A stretch of 64,000 nt of DNA, taken from Paraspadella gotoi (taxonomy: Eukaryota; Animalia; Chaetognatha). Where the stretch lies: contig CM119267.1 of NCBI GenBank assembly GCA_051294375.1, positions 2,635,230 through 2,699,229 on the forward strand. Reading direction: 5' to 3'. The notes below the pieces were generated by a model that saw only the letters and a program-made list of their open reading frames with translations, was not told the origin of the DNA and did not search any database. Shown in pieces: positions 1 through 64,000 of the stretch. Position 1 is the first letter of the stretch, and each line of letters begins with the position of its first letter. The position numbers were made by a program, and so were the translations under genes.

Positions 1-38
1 AAAAGCCAGTAGTATCATTTCAAACTTGGAACTCAAAC

Positions 39-581
39 CTGTAACACTCCTCGATCGGATAAACGGTTAAGTCCAGCCTGGTGAAGTTATCCTTGATCGT
101 ATCGAGAGCCGCCATCGCCGCCCTCACGTCGTCCAGGTTGTCGATGGGATTGCTGAGTTTGGCCACGTATTCTTCGCTGAAATCTATGATCTCCTTCAGC
201 TTCTTGAAGTATATGTCGTGGATGTGGGAGCAGTAGACGTGCTTCCACTGCTTCAACTCCACCTCGACGGCCTCGACGAATCTCTCCGTGGAGAGGAGAA
301 GGGGTCCGAAGGGAATCCCCTTGGGCAACTTCTGCACCTCGTTCAGTGTCGTGTCGAACTTGTGAATGTGGTTCTGCCATTCGGACAAGGAGGGATTCTT
401 GGCGGCCAAGTCGTTGAGTTCCTTGTTCTTGTCCAGATCCCAGACGAAGCGATATCGGTAGAACTGATCCAAGACGAACTCTAATTTCGGTTTGAGATTG
501 AGAATGGCACCGTGGAGATAAGCGCTAGACTTGGTCACGTCCTTGTGGTTGGAAATGTACTTCTTCAAGTTGTTGATAGTT
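39..581 (-). CDS. Dynein heavy chain exon
   Basis: Polypyrimidine-CAG acceptor ending at 582 and GT donor at 38; encodes ...LSTERFVEAVEVELKQWK...LSNPIDNLDDVRAAMAALDTIK...PIEECY. Confidence 0.9.
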
Positions 582-3500
582 CTGGGGGAAAAAAAAAGTG
601 GAAAGACAATTAGAAGAGGAAAGACAAAGAGAAAGGGGAGAAAGACAAAGCAAAAGAGGAAAAACGGAAAGAAGGGGAAATACAAAAAGAAGAGGAAAGA
701 CAAAGAGAAAGGGGAAAAGACAAAGAGAAAGGGGGGAAAGACAAAGCAAAAGAGGAAAAGCGGGAAGCAGGGGAAATACAAAAAGAAGAGGAAAGACAAA
801 GAGAAAGGGGGAAAGACAGACTCAAGGGGGAAAGATGGACAAAAGGGGAAAGGACAAAGAGAAGAGAGGACAACAGGCATAAGACAAGAGAAGAGGGGGA
901 AAGACAAAGAGGAGAAGGGTGGTAAAAACAAACACACGAGGGGGAAGACAAAGCGAAAGGGCTAAATTGTCTAATTGTCAATTGTCGTTTTCTAATTGTC
1001 AATTGTCGTTTTCTAATTGTCAAATGTCGTTTTCTAATTGTCAATTGTCATTTGTCGTTTTCTAATTGTCAATTGTCAATTGTCGTTTTCTAATTGTCAA
1101 TTGTCTAATTGTCAACTGTCGTTTTCTAATTGTCGTTTTCTAATTGTCAATTGTCANNNNNNNNNNNNNNNNNNNNNNNNNGAAAGAGGGGGGAGTCAAT
1201 AGATTGACCTCAGGATTCGAAAAACTGACAAATCTGACAAGTTAGAAAAAAAACGGAGCTAATTAGAAAACGCTACGACAGCTGAGACAATTAGAACAAT
1301 TGACAATTTAGAAAAAACGACAATTGACAATTAGAAAACGGACAAATGAACAATTCGACAATTAGAAAACGGACAATTAGTAACGCTAGAACAGTTGACA
1401 AATATAGCACAAATTGACAAATTAGTAAAAACGACAAATTGACAATTGACAATTAAGAAAGCGCGACAATATAGAAAACGACAGTTGACGTAATTAGGAA
1501 CACATCGAAGACAAATTAGAAAACGCAATTGACAAATGTGAGACAATATTGAAACACGCGACAACATGACAATTTCGACAAATGATTAAAAACGACAATT
1601 AGAAAACCGAACGTATTTGACCGAATAGCAATTGACAATTAAAAAAAAAGAATACTCGACAATTGAACATATTAGAAAACGACTAAAGTGACAGAATTGA
1701 CAACAATTAGAAAAAACGACAATTACAATCACTGACAGTTGGACATATTATAGGACAATTGAAACAGCAGATTAGAACGACATTGACAATTGACAATTAG
1801 ATAAAACGCAAATGGAACATCATGACAATGTAGGAAAAACGAATGGATTTCGACATTGATTATTTACTTAATATTAGAAGCGACAATTGACAAATTTAGA
1901 TAAACGCACACAAATCTGCACAGGTAATTAGAACAAAATTTAGGCGCCCTTTCGGCTTTGCTTCTCTCCGCTTCTCAGTTGTGTTTGTTTTTTTTTTTTT
2001 AAACCTCTTATTACGCCCAAACGTCGATCCCTATCATCCTTCTTGGTCTTGTACTTCCACCCCTCCTCCCTGCTCCTGGAACTACTGTATCTTACTCCGT
2101 ACCGATTTGTCTTGAATGCCTGTTGTCATTCTTCAGATGAAGTCTGAGGGTAGCGATACTCTTCTTCGCCTGCGTTCGCGCTTCTTCGCTGCCTCTCGTC
2201 TCCCCCCCCCTTCGCCTCACTTGGGTTCGATCTCTTCGATATCGTCGATCCACTCGTCCTCTCGAAAGACGTTGAACTTGTCGTCGATGTGATGTCGATT
2301 GATTTTCGTCTTCGCCTGACCCCAAGTGGCCACGCCCTCTGAGACGTTGACGATGGCGTAGACGACGTTGTCGATCGCGGCTTGGATAGCCTTTCGATCG
2401 TATGGGGGGGAGGGAGAGCAGTGAAAATTTAAGGCGAATCGTCATCAAAATTGCGACGAATGTGTATCGATTAAAATATCGATTAAAAGTCGAGGACGAG
2501 CGAAGAGCGATTGTTTATCAATATTTTTTTTTTGGGGGGGGGGAATTCATTGAGGTTTAATGGATTGCTGCAATGCATTAATAAGTGATAATAAAGAAAA
2601 AACAAGAACGGTCGTTCCATTCCCAAGTTTCGCCGCGTCGGTGCGACATGAACTGTGTATCTTTTTACGATTTTTTGTACAAAATAAAAGGAAGTAGTAA
2701 CTTGGATTCGAGTCTGCGAAATATAACAAAAGAGCAACCAAATTTAAACCGCATTTTAAACTAAATTGTTAAAGTATTACGCGAGTTATGAGCATTTTTT
2801 AACGTTAGCGGGACAGACCAACGAATAAACAGACCAATCAGTGGAGAAGACGGTCATGGACAAATGGAGCACTTGGGTTCAATCGTACCTCGATTCCGAT
2901 CATCCAACAGGGTATCCTCCTACATACGTCAACCAGGTTCGCACTTTCCGGGACCGACTGCATTCACGAAGGCCGGCCGACCTCGGCGACCGGGCCTTTT
3001 CTTGACGGAGCTGGAAGTTTTACTGGACACTGTTGCCTCGGAGGGTCGCCTCATCAAGTTCAGCAGCAGCGCATTTCATCCGATTTTCCTTTTTCGGGAC
3101 GGAGAGCATACCCCATCGGGGCTCATTGGCCCACACACATTTGGGGGCAGAGTGGGGGATATCGATCGTCTTTCAATTGACTTCTGCCCAAATGCGCAGT
3201 CGAACCAACAGATCAATCCCCCTCATTAACCCGGTGAGTTCACAAGAGGGACAGGCATGGACCCGCAAGGTTTAAAACCGGCGAGCCGGAATCCCTGGGT
3301 CAAAATAAATTATGCAACCAAAAAAAAAAAAACCAACAAACAAAAAACACAACAAAAACAACCGTGAAATCTCTATGACGAACAACACCCCATGGAGACG
3401 CCTATTTTGCGTTATGAAATTTTATTTAGTTAGACGCTATGGACAAAAGAGCGCTCCTTTTGGGAATATTAAAGGGTATATATATTCAGGAAGATATGTT

Positions 3501-6234
3501 ATTTATTGGATATCTTTACCAGTGACTTGGGATTTCATTCTTCAAGATTTATAGATCTTTTTTTAAAACAGTAGAGAGCAACAGAAGAAAATTATAACAT
3601 TGTGAAACAGTTACTGGAATATTAACTTTTATTTCTACAAGGGCTGATCATTTATTATTAATTTGGGTTAGGGCTATTGGTAAATCATGGGTGCCATAAC
3701 TTTAAGAAATGATTTTTCAAAACAATAAAAATTAAGCACATCCTAACAACATCGTCTGATTATTTTAACACTACAAGGGAAGTACAAGTTAGTTCGTGCG
3801 TAAAACCAGAGGATCACACCCAGGATATGCTCTTATTTCATTTTTTGACTTATTCCACCCACGACAAGAGTATGACTCTTAAACCAAATATTATCTTCCA
3901 ATATGTTTTCTCTGATTTATTTTTTTTTTCTAAAATAAAAGCCTCTATTCCCCTCACTATAATTTACATTGATCTAAGGTTAAGCTTTAATAGTTCCAAA
4001 AAATTGGACCAGATTCCTCATTACATTTTGCATTCTTAAATCAAAAAATTTATCACTTACTTAGATCCTATGGTTGGCCCTTACACCACGAATTAATAAA
4101 CTCTAGTTCACTTTAAGATTCGTGGATTTGGAGAAAAAAGTTATCGAAATAGTTAATTACGGCATCACTCGGGAGGTAAATTCCTCAGCTCAACATCAGA
4201 GGAAATCGAAAGACCACACGAGGCAATTTAAAGAGACAATTACAACGAATGCATAATAAATGATAATTTTATTTGTTATTTTATTTTTAAATGAAAAGTA
4301 CTGTTTTGTTTTTTAGATCAATGATTTTTAACAGAATATTTTGTTTTTTACCATCCGAGGTTATATTAAAACGTTTAAATGATTTTTTTTTTGTAAATGT
4401 TCATGAAGTTACTATCTGAGTAGGGTATAGAATGGTTATTAAAAGAGTATCATATGGGAACTAAAAACACATTACAGGAGATAGTTTTAAATTCACTAGC
4501 TTTTAATGCAAATTAAACTTTATTATCAAAAGGATTTTTCTTGGATATTGTTATGTCAGCAATACGAGAGGGCAACGCATTAAGGGTCCTTAATATGTAA
4601 GAAATAAAGTCATCTATGCTGTAATCTTAACAGGAGACACATTGTAGAGAATTTTGGTTTGCAAAAAAAGAGTGGGCCTTCCGGGCAGCTAGAGTTTTTT
4701 TAGGAAGTAACTTGTGGTCCAAAACCTTATGGGGCAACAAACCTAGGACTGTGGCTCAAGTCTTTTAGGGGGCATGTTAAGGGACTCAATGTGACGCAGA
4801 GAGTATAACTCAGAGGACCGCGCGTCCAACTTGTGTAGGCTTTGTCCAAGACGGGGGGTAGGGGGGGGCCGCGGCTTTTTACGCGTGGTGGCGATTTTTG
4901 AAAGCAAATAAAAGGAAGTAGTGAACTTGGGATTCGGACGGTCTGGTTCGGGCGGGAAATAATAACAGAAAGAGCAAGTCGCAAATTTTAAACGCCGGGC
5001 ATTTTTAAACCTAAATTGGGTTAAAGGGTGATTAGCGGGGCAGCGAGGTTATGAAAACGATTTTGTAAACGTTAGCGTGAGGGGGACAGGACCATGCAGC
5101 ACGAAATAAACAGACCGTAAGGGCCGGGGGGAGACGAGAGGGTAAGAGACGAGCAAAAAAAAAAACGAAAAAAAACAAACAAACAACATTTCGGGGATAT
5201 CGAAACGGTGAAAAAAAAAAACCTTGAGCGGTGGGGATTCGTAATCGCACGGTCGGAGAATCTTAAAGGCAGGATTTTCGGCCTCCATTAACATAGAGTA
5301 CGAGCCTTTGAGGCAGGTAGGAGCGGGGTCGCCGCGCTTTGATCTCCTCCTCCACATCGACGGGGTTGCCCTTGACGAGCGGGCACGAGCAGCTTTGTTC
5401 ACGTATGAGGATGCGAGTCGTCTTCTTTCAGTCAAACGGTCGAGTGGAGTTCTTGAACGCATTGGTTTTTCTGTATGTTGCTTTTGTGCGTGCGTTGGAA
5501 CCGGCCGTGAATGAAGAAGAACTCCTCATATTTCTTGTATCGCGTGTGTCCGCCCATCGCGGGGTTACATTCCTTGTTCCTGGCAGTTCGACTTTGGGAG
5601 GGGGGGGTAAAGTGAATAACAAAAACTGATAATAAAATACATATAACTAAAACGAGTTTTGGTTATTTTGGTGATTATTTTGGTGTGATTGGTGTAATTA
5701 TTTTTCTACACTTTGAACACTGCATTCGGGCCGGAGTGGGGCGCTTGGGGGGTATTTTTTTTGTTTGGAAGGAGCGCCGCTCCCTCCTCGGGGGCGCTAC
5801 ATCGTTAGTCCCGGGGCCCCCGCATATCAGGTTTTTCTTTTGGCGGGGAGGACGACCTGAACGGAAGCGCGCAGCACGGGTGGCATTTGGCGGCGGGGCG
5901 AGTGAGGTGGCGAAAAGGCGGTCGGCCATTCCGTCATTCTCCGGCTCGCCTCTCGTTGACGGTCGGCTTAAAGTGTTCACGACGACGGTGGTTGGGTGAA
6001 AATTTGGTCCGTTTCGAGCGGACGGGGAACACAGTGGTGGGGGCTGGGTGGACTGAACAGGGCATCAATCGGTCGGCAAGAAGCAGTCACCTAACCGGGC
6101 GGCCCGGTTCTCCATCATGCAACTCATCGTGTTGGAATGTCACGGGCTTTTGTTCACTATGGGCCCTAAATGCGGATTTAACTCTTTAATAAAATTAATT
6201 TAAAAATATAAAGGAATTATTATTATTATATATG

Positions 6235-6266
<32 letters not shown>

Positions 6267-8282
6267 GTTTTTAANNNNNNNNNNNNNNNNNNNNNNNNNC
6301 TCACCGGTAGACAAAAAAACAAAATAACGAAAAAAAAAAACTAAAACAAACTAAATTTCGATATCGAAACGTTGTGATAAAAAAAAAACTTTGAGACGTA
6401 GAGGACTTCGTATTCCACGTCGTGATACATTTAGGCAGTATGTCGTCCTCCATAATAAATCTGACGTCTGAGCTCTAGAGCGTCGCCGTCGCTTTTGATC
6501 TCCTCCACATCGACGGTGATAGTTGCCGATCTTACGGTGCACCGAGCATCTTGTCGTGTTTGGACGGATGCTATCTCTTTCCTTCAGCAACTTTCTGAGG
6601 TGATGTTCTTGACGCACTTTGGTCGATGGCTGCGTTGTCGATCATCGCGTGAAATGAAGAAGGCACTCCCTTTCATCTGTTCGCGTCCCATCGCGTTACT
6701 CCCTTTAGCCTGCCAATTCGATTTGGAGGGGGGCGGTAAATGAAAAAACAAAAACAAAAAACAAAACAAAACAATTCTACTAACCTGCATTCGCGCCTTT
6801 CCTTCCTCGGGAATTCATCGTTCCCCTGCGAGTGTGAACGCCGGGCATCGGCGCGGCGTTATAAATTAGGCGTGGCCATTCGTCCTCGCTTTGGAGTGCT
6901 TCACAGTTTTTAAGTTCCTGGTGATGTCCGTTTGTGTAATATTAATATATCATCACGGTCGCCAGAAGCATCACCACTCCGTTCTCCATCATGCAACTCA
7001 TCGTGTTGGAATGTCACGGCTTTTTGTTCACTAGTGGGCCTCTAAATGCGGATTTAACTTTTAATTAAAATTAATTTAAAAAATGATAAACATTAATTAT
7101 AGATTATTATTTATTATTATTATTATTATAATATTATATTATTTATATATATATTATACATCCATTCCTATGATGACTCATACCATTTGTTCACAACTCT
7201 CCCTTTGGCGAAAAATGACGAAGTAATGGCTGTAAGTGAATGGTCTGATGAGCGTAGAGTCCAACGTTGCCTCCATACACGCTCGTCGATCTTCTCTTTG
7301 AAGAGTCTCACTCTCACGGATGAACGATTGATCGCATCTTCTTTTAAATATTATTATTATTATTATTATTATTATTATCATCATCATTCTACTGACCTGA
7401 TTCCTCTTGATGAACTCATCCTTTGTCCACAACTCTCCCTTTGGCGGGAAAATGACGAGTATGGTGTAAGTGATGGTCTTGATGGGGTGAGTCACGTTGG
7501 CCTCCATCAGCTCGTCGATCTTCTCTTGAAGAGTCTTCACTCTCACGGTGACGGATTGCAAGTTTTCCAGATAGCGGGCTTTGTTCACCGATCCCCAACG
7601 GAGGTAAGTGTAGCCTTTAAAAGGGGGGAAAAAATGAAACTTTGTTTGAGTAAAAAAAAAAAAGAAGAAAATTAAGTTATGATTCTAAAGTAAAGCGCAG
7701 GATGAAGTGACCAAAAGGAGAGATGGTCGCAATTCTGTAAGTGTGGATAGCACCCCCACACTTAGTGCGCCCAGTGGGTCTGGAAAATCTTTCCGTCAGT
7801 TGCTTCGTTTTCCCAATCTTCGGATCCGGCGGGATAATCGAATTGGTTTTTTGCATTGTCTAGTTTTTTATTAACTCAAGGAATTGTCCGGTTTTAATTT
7901 TTTTCGATTTCGATAGAAGTCTCATATGACGTGTCAACAACAACGTGTCAACCGTGTCAACGAGTTGAGTTTGGATGCCCATTCATCTACCCATTCGCAG
8001 ATGCAAAACCGAGTCACGACACCTGGCGCGATGGTGGCGTCCATCTCGTCAATGTTAGACTTGAGCATGTCGCGGAACTGAGGCGAGAAATGCTTGCGAA
8101 CGGCGTAGAAAGCGTCGACGGCCTCCTGGAGAATCTTGGCGAAGTCGAAGAGCGATCCTTCCCTCAAGCAGATGTGGGAGACGACGAGCGGAATCTCGAG
8201 TCCAAGTCCGCGCATTGTTTTGCGACTCTCGGCTCATGTCATTGTACTACCTTTTATGAGAGCAAGAAGAGAGCGGGAGACG

Positions 8283-8313
<31 letters not shown>

Positions 8314-11300
8314 TGAGAGAGGAGGGAGAGAGAGAGAGGAGAGAGAGAGAGGGGACGGACGGAGAGAGAGGAGAGAGAGAGAGACGAGAGAGACTGAGAG
8401 AGCTGGAGATGGAGAGAGAGAGAGAGAGAGCAAATGAAAGGAGAGCACAAAAAAATACGAGATCGAAAAGACGAGAAAAGATGAGAGAGCCGACAAAGAG
8501 AGTAGAGTGAGAGTGAGAGAGAGAGAGAGAGCAAAAAAGAGAGCGAGAACGAAAGAGAGAAAAAGAGAAAGAAAGAGCGAAAAAGAGAGAGATATATATA
8601 CTATTCTTTTTAATCCCCCCTATTAATCGTTTCGTTTCGAAATTTCCAACCACCGATATCAATACAACGTAACATTATAAATGAAACTCTTTTCCCATTG
8701 TACCGCTAGTAACGAAAAACGTCCCTCCCTCACCGTGTTATCGAAATTAATGAGAGCCTCGTTCGTGTCCGGATCCCTGACCAGCAGAGGCGCCTTCAAG
8801 CCGCCCCGGATCTCCTCGATGTGAGTGCTCCAAGCCTCGTGGACGGCGACCTCGTATTCGATGAACATCTTGATGGTCAGATTATAATTGAGAAAAATGG
8901 GTTTGAATTCCGGGCGAAGTTCAGCGAGAGTCGGGAAAGACTCGAACGAATCTTCGTCCATCAAAACTGGCGTCGATGTATCCAGACGAGACGATCGCGA
9001 CGAGCCCGACGACGATTCGTCGCCTTCTCCGCCATCGCCGCCGCCGTCGCCGCCGCCATCGTCTCCGCCGCCGCCGTCGCCGCCCCCTTCCTCGTCGTCT
9101 TCGCCCTGATTGACGTTGATGTTGGCGTTGGCGTCGGCGATGCGTCTACGGCGCCCTCCGCCAAAATCGCCGCTGGAAAGATTCACGTCGTTGTTGTTGT
9201 TATCGTTAGTTTCGGAGTCGTCTTCGTCGTCGTCTTTGTCGTCGCCTCCGTCGGGCGCGGCGTCGCCGTCTCCGCCTTCCCCGTCCGCAGCCGCCGCAGC
9301 CGCCGCCGCTTCCGCCGCCGCCGCAGCCGCCGCCGCCTCCCTCTCCTCCATGGATTTCGTTCGCGGCTGATAGAAGATCCATTCCATTTTCAAGAACTCG
9401 TCGAAAGTCTCCTGCAGACGGCGTTGCAAAGACCGGGCCCACGAGACCGTGCCGGAAAAGGGAAGCTGCGTTCGAGCGATCGGAGGATCGTCCCGATTGT
9501 CTTCAAACATCCGACGAACGTAGTTGATCTCCTCGTCGAAGAGTTTGAACAATCCAAGGTAAGTGCCGGGTATGTCGATGCAGGGCAGATTGAGGTGAGA
9601 CCAGCGCTGGAGCAGCCGCATCATGCAAATGATGTTGGGCATCTGATCCATGTTCTTGTTGAAGAGAGTCTTGATGCTCTCCTCAAAGTCGCAGATTTGA
9701 TCGCGAAACTTTTCGAACTCGTCGTCGTAGGTCTTGTCGCGGTATTTCATCGTGTCGTGGGGGAGAGATCTGATCCAAGCGATGGACTTGTCAAATTTCC
9801 GCATCAGAGGTTCGACATTTTCGATGTTGCTTCGCCGCAAGATGGTGTAGCGACGCTCGAACGTCGCCGCTTCGATCAGCTTTTGCAGCCGCTCGCAAAA
9901 GGCGCGAAATTTCCCGAAGATGTACATTTCCGAGAATTCGAAGGGACGGTCTCCCGGGGTCTGCTCGGCCCGCTCCTTGGTCTCCCGAAAACGATACAGG
10001 TAGAGATCGAAAACCTCGACGCATTCTTGACACTTTTCCAGGATCTGGGTATTAAATTAAAAGAAGGTCAACACGAAACATAGCCGTAAAACACAAAACA
10101 TCAATAAATTAAGTCAGCGAACGAGCTCATTTGACTCTATTTTCCCAGAACATCCCATTTTATCTTAAATTCGTAATTAAGTTGATATTTTTAGTTAAAG
10201 ATTAGGTTAAAGGTTACTGATTAAGGTAAAGGGATTTATTTATAATTAGGGTTGAGCATTTGAGTTAAGGACTAGCATTTAGGGTTAAAGGTTAGGGTTA
10301 GAAATTAATAATATGGGTTTAGGGTTAGGGTTTATAATTAGGTTAAGGTTAAAGATTAAGGTTGGAGATTAGGCTTAAGAATTAGTTTATTAATTTAAGT
10401 ATTAAAATTAAATTTAAATATTTAATAAAAAAGTTTTACAATAATTTATTTTAAACAAAAAACGGACATGTTTTGGCTTTTGTTAAAAATAAATCGTTTA
10501 TGGCAACGTTAGAAAAGGTGACAAAATTTATGATAATATACATTTATTATAATGTAAAACATGAGAATAGTACATAATAATAAAATTTACTTCAAACCTT
10601 CTCACTTATTATATAAACACAACGAAAAAAGAAAAGATCATAATATAAATTTAAATATTAAAATTAAAATTAATTTTTGGCATAAATGGACAGAAATTGA
10701 GCACTCTCGGAAAAGAGAGCCGATGAGTTACAATCGCCACAATCGCACAGACAATTCCGTCCACCTCCTTCGCGCTCAACGTCCAGATGCTTTTCGTCCC
10801 ATTGGAGGTGAGGTAGTTCTTGAGGCTGTTGACGATCTGATTGGTGACTTTGATGAAGAGGGAAGTCATTCTCTCAGATGTGCTGAAGAATCGAGCAGTC
10901 GTGTTGATGGCCGCCAGTCGACGAATCAACGAAGGTATGCACGCCTGAGGTGAGAGATAAGGGCGTTATCATTTCTCATGACATATGGAAGAAGTTTACA
11001 ATTTCAAGACGACCTTTATTTGTTTGGGATCCGGACGATATAACGGTCTGACCAAGGATTCCAAGGAATAAAGAAATCTAAAAATAGAAGGAATATTGGG
11101 AACGCTTAAAATTAAAAGCAAAATATTGACAAAATAAAATGAAAAACATTAACAAGAACGGTAATTCGAAGTAATGCGCCGCAGTGACCGCCTTATCGCG
11201 TGTATTTCTCGTGACATTACATGATAACAATAAATTTCTTAGCCCATGTATTTATGATACGCACTGCATCGGAATTTCGTCTTTTATTCTTTATAGTTTT

Positions 11301-12596
11301 AGGATTTTTTGATGGCGGCGCTAGCAGTCCTTTAGATTTGAGGTTTTTTCCTGTCTTAAAAAATGGGCAACCAACTATATGCAAGTTATGAGCATTTTTA
11401 ACATAGTGTTGGACGAACCGACAGACCGACCGAAAAGTGACACATTGAGTTTCTTCACAAGTATTTTCCGGCGCAACTAAAAAACGTAATAAAACCCCAA
11501 AAAACAGAAAGCACGAATCTTTAAATTGCCTCGTGTTGTCTTTCGATTCGTTGACAGAATCCGTGATGCGTCGATCGATTTCCTTCCAACTAATAATAAA
11601 AATCGGGGAAGGAAGTAAGAAATTATTTTTTAAGCATTGGAATCTGTTTTGACATGAGTTAAAGACGTTAGTGAGGAGCTTTTATTAAAAAAAAAGAAAC
11701 AATGGGATAATGGGATCTGTTTTACACGAAGTAGGATTCTAATTTTAGTTAATATTACCAAATAACCCAAATAATAATTAAATGATAGAATAATTTATCG
11801 TAATATGGAAAAAAAAAACAATCTTGAAACGTCACATAAATTTCATAACCACTACGTCTCATGGTTTTCTTCATAGAAATTTCACGTTGTTTTTTGTTGT
11901 TGTTTTTTGTTGTTGTTTTTTTTTTTGGCCATAATTATGATCGGTTAAACCTCGCCATCTCGTCAATCACCGGTCGAGGATGATTTTCGACTTGGCGCAT
12001 TGCAGAATGACGATCGACACTCGACAAATGTGGGTCTTCGTGAAATCGATGATGCTGCTGAACTTGATGGAGGCGACCCTCCAGTACTCCAGCTCCGTCA
12101 AGGGTCCCGAGTCGCCCTTCTCCCGACGAATCATGTTGAAGTCGTTGATGATGGAATCGAGACGATTGACCCAATGCATGACCGTCTTCTCCACTGATGG
12201 AAGGATGTCAGGATTGCGGGCCGCAATCTGATTGGAAAACCAAACGAGAGAGAATGACTCGAGATTTTTAAATTACTTATTCTTTTCTCTCTTATTTTCC
12301 CCCTTTTTTTCTTCTTTTATTTCCCGCCATTTTTCCCTTTCTTGCTTTCCTTCCTTCCTTTCCTTCCTTTCTTTCGTTCCTTTACTTCCTTCTCTTCCTT
12401 TTCTTTCTTCCCTTCCTTCCTTCCTTCCCTTCCTTCCTTTCCTTCCTTCTTTTTCTTCCTTTTCTTCCTTTCTTCCTTCCTTTCCTTCCTTTCCTTCCTT
12501 TCCTTCCTTTCTTCCTTTCCTTCCCTTCCTTCCTTCCCTTCCTTCCCTACCTTTTTCTTCCTTCTTCCTTCCTTTCCTTCCCTCTTTCCTTCCTTC

Positions 12597-12657
<61 letters not shown>

Positions 12658-14427
12658 TTCCCTTCCTTCCTTCCTTCCTTCCTTCCTTTCCTTCCTTCCT
12701 TCTTTTTCTTCCTTTCTTCCTTCCTTTCCTTCCTTTCCTTCCTTCCTAACCTTCCTTCCCTTCCTTTTCTTCCTTCCTTCCTTCCTTTCCTTCCTTCCTT
12801 CCTTCCTTCCTTCCTTCCTTCCTTCCTTCCTTCCTTCCTTCCTTCCTTCCTTTTCCTTCCTTCATTCCCTTCCTTCCTTCTTTCCTTTCCTTCCTTTCTT
12901 CCTTCCTTCCTTTCTTCCTTCCTACTCCTTCCCTTCCTTCCCTTCCTTCCCTTCCTTCCCTTCCTTCCTTCATTCCCTTCGTTCCTTTATTCCCTTCCTT
13001 CCTTCCTTTCCTACCCTTTCTTCCTTCCTTCCCTTCCTTCCTTCCTTTCTTCCTTCCTACCCTTCCCTTCCTTCCCTTCCTTCCTTCCATTTATTCTTTA
13101 ATTCTTTTTTCCCTTCCCTTCCTTCCCTTCCTTCCTTCCATTTATTCTTTAATTCTTTTTTTTTTTTTTCGTCCTTCCTTTCATTTTCCCCAGAGACCAA
13201 GTCATGTACTTTTCACGCACCTGATACTCGGCCATGGTGCTGCAATTCATGAGATATTCCCCAACGTTGTCGACGGGTTCGCTCATGATTACGACGTTGT
13301 CCAAGGCACCGTGCATCGCCGTCAAATAATCGGCGAATCCAGAAAATTCGATCGAGTAATTGTCCCACTCCTCGACGCCACCTTCGAAAAAAAAAGGTGA
13401 AATTATGGTGGTATATTCACATCGCCTCACGTCCACCATCCTTCAGCCAAATCCAGTGGCTCAGAGGGGGAAACACACAATCCACAGTCCTAACGACTTC
13501 CCTCTGCGTTGGCAAAGCGAGACCGCCCTAGGGTAACCGCGCCAGTGACTGGAGGCGTCACTGAGGGTCGGAAGCCCCCAAAGCCAACAGTGAGATGCCC
13601 CATTCCAGTGGGCTTCACAGGCAATCCGGCTGTTGCCATAAAATAAAATTTATGAAATAATCGTGCGGATTCTTTCAAAAGCGCTTTGTTTGAGATTAAA
13701 TTCATAATAATAAGCAAACCAAAAAAAAAAAGAAATAATAATAAAAGCGAAACATTAAGCGGACCCGGTTTGTCCTTAAGGGCGCCCATGCAGGAATCCT
13801 TGGACGTTTTGATGTTTGCGATGACCCTCGTCTTGAGGTGATCGGCCACGGCGGGCAACATTCCTTCATAGACGGTCACGTCGAGAGAGTTGAAGACGAT
13901 CTCTCCGATGTTGTTCATGATGACGTTGTCCTTGTGGGTGCGTGTGAAGTAATACAACACTCCGGTGAGAGGCTCTTTGGTTCCGTCAGTAACGAAGAGG
14001 TATTTCTTGGCCGGAGCTGTCGTCTCCGCTTCAGCGACTTGAAAAGTGGATAAAAAAAAAAACTGAGTTGGATGAAGTCAAATGATTTCATTGCTCGAGA
14101 AGGCATTGAAATCTTGGCCACTGAGTCATCAGTTCGAATCGTTTAAACGTAATGGAAATTGCAAAGAAGTGAAACGAAAAACTTCGGTTTTTATACATGC
14201 CAATGTGAGAAGTGAAATGTGAGAAGTAAGACGTGAGAAGCCGATATTTCTACATTTTGTTTTTCATCAGGTTCAAAGGGCAAAAACGAAACGAGGGACG
14301 GACTGACTGACCCTGTTTTCGAGGTCCTTTTTGAATCGGAAGTCCTTGATTCGCATAAGACGTTCGACGATCGTCCATCTGTAACGGGATCAAAATAATC
14401 TCTCTCTCTCTCTCCTCTCTCCTCTCT

Positions 14428-14485
<58 letters not shown>

Positions 14486-14956
14486 ATCAACCTGGTAATA
14501 AAAGGCGAGTCCCATTCTCCCTTGGCATAAGAAAACTCTCAATCAGTTCAATCTGCGCGTCGCCATCTTGATCTGAAGCGATGAGATCAGTGATGGCGCC
14601 GACCGTGAGGCCCGTCGCCTGTGTGGGATACGTTTGTGTGTGTGTGTGGGTCAGGGGGGGGTTTTCGTAAGCGATGGGGTTGTATTCGAAGAGGCTGAGA
14701 TTTGACGTCTTAAAAATCACAATCTCACAATCACAATCTCACATCTCACAATCTACGTAATCTCCAAAGTTACCATTAATAATAATAATAAATAATAATA
14801 ATTAAAAAAAATAAATATGTCTTCGCATTCACTTGTGAAAGATAGAAGAAAAGATGTTGAATCTCCTGCTTCGCCATTTGCAATTTGCGTTCGTCTTTTT
14901 TTTCTTTGGCCGCTTGTTGCATCGCTTTCATCGCTTCCTTGTCCAACACTCCTAAG

Positions 14957-15015
<59 letters not shown>

Positions 15016-15673
15016 TTGTTAAAAGACGAATAAAGGCATTATCTCACTCTCCCGTAGAACACGCATAGAAAGGATTACGGATCCTTATTTCCAGAAAGCA
15101 AAGACAACTTCCACGCCCACTGTGATCCTTGCCAATTTCTATGAGTGTTCAACGGGAGAGCGAGTTCACGCCTTTATTCATTCAGAACGGATTATGAACA
15201 GCGTGAAGAGAAAGAATTCTTGAGACTTACCTTTAGACTTAACTTTCTCGGCGTTGATGTTTAATGTGAAGGGTGAGTCCGCTCTGTTCAAGTTGTGACC
15301 CAAAAAATGATGGTCGCTTCTTTCTCTTCTTTCCCTCCGATTGAGTGAATTTTGAGGGAAATTCTGAAATATATATATAATATATATATAGTATATTATA
15401 ATAAGATATTAAGTCTCTTATGAAATTATCGTTACTTCCATTCTCGGGGAGCGGCTAATCTATGGTCTGAATAATATGAAAACTTAAATGTGATCTTCTC
15501 AAATCACTTAGCAACTTTCTAACCGATAACCTAAAATCTAAAAACTCACCTAATTTTGAATTTACACACAAATGCTGAGGGGTGGCTTCATCAATTTTAA
15601 ATCATTGGTCACTGAGGTCCTGACTAATAAGCGCTTTTACCTGGTTAACCTGCGACTTGTCCTGGCGATCCAT
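39..15673 (-). CDS. Axonemal outer-arm dynein heavy chain, DNAH5/DNAH8-like, 5' portion (N-terminal tail); continues beyond position 1
   Basis: Exons with splice phases checked by hand: 15641-15673 and 15231-15363 (putative first exons), 14833-14951, 14492-14618 (1-nt frameshift), 14312-14378, 13765-14037, 13221-13381, 11971-12227, 11530-11589, 11014-11077, 10765-10944, 8734-10044, ~8023-8250, 7397-7614, degraded exons ~6785-7040, ~6400-6730 and ~2095-2510, and 39-581. Peptides GPLTELEYW, NESKDN.RFLYSLE, TSERMTSLFIKVTNQ, FSEMYIFGKF and NLDDVRAAMAAL match my recollection of DNAH5/8 tail motifs. Confidence 0.9.
595..962. repeat. Purine-rich minisatellite (~117-bp units) in a dynein intron
   Basis: Repeated GAAAGACAAAGAGAAAGGGG...GGGGAAATACAAAAAGAAGAG blocks. 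Confidence 0.8.
965..1930. repeat. AATTGTC-based satellite whose orientation flips across the 25-N gap
   Basis: AATTGTCGTTTTCT units at 965-1155 and noisy AGAAAACGACAATT units at 1260-1930. Confidence 0.75.
8734..10044 (-). CDS. Largest dynein heavy chain exon (437 codons), with a low-complexity insertion
   Basis: CAG acceptor, GTGAG donor, phase 0/0; encodes EFSEMYIFGKFRAFCERL...PPIARTQLPFSGTVSWARSL...APLLVRDPDTNEALINFD. Confidence 0.92.
11151..11484 (-). mobile_element. HINE/DINE-like element (related pieces at ~2600-2835, ~30945-31010, ~34210-34260)
   Basis: AACAAGAAC end, inverted TGCGCCG/CGGCGCA subterminal motif, (GACC/GACA)n tract and A-run flanks. Confidence 0.45.
12340..13140. repeat. 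(CCTT)n/(CTTT)n polypyrimidine tract
   Basis: About 800 bp of almost pure C/T. Confidence 0.95.
13406..13640 (+). mobile_element. Family A ~240-nt structured, twister-bearing interspersed repeat (in a dynein intron, antisense to the gene)
   Basis: Close reverse-complement copy at 24809-25062 with the same ends; an A-rich tail follows 13640. Confidence 0.75.
13508..13588 (+). ncRNA. Twister ribozyme, type P5 (repeat family A, copy 1)
   Basis: P5 GTTGGC/GCCAAC; P2 (C)CGC/GCG(A); GA; T1 CCG/CGG; palindromic P1 CCCTAGGG; U^AA at 13534-13536; T2 GC/GC; P3 CAGTGAC/GTCACTG; P4 GGG/CCC around loop TCGGAAGC. Confidence 0.8.
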
Positions 15674-16159
15674 TTCGTCAGTTAAAAGTTACACCAAAGT
15701 ATTATTACTACTAAATTGAATGCAATATTCAGCTAAATTAATGTATTACTCTACGGAATTATACTGCTAGAAAAACTATCGACGTAAAACAAAGATTTTT
15801 TAACTTTTTTTCGTTTCGTTACGATTAAAAAAATTTGTTGGGAATTTTTTTTTAATTTCTTGGGTTTGATGTCGAAGTAAAGTGGGATTCTATTCGTTCG
15901 TTTACGCTTTTGTTTCGCTAAATTCTGCGTTGGTCCGGTCGCACTCGTTCGGGCATTTGTCGTGGATGGCGTAAGATTCGATGCTTAATACGTTTAAACT
16001 GGTAATTTAGCTACTATGTATAATTGAATTGACTACCTCTTTTGAAACCAAAAAAAAAAATTCAATTAAAACTAAGTAATAGGTGGTACAATATATTTTT
16101 TTTTTAATTATATGACGGCGACGAAAGAAAAAGTGACGTCTACGTCATCATCATCATCA

Positions 16160-18101
16160 TCAACAACACTTTTTTCGCCTCGATCTGGACAACTCCATCA
16201 ACGGGTCCTCGAGACTGATTCGCCGAAGATCTGCCTCCATCCGCGACTCCACTCGCTCCAGCCTCTCCATCACTTTATCCAGAAGGAACTGCATTGGGGT
16301 TTTAATTGAATTGAATTAATTAATTTTAAATTAAATTTAATTAATTAATTACGTTAGTAGTTATTCAATTGTCTACGCAAAGTACTCAACTTGTTCTTTT
16401 ACACAAAAAGCCTTTACGAAATTGATACAACCAATATAAAAAAATATCCATTCATTTAATATATAATCTATCTTGCCCCTTATGTTAGTGCTCATGATAA
16501 AAATCTGACTATTTTTTTAATTTATCATATTTTTTTTTATATTAAAGAACTGTTAGTTTAGTTTAAACTGTCCAAAGTCAAAAGCATTTATTGAATGATA
16601 GATGATTCAATTCAATTCATATTTCATAAATAGGCGAGAGAAACAACCATCTCGATAAAACCTGAATGGAATCGTCGACCATGAGACCAAATTTCGCCGA
16701 GGTTTCTATCCATCCATCGAATCCCGCGCTGCTCACTAAGTCTTCGATGCTGTTCAGGTCGATAGACCTTAATAGGGGGAAAAATGATTATCATTTTTTA
16801 TGAACAATATTACGTAAGAAGCTTATTAGCTTAATGAAATACATTCGTAAAATCCGTCTCGATTAATCTAGGGGTGTGGCGAATCTTAAATTAGGCTCTC
16901 GTATAACGAGGACAACTAATTTACTCGCTAACCCATCATGAATTCCGGGTTCAATCCCTTCAAGGTCACTGTTAGTCAAAAGTGACGGTTCTAAGATTAA
17001 AATACCCCTGAAATGCGCCGTCTCTACTGGTTTCAAAGCCATGGGGCCCCTGGGCGTCAGCTGTCGCCCATTCTTCACACCCCGGGCATCAACTCCCCCC
17101 GTTCTCGTAGGTGTACAACCAAAGAGAAATATTTCAATTTGTCATTTGCCTTTTTTCGGAATCGAGATCACATTTGTTCGCCAGAAGTAAGACAGGAATT
17201 GGATCACCGTTTCCAAGAGCACATTTTGTGTCTACGTCTCTCTTCCACTTCAACTGAGAAAAAAAAAACCAAAACAAATTATATAGAGTCACCAAAAAAA
17301 GCTAAAAAAATTTAAATTTGAAAAAAAAGAAGCAAAAACCAACGGAATTTTGGAATGAAGTTTTGTTGCTGAGATCGAAAAGAATCAAACAACCAACGGC
17401 GTCCTGAAGAAAAAAAAACAAATCAGAATCAATGCAACGCAATGCAATGCAACGCGACGCGGTGATGAGCGGCTGCCCCGTCGACTATACCTCACCTTGA
17501 AATAAACCCTCGTCATCGAGGTGAACCTTTCCTGACCGGAAATGTCCCAAAGCTGAACCTTTAAAGTCAGATCTTCAGAGTATTTGATGACCTTCAGACC
17601 GAAGTCAACTCCCATCGTGGGTTTGTAGCTTTGGAAATCTCCGTGAATATAGCTGTCAGGTTATAGGAGAGAGTATTTCTTATGAAATTGATACAACCAA
17701 TAAAGAAATTATCTATCTTGTCCCTGACTTTGGACAGTCAATGGTATGTTTAGGCCTTCATCATTTTGATAAGATAATGACATAGCAGGAAATCAAAACT
17801 CTCTTAAAGTCTACTTTATTCGTTCCCAAAGTACCTGGCTTCCCTATCAATCAAAAAGTATTTCAATTGTAAATAAATAAATATGTATTCAAATATAAAA
17901 GGACCACTCCCTTAAGTATTCGATCGGGGAATAGTATAACGTATTCCGCACTAGCATCAAATAGAAAAAAAGAGAATAAAATAGTAATCTTAATAAAGCC
18001 CCTCCTCCCCTTAAAACAAACGCCGACCGTTGAACGAAAGAGGTCTTTCCCGTCATGATGTCGCCGATGACGATGATTTTGATAATTTGTTCCGACGGCA
18101 T
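16160..18101 (-). CDS. Rab GTPase of the Rab32/38/29 group, most like Rab29 (Rab7L1); 209 aa
   Basis: Exons 18028-18101, 17496-17652, 17344-17403, 17150-17253, 16662-16767 and 16160-16288 splice in frame. Motifs GDIMTGKTS, GVDF, WDISGQERFTSMTR, LLANKCD, ETSAK and a C-terminal KKCC prenylation signal. FTSMTR rather than FGNMTR points to Rab29. Confidence 0.88.
17681..17965 (-). mobile_element. Family B repeat copy in Rab intron 1
   Basis: Colinear with 25074-25385 (tatgaaattgatacaaccaat ... gaccactcccttaagtatt ... agcatcaaa). Confidence 0.7.
17713..17777 (-). ncRNA. Degenerate type-P5 twister (family B) in Rab intron 1
   Basis: Keeps loop TCCAAAGT, TAA, AC, GA and most of P5; T1 (TGA) and P4 carry mismatches. 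Confidence 0.5.
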
Positions 18102-19178
18102 AATAACAAAAAGACGAGTACAGTCTGCACAGAAATAACGAATTGATTTTCGCCGAATTAGTTTACAAACATCCCGTTCAGAATACAGTTCGAAGTTCAT
18201 TTCTTAATCTTTTTATCTATTTAATCGGGTTTTTTTTTTTTTTTTTTTTTTGTTGTCCTTCTATTTTCCGATTAGCTGTTTTTAAATTTTATATTATATT
18301 CCTTCACAAGATAATATCATTAAAATATTGACGTAAACTATGACTGGAAATCTATAAAAATAAAACTCGGCTATACCGGCGTTCTGTCAGACATAATAAA
18401 TATGTCGGGGATAATTCAGATCTTTCGTGGAAGTTGTCACTAAGTAGAGAAGCCGACTCCGACCTTTAATCGTAATTATTGTTTGTCTTTTGTCATTATA
18501 TTTTAGTTTTCAGTTTCTCCGCCTTCACTTTTCAACTTGACTTTCTCTTTCTCTTTCTGATGTGAACTCATCGTAATAAAAGGTAGGGAATCGTTTAGAG
18601 ATCCGCAGCGGCAGGAGGACGACGTCAGCCAATCAGAAGGCTTCGATCGATGACGTGATGACGATTCGAGAGTCTGATTGGCCGAGCACCGCTCCGCCGC
18701 TGCCGAGAAGGTGTGCATCATCATCTGTTGCGCAGGATGCTGCGGCTGCTGGATGAAAACAGGAAATGTCTCTTCGAGTTCGACTTGGTTGGCGTTGTCG
18801 CTCGCTCGACTTACCTTGCACCCCGTCGAATGCGAAGCGGGTGTGTCCAACTAGGTTTCGCTCTCTCTCGCGAGAGCGACGAAATACTTGAGACTAACTA
18901 CCAAATCTTTTCGTCCAAAAAATATGAATGCGGGAGTGAAGGTCTTGAACTTTGACCTCTTTTGGGTCAAGAGATGGGGTCGCATGATTTTGTGATCAAA
19001 GGATTTTTGACTGAATTTCTCAGGTGAGATTTTTGTCGTTTATAATTCTCACCTTGACCTTTCTTATCCCGGATCGACAACACCTTCAACATTCTTACCT
19101 ACCTCCGATCAACAGCCCTGACTTTTTATCTTTCCGACCCCCTATTTTCAATCCTTAGTTCCCGAAACGCAACCTACC

Positions 19179-21753
19179 ATGACTCTGACTGTGCCCGTCA
19201 CTCACTGGACGGACGTCTTCGCCTATCACCGATTCTGGTCCATCTTCCTCGGAATGTTAAACGTCCTTTGTTGGTCTTACTACAACGTCCTCGTCGACCT
19301 CACCAAGGTAACGCAGTTAACTAGTAATGCTACTTATTACTTATCACATAATGTGTGCTATTAATCAACGAAGATATTAAAAAATAAAAAATAAATAAAA
19401 AATATTAAAAAATATTAAAAAATTGAAAGGCTTGTACTAAAGCCGAACAATGCCCGTTTTTGAAAAATAAAAATTCGTTGTTTGTAAACATTAAAAAAAG
19501 CCTCTGCCTCTTAAGTTGTAGCCCGTAATACAATTTACAAGAGCTATCTACAAAGGGACAAAGGCAAATTACCAATTCGGAAATCAGATTCTTACTTTAG
19601 ATTCCCTTGCACTGCGTAGCACTAAACTTTTAATCCCTTTTTAAACCGTGAGGTCTTCAACAACGGCGTGATCCTTCTCTCTTGCGTTTGCCTCAATCTG
19701 GTGGGAGTCACTCCTCTGCTCTACTTCACTCGGGATAATCTCAACTTGCGCGGAAAGCTGCAGTATTTATGGTGCAGCTGCTTCGGTCTTTTCGACGTTT
19801 TTCTCATTCTTCTTATGTCCTACGCTTTTCAGCATGCGCCCATTGGAGACGCCGCCTGCCTCTTTGCACTGAGGGTCGTGTGGACTCCGGCCGTCGAGGT
19901 TCGTCAAAAAGTTTCCTCCTTTTTATATAGTGATATTTGGTGCCTAATAATTTATATCTAAATATATGTATATAATACGTACATAGTATATATTTGTAGT
20001 TTGAACATCCTATATATATATAAAACGCACCAAAATATTTTATAGTTTTTATTTTTAAGTTCTATAAGCAAAATTTCATTTTTATTTAAACTTTAGCATT
20101 GTCAGCTAATTCCAGGCTTCTCGATTTCCAGGCTGTCTTAAAGCGACGCTGCATTCCAGTCTCACAAGCTTTGACGATCCTCTTCAGCCTCGTCGGCGCA
20201 GTCCTCATAACCCAACCAAATTTTTTGTTCCACCGTTCCGACCACGATCCAACTCAATACCCACTGCTTTATCGAGCCTACGGGTTCGCCTTTGTCGCCG
20301 GTGTCCTCGCCGGCTTGCAGTACATCTTTCTGGGGTTTTGTCCCAACGTTCACTGGTCCGTTTGGCAGGTAAGGAGGAAGAGAAAAGCATGGGGGGGAAT
20401 GATTTAGAGAGAGAGAAAGAGAGAAGCAAAAAGACTTAAGATATACTACATAGAGAGAAAGGTGCTCAAGAATTTGTGTTCGGAGGAAAGGAGATTGAAT
20501 ATCACTTTTCACCCTGACTTTTCTCTCTACCCTGCGATGTATCTATTTTGATTTTTTTGATAATTTCAAAATGTGTAAAGAATTAGAGAGAGTGAGACCA
20601 CTTTACCACAAAAGGTCCCTTGTTTGTCCACCTAAGCTCTTTTAGGGTTAGAAAATGATTTTGTATGGGGAGACGTGTGTGATCCCTTGGTTGTGAAGTA
20701 CGGGAGGCGAATTTAGGATTCGCCACTCCTTCATGAAAGATTAAAATGTATGGTGTGGACGAACAATTACAACACGCAACCTCGGTCAAAACCGAACTTA
20801 CCAACCTTACCCTCAAACGTTTTCCCTTATTCTTTTTGTGGTCAAACTTTGACCTTGTAAATACCCATTGTTATAGACTTAGCATCTGAGCTTTTTGCCT
20901 GTTATTGTTATTAACCTTATTGAAGAATAAATTCATTCTTACTCTGAAACTTGTTGCGTCCACAATGGTTTGAATTAAACCGCGCTTAATCCGTAAAAAA
21001 AAACGGTACATATGTCTCTCCAACTTTTCATCGCATAACAGGTGGCCATCGTTCCCGTGGGCATCGTTGTGGCGCCGATCAACTACTTTGCCGAAAACGG
21101 ACTCGCTTACCCACGCGACTACACTGGACTCGAGGTATTTTCCGTTTTCCTCGTCGCCGTCATGGACATCCTCGGTCGGGCGTGTCGAACGTGCGCCGTG
21201 CAGGAGCACACGGCCTCGACGGTCGCGTTGGTGTCCACGCTGGAGATCCCCTTCTCTTACTTTTGGGGTTGGGTCTACGCCGGCGAGAGGCTGCACACTC
21301 TGCAGATGATCGGGGCCCTGCTCGTCATGGTGTCCATAGTCATTCTCTCGATTCCTTGGAAGAAGAAACCAACCGAAGAGAGACTAATAAGGTACGAATA
21401 TTTTTAAGCTAAAGGGTTTAACTATTCTCGTTGAGATCGTTATTTTTTTCGTTCGTTCCTTTCTCGAGGATAATCGAAATTTAGAATTAAAAAAAGAAAG
21501 CAGAAAAGCTGTAAAATTTTCATCAACTCTTCATCTTTCTCGATATTCCGAGTTTGACAATAAACTTCATACAGTGCATAGTGTATACTGTGTAATGTGC
21601 ATACGGTTTTACTAAATTAGAAATAAAAAATTCCGTTCATCTCCCCAACATTTTAGTTTTGAGGAAGAGCTGGAAAGACTTCACGACATAACTGAAGAAA
21701 CTGCAGAACTTTTGACGGCTTCCGATTCCGAAGAACAAAATCCTATCATTTAA
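19179..21753 (+). CDS. SLC35G-like EamA/DMT-family multi-pass membrane transporter (~352 aa)
   Basis: Exons 19179-19307, 19653-19898, 20132-20368, 21042-21391 and 21657-21753 splice in frame. Multiple hydrophobic helices; YAFQHAPIGDAA, SLVGAVLITQP and STLEIPFSYFW...GERL..LQMIGALLV are typical EamA repeat motifs. Confidence 0.82.
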
Positions 21754-22265
21754 CATAATTTTTAAAATCTTTTCATGGGTAAACCGTTTTATGCTTTCAG
21801 ATAAAATATTTATAATTGTGATGGATTTTAGATTATTAACTAATATACTGGTCAGTCCGACGAGGGAGTTTTGAGGTTATATATGTGATATTTTTTTTTA
21901 CAAAGATTTTTTCCCGTTTTAAGATAATTTTTTTGTAAAGAAAAAAACAAACAACGCAAATTCAATAAGTTGACAGTCTGGTTACAATCGGATTGGACTA
22001 GTATATATAAATTGAATTATTAGGATAAATGTAATTTTGTGGTTCGCTGGGTAAAATTCTGGAATTCTTTTGTCAGCTTTACCATTGATTGTCATTGCAG
22101 TCTCTTTTGCACTTAGTATTGTGGTATGTTTATTTTGATAATATTCACCCCCATGCATGCCAGATTCCTTTTCTTTAATCGGATACGGATAATATGACTA
22201 ACCAAGATGGCAATTTAGTAAACAAAAGTTTTATCTTATCATCTTATCTTTTTTTCCTCATTCAG

Positions 22266-22491
22266 CACCATGTCGGCGGCGGAAGCCTCCTTCAGTTCTA
22301 CCCAAGAATCGGTCCGGACGTTTCCCCAAGCGGCTCAATCGATGCCCCGGATGGCGCTGCCCCTGCCCCCGGCAGCCATCGCGCGTCTGAGCGTCGATGA
22401 GGCCGACGATGACCTCCAGGGGATCGTCGAGGCTGACGAGTTGCAGCAAAGTGTCGTCGGTGCGGCGGACATTACGGATCAGCATCTCTGA
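22266..22491 (+). CDS. Probable alternative terminal exon of the SLC35G-like gene, or an independent 73-aa ORF
   Basis: Strong acceptor ttttttcctcattcag at 22265 and a GC-rich ORF; phase-2 compatible with the donor at 21391 (AG|C ACC ATG). Confidence 0.55.
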
Positions 22492-24103
22492 CCGAAATTG
22501 TTCGACTGATTTTCCGTCCTTTGCCGGATTAATTCTTGGCGATTAATGAAATTAGTTGCAACCAATTGTTTTAGCACAATAAATCCACGTCGATCGAAGA
22601 CCCACCGAAATTTATACGCTAATTGTAATACCTTATTTAATATTTTTTTTTGAGTCATTTATCTCAATTTTCATACATTTTCAAACGTTTTCGCACACAT
22701 CGTTTTGAAATTTTGTCTCACGCTGTTTGTTTATTACAAGTATATTTTCATGTTGCTTTTAGTAATCGCTAAAACAATAATGAAACGAACCTTCTTTGTT
22801 AATAAATCATTGTAAAATTCGAGAAAAAAAAACGGGATAGACACTTCTAACCTATTTTTCAGCAAGTTTTGGATATCTTTTGGCATCATCATAGCAATGA
22901 CCAGAGTCTAGTAGATCCATATAATAGCGAGCAATGAATATCAGTGAGCTTTTGGTAACCCTCGTCACAAAGATTTAAGTCCTTGGTTTCATTTTAATTT
23001 AAATTACTTAAAAAGCAATAACAAAGACAAACAAAATGATATTACGTTAAAACAAACGTATTACATATAACAATATATACAACGATAATAAAACGACGAT
23101 AGACTTAAAGCATAACAATGTTAAAACGTGATAATAATAATCGGTTTTGACGTCGGTGAAAGAGAAAGATAAAAACATAATTTTCGGTTATGGCTGGAAA
23201 TTCGAGTGAGTAAATTTTCACAATATAAGGAGAAGTCAGACGACGACGACTGAGGCTTCACAGTAGTTCGGTGAACGGTATCTTATATAAGGGTTATCCA
23301 ACATCCAAATGAATGTCGATTCGAGTCGCCAAAAGCTTTCACTTTGATTATAAAAGGCAAGTTTTTTAGAACCATTTGAGTTTGATCAAGGGTTTAATCA
23401 AGCATACCAGGATCGTTATTATTAGTCAACTGCTAATTTATTATTTCTATATATACATATACTTATATATATACTTATTATTATATTTTATTTTTATACC
23501 ATAAATGTTACAGAAATGGTTATGGACCACTTGTGTATTCGCTCTCATGTTTCGGGTCTCGACTCGAATGCCACGTTTCCATGACAACCTGGACGCTTTC
23601 GTATGCAACTTTGGTTTGAAGAATGCTTTTTTTTATTAGTGAAATTGGAGAAAAAAAAACAACAGACTTGTGTCTTTATTAAATTAATCACATAATTTGC
23701 TCCCTTTTTCTCTCAATTCTAATGACTGACCGACCCATTTTTTCAATCTTTCCAGCTAATCCTCATCTGACTGTTTCATAACAAATGCGTTTGTTCTTAG
23801 TTCTTAGCTTAACAAGTACTTTTTTAGCTTGCCGGTTTGAAAAACTGAAAATCATCTCTAGTGATTGGCTCATATTTTCTCTTTATAAAATAAATTTGTG
23901 TTAAGCCTATAAATAGTATAAATACGTAAATACCTACTACAAATAAAAAAAACCTAATATTGACTCAATATTATTGAGCGAAATTTGGTTATCGGCGATT
24001 TCGTCCTAACAACCCTGGGACAATTCTAAATTAAAAAATACATTTCGTGCTTCTTAGTATGGACTCTCTCTCCTCTCTCTCTCTCTCTCTCCTCTCTCTC
24101 TTC

Positions 24104-24142
<39 letters not shown>

Positions 24143-24808
24143 CACGCGATGTTTGACTGTATGTATGATGTTGTCAAGGCTGTAGTCAAGGTACAGGTAC
24201 AACTGGATGTTTTACATTTTTTATTAAAATTTTTTCGCGTTATGGTGATATAGTAAAAATTTTACTACTGTTGCGGGTTGCGGTCTCGGACGTAATATGA
24301 TCTACAAAAAAATATGGTTTGCATTTTTATGACTATACAATTGTTACCACCCCCCCTCTACTCTCTGAAATAAACAAACAATTACAACTTCGTTTGCGCT
24401 CAATTTTTATGAATTCCATTTTTTACTGTTAATTTCAATTTAATTTATGTTTTACTTTTAGCTGTTTTAATGTTTATATTGCAAAATATACAGGTTAATT
24501 TTTTTATCGCTACCTTACTTTATTCTCCTAACTTCATTATATCGCCACATCTTTGTCAGCTCAACGGTCACTGACCTGAAAGACACAAAAAAACAGGAAA
24601 TTAGTTTTTTTTTATTGTTTCGATGAAATTGGTGAGCTTAAAACCGCCACGTATCCAAGATAAGACTCGAAACCGAAGCTTTTGACGGGAAAAAAAAGGA
24701 AAATTGTAAAACTTTTAAAAAATCCGGGGAAAAAGGAACGAAGGAATATGGAATCGGAGCTTAAACCGAGTGAATAAGGTGGGTATTTGTCTTTAGATAA
24801 ACATTAGG

Positions 24809-25062
24809 TTATGGCAACAGCCGGGATGCCTGTGATGCCCATTGGGATGGGGGATCTCACTCATGGCTTTGGCGGCTTCCGACCCTCAGTGATGCCTCCA
24901 ATCACTGGCGCGGTTACCCTAGGACGGTCTCGCTTTGCCAACGCAGAGGGAAGTCGTTAGGACTGTGGATGGAACATTACGCCTGTGATGGTGTGTTCCC
25001 CTCTGAGCCAATGGATTTGGCTCTAGTATGGTAGACGTGAGGCGGTGTGAATATACCGCCAC
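24809..25062 (-). mobile_element. Family A repeat, copy 2
   Basis: Reverse complement of 13406-13640 with a ~20-nt internal insertion. Confidence 0.75.
24862..24942 (-). ncRNA. Twister ribozyme, type P5 (family A, copy 2)
   Basis: Same core as 13508-13588, with a compensatory P3 change (C-G to U-A), P1 TCCTAGGG, one P4 mismatch and a shortened P5. Confidence 0.7.
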
Positions 25063-25073
25063 AAGGTAGAATA

Positions 25074-25422
25074 TATGAAATTTGTTCAACCAATATAAAT
25101 TATCCATTCATTTAATAAATAAGCTATCTTGCCCCTGACTTTGGACAGGCTTTGGTGGTTTAAGGCCTCCATCACTCTTACAAGATAATGACATAGCAGA
25201 TCCCTGCAAGCTTTCAATCAAGACTCTCTCACAGTCTCGTTTATTCACTCCCAGAGTACCTGGCTTCCCTATCAATGAAGTGGTATAATGTTTCAAAGAA
25301 AGTTTAAATTGTATGAAAAGACCACTCCCTTAAGTATTAAATCGGGGAATACTATATTGTACTCCGCCCAGCATCAAAATAGAAGGAGCTGACTTTTATG
25401 AAATTGGTACAACCAATATAAA
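25074..25422 (-). mobile_element. Family B retrozyme-like repeat: full 323-nt unit plus ~25-nt terminal redundancy
   Basis: TATGAAATTtGTtCAACCAATATAAA at 25074 recurs at 25397. Other copies at ~16415-16480, ~17681-17965, ~28515-28562, ~32681-32760 and ~51735-51900. Confidence 0.7.
25124..25188 (-). ncRNA. Twister ribozyme, type P5 (repeat family B)
   Basis: Minus strand reads TTATCTTG TAAGAGT GA TGG AGGCCT TAA ACC AC CAAAG CCTG TCCA AA GT CAGG GG CAAGATAG. P5, T1 (CCA/TGG), T2 (AC/GT) and P4 all pair; P2 pairing is weak. Confidence 0.68.
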
Positions 25423-25572
25423 AATAGAAAATAGAATATAGAAATACAATAGATATAAGAGTATAAGAGTATAAGAGTATTATTTTTTTTTGCTATGGAC
25501 GTATCTCGACCGTCAATTAAACGATGGATATTTCTTGCATTAACAGATTTGAGTATTCGGGCTGTTTAAAGC

Positions 25573-27382
25573 ATGGCTTCGGACTTACAAGCCAGGCTCC
25601 GCAACAGCGAGACCAGCTTGCTGTTCATGCAACAGGAACACGCCAAGACGCTGGAAGGCCTGCACAACGAGATTCAGAAGCTTCAAGAAAAATGCGCAGG
25701 TAGCTCGTTATTTTTTTTAAATAGTCAAATAAATTTCAAATTTTAATATTTAATAATTTATTACAAATTATAATATTGAATAAGTTTTTCTTACGTAATA
25801 ATAAATAGGTTTATTTATTTAATCAATAGTTTATCTCCCTCGATTATTTAGACTTGACTTTTCGTCTGGCGATGGAGGAGACGTCTCGCTCGTCTTCCGA
25901 TGCAGACGTCCAGCGACACAACGACGAGTTGCAGTCTCTTCTGCGGCAAAGGGATGATCGATTGCTGCAACTCGAAGACGCGTTGCGAGAGCGTGACGGT
26001 CGACTGCAGGCGGTCGTGCGGCATCTGGAACGAGAGAGGGAGACGCGGGCTCGCGAGTCAGCCTCCTTCTTGGAGCGGGAGCGCACACTGAAGGCAGAGT
26101 TGGAAGCGCGCGCCGGGAGAGTCGCTTTTCTCACCGCTGAGATGCACAAGTTTAAGGTGAGGTCGTCATTTGCGCAACTTGAATTCATGTCATTTAGAAA
26201 GTTTTGAAAATCAATATGCAACTTTATATGCTATTATTGTAAAAAGTTACTCAAACTAAAGGCGTCTTATTTTATTTCAAGTATGGTACAAATTGTACTA
26301 CAATATCGATAAAAATGATATTACCTCAATTATCAACTTCCTCTCCGTGGAATTCTTAGGTCAACAGAGGCAGCAGCGGCAGCGGAGGGAGCGGCGGCGC
26401 TGATGCCGCTTTAATCACCGTCCAGCCGGACGGCGCCGTTGAAACGAAATTCAAGAGAGCGCCGCCAGTTAGAGCGTCGACGAGGGATTCGGCGCGCGTC
26501 AACAATGACGCCCCAAGGTCAATGCGCCATCTACGTCCGCTCTCCTCGTCATCCCCGGCACCGAGAACGCCACGACGACAGGTGGCGCCTTTTTCAAGCG
26601 AATCGAGCTTCCAGCATCCGAGCGGCGTCGATGAGACATCGAGCAAACGCGTCGTCGCTGCAGGAGGGCGCCGTTTTCGTCAAATAGCGCCGGACGAGGC
26701 GTCGCGATGCGCCGAGGAAGGCGACGATGCTGGCGGCGTCGGTGGGCGCGGCGCCATGAGTCTTCGTCCGACGCCTCCAGTGTTGCCTCCCATATTTGGA
26801 CCTACTGGTCGACAAGGGGGTGGAAGCGGCGGCGGGTGCGGCGGCGGGGGCAGCGGCGGCGGCAATAGGCTTAACACTAACAACAACAACAACAACGTAT
26901 TGCTGGGCGCCGAGGAGGAAAATTCTCGTAAAAGCGGCGTCATTTACGAAGACGTTAGCATCATCGATCTCGGCGGCGTCTCTGGCGGCGCCTTTGGCGG
27001 CGTCAAATCGAGCGATTCCGACGCCGTCTCGATCGGAGCCGAGGACGACTCCAACGACGCCGACGCAGAGACGACGCCGGGTGAGAGTTCCACGGGAATG
27101 GCGTTGGCGAGCTCTCATCTCGGCGGGCTCTTGGGTGGGCTCGGTGACGCCGGAGCGAATCTCGAAGGTCCCGTCCTCGTGAGAAAGGCGAGAGTGAGAA
27201 CCGTGAATAGAAAGGATCTGGCGCGACATCACCAAGCGGCCGCGGCGTCGTCACAGGGCGGGGCGCGGTCCAACGACGCCGGCGACCTCACGCTGGACGT
27301 CCTCGCAATCGACGCCGCCGATCGTGGCATCGCCAAGTGGTCGAGAAGAGAGAACGTGCCCAACAATCCCACGACGCCGTGA
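25573..27382 (+). CDS. CCDC92: Coiled-coil domain-containing protein 92-like
   Basis: Exons 25573-25699, 25852-26156 and 26360-27382 splice in frame. The N-terminus LLFMQQEHAKTLEGLHNEIQKLQEKCADLTFRL matches the CCDC92 N-terminal coiled coil; VLPPI and LAID motifs follow later. Confidence 0.85.
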
Positions 27383-27599
27383 CCGTGATGAGCGAGAGAT
27401 AGAGAGGGAGTGCTCGACGGGCCCAAATTCGATCGCTTTTGAACCCTGTCTTGCATCGCAGATGGAAACAGAAAAACAAATGAAAAGAAAAGTGGAAAAA
27501 GAACGAATTAAAATTCCCATGTTACGACTCTGGACGGTGACAAAATATCCTGACCTCAAAAAAAAACAAAAAACTTACACTCACTAGCGTACCTCTCTC

Positions 27600-27654
<55 letters not shown>

Positions 27655-29127
27655 CTCTCCCTCTCTCGCAATTTCTTCTAGTAGTCAAATTTATTTAATT
27701 TTTATTTTCTCGCATAATATTTTTTTTTAAATCTGCCAACGTCCATTAACTACTCTTTTTTATGCTTGGTGTCCGCGTCATCGATATGTTTAACCTCTCA
27801 AGCTCTGTTCGCTTCTTTTAAAGCTTGGTGTGCGACAAGCGATGTCAGCGAGTGGTCCGCTGGTCACTCAGAAAGGTGATCGATTAAATCTTTTAAAAAA
27901 TGAAAGTAGTAATGGATTTTTCACGCGAATGACCTCAACTGAGAAAAGTAACGAAGGCTTTTTTTTTCTATTATTAATCATATAATTCTTTTTTTTATAT
28001 TAATCTTCTTTTTTTTTATTCGTCGGATTGTTGTACCTCACAATTATAGAACCCACGACGCATCTCTTTTAGGCATTTTAAATTATTTAAACGAGGAAGA
28101 AGAAAAAATCTCCTTAAATTTCATTGTTTTTTTTTTATTATTTTGATAAAATTAATTATTGGCGGTAATACTAACCAAGAGATTGTTAAAGCTCATAACT
28201 ATTTCTTTAAAAAAAATCCAATGTCGTGCTGTAAGGTTTTATGCTTTAGACAATGCCAAATTTGTTATTTCATTAACTCGTTTCCAATCAATAAAAGCAA
28301 ATGGCTAATTACGTTCTTTTTTTTTTTACTTTAAAAAACCTGTGTTAGACTACATTTCTTTCAACATTTATATTTTTAAACATATTTAAACAGATCCAGA
28401 GGCACTTGGTCAATCTTTATTTGCTTTAAGTTTAAGATAGTTAGGCATGTTAAATTAATTTTAAAACAAGAACCGCCAAGCTCAAGAGTGTTGCGTGGCA
28501 GTGACTTTTTTGTACCTCTTGTAAGAGGGATAGAGGCCTTAATCAACCACAGCCAGTCCAATCGCTTTCTCGAAACAAGCGAAAGAGGGCAGCACAAATT
28601 GTTGAACATCTTACGATATTAATTTTTCAGACAAAAGGCAACGGGATATGCCTTGATGTGATTATTTGTAATGACTTATGAGGAACATGGTCCTCGGACT
28701 CGTCCTTACAAAATATTATAATACCCTTCAGAAAAAATAGCCTCTAAAATAATGCCCCTAATAGGTGTTTTTAAATATATTTCACTAAAACGTCAAAAAA
28801 CGGATCAGGAGCAACATTAAAAATGTTGTTCTCTAACTTGATTGCTAATTGGTTGAGGCGATTCCATCAGCGACGAATCATCATCATCGAAGCTCGCCAA
28901 TTTCATTCCTTCGGAAATTCCTCGATCCATTTATCCGGTTTGGTTCCATGCGAATATCCCAGTTGTAGAGGGCTTAAAATGATAAAGAAAAAAAAATTAA
29001 AGTAAACATATGCACCTATTCATGTCAATTAAAATCCTTAAAATCAAGATCACCAACTTTTAACTAATTTTTATTTCTTCAGTGTCGCTGTGACTCCGTG
29101 ACTCCGACTTTCAGGATATCATTGCCG

Positions 29128-29165
<38 letters not shown>

Positions 29166-30427
29166 TATTAATGAAAAAAAAATGCGCGCGCAATTCTTGA
29201 CACGTGCGAGTGACACGTGCGAGTGACACGTGCGACGCCGATGGAAGATTTCCCTCTCGATATCCGACGGAGATGACGTCGGAGAACGATGAACAAATAA
29301 TGAGGAATAAATGAGGATTAAATGGAGAATAAATGAGGATTAAATGGAGAATTCTCAATGACTAACATTTTTAAAATGACTTAAGACTGAGTCTGAATGA
29401 CAAAGATTTGATGTCTAAGACTAAATGACAAATTAATGAGTCCTAATTAAGTTAACCATGTTACAAAGGTAAGACTTCATGACGAGGGCTAAATTGCAAT
29501 AATTTTGATCACTAAGTCAATCAGCTACTGCAGCATCATGAACTCATGCTGTTGCAAAACCTTTAATTTACATAAAACATAAAACCTTTCTTGGGTTTTC
29601 GGTCATTTGGTCAATTTGACTTTTGACTTGCACACACTCTCTCTCTCTTTCTCTCAAACGTTAACTTTTCTTTTATTTTTTTATTACCTTTTCTTGTTTT
29701 GTCTCTTTTAGCCACTAATGTAATGATGACTTAGAAAATAAGTCGAAATACATTTTTTTGTTTCTTTATTCACTGATACTCCATAGTGAAAATGAGTATT
29801 TAATTAAGCATTCTACTAGTGCATGTGATGACATTAAAGCAATCAATGGTTTAACTTTTCTTGCTTCCAGATAGAAATTTCTGGTACTGCTTAGCTTGAC
29901 GAATCTTTGTCTTCATGTTCTGGCGTTGATGGAATTTCGTCCTTTCAGCGATCCTTACCTTCTTGGTAGTCTGGGATTCATGAAAAGCGGTCTAGATTAG
30001 GAGAGAATCGTAAAAAGAATCTAATTAATCGAAATGTTACGTCGTTCGTTGCGAAATAATGAAACATGGAATTTGAGCAATACGCCGCGACTCAAATTTC
30101 AACGGGCTTTGATGGATTGATAAATAAAAGTATAATTTATAAATAAGTATAGTTATTTATTAACTTGATACATATATATAATAATAATATAATAAGTAAT
30201 ATTTAATTATATAATAAATTTATAACTTTATTATGATTATTAAACTTTAAAATCTTAACCATTTAATAATCTTTAGAGCACCTATATTTATAATGATAAA
30301 AAATTTTAAGTAAAACAAAATTTTGTTCTGAAATATCGTCGGAACACGGAACCGATTATGCGGATCTGTTTCACCGTCGTTGAAATCTGATCTCCTTCTT
30401 AGAAAAAAACTGAAAAGATCGAAAGTG

Positions 30428-30507
30428 GAAGAAGAAGAAGAAGAAGAAGAAGAAGAAGAAGAAGAAGAAGAAGAAGAAGAAGAAGAAGAAGAAGAAGAAG
30501 AAGAAGA
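30428..30507. repeat. (GAA)n microsatellite
   Basis: Uninterrupted GAA run. Confidence 0.95.
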
Positions 30508-31137
30508 GGGAAACTGGAAAAATAAAGGGAAACTGGAAATTTAAAAAATTTCGAGCCGGAAAGTTTAATGTGTCGCGCCGCAGTGCATACTTTTCCAGAT
30601 GATCACATTATGATATGAATAAAATAAAATATTAAAACCAGCATCATATTTAAGATATTCAATTAAAAAATTTAAAACTTTTTATATCAAAACTATCACC
30701 AATATTTTTAAAAATTAAAAAAGAATTTTGTATTCTTCTTTTATAATTTTTTTTATATATTAAGTAAAATGCTTGATAAGATATAAATATATAATATATA
30801 TTATTTTGAACTGTTTTTTTTAACATATAATTGCTTTTTCCGGTAGTCAGGTACAGGTATAAAACTTCTGCGCCTTATGTATATGATTACCNNNNNNNNN
30901 NAATACAACGATGATTACAAAATCACTATATAAAATATAAGTATAACAGACAAACAGACGGACCGACCGACCGAAAAGCGACTCATAGAGTTTCTCCGCG
31001 AGTTTCGTAACTCAAAACCAAATCGAAGCGAAAATTGGAATCGAATTTCATTTGACGGAGAAAAAAAAGTCCTGGCAAAATCCAATCTGTTGGGCGGGTT
31101 GAGAGGTGGCCACGGAAAATATTACCCGATTTTCTAA

Positions 31138-31200
<63 letters not shown>

Positions 31201-31516
31201 GTCTTATGTGACGTGACAGACAGAGATGGAGTCGATTGGATTTTTGCAGTTGGAGAATCGAGAGATTGAGAGATGGAGAGATGGAGAGAGAGACAAAGAA
31301 AAAGTTGTTAATCGCTCGTTATTCCTTTGTTAGTGACGCCGGTAACAAGATTCCTGTCAAAATTGTAGTTTGCGATATTTATCAGACGACAATATTAAAT
31401 TGAACTTCTTTTGTAGAAATAAGAATGAAGAATTAAATTAGAAAAGATGCACTGTACGATTTCCAGTTCAAAGAACTTTCAAGAAATAACAGAATATAAT
31501 ATCAAGAAATAATCAA

Positions 31517-31517
31517 A

Positions 31518-31611
<94 letters not shown>

Positions 31612-31638
31612 GTAATAATAATAATAATAATAATAATT
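31517..31638. repeat. (AAT)n microsatellite
   Basis: Near-perfect AAT run. Confidence 0.95.
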
Positions 31639-32487
31639 CAAAATATTTAAGAGGCTCATTCTCGCTTGACTTTCGTTTTTAACTTTTGATGTTAATGATA
31701 ATTTGTAATATATCTTTTTCGCTGACATCCAATTCTCGAGCCACCTCACTTACTTTTCCTTACCCTCTCCTTTCTCTTTTCATCCTTTCCCACCAGCAAC
31801 ACAGAATTCTTTTTTTTCCTCTTTGATCCGTTGATAAGAAAAGAAGATCAAACATATTTGTCGTCGGATATTCATCACCGTCGTCGTCGTGGTCGTCGTC
31901 GTCGTCATATTCTGCTGCAAATAAGAGGCTTACGTCAGCGCGGAAAGCTTCGTCGTCGTCGTCGTCGTCGCCATCGTCGTCGTCGTCGTGAGATATCGTT
32001 TTACCTCAATTCAATTCAACCGTCAGATTCGTCGCGAAATCGTGAGCGTCGCTTTCGAACGTCATCGCGTAATAATCCTCGTCGTCGTCTTCATCGTCGT
32101 CCGAACGGCAGGTGGCGCAAAGGCACGCGCGTCGCGTCGTTCGCTGTCGTCGTCGTCGTCGTCGTCCTTTTCCTCTTCATTGACAACTTCGTCGTGATAT
32201 TCATCTTTTTCTATTCGATTCTCTTTATCGTCGTTGTCATCGTCGTCGTCGTTGTCATCATCGTTGTCCGCGTCGCCGACTTAGTCGGTTGTCATTATGA
32301 TCATTGTCTTATTTAAGTTGGTCTCTGAATTCGTCTCTGTCGTCGTCGTCGCTTTCGTCGTTACCTTCGTCGTCGTCGTCATCGTCATAATCGTCTCGAT
32401 CTCCAGCGGCGATCGAAGATTCTTACGCCGACGAAACTTGAGGATCGCGACGACGACGTCGACGCGCGTGGGAACGCGAGAGGCGCT

Positions 32488-32545
<58 letters not shown>
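32488..32545. repeat. (GGC)n microsatellite
   Basis: Perfect GCG/GGC run. Confidence 0.95.
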
Positions 32546-32546
<1 letters not shown>

Positions 32547-32998
32547 CTCATTTGGCGGTGAAAGCCGTAAACAGTTTTATCCTTCAGATGAACGTGAATG
32601 AGAATGATTTTCAGTTGCTTGACAGACAATGGAACCTCATGAGTTGGTTTGCTTGGTACTTGATTTTAAAAATTAAATAGCTTGTCCAAAGTCAGGGGCT
32701 AGATGGCTGATATAATGATTATTGAATGAAAGGAAAATTTTTATATTGGCTGTGCAATGTACCAAGACCCACTTCTGAAACGTATATATTGAACTTTAAA
32801 CAAACTAATGCGTACAACTTTCGTATTTCGCCTTTTCTTTTACTCAATTCCATTTTAAATTCGCTCCTTCCGTTTTTTTCTCTCTTTTTTTTTTTCTCCT
32901 CAATTTTTCTTTGCGTGTGGCACCCCTGTGGATCGAGGAAAGAAAGTTAACAAGAGAGAGAGAGAGAGAGAGAGAGACGAGAAGAGAGAGAGAGAAAG

Positions 32999-33030
<32 letters not shown>

Positions 33031-33715
33031 AAGTTAAATTTTGAAAGAAAGTAAATTTGTTGCTAAGAAAAAAAAAAGCTTTTAGGGTTTCGTAGACGCC
33101 TCCCTGCCTCCAGGTTCCAACGCTATATTTCAGGCGCTGGCGCCAGGCGCGAGTATCAGGCGCGGGTTTCAGGAGCAGGCGCAGACTGCGGTCACAGATC
33201 TGGTTAATCGCGTCCGTTCTCAGTCAACGAATCTCGATTGAATCATTCAAAAAGAAATTTTTCTTTTGAGTTGAGTTCCTAGTTTTTATTTTTAGACGGA
33301 ATTCAGAGTTAAGGTCGAAGGGGAACAACAACGACGACAACAACAACAACGACGACGACAACTCACGAATTTTTGTGACGAAGAAAAGCGAAAATGGATT
33401 CGGGGTCTAATTGCAACTTGATTTATGAGCCTCGAAAAAAAAAGGAAAAACTAGGGAAGCAAAAACTCTCCATTCGTCGAGAAAAAGAAGTAATGAGACC
33501 GAAAGACCTTTTTTTATCATTATTGTTAAAAGTAAAAGAATATGTAATAAATTTGGAAAATTTCAGGAAAAAATTTAATTACCCGATCAGCAGTGAAAAT
33601 ATTAAAATATTATAAAATAAAAGTTTTGCATATATAATTATTAATTAACTCTCTACACCTCGACACGTCCTTGTTCAGACTTAAGTGTCACCGAGTGGTC
33701 TCTGGGTCCAGAGAA

Positions 33716-33746
<31 letters not shown>

Positions 33747-33852
33747 AACCGACTCAAAACTAAAAGGGTCATCTTAAACGAGGACATCTGGTGGCCGAAT
33801 ATTGTCCCTCATTTTTCATGGCATACAATCATTTCGAGTAAAACAGAAGTCC

Positions 33853-33912
<60 letters not shown>

Positions 33913-34830
33913 AGTCCAAAGAATTGATTGGAATCCTGATGAAAAGATTTTCAAATCTTTTCTCGAGGCAGAAAAGTGACCGGTCGGTCGGTCAGTATGT
34001 CTGTGCGTGGGTCTTTCCCACTTATGTTTTTATTTTAAAGGCTTATAACTCGTCTAATACTTTAACAATTCAGTTCATAATCGATAAGGAGGTAAAGTAT
34101 CATGAGACTTTCCATGTGCATTTCGCAGTAGTGACTGGCCGATAGATTTTCGAGGATTGTAAAGAGATATCAAAATCGTTATTCTTAAAGCCAATCTGAT
34201 TGGGAAACCAAGTTGGTCGGTCAGTCGGTCGGTTTGTCTGTCCGTCGGTCTGTCACTCTTACGTTAAAAACTCTAACCTCAAACACTAGTCCCTAACGCT
34301 AACATTAATCACTAACCAAGTCCCTATCCAATATCCATAACCTGTAACCTCATCTTTAACTAAAAATAAAAAAACTAACGTCGTTCCGAATTCAAGATAA
34401 AATGGGTCGTTCTGGGAAAATAAGGCCCCCTTTTTTTCAATATCCGAGTTCTGAATCGAATTCCTCGACCTCTCATGTTCCCCCGCAGATGATTTGAAGA
34501 AAGGGTGCTCTGAAAAATACGGAGAGAAACCGATTCATTTTTTCGACCACCCTTTACTCTTCGCCGTCTGGAACTCTCTTCCTCACTTTGTGCCTTCCTC
34601 CCCTTCCTCCCTTGTTTCTCCTTCCTCCTCCTCCTCATTCTTCTCCTCCTTCCTCCTTCCTCCTCATTCTTCTCCTTCTTCCTCCTTCCTCCTCCTCCTC
34701 TTCCTTTGCGTGGTGGCGAGGCATTTTTCCTTTCCTCCCTCCGCGGGTGAGGAGCAGATTAAAGGTAAGTTAATCCGGCGCCGAGGAAAATGGCCGCAGA
34801 GGAGAATGGCGTCGCCCAAAACGGTCCCAA

Positions 34831-34938
<108 letters not shown>

Positions 34939-37578
34939 ATTTATAAAGGCCCCCGAACTTATTCCGAGTCCAACTCTTTCCATTTCTTCTTCTCGTAAAT
35001 CTCAGATTTTTTTGTTCGAAAGTCGAAACGATTCTAGGTTTTCGTTACGAATTTGGTTTGAAATCGCGACTGTTCTTTATTTCCTCATTGTAATACCGGA
35101 TTTTTGACTTCATAAGTAACCTTAATCGTTTGCCGAATCTCTAAACCCCATTTTAAATATTTAACCGAATCACTCAATCCTGATCATATCCCATCGCTCG
35201 ATATTAAAATATATCGTCAAGTTAGAAAATTACGGATGTGGAAATTTAAACTCTTAATNNNNNNNNNNTTTACTGTTTTTTATTCTGTTAATCTTTGAAA
35301 TTTTTACGGTTGAGGTAAGGGCATCAACTGGATAGGATTTAATGGAATTTCGCTTTTTGGAATTTCCAGCGCCGAAAAAAAAAATGTGATGACTCGATGG
35401 TTATATCACGACGCCCGGGGGAAAAGTCCTGGTTTAGTCAACGGCGCCTCCCGTCCTATTTACTCGTCGATATAACGACGCCGGGAAAATATTCAGAGTT
35501 GGTCTGATTTATAGAGCGGACCAGTGGCATTGTTGCCATACCGAGTGGCAATTGGCGATTGGCCAGTGTCGATTAGCAATAGTGAAAATTTAACGCATTA
35601 TTACCCAAGTCTAGGTTTTTGCAATAGCGAGTATTATTTGCGAGTGAAAACAGCGAGTGGCAACTGTGAGTTTTTGTGAATCGCTTTAGCTTTTCGTTTG
35701 CTACTTTAATATCCAATCTGATATTTATTACTTAATTTAAAATCTTTTTGAAATTATGCTTTACATTATTTTATAGACCTTACCTTTTTGTCTGTTTGTC
35801 TCATCTTTTTTCCGTGCTAATTTCTTATTTTAAAGATTGAAAAGGTTTACAATGACTTATAAATAACTTTTTATACGGGCGACTCACAGAATTTTGAAGA
35901 ATTCCCTCGCTTAGCTTATTTAGTTGATTTAAAACAAATTCAAACAAATCTTAAACATTCTGCCCCTTCCCCCGCCTGACTCCACTGCCGCCCGCCCTCG
36001 CATTTCACTTGTCTCTACCCCTTACTCTCCTCATCTAGCCGAAGGTCGGAATTACGTAGATTTCCCTCCTGAGCCTGGTTCGTCCGCGAAATTTTCTGCA
36101 CAGCAAACAGCGTCATCAATCACGTCGGTCCCTATGTCGTTCCACGTTCGTCGTCGTCGTCGTCGTCGTTCGTTCTTGTAATTCGGGTTTCAACAACAAT
36201 CAGTCAGTCATGACGATAACTTGCGGACTAGCGGGTGACCAAGAAAACAAAAAATAGACGATTGAAAGTTGGTAGAGATTATGAGGAGATAATTTAAGGT
36301 TTTAGGCGCGGAAGAGAGAGAGATAACCGAGCCAGGAGACGTCGACGAGAGATCAACCGAGATCAGAGAGAGAGAGAGAGAGAGGAAGCGAGAGATGAGA
36401 GAGGAGATGTGAGAGAAGATGAGTAGGAAGAATGGTTAAAAAATTTTTGACTTATGGATCAAGCAAAGTCGATTAGGATTGCACAACGACTTCAAAAGTA
36501 AAGGGGCGAAGAAGTTGTCGAGAGAGGAGAAGTGAGAGAAGAGAGAGAGAGAGAGGAGAGAGAGACCGAGAGAGAGGAGAGAGACAGAAGACGACAGGAG
36601 AGAACGAGAGCNNNNNNNNNNNNNNNNNNNNNNNNNNNNNNNNNNNNNNNNNNNNNNNNNNNNNNNNNNNNNNNNNNNNNNNNNNNNNNNNNNNNNNNNN
36701 NNNNNNNNNNNNNNNNNNNNNNNNNNNNNNNNNNNNNNNNNNNNNNNNNNNNNNNNNNNNNNNNNNNNNNNNNNNNNNNNNNNNNNNNNNNNNNNNNNNN
36801 NNNNNNNNNNNNNNNNNNNNNNNNNNNNNNNNNNNNNNNNNNNNNNNNNNNNNNNNNNNNNNNNNNNNNNNNNNNNNNNNNNNNNNNNNNNNNNNNNNNN
36901 NNNNNNNNNNNNNNNNNNNNNNNNNNNNNNNNNNNNNNNNNNNNNNNNNNNNNNNNNNNNNNNNNNNNNNNNNNNNNNNNNNNNNNNNNNNNNNNNNNNN
37001 NNNNNNNNNNNNNNNNNNNNNNNNNNNNNNNNNNNNNNNNNNNNNNNNNNNNNNNNNNNNNNNNNNNNNNNNNNNNNNNNNNNNNNNNAGAGAGAGAGAG
37101 AGAGACAAATGGCGCAAGATTTTCTTCGCTTGAAAAATCGGTCTCTCTCGGCCCCTTAGCCTTAGTTCCACTCTGGGATCGAAAACAATCCAAGTAAAAA
37201 GGGGAGAGAAAATGGCTCGGAAACAGATAGAGACAGAGAGGAACGGACGGACGGACGGACGGAGCGAAAGACACGAAAAGGGAATCAATCGATTGATTAT
37301 TTTTGGCTAAAAAAATGACGAAAGTTTATATCTTTGCCTTTGAATCTTGGAGTTTTTAATTTGACGAAGATATTTGCATTTGAACAAGTTTCTTTTTGGT
37401 TGATTTTGATTTTTTATTTATTGGTTTAATAAACTTTAAAGGGCTCTGTTTTCTGAGAGTGCCCCATTGTTGGTTTACCCTAGAATTTAATTTTTTGTTT
37501 AATATTTTACATTGAACAGGTAAACCTATTGTGGATAAAGCGCTAAGTGGGCTGAAGTTGACTATCCGCAACTTCTTT

Positions 37579-37663
37579 AAGCCCCTCTAACAGCCAAGGA
37601 AAGGGTCCTGGGCTTGGAACCAGGCTTGAGGGTTTTCCAAAGTTGATGGCCGTTTTTACGCTT
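37579..37663 (-). ncRNA. Twister ribozyme, type P1 (family C)
   Basis: Minus strand reads AAGC G TAA A AACG GC ... CCTGG TTCC AA GC CCAGG ... TGTT A GA GGG GCTT, giving P1 AAGC/GCTT, P2 AACG/TGTT, T2 GC/GC, P4 CCTGG/CCAGG and T1 TCC/GGG. Confidence 0.68.
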
Positions 37664-37794
37664 CCTGAAGGGTAAGTACCATTGAGAATCAATTACGGTA
37701 CCTAATTGCCAAGAGCTTATATTATTACCGGGTCATAACTAAAGAGTATATGCTTATAGCTGGGGGTGAACATATTGCAGTGCCTGACTACACT

Positions 37795-37983
37795 ATATCC
37801 AAACTCCTAACCATAATCCCTAACTCTAACCAAACCCTAAACCAATATTCATAATTTCTGACCCACGTCTTTAATCTTTAACTCAAAACCCAAACCTTAA
37901 TCACTAACCAAATCCCTAACTTTAATCGCTAACCTAATTCCGAATTTTAGATAAAATGGGTCGTTCTGGGAAAATAAGGCCGA
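37795..37983 (+). repeat. Dispersed repeat with degenerate TAACCC-like arrays and a conserved GATAAAATGGGTCGTTCTGGGAAAATAAGGCC end
   Basis: Related copies at ~10133-10390 (-), ~34270-34428, ~44695-44858, ~53943-54120 (-) and 58877-58929/62598-62750 (-). Confidence 0.65.
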
Positions 37984-38715
37984 AGAGAGATACATATGAA
38001 GTTAAGCATAGTGCAATGAAATGTTCGAAATGCAATGTGAATTCCTTCGCCAAAAATTTCACAAATTCTAGCTCATTCAGCGGAAGAGAATGTTCTTTAA
38101 GCGGCGAACAAATTCGACCAAAAATTCAGAGGCACACTCCTCCACAGACTTCGCACCTCCACCTGGAGAGTGACGCTAATGAAGACGCCCGACGCCCTGG
38201 CGATCGAATCATCGAGGTCAGCCACTAGCGCCACCCCTTTATTGGCGCCAACCGACATTATTAACTAGCGCCACCCCTTTATCTTATGGCGCCTGTCTAT
38301 ACTTGGATTTCCTGTCTGCGAAACCTGCTGCTTTGACGAAGGGCGCGCCGTTGGGGTAAGACGTTTTCGTCTGCGGCGGCATTTGAGATGAGTCATTCAA
38401 AAGGGTAAGTCTTAAATTAATCAATGACTTACTGACTCAGTATTTAATCAATACATTTGGCGCGCCTAACTGTATATTGCATTTAAAAACTCAATGAGAT
38501 TGATCGTCTTTCTGACCCGAGTCGACTTTTGCAAATGGAATATTAAATATAATATAATAATTTTAATTCATTTAAATATAATATCATAAATTTAATTCAA
38601 TTAAATAAATATTTTATGTAAATTTCCTTCTTTTGTTTTCTTCTTTTCAGTTAAAAATCCGCAAATCTTTAAAGCCTTTCCCTTCAGACGATTTACGATT
38701 AAAAATTCTTGACAG

Positions 38716-38770
<55 letters not shown>

Positions 38771-38877
38771 GCCTTACCTTCGAATTAACTTGCTCTACTC
38801 GTGCTCTTCTTCCAATTTCTTAGACGCATTTGCTTCAAATTAACTTACCTCTTCAATGTCTGTTGAGATCAAAAGAT

Positions 38878-38958
<81 letters not shown>

Positions 38959-39164
38959 TTCTCTCGTTCTCGCCGACACTCAGACAACAACGAGAGATTA
39001 ATAAAAAAAAGGGAAAAAAAAGAGTGAGAGAGAGAAAGAGAGAGAGAGAGACGAGACGAAGAGAGAGACTTTGAAAAATGAATTTTATTTTAAAATCTTC
39101 TCGCCCCGCTCTGATGGTGTCATTAATTGGTTACCTCTTTGGCGCCTTCTCTCAGCGGTGGTGC

Positions 39165-39195
<31 letters not shown>

Positions 39196-39934
39196 TTCGT
39201 CGTCCTCGGGGGTTTTAACGGACGGATGGAGTCGATAAATAAAGAAAGAAAACTAAATCGGGATCGAAACTGTAAAGGGATCGAGAGATCTTGGATCGAC
39301 GCGGCGCCGCTCGATCCCCAAAAACAAAAGTCCATCGCCGATTTTTATCGGAAAAATCGGGAGAAATTTACGACGATGACAACGACGACGATGAGAGCGA
39401 CGACGACGATCTATCAAGATGATTACAGACTTGGAGAACAATTTTCGAAGTGGGCCCAGTTCAAGAGACATTCGGGTTTTTATTCTAAGGTCTCGTGGAA
39501 CGGTTCCAACGTGGAATCAGCGGAGAGACAAATATCCACGTTCACCAAATGAAGAGAATAACAGAACGAGAATAAACTGTTTAACAAAGTCACGCAGGAG
39601 GAGAGAAAGGATAGAAATAAGGAAAGAAATGGGATAGAAAGTCCTAATTGGAGTTGAGGCAGTCAGGGCGACGAAATTAGGTCGTCGGTGTCAAACTTGA
39701 TTCACGATTTCAAATTCAAAGATCGAAGCTTTAATTCTTTTGGCTTGGTCTTTATCTTTATCTAGATATATTTATCTTTATCAAGACTAATTTCTCAGTT
39801 ATTTACTTAAATTTTATTCAATTTATTTCCGAGTGCTATCTGTGTGTCTCGGTCTTTTTCTTAGGGTGACTAAGGAGGAGCTATTTGAATGTTCTCGTGC
39901 CTTTTGATTACTCTCTCGTCTCTCTCTCTCTCGG

Positions 39935-39966
<32 letters not shown>

Positions 39967-40795
39967 TCTCTCTCTCGTCTCTCCCTCTCTCTCTCTCTTT
40001 AACTTATTTTATTCACTTTATTTCCGAGTGCTATCTGTGGTCCCGATCTTTTTCTTAGGTGACTAAGGAGGAGCTATTTGAATGTTTTCTCGTGCCTTGA
40101 TACTCTCCTCTCTTCTCTCTCTCTCTCTCTCTCTCTCTCCTCCTCTCTCTCTCTCGTCTCTCCTCTCTCCCTAACCTTTATTCTGGCCAATCTACGGCTT
40201 CAACGCATTTGTTTCGGTCCCTTTCTTCATTGATGACTCATGTTTACCAATACCGTACTTTGATCGACGACGACGACGACGACGAGACGGACCGAAAACG
40301 ACGACGACGACGATGCCGGCCGAATTGTCATGTTACTCGTCGGGGCAAATTAATTACGGAAGAAAGAGGAATGGAGGGAGGAGGAGGGAGGAGGGGAGAA
40401 AGGAGTTGAGGAGTTTTATTAAAAATGCTCGGCGACAAAAAACTCGACTGTTAATTTGATTTTGAAGGTCGGGTTTCAACAAGATAAGAATAGAATAGGA
40501 GATAGGATAAAGTGGAATAAAGAATTTCATAAGATTAGAATTAGATAGAATGTTTTTGCTGACGGAATATTCTTGCGATGTTCTATGAATGCTGGTCTTC
40601 TACGGTGGGCGAGCGTTGTTTTGTTGGCGTCTAGTTATAAGCGAGATGAGTGAGAGAAGAGAAGAGAAGACAGAGAGACAAGAGACAGAGACAGGAGAGA
40701 GCAAAAAGAAGATATAAAAAGATCGAAGTCTCAAAAAAAAAACGCATCCAACTTTTTTGAGTTCGATAACTTTTGGCTTTTTGTCCCGAGCACGA

Positions 40796-40840
<45 letters not shown>

Positions 40841-41296
40841 TCCCCTTCGAGTGACGCCTGGGGGATTGGTCTCATCGTCTCAAGACTTTTTCTCCTCAAA
40901 GATTAAAAATCCGAAAATCGAACTTAATTCACACGAAAAAATTTTTTTTTCTTTTTTTCTTTTTCTTTTTTTTCTTTCTTTTATCAGTAGATTATATTTA
41001 AGAAATACATTAATATTTATCTCAAATAGTTTATATTTTGATAAATAGAATTATAAGGTTATGAAAACTTGTTATTCCACCAATAAATGCGTCTCTATAA
41101 GATTCTCATTATCGCTGATAGTCTGGTACAACCTGACCACATCCTCGTCGTCCTCGTCCTCGTCGTCGTCGTCGTCATCGTCGTCGTCGTCGTCGTCGTC
41201 GACGCCGTTGTCGCCTCGCCTGTCAAGTCGGGTCACCTTTTCTGATGATCGCATTTTCATAACATGAGTGTCTTTCAGAATGATAGACGGTAAGTT

Positions 41297-41330
<34 letters not shown>

Positions 41331-42601
41331 NNNNNNNNNNNNNNNNNNNNNNNNNNNNNNNNNNNNNNNNNNNNNNNNNNNNNNNNNNNNNNNNNNNNNN
41401 NNNNNNNNNNNNNNNNNNNNNNNNNNNNNNNNNNNNNNNNNNNNNNNNNNNNNNNNNNNNNNNNNNNNNNNNNNNNNNNNNNNNNNNNNNNNNNNNNNNN
41501 NNNNNNNNNNNNNNNNNNNNNNTCGTCGTCGTCGTCGTCGTCGTCGTCGTCTTTACCATTACCGTCGGCGGCGGAGATATCCTTTGACATTGGCGCCTGG
41601 AAATCGGCGCCAGNNNNNNNNNNNNNNNNNNNNNNNNNNNNNNNNNNNNNNNNNNNNNNNNNNNNNNNNNNNNNNNNNNNNNNNNNNNNNNNNNNNNNNN
41701 NNNNNNNNNNNNNNNNNNNNNNNNNNNNNNNNNNNNNNNNNNNNNNNNNNNNNNNNNNNNNNNNNNNNNNNNNNNNNNNNNNNNNNNNNNNNNNNNNNNN
41801 NNNNNNNNNNNNNNNNNNNNNNNNNNNNNNNNNNNNNNNNNNNNNNNNNNNNNNNNNNNNNNNNNNNNNNNNNNNTCCTTCATCCATTTAGTCTTTACAA
41901 GTTAAATAACCCAACTCGTCGAGAGGCGGAGGCCGATTAGCAATTATCACCAAAAAAAACTTTTATAAACACTAAAATTGTTTGGCACTATTTTTGTACT
42001 ATTATCGTTCGTCGACNNNNNNNNNNNNNNNNNNNNNNNNNGAGAGAGAGAGAGAGAGAGAGAGAAGAAGGGTGAGATTAAGGAAGCCCTTTTCCTTTTT
42101 TAAGTTTTTTTTTTTTTTTTTTTTACGAAATGACAGCGTCGACGAACGATAATAGTACAAAATATGTGCGAAACGAATTTTAGTGTTTATAAAAGTTTGT
42201 TTTTGCGTGATAATGCTAATCGGCCTCCGCCTCTGCGACGAGTTTGGGTTATGTTAACTTGTTAAAGACTAAAATGGACTGACAGGATACAGAAAATTGG
42301 TTGAACCTTGTAATCACTGCCTCTCTCTCCTCTCTCTCTCTTCGTCTTTCCTCCTCTCTCTCTCGTCTCGTCTCTGCTCGCTCTCTTCTCTCTCTCTCTC
42401 TTCCCCACATTTTTTTTCTACGAATCTGGCAGCCCGATCCAGGCTTCCAATGTCAAAGGATATCCTCGCGCCAGCCGACGGTAAACGGTAAAGACGACGA
42501 CGACGACGGGACGAAAACGACGACGCGACTTGGGAGAGAAGGAGGGCCACACTGGCGGGCGACGGAGGCGGAGCAATTCTGTCCGCCACTGGAGGATCGA
42601 G

Positions 42602-42639
<38 letters not shown>

Positions 42640-43554
42640 ACGAACGACGACGACCAGACGACGAACGACGACGAAACGACGATGACGACGACGACTCGTG
42701 CTCGGGAAAAAAGCCAAAAAGTTATCGAACTCAAAGAAGTTGGATGCGTTTTTTTTTTTTTGAGACTTCGTACTCCGTTTTTTTGAGCGTGTCGTTCTTT
42801 GTATGCGTTCTGCTCCGCATTGGTGTTCGCCCACTCACCTGTTTTTCTGTCTCCTTTCCTTCCTGTCTCTCTTTTCTCTCTCTCTCTCGCATCACTCCCT
42901 TCTCTCTTCTGTCTTCCCTGCATCCTCTCGTACCTCGTAGCCTCTCTCTCCTCTCTCTCTCTCTCTCTTCTCTCTCTTCTCGTCTCTCTCACTACACTTT
43001 TTCTCGCTTATACAGAAGCCAACAAATACAATCGCTCGCCACCGTAGAAGAAGCCGAGCATTCATAGAACATAGAAAAAGAAAATATATCCGTCAGCAAA
43101 AACACATTCTAATCTAATTCTAATCTTATTGTAAATTCTTATTCCACTTCTTATTCCTATCTTCTATTCCTAATTTCTTATCTATGTTTGAAACGGGCGC
43201 GACGCCTTCCAAAAAAAAAAAACCAAATTAACTACGAGTTTTTGGTCCGAGCCATTTTTTAAAAACTCTCAAGCTCATCTTTCTCTCCTCCTCCTCTCCT
43301 CCTCACCACTTCCTCCTCCCCGTAATTAATTTGCCCCGAAGCGAGTACCGTGACAGATTCGGTCCGAGCATGCAGTCGTCGTCGTCGTTTTCCCGTCGTC
43401 GGTCGGTCGTCGTCGTCTGTCGAGTCAAAAAGTCGAAAATGAAAACCATGATCGGAATGAAGGAAAATACTGAAAGCCTCGGGCCGTCTTGGGGCCGCCC
43501 CGAATGAAGAAGAGAGAGAGAGAGAAGAGAAGAGAGAGAGAGAAGAGAGGAAGA

Positions 43555-43589
<35 letters not shown>

Positions 43590-45204
43590 GAGAGAGAAGA
43601 GAGAGGAGAGTATCAGAGGCACGAAGAAATCAATAGCTCCTTAGTTCACCTAAGAAAGGACCGAGACACAACAGATAGCACTCGGAAATAAATTGAAAAT
43701 AAAATTTAAAGTAAATAACTGAGAAATTAGTCGCTCTGATAAAGATAAATATATTTTCTAGATAAAGATAAAAGACCAAGCCAAAAGAGTCTACGAATTA
43801 AAGCTTCGATCTTTGAATTTGAAAATCCGTGAATCAACGAGTTTGACACCGCGACACCTAATTGTCGTCGCCTGACTGCCTCAACTCCAGATTAGGACTT
43901 TCTATCCATTTCTTTCCTTATTTCTATCGCTGGTTCTCTCCTCCTGCGTGACTTTGTTAAAACAGTTTAATTCTCGTTCTGTTATTCTCTTCATTTTGTG
44001 AACGTGATATTTGTCTCTCCGTGATTCCACGTTGGACCGTATCCCACGAGACCTTAGAATAACCAGAGGTCTGTGTGAACTGGCCACTTCGAAATACTTG
44101 TTGTTCTCCAGTCTGTTCTCTCTCTCTCGATGACACAAAAATAATATTTTCCTTATGACAAATTGAAAAAACAACAAAACAAATTGATAAAATAATAAGT
44201 TTTAATTAAAAGTAGAGTCGAGGCGCGAAGTTCGACCGACGACGAAATCATTAAAACCCCAGACGAGTCTATTTTTTTTTCTTGGGCTACAATTTCAGTT
44301 TTTAAGTTTTATTAATAAAAGAGAAAAAAGGTTTAATACTTTTCATTTGGGGGGGGGGAAATGTTGGCTCTCTTTTCCGAGATTGCCCCATTTCGGTTCT
44401 TGTATCACGAACTTGAATTTTAATTTTAATATCATCGGGCTCGGATGATCTCCGCAGGGAATGGAATTGCCAAAACCTATTGGTCGAGATGGAACCAGAA
44501 CCGGCTTGCAGAATCATTGGAATGGTTAAATTGACCCTTACCACCGATCCTCTTCCATGACGATATATAGACCTAGTTTGTTGTAGATAAAGTAATATTT
44601 ATTAAGACTCCTGCCCGTGTCTCGCCGTCACCATTTAATCTAAAAAAAAAAATCTATAAGTTTTTTCCTTAAATGTGGTGGCAGTGGTAGAATTAGAGCC
44701 CTAACTATAATCCCTAACCTTTAACAATTACCTCGAACCCTAATCCCAAACCTTAATTACAAAATTTATCTCTGATTTTAATCACTATCCGATTCCTTAA
44801 TCCTAACATTTAAACCGAATTTAAAATAAAACGAGGCATTCTGAGAAAATAAGGCCGAAATGGGGCTGAGGTCGCTCGTGAGAGATAATACGAACTGGAG
44901 CCGCCAAAGTTACGTTTCGACGCCAAACGATTTAAATTCAGCCATCGATGAAAACTTTAAATTTATTAATGGCACTTTTTCTGTTTATCTTCGGCTAAGG
45001 TGAGAGACAGGGTGAGAGACAGAGTGAGAGACAGATTGAGAGACAGATTGAGAGCACTGAGGAAGAGACACAGAGAGGGAGATAGAATGGATGAGACAGA
45101 GAAGATAGAGACAGAGTAGAGCAGACGCGTTCGTATTTCCGATAACTTTTTTTGAATTCAAAAATAGTTGCCTTGTTTATGTTGTTGTTGTTGTTTTGTT
45201 GTTG

Positions 45205-45241
<37 letters not shown>

Positions 45242-45585
45242 GCTTGTTGTTGTTGTTGCTTGTTGTTGTGTTGTATGTTGTTGTTGTTTTCTCCCGTTCG
45301 TGAATTGAATCTTTATCTCGTTTTTTTGTCTCGAGACAGTTTGAATCCCAGATGAGAGAGAGACGAGAGAGAGAGAGGAAGAGAGAGGAGGAGGATGAGA
45401 GGAGGAGTAGACGAAGGAAAAGAAAGAAGAAAGGAAAACGAAAGAAAGAAAGAAAGACTAAGAAAAGAAAAGAAAGAAAGAGAGAGAAGAGAGAGAGAAG
45501 AGTGAAGAGAAAAGCTTGTGAAATTTTACTTTCGATTATCAATTTTGAGTCTTTTTCTAATAAGTATTTCAATTGTTGTCTTTAA

Positions 45586-48500
45586 GGGGAGGGAGCACAA
45601 GTTTTTGGCCTATATTCATTAGTTTAGAGCGTAATTTTCTACTTTTTAGAACGTCGAAAAACCCGCAGCCTCTATCTTTTCTGAAAACCGGAGATATAGA
45701 GGTTACCAAATAAAATTTCTTTGAAAATTCCTGGCCGCAAACTGATTGTCGGAGGTCAATTCATTTTGGTTACAATATCCTCTCCTGAATATCTTGGTCC
45801 CCATAGCATCCCTTTTTTTTAAAAATTCCTACATCTTCATAGAAAAAAGTAACAAAAGAATTGCAGAATGACCAAAATCCTTTCTGTAACGCAAAAAAAA
45901 ATATAAAAAAAATTATTTTTCGCCAAAAGCGCATGCTAAGGACCTCGGGAAATCGCCTAAATTATCTACAATGAACAAGTCGCGCTTTTTTATCTTTCTT
46001 TGTTCTTTTATCTGAATTTTTTTTCGTTTTCAAAAACTTTTTATTTGATTTTCGAAAAACTTTTTCACAGTAAGGCATATTTTTTTTTCTTGAATTTCAA
46101 GAAGGTTTTTTATTATTTTATTCTTTACTGCAACTAAAACAAGAAAGCATAATGATGAAAAGGATCGCTTAACGCCATGGTATACTCAGAAACAACAAAG
46201 CGAAAAGTTGCCCGTTTAAAAATCAATTGCTACCGTCTTAATCCTACTTATTCGTCAAGAAAGTTTTTAAATTTTGATAAAAAATAAAATGATTGGCGAA
46301 AGCCAAACGTTTTTGGAGAATAATAACAAAACATGCAATTGAGGGAAAGTGAATCAACCCACCAGTCAAGGTAAGACTAACAAACGAACAGATAATAGAA
46401 TAAACCATTGTAAAATCGCCTTTGTAATTGTAATCATCGGAAGCCCCTCTTCGCCGTATGACTGATCAGCGAATCAAATATCTCCTCTCTCGCTCTATCT
46501 CTCTCTCTCTGAGATCTGGCTCGGATTGACTCAGTATCAGGATCTGGATTGTCAAAAACGACGACGATAATTTGAACGATAAATTAATTGTTTTAGGTTT
46601 TGGTATAGTTAAAGGTTAGATCTAGAAAAATGAATTAGCCGTGGTTTATTCCCAAAAGCTATTTTCTGCAATAAAAAAATTCGCTGCTTGGCCTGGGCTG
46701 ACTCAGCCAACAGAGAAACGAATATTAAGCACTCCGACAGGATCGGGATCGACGGAAACGACGACGATAATCTTGACACGATGGCCGGAAGCTAATGCCG
46801 ACAATGACGAGCGACAAACTGAAGCCAGCAAAGCAGGACGAGTTTTGTGCGTCTGTTTGAGTCCCTGCTCAGGAGCTGCAGCAAGGGTGGCTTCGATGAA
46901 AAAAAAAAATCGCTTTAGCGATTTTACTTTACCCTTGAATTTTGCGTCATTTTTTTCTGTCGATTTTTCTATCATTTTTCTTCTTCTTACTAGGATCTTT
47001 TATCATTTTTTATTAACAGCAAGTGCAAAAAAGTACTGCAAGTTGAAAAAAGTATGCAAGTTGAAAAAATTATGCACCTGAAAAAATTATGCAAGTTTGA
47101 AAAAATTATGCAAGTTTGGAAAAAATCTATGCCAAGTTTGAAAAAAATTACCTGCAAGTTGAAAAAATTGATGCAAGTTGAAAAAAAATGATGCAAGTTG
47201 CAAAAAAATGATGCAAGTTGAACAAAATGATGCAGTTTGATAAATAAAAATATGCAAGTGAAAAAATGAGCAAAGTTGAAAAAATTTTGATGCAATTTGG
47301 AAAAAAATTGATGCAAGTTGAAAAAATAATTGAAGTTAACAACAAAAATACAAATTAAAAAAAAGATTATAGTAAAAATATTGATACAAATTAAAAAAAA
47401 TATTATTAGTGCTACAGTAACTATGTTTAATTTTAAGCCCTGAAAGCGATTTACATGTAGTGGCGCAGCCCCACTGGCTTAATTATTTGATCACATCTTG
47501 CATTTTTGGCAACGAACAATGATAATGCATCGGACAGACAATGATAACAACGTTATGGAATGATTAATTAATTGATTAATTGATTGATTTAGGCCAGATA
47601 CGGCCTATTAAAAGCATTCCGAGTTTTTCACCTCCATCTCCGCTCTCAAAAAAGGGTCCGTCAACGAGCGACACCAAACATTCAGATTTCTTTTTAATTG
47701 AATGAAATGAAAAGAAATGAAACAGAAGCAAATTCTTTTCTTGTTTTTTTCTCAGACAAGCTCCCAAATGTTTAATATCCTCATGAAAATCATGGAAGCA
47801 CAGTCAAATTAGTCTACTACCATGGACTCTATCAATATTATCGAGGTAAATTTTCAATTTGGCAACCGATTGAATATATATATATTGCTCAGCAGTATAG
47901 TTATTATTATATACAATTTTATAAATATATAATATATATTCATTTAATCCAAAATTCTTAGCAGATTGGCTAAGTTTTCTGATTTTTTCAACCTACCAAT
48001 TTTATGTATGTTCGCGCATGACGGGGCAAAAGCCCGTCTTGGAGAGGAATAAAGTGAAGCCAGGCTGCTTTATCTGGTGGAAACGTCGTCGTCGTCGTCG
48101 TCACGGCCTTTTTTGCAATCGTTAATTAGAATTGAATTAATCATTAATTAATTAATTAATTAATTGACCGATAATCATATATACATTCTATAGTTTTAAT
48201 TAATTAATTAGGCAATTAATTAATTAATTTAATCTCAAATGCTTTGTTTTTACGTCTTTTCATCATCTAACAATGACAAATCAGCAATTGATGACGACTG
48301 GAGAAACTAATGCCGGATAACGATTGACCTGATTGATTGACTGATTAATAATTATTATTTGAATATTTGAATTAATTACCTGGATTAATTTATTTTATTT
48401 ATTAATACATCCTGCATTTTACATTTATATAAAAGGAAAAAGAAGCCATAATCCAATTAGTGAAACAGGTTTTTGTTTTTTTTTTCCATTTAAACTCATT

Positions 48501-49051
48501 TCCATTTCTACCGATGCCATCGAAAACTTGATTTTCCTGCTCACATCACACACTCCCTACCCACACACCAAAACTTTTATCAAATGTTCTTCTGAACATA
48601 ATATAAGTGTGTGCCCGACCAATATTGAGTGGGCAACCCGACGGGACCGACAAAGTGGAATATAGGCAAGTCGGATCTTGCTGATAAGCAGATCCGACCT
48701 TAAAAGTGAAAAAATAACCTTTACTGACCTGGATATCGTGGCTCCGTTGCTGCGAGCCCTAGAGAAGCAGCACGAAGAGCACGAACAATTCGTCAAGGGA
48801 AAAGGCCCATTAACGCGTTCGATGGCAACGGAAACGTTACGTAATATAAAAAAAATCAACATGACCCAATTTCACACGGGCGGGGGTGGGGAACAACAAC
48901 GGTGCTATGTTTATAAAAAAAAATCTACGCTCGACGAGATACACGCCGCCGTTGCGAAGGGAAACGGATGATAACCCGCAACTCAAAACGAGAGTGACCT
49001 AAATACATGTCGTCTCTGTTTGGCGGGAAACTGTCCAGCTTCTTTTTCTTT

Positions 49052-49103
<52 letters not shown>

Positions 49104-50636
49104 CGATTCTCTTGCGTGATCATTCGTTTTTGAACAAATTCTGATTTTTCTTTTATTCCTTCTCTTCGTCAAGTGGAGATCCTAATCTTTTTAAGATTTT
49201 TTTGCACATAATAGGACATGTTTCTGCTTGGATACAAGCCTTCATCAGCGTTTTGTATCAAAGCCAAAAAATTCATGAAAAAAATCAAAAGTTTGCCAAT
49301 CTCTAAACTTTTACAAAACAACGAAAAAGAAAGATTATATAAAAAAAAATCCAAATCTAAAAATTTTTGGTGAAATTAAATTAGTTAATCTTTAACAGCG
49401 ATGAACAATTTATAATTTTTTTATCAGATCATTAATCATCTGAAAAGCAGGAAACTAAAAATTTCAAGATTTACATTTTGCGCATAAACTTTGAGCTTTC
49501 ATCTCCTAGCAGACGATTCCTCCTTCTCCCTGATGCTCCTCCAATGAAGCCGGACTTGCTGTTTTCATGGATTTTTATCCCAAGTATCGTTAATAAGTGC
49601 ATATTATAGCCATTCATAAAGTAAACGTATAATAAAATAAATAAATAAAAATATGTGTTAGGCATAAACATTAGGACAAATATTGCCATATGTTATATAT
49701 CACTTTTGTTATGCACTATTAAATACTATAACGACAGCAACATCACGAACAGCGACAGCTCACGCGCAATGGTTGATTGCAAAGTGCAAACTTCTATTAA
49801 GCATTCTGACCAAATGTAATTGTTTGTTTATTAAATAACATATCAATCTTTATTTATTTATTAGTGAGCAGGTTCTGGCGCGGTAAGGTTGAGCCTCTAT
49901 CTTTGAAGTAATAGGTGGATGATTAAGAAAAAACATTTAATAGTGTCCACTTTTTTTGGTTCTTTCTTTTGGCTGTTAGGACTTTTTAGGTCAGGATAAA
50001 TTACAAAAAAAATTTTATACTTGCTATCTGGTTTGTTATATAATGCCCAGTATTATTTATCAATAGGTTTTTGATTATTTAAATAAAAAATGACTTGAAT
50101 TGCCTAATGCCTTAGCATTTTAATTTATAAGTGCTGCTCGAAAAGACCTGTAATGAAGGTAAAAGTGACCAAAATCCATGAAAAAGTTTGCTGGAAAGTA
50201 ATTGGTTAATATTTATCTTTCTTATTTAGGAATAACAATACTAAAAAATTATCTTTGGTAAAAGTTTATCAGCTCCCCGCCCATTTTGCTTAAAAATATA
50301 ACTTCTTGCTCTCCCCCTGCTCCGCTCCGTCCACTCGGTTTTTTTCCTTGTTTTCTTTAGGGAAAAAACACCGTAAGGTTGATTTTTAAACATTCAAAGA
50401 TTCGATGATCTTGACGTCATTAACATCTTGCTGTTCACTGTATGGGGGGATAGTGGAATCTTTACTGTAAACTAAGGGAAGTGCAGTTGTATTTTTTTCT
50501 TTCAAAATTTTTTTTTCGATTTTCTATCCACTGTCACAGTCTCGGTGCTCTAAACTTCGGATAATTGACATGTTGAAGGGGACAAGGTTTTCCATTGCAA
50601 ACTATCACCGAAATCTAAACAGACTTGTCTCTCCCC
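45586..50636. mobile_element. Putative Kolobok-like non-autonomous DNA transposon (~5 kb)
   Basis: TTAA on both sides (45582-45585, 50637-50640). Imperfect TIRs GGGGAGGGAGCACAAGT vs GGGGAGAGACAAGT; no transposase ORF seen. Confidence 0.45.
47020..47335. repeat. ~20-bp minisatellite TGATGCAAGTTGAAAAAAA
   Basis: About 15 imperfect tandem copies inside the TTAA-flanked element. Confidence 0.85.
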
Positions 50637-50865
50637 TTAAAGGCAACATAAAATTTCATATTGTTCGAAGCACATTTACTAATTACAAATTTCACAATTC
50701 ACAACTTCTCTTGCCAGCCTCCCCCCTTACAATAACAATCTCTTTCAGACCAAGCGCTCCAGAAAAAAAAAAAGCCCTCCGAGACATTTGTTTCTCTTTG
50801 ATGTGGATCAGTTCTGACCTTCTTCTCTTTTCCTTTCTTCTTTTCTTTTCTCTTTTCTTTTTTTT

Positions 50866-51163
50866 TAGTAGCGTCGCGAGACACATGAGGGTCGGTCTGT
50901 CTGTCTGTCTGTCGGTCCGTCGGTCCCACTTATATTAAAAATGCAAATATCTCGGTTAATACATTATAAATTGAGTTCATATTTGATATGAAAGTGAGTT
51001 ACCATAAGAATTTTTATGTACATATGTCTCATACTTGTGTCACGTGATCACGTGAAAATACGATCACATGACGCAAAATTCAAATCCGGCTTAAATTCGA
51101 TTGTTATTTTGTTTATTTTTCTGAACCTGGAATCTGAATAACTGCTAGCGCTACCTTGTGTTT
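50866..51163 (+). mobile_element. Helentron-associated (HINE/DINE-like) element
   Basis: Inserted in a T-run, with subterminal inverted GTAGCG/CGCTAC, a (GTCT/GTCG)n tract near the 5' end and a CTTGTGTTTT end. Confidence 0.5.
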
Positions 51164-51734
51164 TGAAAAAGAACTAAAAAATAAAAGATCGAATTAGGAT
51201 GCAGTGCCAAGGTTGTCACGTAATTACCCAAAAATACAGATGAAAAACAATCACGACGGCGCAACACATTGGATTAACCGTTCTCGTCTTTTCATTTTTC
51301 TTTTCTTGTCGCTTTTCTCTTTTTCTCTTTTGTTGTTCTTTTGTCGCGAATTCTTCACTTGCTTCGGGACGAATCACGCCATCGCGTGAGGAAAAAGAGA
51401 GAGAGNNNNNNNNNNNNNNNNNNNNNNNNNNNNNNCTCACTTACCCACCACTACCCAGAATCGCGACACGACATGTCCGACGCTCTTTTTCTCTCGATCC
51501 AATCGTCGGTCAAGTTAGCCGTCTCTCTCTCCTCTTCTCTCTCTCTCTCTCTTCTCTCTCTCTCCTCTCTCTCTTCTCTCTCTCTCTCGTCTCTCTCTCT
51601 CTGGGTAAGTTAGTGGGTGATGAGTTTTTAAGGAAAGGGGGGCGGGGCGAGAATGAGGATGAAAAATTTAAGAATTCGTTAATTTTTATCACATTTATCT
51701 TTTCTGCAATTGTAACAGTTTATAAAAACATTTA

Positions 51735-51900
51735 ATTGATAGGAAAGTCAGGTGGGCTGGGAGTGAATAAAATCGATTGTCATTATCTTGTGAGAGTGAT
51801 GGAAACCTTAAAACCACCAAAGCCTGTCCAAAGTCAGAGGCAAGATAGCTTGTTTATTAAATGAAGAGATAATTTTTATATGGTTTATACTAATTTCACG
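51735..51900 (+). mobile_element. Family B repeat copy, 5'-truncated
   Basis: Reverse complement of ~25075-25275 with an internal deletion. Confidence 0.65.
51783..51848 (+). ncRNA. Type-P5 twister (family B), partly degenerate
   Basis: TTATCTTG TGAGAGT GA TGG AAACCT TAA AACC AC CAAAG CCTG TCCAAAGT CAGA GG CAAGATAG; the P1 palindrome is lost and P4 has one mismatch. Confidence 0.55.
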
Positions 51901-52271
51901 AATAATTAATCATTGATATTTTTCATAAGTAATTCTTATTACTCATTCCAAATATTTTTAAAATCGCGATGATTCCTTTCCCATTTATTTTTCCTTTTTT
52001 AATTTTTAATTTATTTTTCCTTTTTTCCTTTTTAATTTTTTTTTTCCTTTTTCCCTTTCCCATTTATTTTTCCTTTTTTCCCTTTTAATTTATTTTTCCT
52101 TTTTCCCTTTTCTATTTATTAATTTTATTTTCCCTTTTTTTCCTTTTTTCTTTTAAGTGACATTCATTCTAAAGACGTCATCCCTTTCTTCTCATTGTCT
52201 TCGGCGTCGGTTCGATTATCAGTCGGTCGGTCGGTCGTCGTCGTCAACAACGACTTAGATTCTCTTCGCTG

Positions 52272-52304
<33 letters not shown>

Positions 52305-52611
52305 ACAACGACTTAGATTCTCTTCGCTGGCGCCTCGAAAATCCGATCAATTCTTCCATTTCCCCTCCTCTTCCTCCTCCTCCTCCTCCTCCTCTTTATA
52401 CTCAAATCTCGTTCCTGTTTTCTCTTTTTTTATTTGTATCTATTAGTCGATGCTCTTTTGTCGCTTATATCGCGGGCGGTCGGCACGGATTTATATTTGA
52501 CAAAAAAAAAAGTGTACAGTGGTGGGGAGAGTAAGGGGGGAGGAAGTTTGTTTAGAAACGATGCCACCCACGATCATTGGAACCGAAAAAAAAACTTGAC
52601 GCCGATTTCGG

Positions 52612-52962
52612 ATGGCATCATCACCAATAAGGAGGCTCAGGTATCACAATCGCTATCATCGTCGTCATCATCGTCATCATCATCAATTGCTTGACCAGCT
52701 CTTTCGGTTTGATTGCTTGCTTGGTTTTTGTCCGTTATTTGGATCGTTTAGTTGTTTAATTGATTGATAGTTTGATTGCTCAGCTCGCTACCAAATTCCC
52801 TCTCTTCTTTATAAATTCCAGTTCGTTTCGTTGCGTCGGGCGAGTAAGTTCGACTACTTAACCTCTCCCCCCCCCCCTCCCCCCCCTCGCCCAGCCTCCC
52901 TTCGTTTCGTCTCGGAAAAAAAAAAACTTTTTTCCTTCATTGAATTTAATCCCATTAAGAAG

Positions 52963-52999
<37 letters not shown>

Positions 53000-54716
53000 A
53001 CTCTCAGTCATACCTGCCCCTCTCTACCAGCCACTCCATAGCGCCTCTAATGGTGCTCTCCTCTCCTCTCTCTTCTCTCTCTCTCTCTTCTCACTCCTCT
53101 CTAGACTGGGCCAACGCAGAGAAGGTAAAAAAAAAAAGGGGGGGAAAACACTTTTCGGGCCTAAAGTAAATTTTAATGGGCAGGGATTACCGGTGGGAGA
53201 GAGAGAGAGAGAGAGGAAGAGAGAGGAGAAGAGGAGAGAGATAAAGAGCCCTTCAATTCCCATTTTTCCCTCCCCTCCAACTTTGGTTTTGGAAAAGTAA
53301 CTGGATAGAGCGTCGAATTTTTTTATGCTGAGGACGTTAATTTTGATTTACGCATCCTAGAACCGACATTAAAAAAGAGACTTCTCTTCTTTCTCTCTCT
53401 CTCTCTCTCTCCTCTCTCTTTCTCTCTTCTCTCCCTCTCTCTCTCTCATTCTCTCCTTCTCTCTCTCTCTCTCTCTCTCCTCTCTCTCTGGGATTCAAAC
53501 TGTCTGCAGACAAAAGAAACGAGATTAGATTCATTTCACGATCGGGAGAAAACAACAACAACAACCAACAACAACAACAACAACAAACAACACCCAACAA
53601 CAACAACAACAACAACAACAACACAACAACACAAGGCAATATTTCGAATTCAAAAGTTATCGAATTTAACGCGTCTCTCTCACTCTGCTCTCTATCCTCT
53701 CTGTCTCTCATTTCTATCTCCCTCTCTGTTGCTCTCTTCCTCAGTTCTCTCAATCTGTCTCTCAATCTGTTCTCTACTCTGTCTCTCACCCTGTCTCTCA
53801 CCTTAGCCGAAGATAAACAGAAAAAGTGCCATTTAAATTTAAAGTTTTCATCGATGGTCTGAATTTAAATCGTTTTGCGTCGAAACGTACTTTGGCGGCT
53901 TCCAGTTCTATTATCTCTCACGAGCGACCTCGCCAATCATTTCGGCCTTTATTTTCTCAGGAATGCCTCGTTTTATGGTTTAAATGTCGCGTTTTTAAAT
54001 GTTAGGATTAAGGAATCGGATAGTTGATTAAAATTCAGAGATAAATTTTGTAATTTAAGGTTTGGGATTAGGTTTCGAGGTAATTGTTAAAGGTTAGGGA
54101 TATATATTAGGGCTCTAATTCTACCACTGCCACCACATTTTAAGGAAAAACTTATAGATTTTTTTTTTAGATTAAATGGTGATGGCGAGACACGGGCAGG
54201 AGTCCCTTAATAAATATTACTTTATCTACAACAAACTAAGGTCTATATATCGTCTATGGGAAGAGGATCGGTGGTAAGTGCGTCAATTTAACCATTCCAA
54301 TTGATTCTGCAAGCCGGTTCTGGTTCCATCTCGACAATAGGTTTTTTGGAAAATTCCATTCCATGCGAGAGATCATCCGACCCGATGATATTAAATATAA
54401 AAATTCAAGTTCGCTGATACAAGAACCCGAAATGGGCAATCTCCGAAAAGAGAGCCCAACAATTTCCCCCCCCCACAATGAAAAGTATTAAACCTTTTTT
54501 CTCTTTTATTAATAAAACTAAAAACTGAAATTGTAGCCCAGAAAAAAAAAATAGACTGTCTGGGTGTTTAATGATTTCGCTCGTCGGTTCGAATCTTTCG
54601 CGCCCTCGGACTCTACTTTTTTAATTTAAAACTTATTATTTTATCAATTTTGTTTTGTTGTTTTTTCCAATTTTTCATAAGGAAAATATATTTTTGTGTT
54701 CATCGGAGGGAGAGAG

Positions 54717-54790
<74 letters not shown>

Positions 54791-55275
54791 GAGAGTGGAG
54801 AAATTAAGGAAGCCCTTTCCTTTTTAAGTTTTTTTTTTTTTTACAATGACAGCGTCGACGAACGATAATAGTACAAAAATAGATGCCAAACAATTTTAGT
54901 GTTTATAAAAGTTTTTGGTGATAATTGCTAATCGGCCTCCGCCTCTCGACGAGTTTGGGTTATTTAACTTGTAAAAAGGACTAAATGGGATGAAGGATAA
55001 GAAAATTTGTTGACTGTCACCTCTCTCTCGCTCTCTCTCTCTCTCTCCTCTCTCTCTTCTCTCTCTCTCTCTCTCTGCTCTCTCTCCCCACATTTTTTTT
55101 CTACGAATCTGGCGCCGATTCCAGGCGCCAATGTCAAAGGATATCTCCGCCGCCGACGTAATTGGAAAGCGGACGACGACGGACGGAGACGACGGACGAC
55201 TTGGAGAGGAAGAGGGCCACACTGGCGGGCGACGGAGGCGAGGAGCAATTTTCTGTCGCCAACTGGAGGATCGAG

Positions 55276-55319
<44 letters not shown>

Positions 55320-55560
55320 ACGACGACAACTTACCGTCTATCATTCGAAAGACCTCATTGTTATGAAAATGCGATCATCAGAAAAGGTGACCCGACTTGA
55401 CAGGCGAGGGCGACACACGGCGTCGACGACGACGACGACGACGACGATGACGATGACGACGACGACGAGGACGACGAGGACCTGTGGTCAGGTTTGTACC
55501 AGAGCTATCAGCGATAATGAGAATCTTATAGAGACGCACTTTCTATTGGTGGCGAAATAA
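52612..55560 (+). CDS. Candidate microexon gene encoding a short basic N-terminus and a long Asp-rich tail
   Basis: Exons 52612-52640, 52822-52843 (22 nt), 53105-53124 (20 nt), ~54241-54273 (31 nt in the cleaner mirror copy 44542-44572) and ~55126-55560 join in one frame: MASSPIRRLSSFRCVGRTGPTQRRSIYRHGRGSV-APMSKDISAAD...LIETHLLVE. The last exon was read from the gapped mirror copy. Confidence 0.35.
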
Positions 55561-55834
55561 GCAAGTTTTGCATAACCTGTATAATTCTATTTATCAAAAA
55601 ATATTAAAACTATTTGAGATAAATATTAATAGTATTTTCTTAAAATTATAAATTACTGATAAAAGAAGAAAAAAGAAAAAAAGAAAAAAAAGAAAAAAAA
55701 TTTTTTCGTAGTGAATTAAGTTCGATTTTCGGATTTTTAATCTTTAGGAGAAAAAGTCTTGAGACAGATGGACCAATCCCCCAGGCTCACTCGAAGGGGT
55801 GAGACGACGACGACGGACGAGACGGACGACGACA

Positions 55835-55902
<68 letters not shown>

Positions 55903-56556
55903 ACGACTCGTGCTCGGGATCAAAGCCACAAAGTTATCGGAACTCAAAAATACGTTGATGCCCCGTTTTTTTTTTTATCTTGAGACTTCGCGATTCCTTA
56001 CCATCATATCTTCTTTATGGCTCTCCCTGTTCTCTGTCTCTCCTTGTCTCTTGTCTCTCTCTCTCTCTCTCTCTCTCACTCACTTTTTTTCTCGCTAATA
56101 CAGGTACGCCAACAAATACAATCGCTCGCCACCGTAGGAAGACCAGCATTCATAGGAAACATAAGAAAAGAAAAATATATCCGTCAGCAAAAAACAGTTC
56201 TAATCTAATTCTAATCTTATTGAATTTCTATTATTCCACTTCTTCATTCCTATCTTCATATTCTAATTTCTTATCTACTGTGAAACCGGACCCTTCAAAA
56301 AAAAAACCAAATTAACAGTCGAGTTTTTGTTCCTCGAGCTTTTTTTAAAAACTCTCAACTCTCTTCTCCCTCTCCTCCTCCTTCCTCCTCCACTTCCTCC
56401 TCCCCGTAATTTAATTTGCCCCGACGAGACCGTGACAAATTCGTCGTCGAGTCAAAAAAGTCGAAATGAAACCATGAAATCGGAATGAAGGAAGAAACTG
56501 AAAGCCCGCGGCCCGTTTGGCCGCCCCGAATGAGGAGAGAGGAGACGAGAGAGAGA

Positions 56557-56592
<36 letters not shown>

Positions 56593-57831
56593 ATGAGAGA
56601 GAGAGTGAGAGATGAGCAGAGAGAGAGAGAGAGTATCAAAAGGCACGAGAACATTCAAATAGCTCCTCCTTAGTTACCCTAAGAAAAAGTGATCGAGACA
56701 CACAGATAGCACTCGGAAAATAAATTGAATAAATTTAAGTTAAAGAGAGAGAGGAGAGAGAGAGAGAGAGAGGACGAGAGAGAGAGGAGGAGACGAGAGA
56801 GAGTATCAAAAGCCACGAGACATTCAAATAGCTCCTCCTTTAGGTTCACCCTAAGAAAAAGACCGAGACCACACAGATAGCACTCGGAAAATAAATTGAA
56901 TAAAATTTAAGTAAAATAACTTGAGAAATTAGTTCTCGTTAAAGATAAATATATCTAGATAAAGATAAAGACCAAGGCCAAAAAGAGTCTACGAATTAAA
57001 GTTCGATCTTTTGAATTTGAAATCGTGAATCAAGGTGACACCGAACGACCTAATTTCGTCGCCCTGACTGCCTCAAACTCCATTAGGACTTTCTATCCAT
57101 TTCTTTACCTTATTTCTATCCTTTCTCTCCTCCTGCGTGACTTTGTTAAACCAGTTTATTCTTTCGTTCTGTTTATTCTCTTTCATTGGTGAACGTGGAT
57201 ATTTGTCTCTCCGCTGATTTCCACGTTGGAACCGCTTCCACGAGACCTTAGATAAAAAACCAATTGTCTCTCTGACTGGGGGCCCACTTCGAAATTTTTC
57301 TTCCAGTCTGTAATTTCAATCTTTGATAGATCGTCGTCGTCGCTCTCATCGTCGTCGTTGTCATCGTCGTAAATTTCTCCCGCATTTTTTCCGATAAAAA
57401 TCGGCGAATGCGACTTTTGTTTTTGGGATTCGAGGCGGCGCCGCGTCGATCCAAGATACTTCTCGATTCCCTTTACAGTTGTCGATCCCGATTTTAGTTT
57501 TCTTTCTTTATTTTATCGGACCTTCCATTCCTCCTTTAAAAACCCCCTGAGTGAACGACGAAGACGACGACGACGACCGAACGGCGGCGGCGGCGGCACC
57601 CACCGCTGAGAGAAGGCGCCAAAGAGGTAAACCAATTAATGACACCATCAGAGCCGGGGCGAGAAGATTTTTAAAATAAAATTCATTTTTCAAATTCCTC
57701 TCTTCGTCTCGTCTCTCTCTTCTCTCTCTTTCCTCTCTCACTCTTTTTTCCCTTTTTTTATTAATCTCTCGTTTTTGTTCCTTGAGTTGTCGGCGAGAAC
57801 GAGAGAAAGAGAGAAAGAGAGAGAGAGAGAG

Positions 57832-57873
<42 letters not shown>

Positions 57874-58929
57874 AGAGAGATTTTATCTTTTGATGCTCAA
57901 CAGACATTTAAGAGGTAAGTTAATTTGAAGCAAATGCGTTCTAAGAAATTGGAAGAAGAGACGAGTAGACAAGTTAATTCGAAGGTAGCGTCAGAGAGAG
58001 AGGAGAGAGAGAGAGAAGATAGAGAGAGAGGAGAGAGAGAGAGAGAGAGAGAGAGAAGAGATGATGAGAGAGAGAAGAAGAGAGTCGGCTGTCAAAGAAT
58101 TTTTAATCGTTAAATCGTGCTGAAGGGAAAGCTTTAAAGATTTGCGGGATTTTTAAACTGAAATAGAAGAAAACAAAGAAGAAATACATAAAAAATATTT
58201 ATTTAATTTGAATAAATTTATGATATTATATTTTTAAATGAATTAATATTTATATTATATTTATATTTTTTTTTTTTTTTTTTATTTTTTTTTTTTCCAT
58301 TTGCCAAAAGGTCGACTCGGGTCAGAAAGACGGATCAATCTCATTGAGTTTTTAAATGCAATATACAGTTAGGCGCGCCAAATGTATTGATTAAATACTG
58401 AGTCAGCTGATGTCATTGATTAATTTTAAGGACTTACCTCTTTTGATGACTCATCTCAAATTGGCCGCCGCAGACGAAAACGTCTACCCCAACGGCGCGC
58501 CCTTCGTCAAAGCAGCAGGTTTCGCAGACAGGGAAATCCAAAGTTATAGACAGCGCCATAAGACTAAAGGGGGGCGCTTAGTTAATAATGTTTCGGTTGG
58601 GCGCCAATAAAGGGTGGGCCGCTAGTGGCTGACCTCGATGATTTCGATCGCCAGGGCGTCCGGGCGGTCTTCATTAGCGTCCACTCTCCAGGTGGAGTGC
58701 GGTCTGTGGGGAGTGTGCCTCTGAATTTTTGGTTCAATTTGTTCGCCGCTTAAAGAACATTCTCTTCCGCTGAATGAAGCTGAATTTGTTAAATTTTGCG
58801 CGAAGGAATTTCACCATGCATTTTTTCGAACACTTTCATTGCACTACCTGCTTAACTTCATATGTTATCTCTTCTTCGGCCTTATTTTCCCAGAAACAAC
58901 CCATTTTATCTAAAATTCGGAATTAGGTT

Positions 58930-61900
58930 TAGGCCATAGCCGATGAAATTTAAATGTTAATGAATACAGCGTAAAAATAAATCCTATCATGACCATACAC
59001 GGTTCCTTTTTACATCGGATTTAAATTCGCATTGGAGTTGCACAAGAATGAGATTGGTTCCCGGGATACGTTTCCGGACCTTTAGGGCTACACAAAAAAA
59101 AAAAGGGTAATCAAATTTTTCCTAATGACAGTTTTTTTTATAAATTAATATTAAATAGCTATATAAAATTAATAATAGTAAATAAATCAAAAAATCTAAA
59201 ACAATGGTTTAAATTTTTAAAAAATGAAAATATCAGTGCATCATCCATAATCCTATGAACAATTTTCTTTCGTTTGGTCCATAACCTATTATTCTATCTT
59301 TAATTAGTTTAATTGTAATTAATTTTTCTTATAAAATATTATTTAATTTTTTTTCAAAAAATTTTTAAATAAAAAAAAATTATAACTATGCCAAATTGAT
59401 TGAAGAAAAATCTTATATATATAAGGACATTACCTACCTAATATAGCGCCTTCAAATACATATATAGTAAGTTTATTATGATGATGTTTTGACATAGAAA
59501 TAAATAATTTATTAAAATAATATATGAAAAAATTTTAACTTTTGAATTCTTTTTTTCGCACTAATTAAGCATAATTTATATTAATTGTTCATTGATGCTT
59601 TTAATAGCTACTGGTTCAGTTGTATCCCCAGCTTTCATTCTCAATTATAAATGAATGTTTATAACTTCTCTATTCTTTAATAATACTGCTGCTATATTAC
59701 TTACTTTGACAAAATCAAAAAACTACTGATATTAAAAATGGTGAGTGTGATGAAACAGACAAAAACTTTTTAAAATCACATGCGCTATTTAATTGTTTGA
59801 ATGATATAATATATACCTTTGGGACAAAATTCAAAAAGTTTCTAAAACAATCCCAAAACTTGACATTTTAAGGTTCAAATGTTATAAATAATTGATATTT
59901 CGGGACTGCTTTGTAGGTTTTAACTAATTCGAGTAGCCTCTTAATATGACAGAAAAGCAGCTACTATTTAACAGTTTTTTTATTTGGAGTGGGCATCAAA
60001 GTTCTTAATACATATTAACATCAGTATATGTAAGTATAGTAGATTCCTCTAAGATTTTTTAATTTTGAAACATTTTACTTTTTTTCCATATTTTTTTGAC
60101 ACGCAAAACGTTTCTTTGATTACGCTAAAGAGAATGTAAAATAAAAAAATAAAAATAAATAGTACCAATAGTTAGAGTTTGTCGTAGAATAGAATAAAAA
60201 AAACCTTGTTTAAAATTTTGATTGGGAATCGGGTAAATAAGGCTTACCAACGGCATATCTCCATGCTGGTCATTCTCTCAATTAATTTTTTTAATTAATA
60301 CATTTGAAAGGGAAAAAACAGAAAATTCAGACTGCAGGCGGTGGCCCATTTAAAGGGTAGAGAAAATCTGTACATAGTGGCATGATATAATGGACATTTT
60401 ATGTCTTAGCGTAATGGGGGCAGTAAAGAAACCTTAAAAAATGAAATCATTAAGTCAGTCAATGAACCCTTTTTCGCCGAATTTTTTTTTTTCTTAATTA
60501 AAATGGACGTGATAATAATAGAAGTCAAATTCACCTTTATACAGGTTGTTATATTTAAAAGAAAGCATTAGACAATTACAATTCAACTACAATGATGTCT
60601 TGCTTTTGTCAAAATATGTCAGCAGTAGAATTTTTTAAGAAAATTTTATTATTACGATAAACAGCAGTATTATCAAGCTTTTGCTTTGCAGTTGAAGATA
60701 AGAAAAATTGATTATTTTTTTTCACAAGACAAGAAGGTAGACGTCAGACTGTTTATATCAAGCTGAAAAAATTTTATTATTTATCATTTTATCATAATAA
60801 AAAATATTTTCTATTCAAGCTACTACAAATCTTTTTTGCTTGTTTCTTATTTTAACTAAAAATACAAGCAAAAAGTTTAAAAGAGGAGAAAATTTAATGA
60901 TAATTAAATGCTTAATTCAGACTTTCCTCTTTCAATTGTACAAAAGAAAAACAAAAAAATTTCCCATTTGCCTTCATTGAAATTTTAATGCAACGTATAC
61001 TTTTAACTCGTATTTAAATAAAACTGTGAAAGATTTATGGATAAAATTTAAACAAAAACTGTTCTAGAAATGTTCTATGTCCCATGATTAGGGCTTAATT
61101 TGATCCACACCTACCTGTTCCTATCTTTTTTTTCAAAGATATCATCAAGAAAAATAACTTTTATTACTTTTTTGCATCCTTGCAGTTTTTTTAACACAAC
61201 AACTTTTGGCCTTAAAAATGTCTAGTTGGGATTGTTAAAACTTTTTACAATATTGTCCAAGGATAATATAATAATCACTCCACAAAATAAACTAGCATAC
61301 GATTTAAAAAAAAGTTTTCGTCTGTTTCATACATAATTTAATATCAAGTAACTTTTTGGATTTTCTAAAAGTAAAGTAACATATACGGCAGTCACGTATT
61401 ACTAAAACATAAAAAGTTATCAATTAATTATAATTGAAAAGGAATACAACTGACCCAGTAGCTATTAAGCATCGAATTGAACAATAATTAACAAATATGT
61501 TTATTATGCTAAAAAAATTCAAGTTATAAATTTTTCATATATTAATTATTTAATTATTTATTTTCTATATCAAACATACATCATAATAACTTACTATATA
61601 TGTATTGAAAGCCTATGATTTAGGTAGTAAGTCCATTATAAATATAAATTTTCTTCAATCATTTGCATAGTCTACTATAATTTTTTTAATTTTTAAAATA
61701 TTGAAAAAAGTTAAAAATAAATTTTAATAAAGAAAAATTAATTACAAAAAAAACTCATCTAAGATCAGAATAATGGTAGGATCAAGACGAAGAAGAAATG
61801 TTCAGAATATGGCATGATGCATGAGTATTTTCATTTTTTAAAAATATTTAAAACCATTTTTTAATTTTTTTATCTACTTATTGATTTTTATATGCTAATT

Positions 61901-62597
61901 TTAATATTAATTTATAAAAAAACTGTCATTAGGAAAAATTTGATACCCTTTTTTTTTTGTGTTAGCCCAAAGTCCGGAAACATATCCCGGGACATCTCAT
62001 TCTTGTGCGCACTCCATGCCGATTAATCGCATGTAAAAAGGAACCGTGCATAGATTATGATATTAAAAGATTTTGTCAAAAATGCTTTCTTCTGAGGTAC
62101 TCGCCTAATTTAAAAAATATTATATTACTATATAGAGCAAAAAATATTTTTTAAAATCTTAAAATTTTGTCATGGATTCTATAGAGCATAAAAAATTAAA
62201 CAAGAAATATAATTACAGCTTTTTAAAAATTCTTCACGTTTTCTAAGTATGAAAATATAAAAAAAACTGATAAAATTCATCAAAACTGATGATGATGATG
62301 ATTTTTTATAGTTTTTCTCTATTTGACACACTTATCGTAAAAATATTAAAAAAGATCATACTTGTGTAGACAAACTTTTCTGAGCTATCGAATATTGGTC
62401 TTAAAATTAAAAATTCAAAAAAAATTTTTGGCCCTTCCTATCTATAAATAATATTAAAAAATTAATTACTAGGGTATAGAGGCCATATTAAGAAATTTTT
62501 GTCCATTGGAAAGTATTTCTTAAAAATGCTAAAATATCGTTTGAGAATGTACTCACTCTAAATTTTTTGGACTCACCCCATGAGTGCGGTACCCCTA
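58930..62597. mobile_element. hAT-like non-autonomous insertion (~620 bp of its own sequence) hosting a nested element
   Basis: Absent from the mirror site at ~37930. TAGG...CCTA termini and an 8-bp TSD, ATTAGGTT (58922-58929) / ATTAGG(G)TT (62598-62606). TIR identity beyond TAGG is poor. Confidence 0.6.
58998..62048. mobile_element. Chapaev-like (CMC) non-autonomous DNA transposon with ~850-880 bp TIRs
   Basis: CACGGTTCCTTTTTACAT...ATGTAAAAAGGAACCGTG termini and a 4-bp TSD CATA (58994-58997 / 62049-62052). The inverted repeat runs ~58998-59880 vs ~61200-62048; no transposase ORF. Confidence 0.72.
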
Positions 62598-62880
62598 ATT
62601 AGGGTTTAGCGATTAAAGTTAGGGATTGGTTAGTGATTAAAGGTCTTGGTTTTGAGTTAAAGATAAAAGACGTGGGTCAGAAAGGAAATTATGAATAATT
62701 GGTTTTAGGGTTTTGGTTAGAGTTAGGGATTATGGTTTAGGAGTTTGATATAGTGAGTCAGGCACTGCAATATGTTCACCCCCAAGCTATAGCATTTATA
62801 CTCTTAGTTATGACCCGGTAATAAATAGCTCTTGCAATTAGGTACCGTAATTGATCTCAATGGTACTAACTCCCTTCAGG

Positions 62881-62963
62881 AAGCGTTAAAAACGGCCATA
62901 TCTTTTGGAAAAACCCTTCAAGCCTGGTTCCAAGCCCAGGCCTTTCCTTGGCGTTAGAGGCTT
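62881..62963 (+). ncRNA. Type-P1 twister (family C), mirror copy in the right arm of the inverted duplication
   Basis: Reverse-complement copy of 37579-37663 with P2 AACG/CGTT; the G-run before P1' is shortened, probably a homopolymer error. Confidence 0.55.
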
Positions 62964-63658
62964 AAAGAAGTTGCGGAATAGTCAACTTCAAGCCCCACTT
63001 AGCGCTTTATCCACATTAGGTTTAAACCTAGTTCAACTTGTAAAAATATTAAACAAAAAATTAACTTCTGGGTAAACAACAATGGGGCACTTCTCAGAAA
63101 AACAGAAGCCCTTTTAAAGTTTATTAAAAACCATAAATAAAAATAAAATCAACCAAAAGAAACTTGTCAAATGCAGAATATCTCGTCAAATTTAAAAACT
63201 CCAAGCATTCAAAGGCAAAGATATAAACTTTCGTCATTTTTTTAGCCAAAATAATCAATCGATCGATTTCCCTTTTCTTGTTCTTCGCTCCGTCCTTCCG
63301 TCTCCGTCCGTTCCTCTCTGTCTCTATTTCTGTTTCCGAGCCATTTTCTCTTCCCCTTTTTACTTGGATGTGTTTTCGTCCAGAGTGTGCGAACTATAGC
63401 TAAGGGGGCCCGAAGAGAGACCGATTTTCAGCGAAGAAAGAATCTTGCGCCATTTTGTCTCTCTCTCTCCTCTACTCTCTCTCTCTCTTCTCTTAAACCC
63501 TCTCTCGCTCCCTACTTTGCGACTATTTGAAAGTCGTCGTTGTCAAATCCTAATGACTTTGCTTGATCCATAAGCAAATTTTACTTAACATCATTCTGCC
63601 TCTCTCTCTCTCTTCTCTCTCCTCTCTCTCTCCTCTCTCTCTCTTCTCTCTCTCTCTA

Positions 63659-63692
<34 letters not shown>

Positions 63693-64000
63693 CCCCTAAA
63701 ACCTTATTTCTCTCAAATTCTACCCTTCAATCCTCTATTTTTTTTTCGGTCCCCTCCAGTATCATGGACTGACATTTGTGAAACCCAATTACACAGACGA
63801 CGACGACGAGAGCGACGACAACGACGACTGTTGATGACGCTTTGCTGAAAAATTCGCCACGAAAGCTGCAGAGATCTAATTCGGCCTTCGCCAGCCATCG
63901 GAGGGCGCTGGCTGTCGCAGGGGAAGAGGGAGGAGAGGAGACTGCGCGCGAAGGGGGTGGGGGGTTGCTCTTGGAAGCTTTCAGGTGGTAGCGGAGAAGC

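What the first reader, a model, noticed from the sequence alone, without database searches (positions are those of the whole stretch)
13508..25188. Two unrelated P5 twisters both replace P1 with a self-complementary palindrome, suggesting dimer-dependent cleavage
Seen: between T1' and U^AA, family A has CCCTAGGG and family B has AGGCCT (also kept in the decayed copy near 28534). As hairpins these close only 2-nt loops, but two copies could pair into 8- or 6-bp helices. All helices differ in sequence between A and B yet still pair (T1 CGG/CCG vs CCA/TGG, T2 GC/GC vs AC/GT, P4, P5), which amounts to cross-family covariation. Known: minimal type-I hammerheads of animal retrozymes use a palindromic stem III and cleave as dimers; P1 is partly dispensable in twister. 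Inference: this may be a convergent, possibly undescribed minimal dimeric twister that cuts only multimeric transcripts and so spares host mRNAs carrying single copies.
Basis: inference. Interest (0 to 1): 0.85.

Follow-up and report, generated by a model that had tools for sequence, protein, structure and literature searches.

The report
Palindrome-armed twisters in two jumping elements
Two short, high-copy repeat families in this genome each carry a twister-type self-cutting RNA fold whose first helix is shrunk to a 6-8-base palindrome, so two copies likely pair up to cut efficiently, as hammerhead ribozymes of related jumping elements do, but cutting is untested and single copies may cut too.

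Summary
Families A (13403-13641; 24809-25064) and B (25074-25425, plus five decayed copies) each carry a full type-P5 twister fold. P1 is only CCCTAGGG/TCCTAGGG (A) or AGGCCT (B). A descriptor finds these 2 folds against 0.27 per shuffled window. In 42 of 42 well-formed phage/prokaryote P5 twisters, P1 is a 15-26-nt hairpin.

Both families are high-copy, non-coding repeats. B has Penelope-like architecture: shared 3' end, variable 5' truncation, partial tandem.

The strict claim "cuts only multimers" is not supported:
- P1-less twisters cleave at almost wild-type rate (PMC5408937).
- Palindrome G/C sites vary across copies like other G/C sites (1.97% vs 2.00%), with no compensatory variant.
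- One copy has a broken palindrome.
- No array with two whole ribozymes was shown.

Best reading: twister-bearing, retrozyme-like elements in which half-swapped dimers likely rebuild P1 and favour cleavage in paired RNA, sparing the monomeric template rather than host mRNA. I found no such report in nine literature searches. Unchecked AI notes describe similar twisters in Naiad retroelements, which would favour shared ancestry over convergence.

The parts
13403..13641 (+). Family A element, copy A1 (239 nt; lacks a 17-nt stretch present in A2); antisense in an intron of a minus-strand dynein heavy-chain gene
   Evidence: 84% identical to A2; ends by alignment to the sharp ends seen in contigs; host exons
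13508..13588 (+). Type-P5 twister fold A1, intact; predicted cut between 13534 and 13535
   Evidence: descriptor hit; partial Rfam twister-P1 match, 15.2 bits
13526..13533 (+). Palindromic P1 linker CCCTAGGG
   Evidence: sequence; self-duplex -14.6 kcal/mol, best hairpin +0.4
24809..25064 (-). Family A element, copy A2 (256 nt); its 5' end lies 9 nt behind the 3' end of B1
   Evidence: loose ends of contigs pile at 24809/24810 and 25063/25064 with unrelated flanks; spacer
24862..24942 (-). Twister fold A2; private changes break one P4 pair and two P5 pairs; linker TCCTAGGG at 24924-24917
   Evidence: most laid contig depth differs from this copy at 24862, 24863 and 24873
25074..25425 (-). Family B element, copy B1: one full unit of about 323-325 nt (25396-25074) preceded by the last 29 nt of an upstream unit (25425-25397), a partial tandem
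   Evidence: direct repeat 25074-25099 / 25397-25422; go-back-325 joint
25125..25187 (-). Type-P5 twister fold B1, intact; predicted cut between 25162 and 25161
   Evidence: descriptor hit; Rfam Twister-P5 25.8 bits, below gathering 37.6
25163..25168 (-). Palindromic P1 linker AGGCCT
   Evidence: sequence; self-duplex -9.1 kcal/mol, best hairpin +5.6
17680..17966 (-). Decayed B copy (73%): palindrome kept (17757-17752), U at the cut site and one T1 pair lost; sense orientation in an intron of a Rab-like gene
51729..51898 (+). 5'-truncated B copy (89% over the ribozyme part) with a broken palindrome, AAACCT at 51803-51808
16413..16480 (-). 3'-end fragment of B without the catalytic core
32679..32752 (+). 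3' fragment of B starting inside the ribozyme
28517..28561 (+). Decayed 45-nt B fragment (87%) that keeps AGGCCT at 28534-28539; T1 and T2 broken

Best explanation
Families A and B are short, high-copy, non-coding repeats, likely non-autonomous Penelope-type (retrozyme-like) elements, each carrying a type-P5 twister fold whose P1 helix is reduced to a palindrome that would likely be completed by a second copy. In the predicted dimer the 5' half of one copy (P5, P2', catalytic G, T1') joins the 3' half of the other (U^AA, P2, T2, P4, L4), and the palindromes form a shared 8-bp (A) or 6-bp (B) P1, as in the double hammerhead. Cleavage would then be favoured in multimeric or paired RNA and be slower, not necessarily absent, in a single copy. 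That would release unit-length RNA, possibly circularised, and let the monomeric template survive until it is reverse-transcribed by the enzyme of an autonomous element, probably a Penelope-like element such as a Naiad. Shown: fold, palindromes, high copy number, element boundaries. Inferred: transcription, cleavage, dimer formation, circles and the partner element.
For: Fold beyond chance, with different but pairing T1, T2, P4 and P5 in the two families. Both linkers are palindromic: chance is 1/16 each even if hairpin-closing pairs are granted (0.14 with G.U), and 1/64 (B) and 0.004-0.02 (A) if not (post hoc, n=2). 42 of 42 well-formed P5 twisters among 63 loci from phage and prokaryote scans that allowed short linkers have 15-26-nt P1 hairpins (26 distinct linkers). 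Swapped dimer vs two monomers: -63.2 vs -47.8 (A) and -24.1 vs -11.0 kcal/mol (B), pseudoknots not scored. B architecture (shared 3' end near 25074-76 in 4 of 6 window copies, 5' starts at 25425, 25384, 25282, 25151 and 25136, partial tandem) matches that described for Penelope-like and Naiad insertions (PMC8557442). Contig depth shows no step at the cut site (4.79M at 25160-62 vs 4.72M at 25163-65 in X1), so copied templates were uncut or re-joined there. Precedent: palindromic helix III and dimer cleavage in Penelope hammerheads (PMC4209133; PMC7229834).
Against: P1 is dispensable in twister: 'almost wild-type rate' without it (PMC5408937); no significant effect of P1 defects (PMC11662667; type-P1 only); PMC8501958 says cleavage without P1 is inefficient. 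No within-family selection signal: palindrome G/C sites vary 1.97% vs 2.00% (X1) and 1.86% vs 1.64% (X2) at 4 vs 9 sites, with no compensatory variant. One of 4 window B copies that cover the linker has lost the palindrome. A has sharp ends and no tandem joint among the 15 shown of 418; the B joint proves a head-to-tail junction (49 nt on the shorter side at best) but not two whole ribozymes. A can form a 2-bp tetraloop hairpin. A phage-like contig holds a single P5 twister with a 5-nt linker (L036, 37.0 bits). No reverse-transcriptase gene among 124 window ORFs scanned, so the Penelope/Naiad link is not shown here.
Confidence: 0.5

Rival explanations
1. The twisters work as monomers. P1 has shrunk to a tether or mini-hairpin because twister does not need it, and the palindromes are tiny hairpins with a paired 2-nt loop, or leftovers of a longer stem that lost its loop.
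For: P1 dispensable. A closes 2 bp plus a tetraloop at +0.4 to +2.7 kcal/mol before stacking on T1; paired two-base loops of the CUUG type are recalled, not looked up. Single-copy 5-nt linker in L036 and a 12-nt linker in L104. A occurs as solitary copies. Both well-preserved loci are antisense to host genes and the one sense-intron copy with a core is decayed (very small n).
Against: B's hairpin is unfavourable (+5.6). Two independent palindromes are unlikely by chance. The duplex is strongly preferred wherever two copies meet. Genomic copies run across the cut site with no step, which fast monomer cleavage explains only through re-ligation.
Confidence: 0.3
2. The palindrome is an RNA-pairing signal (a kissing loop, like the retroviral dimer-initiation site) that brings two templates together for reverse transcription or packaging. 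Each twister cuts within its own strand whether paired or not.
For: Six-base palindromic kissing loops are known in retroviruses (recalled). Stable self-duplexes are predicted. A has no shown tandem form yet has the stronger palindrome.
Against: The palindrome fills exactly the place of P1, from T1' to the cut-site U, with no flanking unpaired bases. The hammerhead precedent at the equivalent place is catalytic.
Confidence: 0.1
3. The folds are inactive or nearly inactive relics carried along by a DNA- or RNA-based short repeat, and cleavage plays no part in its spread.
For: Rfam scores are below the gathering cut-off; P2 is imperfect in both; A has sharp, weakly complementary ends (UUGUGGC/GCCAUAA) as a small DNA element might; no copy boundary at the cut site.
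Against: The common form of both high-copy families keeps every catalytic position and both pseudoknots (no >=5% variant row shown there), with different pairing sequences in A and B. P2 defects are tolerated in assayed twisters.
Confidence: 0.07

Closest known systems
Type-P5 twister ribozyme (Rfam RF02684; Roth et al. 2014, not read; described in PMC5408937, passages)
   Same: Strand order P5-P2'-GA-T1'-P1-UAA-P2-T2-(P3)-P4-L4-P4'-P5, both pseudoknots, conserved U^AA, GA, and L4 U and A.
   Different: P1 is a 6-8-nt palindrome instead of a 15-26-nt hairpin (42 of 42 controls); P2 imperfect; scores below Rfam's cut-off; eukaryotic repeat context.
Minimal type-I hammerheads of Penelope-like elements and amphibian retrozymes (PMC4209133, PMC7229834, passages; Lunse 2017 not held)
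   Same: A helix next to the cut site is reduced to a short palindrome; dimer cleavage proposed; high-copy retroelement context.
   Different: Different ribozyme class. Helix III is needed by the hammerhead core whereas twister P1 is dispensable, so the need for a dimer is weaker here.
Non-LTR retrozymes of animals (PMC7229834; bioRxiv 10.64898/2026.07.22.740005, first fifth and passages)
   Same: Non-coding units of 170-400 nt with one ribozyme each, found as monomers and head-to-tail forms; proposed non-autonomous derivatives of Penelope-like elements.
   Different: Defined by type-I hammerheads; here a twister. Whole dimers or arrays and circular RNA were not shown; A has sharp ends and no shown tandem.
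Naiad/Chlamys Penelope-like elements (PMC8557442, passages)
   Same: 5' truncation, partial tandems, short tail, non-autonomous derivatives; they lack canonical hammerheads, which leaves room for another ribozyme.
   Different: No ORF here and no link to one found; the paper reports no twister.
Twister variants of Schistosoma Perere-3 (PMC8501958, passages)
   Same: Twister with a weak or missing P1 in a retroelement.
   Different: Type-P1, at the element's 5' end with the cut site as boundary and P1 supplied by flanking DNA. Here the cut site is internal and is not a copy boundary.

Membership tests
Type-P5 twister | Conserved core nucleotides (U^AA, GA, L4 U and A) in the P5 strand order | tested here: met
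   A1 and B1 by descriptor
Type-P5 twister | Pseudoknots T1 (3 bp) and T2 (2 bp), stems P4 and P5 | tested here: met
   all Watson-Crick in T1, T2 and P4 of A1 and B1; P5 6 and 8-9 bp
Type-P5 twister | 4-bp P2 | tested here: inconclusive
   3 pairs in both (mismatch in A, bulge in B); P2 defects tolerated in PMC11662667
Type-P5 twister | P1 closed as a hairpin | tested here: not met
   6-8-nt palindrome; hairpin +0.4 to +5.6 kcal/mol; controls 15-26 nt
Type-P5 twister | Rfam RF02684 gathering score 37.6 | tested here: not met
   B1 25.8 bits; A1 no RF02684 match at E<=10
Type-P5 twister | Self-cleavage at U^A | not testable with these tools
   needs an assay; only assembled contigs were available
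Non-LTR retrozyme | Non-coding 170-400-nt unit with one small ribozyme, many copies | tested here: met
   256 and about 325 nt; 29,072 contigs laid in run X1; no Pfam match in the element ORFs scanned
Non-LTR retrozyme | Type-I hammerhead ribozyme | tested here: not met
   no hammerhead match in Rfam scans; twister fold instead
Non-LTR retrozyme | Tandem repeats with a whole ribozyme in consecutive units | tested here: inconclusive
   B: partial tandem and head-to-tail joint only; A: none among 15 of 418 joints shown
Non-LTR retrozyme | Abundant linear and circular unit-length RNA | not testable with these tools
   no run on record as RNA was listed
Naiad / Penelope-like element or derivative | 5' truncation, fixed 3' end, partial tandem | tested here: met
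   met for B; A has two sharp ends, so not met for A
Naiad / Penelope-like element or derivative | GIY-YIG plus RT ORF, or 3'-end similarity to an autonomous element | tested here: inconclusive
   no RT or GIY-YIG among 124 of 138 window ORFs scanned; no genome held; flanks of laid contigs are heterogeneous

The most novel reading that the evidence does not exclude
Penelope-type retroelements that lack hammerheads (Naiads and their non-autonomous offspring) use an obligate-dimer twister instead. Two RNAs swap halves through a palindromic P1 to build two active sites, so the ribozyme counts copies, cutting multimers and leaving monomeric circles intact. A and B would be the first twister retrozymes and the first natural dimeric twisters, with a family-specific palindrome that keeps A and B from activating each other.
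Probability: 0.2. Interest if true: 0.8.

Novelty: new variant of a known kind. Interest (0 to 1): 0.6.

Why it matters
If the dimer model holds, a second ribozyme class has reached the same copy-sensing trick as the double hammerhead. It would give hammerhead-less Penelope-like elements the RNA-processing step they seemed to lack, and it would extend retrozymes beyond hammerheads. Standard Rfam thresholds miss these folds, so many more may sit unannotated in animal repeats. The claim can be tested in a few days of in vitro transcription, and a 63-81-nt concentration-gated ribozyme with swappable palindromes would be a useful RNA-engineering part. If monomers cut well, what remains is still an apparently unreported twister-bearing short repeat with a minimal P1.

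Tried and rejected
Data that were missing or empty:
- No genome is held for the window, so copies could not be listed one by one, and palindromy per haplotype, orientation bias and partner elements were not tested genome-wide.
- No RNA holder was listed among 17 runs. X9 and X10 are only guessed to be RNA. X9 shows a higher share of the go-back-325 joint than X1 or X5, but depth is not a valid measure here, so it was not used.
- X10 (organism B) gave 2 contigs nearly identical to the common forms, probably carry-over; no cross-species covariation was obtained.
- A family-B pattern found 0 matches in the metagenome collection.

Control scans:
- Short-linker scans gave 6 viral and 36 metagenome loci, mostly chance, type-P1 twisters, or long-P1 twisters misparsed. 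Only L036 is a well-formed short-linker P5.
- 0 of 17 loci from a search for L036 relatives had the twister core.
- These controls cover only the canonical sequence class (T1 CCC/GGG, T2 GC/GC), and many loci are relatives of each other.

Readings considered and dropped:
- The 28534 copy as a third family: it is a B fragment.
- Palindrome conservation across copies as evidence of selection: rejected. The depth-weighted shares are not allele frequencies, only 25146-25170 could be read, and X6 and X8 showed no variant at 1%.
- My first reading of the go-back-325 joint as proof of full tandem arrays was withdrawn: many of its 24/21/14 contigs may be monomers whose last 25 nt map to the second copy in the reference.
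- An A-B heterodimer at 24917-25168: by inspection the two palindromes can pair over only 3 bases.
- Whole-element folds are not unusually stable (z -1.6 and -1.5).

Other look-ups:
- A protein search with a host exon gave 3 unnamed relatives and no taxonomy.
- Earlier-finding look-ups by place and by sequence gave nothing.
- Lunse 2017 was not held. The supplement of PMC11662667 could not be read; Roth 2014 and its supplement, which list natural P5 twisters, were not seen. These may bear on novelty.


Full report
1. Observation. The window is eukaryotic DNA with introns and many microsatellites; no genome is held for it. A1 reads P5, P2' GCGA, GA, T1' CCG, linker CCCTAGGG (13526-13533), U^AA, P2 CCGC, T2 GC, a 7-bp P3, P4 GGG, U, T1 CGG, AA, T2' GC, P4' CCC, P5. 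B1 (minus strand) reads P5, P2' GAGT, GA, T1' TGG, linker AGGCCT (25168-25163), U^AA, P2 ACC, T2 AC, P4 CTG, U, T1 CCA, AA, T2' GT, P4' CAG, P5. I assigned the catalytic G and the cut site from recalled twister structures and the Rfam alignment. A descriptor finds exactly these two folds in the window, against 0.27 per block-shuffled window; 60 shuffles gave 2 short-linker hits and none palindromic. Rfam support is below threshold: 25.8 bits for B1 (gathering score 37.6) and a partial 15.2 bits for A1. P2 is imperfect in both.

2. Copies in the window. A has two copies, 84% identical. A2 has TCCTAGGG and private defects in P4 and P5. B has six copies or fragments. Four cover the linker: three keep AGGCCT and one has AAACCT. 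The copy near 28534 is a 45-nt fragment of B, not independent evidence. B1, B2, B3 and B4 end at about the same 3' position (25074-76 in B1 numbering), B5 slightly earlier, and the 5' starts vary. B1 is a full unit preceded by the last 29 nt of another unit. A and B share no BLAST similarity.

3. Copies in the organism. Seventeen public runs hold the stretch, 9 of them from one organism; none is on record as RNA. I laid 7 of them. In X1, 29,072 contigs lie on 24780-25440, with summed depth in the millions against about 200 for single long contigs. The tool warns that this is no copy number; my rough inference is hundreds to low thousands of copies. A has sharp ends at 24809/10 and 25063/64 with unrelated flanks and no tandem joint among the 15 shown of 418. 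B depth falls several-fold towards its 5' start. A go-back-325 joint shows head-to-tail junctions, with at best 49 nt on the shorter side; this does not prove two whole ribozymes in a row. No variant at 5% or more was shown in either palindrome (40 of 49 rows shown).

4. The proposed conservation test. At 1% sensitivity on B there are 17 variant rows, all at 25146-25169. The four G/C bases of the palindrome vary as much as nine other G/C bases of the core and loops: 1.97% vs 2.00% in X1 and 1.86% vs 1.64% in X2. There is no compensatory variant. B looks like one master sequence decaying neutrally, so conservation among copies neither supports nor refutes selection. Depth is flat across the predicted cut site, so genomic copies were made from RNA that was uncut or re-joined there, unlike Perere-3 twisters (PMC8501958, passages).

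5. Is a short P1 unusual? Pattern scans of viral contigs (linker 3-32 nt) and prokaryotic genomes (3-24 nt) gave 63 loci. The 42 with perfect P2 and P4 all have 15-26-nt hairpins (26 distinct linkers). With one P2 mismatch allowed, one more has 12 nt and one 24 nt. A metagenome scan limited to 4-11 nt gave 36 loci, of which one, L036, is a well-formed P5 twister with a 5-nt linker. Short P1s are therefore rare but exist outside tandem elements. The control covers only the canonical sequence class.

6. Energetics. The self-duplexes are -14.6 (A1), -11.0 (A2) and -9.1 kcal/mol (B); the best hairpins are +0.4, +2.7 and +5.6. Half-swapped dimers beat two monomers by about 15 (A) and 13 (B) kcal/mol on nested helices, pseudoknots not scored. 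Granting hairpin-closing pairs, the inner four bases are palindromic by chance 1 time in 16 per family. Two of two is suggestive, though noticed after the fact.

7. Mechanism. The most likely reading (0.5) is that the palindrome rebuilds P1 between two copies and favours cleavage in multimeric or paired RNA, so that the monomeric template lasts until it is copied. The same arrangement is described for hammerheads (PMC4209133, passages; PMC7229834, passages; PMC6765202 and PMC7761336, passages). The analogy has a limit: twister without P1 cleaves at almost wild-type rate (PMC5408937, passages), and P1 defects did not matter in a large assay of type-P1 twisters (PMC11662667, passages). A strict 'multimers only' switch gets 0.2 within that 0.5. 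Monomer function gets 0.3, a kissing signal 0.1 and an inactive relic 0.07. Sparing host mRNA is not needed for the two well-preserved loci: A1 is antisense in a dynein intron, and A2/B1 lie on the strand opposite a CCDC92-domain gene, ahead of its first coding exon (whether in an intron is inferred from one splice acceptor).

8. Comparison. The folds work like type-P5 twisters but fail two membership features (hairpin P1, Rfam score). The elements resemble non-LTR retrozymes, which are defined by hammerheads and proposed to derive from Penelope-like elements (bioRxiv 10.64898/2026.07.22.740005, first fifth and passages; no mention of twister). B's architecture fits Penelope-like insertions, and Naiads lack canonical hammerheads (PMC8557442, passages). 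No reverse transcriptase was found in the window (124 of 138 ORFs scanned). Six unchecked AI notes from other genomes report twisters without a normal P1 in Naiad-type tails, two of them proposing dimers. They changed my view of the likely partner and argue for common descent rather than convergence, but I could not test them and they are not counted as evidence.

9. Novelty. Nine literature searches listed no paper on a palindromic or dimeric natural twister or a twister retrozyme; twister with Naiad gave 0 papers. I read passages of 10 papers and saw only listings of the rest. Roth 2014, Kosutic 2015 and Lunse 2017 were not read, and supplements listing natural twisters were not seen. One review mentions unpublished truncated twisters in RTE elements. 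Verdict: a real, apparently undescribed variant of known kinds, already noted several times within this scan; dimer use is plausible, strict dependence is doubtful. Interest 0.6.

Noticed in passing
window 36425-45000 and 53801-63601: A large interrupted inverted duplication (blocks of 60-900 nt, about 79-95% identical) around a roughly 9-kb centre, with nested internal inversions; a foldback-like element, a segmental duplication or an assembly artefact.
   Followed up: no
window 25064-25074: A2 starts 9 nt behind the 3' end of B1 on the same strand. Contigs show further A-B junctions (25063/64 to 25395/96 in 4 contigs of X1 and 3 of X5; 24929 to 25230 in 1), hinting at shared insertion machinery; the short sides are only 26-29 nt, so this is weak.
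   Followed up: partly
L036:397-438: A phage-like metagenome contig has a single type-P5 twister (37.0 bits) with a 5-nt P1 linker, TTCGA, just behind a promoter-like repeat; a natural minimal P5 twister outside any tandem context.
   Followed up: partly
window 13403-13409 and 13635-13641; 25064-25058 and 24815-24809: The two ends of element A are complementary at RNA level (7 bp with G.U); joined in a circle they would form one hairpin. Both A and B end in a small 3' hairpin followed by CATA(A).
   Followed up: partly
window 13549/13557 vs 24901/24893: The P3 stem of A shows a C-G versus U-A pair between the two copies; both changes are private to A2, so probably two chance transitions.
   Followed up: yes
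window 20-14077 (-), 16180-18090 (-), 19180-21750 (+), 25573-27382 (+): Host genes: dynein heavy chain (Pfam DHC_N1), a Rab-like GTPase, an EamA transporter and a CCDC92-domain gene; an intron-rich eukaryote, probably an animal.
   Followed up: partly
window 47019-47331: A 19-21-nt tandem repeat of about 15 copies, not examined.
   Followed up: no

What the first reader, a model, noticed from the sequence alone, without database searches (positions are those of the whole stretch)
25074..25422. Family B: 323-nt terminally redundant repeat with a second P5 twister, a candidate twister retrozyme
Seen: the minus strand at 25124-25188 folds as a P5 twister (T1 CCA/TGG, T2 AC/GT, P4 CCTG/CAGG, P5 TATCTTG/CAAGATA). 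The unit's first ~25 nt recur 323 nt later. At least six copies or fragments lie in this 64 kb, most sharing the same end (..TATTGGTTGTACCAATTTCATA on the RNA strand) with variable 5' truncation. Known: metazoan non-LTR retrozymes are short non-coding units with a hammerhead that yield circular RNAs. Inference: a fixed 3' end, 5' truncation and more-than-unit length fit reverse transcription of a circular or multimeric RNA processed by twister instead of hammerhead. Caveat: P2 pairs poorly in these copies.
Basis: partly seen in the sequence, partly recalled or inferred. Interest (0 to 1): 0.88.

Follow-up and report, generated by a model that had tools for sequence, protein, structure and literature searches.

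The report
Twister ribozyme repeat copied head-to-tail
This is one copy of an abundant protein-free animal repeat whose 323-base unit carries a twister self-cutting RNA fold instead of the hammerhead found in known retrozymes, and whose copies share one end and sometimes run on head-to-tail, as they likely would if a borrowed Penelope-type reverse transcriptase copied a circular or multimeric RNA; cutting and the circle are untested.

Summary
Observation confirmed and extended. The minus strand at 25125-25187 has the order and catalytic residues of a type-P5 twister, with both pseudoknots intact through compensatory changes (Rfam 25.8 bits, below the 37.6 cut-off; a fitted strict descriptor hits 0 of 328 window shuffles). 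Public contigs show a very abundant family with one fixed end, depth falling steadily away from it, no step at the predicted cut, and head-to-tail junctions at other loci (about 2-4% of peak depth). The 26-nt redundancy is therefore part of a circular or multimeric template, not a quirk of this copy. New here: P1 is a loopless palindrome, suggesting two-copy cleavage as in double hammerheads, and the fixed end lies 88 nt after the cut at a hairpin, as in the anole Penelope-like element. Not shown: cleavage, a circle, a full dimer, the partner element. The scan earlier noted palindromic-P1 P5 twisters in Naiad Penelope tails in other genomes (unverified by me); I found no short head-to-tail twister unit in notes or papers. 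Verdict: likely twister counterpart of animal retrozymes, a new variant of a known kind.

The parts
25074..25396 (-). One full repeat unit (323 nt here; 323-325 suggested by joints in contigs), non-coding, 37% G+C
   Evidence: period 323; joints in contigs; no Pfam hit for its 73-codon open frame; no tRNA
25397..25422 (-). End of the preceding unit (terminal redundancy, 24 of 26 identical to 25074-25099); carries the family-majority version of the terminal hairpin
   Evidence: loose-end consensus
25125..25187 (-). Type-P5 twister ribozyme fold (P5 closes the motif)
   Evidence: Rfam RF02684 25.8 bits; pair list; strict descriptor
25161..25162 (-). Predicted self-cleavage site U/A, 88 nt upstream of the fixed end
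   Evidence: register from Rfam alignment and PMC8501958 Table 1; distance; cleavage untested
25163..25168 (-). P1 reduced to a 6-nt palindrome (AGGCCU) with no loop; predicted to pair with the same stretch of a second copy
   Evidence: self-duplex -9.1 kcal/mol; monomer 1-bp hairpin costs 3.6; no variant at 5% or more; kept in window copies at 17.7 and 28.5 kb, lost at 51.8 kb
25157..25177 (-). Imperfect P2: A-U, C-G, then C-G across a bulged A25176 (or a C.A mismatch)
   Evidence: 25176 varies in 2-13% of depth and no listed variant restores a 4-bp P2
25074..25099 (-). Fixed 3' end with a 6-bp hairpin (two changes in this copy); likely start site of reverse transcription
   Evidence: shared end in 4 of 6 window copies; random AT-rich flanks beyond it in contigs of four runs (table 7)
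17680..17973 (-). Older near-unit-length copy (73% identity) in an intron of a Ras-family GTPase gene; 5' end matches about 25384
51729..51899 (+). 5'-truncated copy with internal deletion; twister core still passes the loose descriptor
16415..16481 (-). Short 3'-end fragment; a weak oppositely oriented fragment lies at 16567-16605
32677..32756 (+). Decayed 3'-end fragment starting in P4
28517..28561 (+). Internal fragment covering the 5' half of the twister

Best explanation
This is a non-coding, high-copy retroelement whose 323-nt unit carries a type-P5 twister fold and recurs head-to-tail in DNA, and it likely works like an animal retrozyme: a multimeric transcript would be cut by the twister into unit-length RNAs that are likely circularised, and a Penelope-like reverse transcriptase supplied in trans likely starts at the terminal hairpin and copies round the template. 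Shown: the fold, the fixed end, the truncation gradient, passage through the cut site, junctions at several loci. Inferred: (1) the twister cuts (about 0.7), best as a two-copy dimer through the palindromic P1, while the monomer has an alternative fold that would spare it from re-cutting; (2) the template is head-to-tail (about 0.85), a circle in about half of that; (3) reverse transcription starts internally at the hairpin 88 nt past the cut, primed at a nick in AT-rich DNA, by a Penelope-like enzyme (about 0.7), Naiad being the lead candidate; most events stop early (13-16% of depth reaches 267 nt, 3-4% passes the junction).
For: Fold and chance control. Abundance: 29074 and 9082 contigs of two DNA runs lie on a 900-nt stretch; summed depth on the unit is 1e6-7e6 against 168 on neighbouring single-copy DNA in X1 (not a copy number). 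Gradient in X1: 7.3M (25114-25) to 4.8M (25150-73), 1.6M (25294-329), 0.15M (25378-89); same shape in X2 and X5. No step at the cut: depth ratio across 25162/25161 is 0.99, 1.02, 1.01 in three DNA runs, unlike RTE twisters, which define the 5' end (PMC8501958). Junctions: with the upper repeat left out of the reference, three listed X1 contigs join the unit start to the unit end through unit-like letters that differ from this copy (table 5c; 12 of 213 rows shown); with it included, position 25382 is covered by 90, 38 and 7 contigs (X1, X5, X9) at 3.7, 3.2 and 1.9% of peak depth, falling to 2.1, 0.27 and 0.01% without it; the joint 25421 to 25097 has up to 49 letters on its shorter side, more than the 26-nt repeat; an X9 contig with 16 differences and 21 gaps spans 25189-25425. 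Variants at 5% or more: 0 of 52 structured positions against 15 of 141 others (p 0.007). Published tolerance of P1 and P2 flaws when pseudoknots and catalytic bases are intact (PMC11662667). Anole Poseidon: ribozyme cut 26 nt and reverse transcription start 111-118 nt into the ORF (85-92 nt apart, my subtraction), in a stem-loop, at AT-rich targets (PMC11167929). Palindromic weak helix that works in dimers is the hallmark of metazoan hammerheads (PMC4209133).
Against: Rfam score is below the family cut-off. P2 has only a 3-nt 5' strand and the majority does not repair it; the published tolerance data are for type-P1 twisters only. The minimum-energy fold of the core (-16.2 kcal/mol) and the three-copy consensus pair the T1 strand with P4 instead (pseudoknots are not modelled). 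The circle is only moderately structured: -78 kcal/mol, z -1.8, 64% paired. The variant test weakens to p 0.05-0.08 if the bulge is counted as structured or the core is taken as a block (2 of 63 against 13 of 130), and subfamily variants are not independent. No array with two complete twisters was seen; junction depth is a few percent, so most copies are dispersed fragments. In anole Poseidon, ribozyme cleavage is not needed for insertion in vitro and uncut RNA is the main template (PMC11167929), so passage through the cut does not prove ligation. No reverse transcriptase among 146 window frames and no genome to search.
Confidence: 0.55

Rival explanations
1. The family is an internally deleted, non-autonomous derivative (or the tail) of a twister-bearing Penelope-like element such as Naiad. 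It is copied from linear, uncut, partial-tandem transcripts by internal initiation; no circle is made and the twister is incidental to copying.
For: Naiad insertions are strongly 5'-truncated and form partial tandems, and Naiads lack hammerheads (bioRxiv 10.1101/2021.04.23.441226). Uncut RNA is the main template of anole Poseidon. Earlier scan notes describe P5 twisters with palindromic P1 in Naiad tails (unverified). The DNA pattern fits a linear multimer equally.
Against: The period between ends is only about 323 nt in this copy and in at least one other locus (X9 contig 25189-25425). None of the 24 loose-end rows shown (of 1590) gives a high-agreement continuation into a longer element on the 5' side. 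Variants avoid the structured positions, which suggests selection on the fold in the short unit's lineage.
Confidence: 0.27
2. The twister is a dead or weak relic; the repeat is an ordinary non-autonomous retroposon that spread by its terminal hairpin alone.
For: Sub-threshold Rfam score, 3-bp bulged P2, loopless P1, competing fold.
Against: All positions that published tests found critical are intact (both pseudoknots, G base, A1, A2, P4 fourth pair); two compensatory changes against the Rfam consensus; no listed variant at a paired or catalytic position.
Confidence: 0.08
3. A DNA-level rolling-circle element (Helitron-like) or dispersed satellite: one fixed end, a terminal hairpin and head-to-tail junctions arise through a DNA circle, and the twister is a passenger.
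For: Terminal hairpin, AT-rich insertion sites, no clear target duplication, junctions. That such elements give these features is recalled, not tested.
Against: The fold works only as RNA on one strand (circle z -1.8 on that strand, +0.5 on the other); a smooth one-sided truncation gradient is the signature of reverse transcription; the end is not CTRR (recalled Helitron end; sequence); two window copies change the hairpin to a G.U pair that holds only on the RNA strand.
Confidence: 0.06
4. A SINE or LINE end in which the twister trims the 5' end of the element RNA, as in RTE/Perere-3.
For: The only published retroelement role of twisters (PMC8501958; PMC7761336).
Against: Those twisters are type P1 at the 5' end with the target duplication next to the cut; here the cut is 88 nt from the 3' end, copies show no step at it, and there is no tRNA head or poly(A)/simple-repeat tail at the shared end.
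Confidence: 0.04

Closest known systems
Metazoan non-LTR retrozymes (Cervera and de la Pena 2020, PMC7229834; Li, Clavereau and Pollet 2026, bioRxiv 10.64898/2026.07.22.740005)
   Same: Non-coding unit within the 170-400 nt range, G+C under 50%, one self-cleaving motif per unit, head-to-tail organisation, many dispersed monomer derivatives, no LTR/PBS/PPT, a ribozyme with a weak palindromic helix suited to dimer action (as in axolotl).
   Different: Twister (type P5) in place of a type I hammerhead; no array with two complete ribozymes and no circular RNA shown; most copies are 5'-truncated fragments; circle less self-paired than described for retrozymes.
Penelope-like elements: Poseidon of the green anole (PMC11167929) and Naiad (bioRxiv 10.1101/2021.04.23.441226)
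   Same: Fixed 3' end set by internal initiation at a stem-loop about 85-92 nt past the ribozyme cut (88 nt here), AT-rich targets, heavy 5' truncation, partial tandems.
   Different: No ORF; the period is about 323 nt rather than 3-4 kb; the ribozyme is a twister. Poseidon has a hammerhead; Naiad has no published ribozyme.
Type-P5 twister ribozyme (Rfam RF02684)
   Same: Order of strands, G general base, U/AA cut, L4, both pseudoknots, P4, closing P5.
   Different: P1 is a 6-nt loopless palindrome; P2 has three pairs and a bulge; score below the gathering threshold.
Twister variants of RTE/Perere-3 in Schistosoma mansoni (PMC8501958)
   Same: Twister carried by a non-LTR retroelement in an animal genome at high copy.
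   Different: Type P1 at the 5' end of a coding LINE, cut site equals the element boundary; here type P5, internal, near the 3' end of a non-coding unit.
Twister-bearing viroid-like circular RNAs from metatranscriptomes (bioRxiv 10.1101/2022.07.19.500677)
   Same: A twister can serve to cut multimers of a small circular RNA.
   Different: Those are RNA replicons, the examples I read being twister-P1; this one is genome-encoded with dispersed DNA copies.

Membership tests
Type-P5 twister ribozyme | Strand order and closing P5 | tested here: met
   P5 7 of 7 pairs
Type-P5 twister ribozyme | Two pseudoknots, P4, catalytic G and A1/A2 | tested here: met
   two compensatory changes against the Rfam consensus
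Type-P5 twister ribozyme | Four-base-pair P2 and a hairpin P1 | tested here: not met
   P2 three pairs with a bulge, not repaired in the majority; P1 loopless palindrome. Both kinds of flaw are tolerated in type-P1 twisters (PMC11662667)
Type-P5 twister ribozyme | Rfam gathering score 37.6 | tested here: not met
   25.8 bits
Type-P5 twister ribozyme | Site-specific self-cleavage | not testable with these tools
   needs in vitro transcription
Non-LTR retrozyme | Type I hammerhead in each unit | tested here: not met
   no hammerhead core in the unit; so not a member as defined, though it may work like one
Non-LTR retrozyme | Non-coding unit of about 150-450 nt, G+C under 50% | tested here: met
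   323 nt, 37% G+C, no Pfam hit
Non-LTR retrozyme | Head-to-tail tandem organisation | tested here: met
   junction in this copy and at other loci
Non-LTR retrozyme | [quoted passage not shown] | tested here: inconclusive
   a contig has 49 letters or more on both sides of the junction, reaching P4 of the preceding unit; short contigs cannot show a full dimer
Non-LTR retrozyme | Abundant unit-length linear and circular RNA | tested here: inconclusive
   one RNA-like run holds unit and junction contigs, but contigs show neither level nor ends
Non-LTR retrozyme | Highly self-paired circle | tested here: inconclusive
   64% paired, z -1.8 against 100 shuffles
Penelope-like element derivative | Fixed 3' end, 5' truncation, partial tandems, AT-rich targets | tested here: met
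Penelope-like element derivative | Sequence shared with the pseudo-LTR of an autonomous element with RT and GIY-YIG domains | not testable with these tools
   no genome held; no RT in 146 window frames
Penelope-like element derivative | Optional 30-40 bp tail and inverted 5'-truncated neighbours | tested here: inconclusive
   no second end seen in the rows shown; one opposite-strand joint and a weak inverted pair at 16.4-16.6 kb
DNA transposon (TIR/TSD) | Terminal inverted repeats and two sharp ends | tested here: not met
   only one sharp end; the 15-nt inverted match between the ends is the terminal hairpin seen twice

The most novel reading that the evidence does not exclude
The first genome-encoded twister retrozyme: a 323-nt circular RNA cut from multimers by a two-copy (double) twister whose P1 helices form in trans through a palindrome, and written back into DNA by a Naiad-type Penelope reverse transcriptase. 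It would show that hammerhead and twister lineages of Penelope-like elements each spawned their own circle-forming parasites and converged on dimer-only cleavage.
Probability: 0.35. Interest if true: 0.85.

Novelty: new variant of a known kind. Interest (0 to 1): 0.67.

Why it matters
Retrozymes are defined, and searched for, by the hammerhead alone (the 2026 survey's text never mentions twister), so a twister-based counterpart would be invisible to current surveys and falls below the Rfam cut-off. It would separate the retrozyme life cycle from one ribozyme class, give eukaryotic P5 twisters a concrete job, and offer a natural test of a double-twister fold. The 88-nt spacing to a fixed end makes the proposed Penelope-retrozyme partnership directly testable: the unit should be a template for a Penelope-like enzyme that starts at the hairpin.

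Tried and rejected
No whole genome is held, so tandem arrays, target duplications across copies and the autonomous partner could not be searched. Rfam at gathering level: 0 hits in the window. Two exact-pattern scans of metagenome contigs (both halves of the twister; P4-P5 part) found 0 stretches; one scan of viral contigs for P5 twisters with a very short P1 found 0. A protein search with a 42-residue exon next to the element found nothing; the host was not pursued beyond 'animal-like'. No RNA holder on record was listed; run X9 behaves like RNA (covers the exon from 25545, not the intron) and its profile on the unit resembles the DNA profile, but contigs show neither level nor ends and short circles are easily lost, so this is no evidence either way. 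Run X10 (organism B) holds one low-depth contig of this family and one of the neighbouring family; a trace or a relative cannot be told apart, so it is not used. Target duplication: a 9-nt direct repeat (25067-25075 and 25432-25440) flanks this copy but is not adjacent to the repeat end and lies in AT-rich low-complexity DNA; none was evident by eye in the other copies; not used. A restored P2 in the majority: rejected. A pile-up of 5' ends at the cut: not seen. tRNA-derived SINE: no tRNA. Another twister family in the window: none found. Sequence look-up in earlier findings and the genome look-up were empty. One literature search timed out. Supplements were not read; those of PMC7229834, PMC11662667 and Roth et al. 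2014 (not held) may list P5 twisters in tandem repeats.

Full report
Setting. The window is intron-rich animal-like DNA: dynein heavy chain N-terminal exons, a Ras-family GTPase and an EamA-type transporter are the convincing Pfam hits among 146 frames scanned, and none is a reverse transcriptase. No genome is held, so family-wide evidence comes from public contigs laid on the locus. The element lies just upstream of an exon starting near 25547, on the opposite strand; the exon's likeness to CCDC92 is recalled and was not confirmed (one search found nothing).

The twister fold is real. On the minus strand the order is P5, P2', GA, T1', P1, U/AA, P2, T2, P4, L4, P4', P5'. Pair by pair: P5 7 of 7, P4 4 of 4, T1 U-A/G-C/G-C, T2 A-U/C-G. 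Against the Rfam consensus one T1 pair and one T2 pair are changed on both sides and still pair; the register agrees with Table 1 of PMC8501958. Rfam gives 25.8 bits, under the 37.6 cut-off, E 0.0046 locally and 0.32 window-wide. A loose descriptor is hit by chance (43 of 5000 unit shuffles, 0.68 per shuffled window); with P4, two P2 pairs and a 6-bp P5 added, only this site is found, 0 of 328 window shuffles and 0 of 22612 unit shuffles (fitted after the fact).

Two departures from the textbook fold. P2 has a 3-nt 5' strand: A-U, C-G and a third C-G across a bulged A25176. It does not: among variants at 5% or more in four runs, the 63-nt core has only two, at 25132 (linker between P4 and P5) and at 25176 itself (2-13%, giving no new pair). 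P1 is six bases, AGGCCU, a palindrome with no loop; as a monomer it can give one pair at a cost of 3.6 kcal/mol, whereas two copies form a 6-bp duplex (-9.1 kcal/mol). I noted this before reading earlier scan notes. It parallels the short palindromic helix III of metazoan hammerheads, which cleave well only as dimers in tandem repeats (PMC4209133, passages; axolotl data in PMC7229834, passages). High-throughput tests of 1948 natural type-P1 twisters found flaws in P1 and P2 well tolerated, and the pseudoknots, catalytic bases, A2 and the fourth pair of P4 critical (PMC11662667, sections 31, 32, 35); all of these are intact here. Variants avoid structured positions (0 of 52 against 15 of 141 over 25097-25289, p 0.007; 0.014 without the CpG pair), but I left out the letter private to this copy (25200), I classed 25176 as unpaired after seeing the table, and the result falls to p 0.05-0.08 otherwise. 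Against activity: the lowest-energy nested fold pairs the T1 strand with P4; this could be a protective inactive form of the monomer or a sign of a poor ribozyme.

The family. Six clear copies and one weak one lie in 64 kb. In run X1, 29074 contigs lie on a 900-nt stretch and summed depth on the unit reaches 6.8 million against 168 on the adjacent single-copy DNA. The tool warns that this is no copy number; the ratio of about 40,000-50,000, or about 1,400-1,700 if every position were counted 31 times, and one copy per 10 kb in the window, point to thousands of copies or more. One end is fixed: beyond the terminal sequence the flanks are unrelated and AT-rich in all four runs (table 7). Depth falls away from that end: 13-16% of peak at 25340 in the DNA runs X1 and X5. 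Part of the fall near 25350-25396 reflects private changes in this copy. There is no step at the predicted cut (ratios 0.99, 1.02, 1.01 in DNA; 0.89 in X9), so the copied RNA was uncut or re-ligated there.

The redundancy is a property of the template. In one search the best-supported joint goes back 325 bases (23, 20 and 12 contigs in X1, X5, X9), but ordinary ends could produce it because they fit the upper repeat better. I therefore laid contigs on a reference without the upper repeat. Three of the 12 rows shown in table 5c (of 213) still join the start of the unit to its end through unit-like letters that differ from this copy and from each other (one has 34 letters with about five substitutions and two one-base indels, aligned by eye), each at about twice single-copy depth. 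Coverage just inside the junction is 3.7, 3.2 and 1.9% of peak when the upper repeat is available and 2.1, 0.27 and 0.01% when it is not, so many contigs there span the junction. One contig has at least 49 letters on both sides, and an X9 contig from another locus spans 25189-25425. The linker between unit start and previous end is homologous among loci, which excludes chance insertion of one copy next to another. What contigs cannot show is a full dimer or a long array. A group of copies stops 12-17 nt short of a full turn (27 X5 contigs turn random after about 25381; the 17.7-kb copy ends near 25384); this may be stalling at the end of a round or plain A-rich microhomology.

Mechanism. One fixed end at a hairpin, AT-rich targets, 5' truncation and partial tandems are the marks of Penelope-like elements. 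In the anole element, reverse transcription starts inside the RNA, in a stem-loop 111-118 nt into the ORF, while the hammerhead cuts at 26 nt, and the enzyme nicks AT-rich DNA (PMC11167929, parts 1-2 read): 85-92 nt apart, against 88 nt here. Animal retrozymes are proposed to be non-autonomous derivatives of these elements (bioRxiv 10.64898/2026.07.22.740005, parts 1-3 read). Naiads are published as lacking hammerheads (bioRxiv 10.1101/2021.04.23.441226, passages), and unverified scan notes place P5 twisters with palindromic P1 in Naiad tails in other genomes; this makes Naiad my lead for the partner, untested here. The same anole paper shows that uncut RNA is the main template in vitro, so a linear multimer remains a serious rival to a circle. 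The circle folds to -78 kcal/mol, z -1.8, better than the other strand (z +0.5) but not strikingly.

Comparison and novelty. It is not a retrozyme as defined (no hammerhead) but meets the size, composition and head-to-tail criteria. Published retroelement twisters are type P1 at the 5' end of RTE LINEs (PMC8501958, parts 1 and 3; PMC7761336, passages); twister-bearing circles are known from metatranscriptomes (bioRxiv 10.1101/2022.07.19.500677, passages) and tandem ribozyme pairs from totiviruses (PMC13725137, passages). I found no description of a twister retrozyme: searches twister ribozyme + retrozyme (13 papers), twister + retrotransposon + tandem + circular RNA + metazoan (12), twister ribozyme + retrotransposon + eukaryot (23), retrozyme since 2021 (43), Naiad + Penelope + twister (0), twister ribozyme + Penelope (12); most hits were seen as listings only, and passages were read in PMC6765202, PMC5680766 and PMC10085705. 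Roth et al. 2014 was not read, and supplements were not seen. Among scan notes, two hold both twister and retrozyme, and neither reports a head-to-tail unit.

Verdict. Real feature; new variant of a known kind; interest 0.67. Fold, abundance, fixed end and junctions are shown; cleavage, dimer action, circle and partner are inferred.

Noticed in passing
window 24809-25064 (also 13403-13653): A second very abundant repeat of about 255 bp with two sharp ends, a 6-bp terminal inverted repeat and internal hairpins, no Rfam hit; it ends 10 nt from the fixed end of the twister repeat, and joints in X1 and X5 (2 contigs each) also place its end next to that terminus, which may be alleles of this locus or further loci.
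   Followed up: partly
window 16415-16605: Two fragments of the twister repeat in opposite orientation about 85 nt apart with their 3' ends pointing outward, like the inverted pairs described for Penelope-like insertions; the second fragment is weak (E 0.26).
   Followed up: partly
window 25147-25151, 25293-25300, about 25381: Places where many contigs leave the unit for unrelated sequence: preferred 5' truncation points, one inside the twister just before P4, none listed at the cut itself.
   Followed up: no
window 37089-45457 and 53388-63824: Large inverted duplication at 75-90% identity, rich in microsatellites and with runs of N; may be a real duplication or an assembly artefact.
   Followed up: no
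window 10138-10293, 34268-34427, 37905-37981, 58878-58929: A further short dispersed repeat family, not examined.
   Followed up: no
window 8659-10056: Dynein heavy chain N-terminal exon carrying a long low-complexity insertion (poly-Ala, Asp/Gly-rich) inside the DHC_N1 domain.
   Followed up: no
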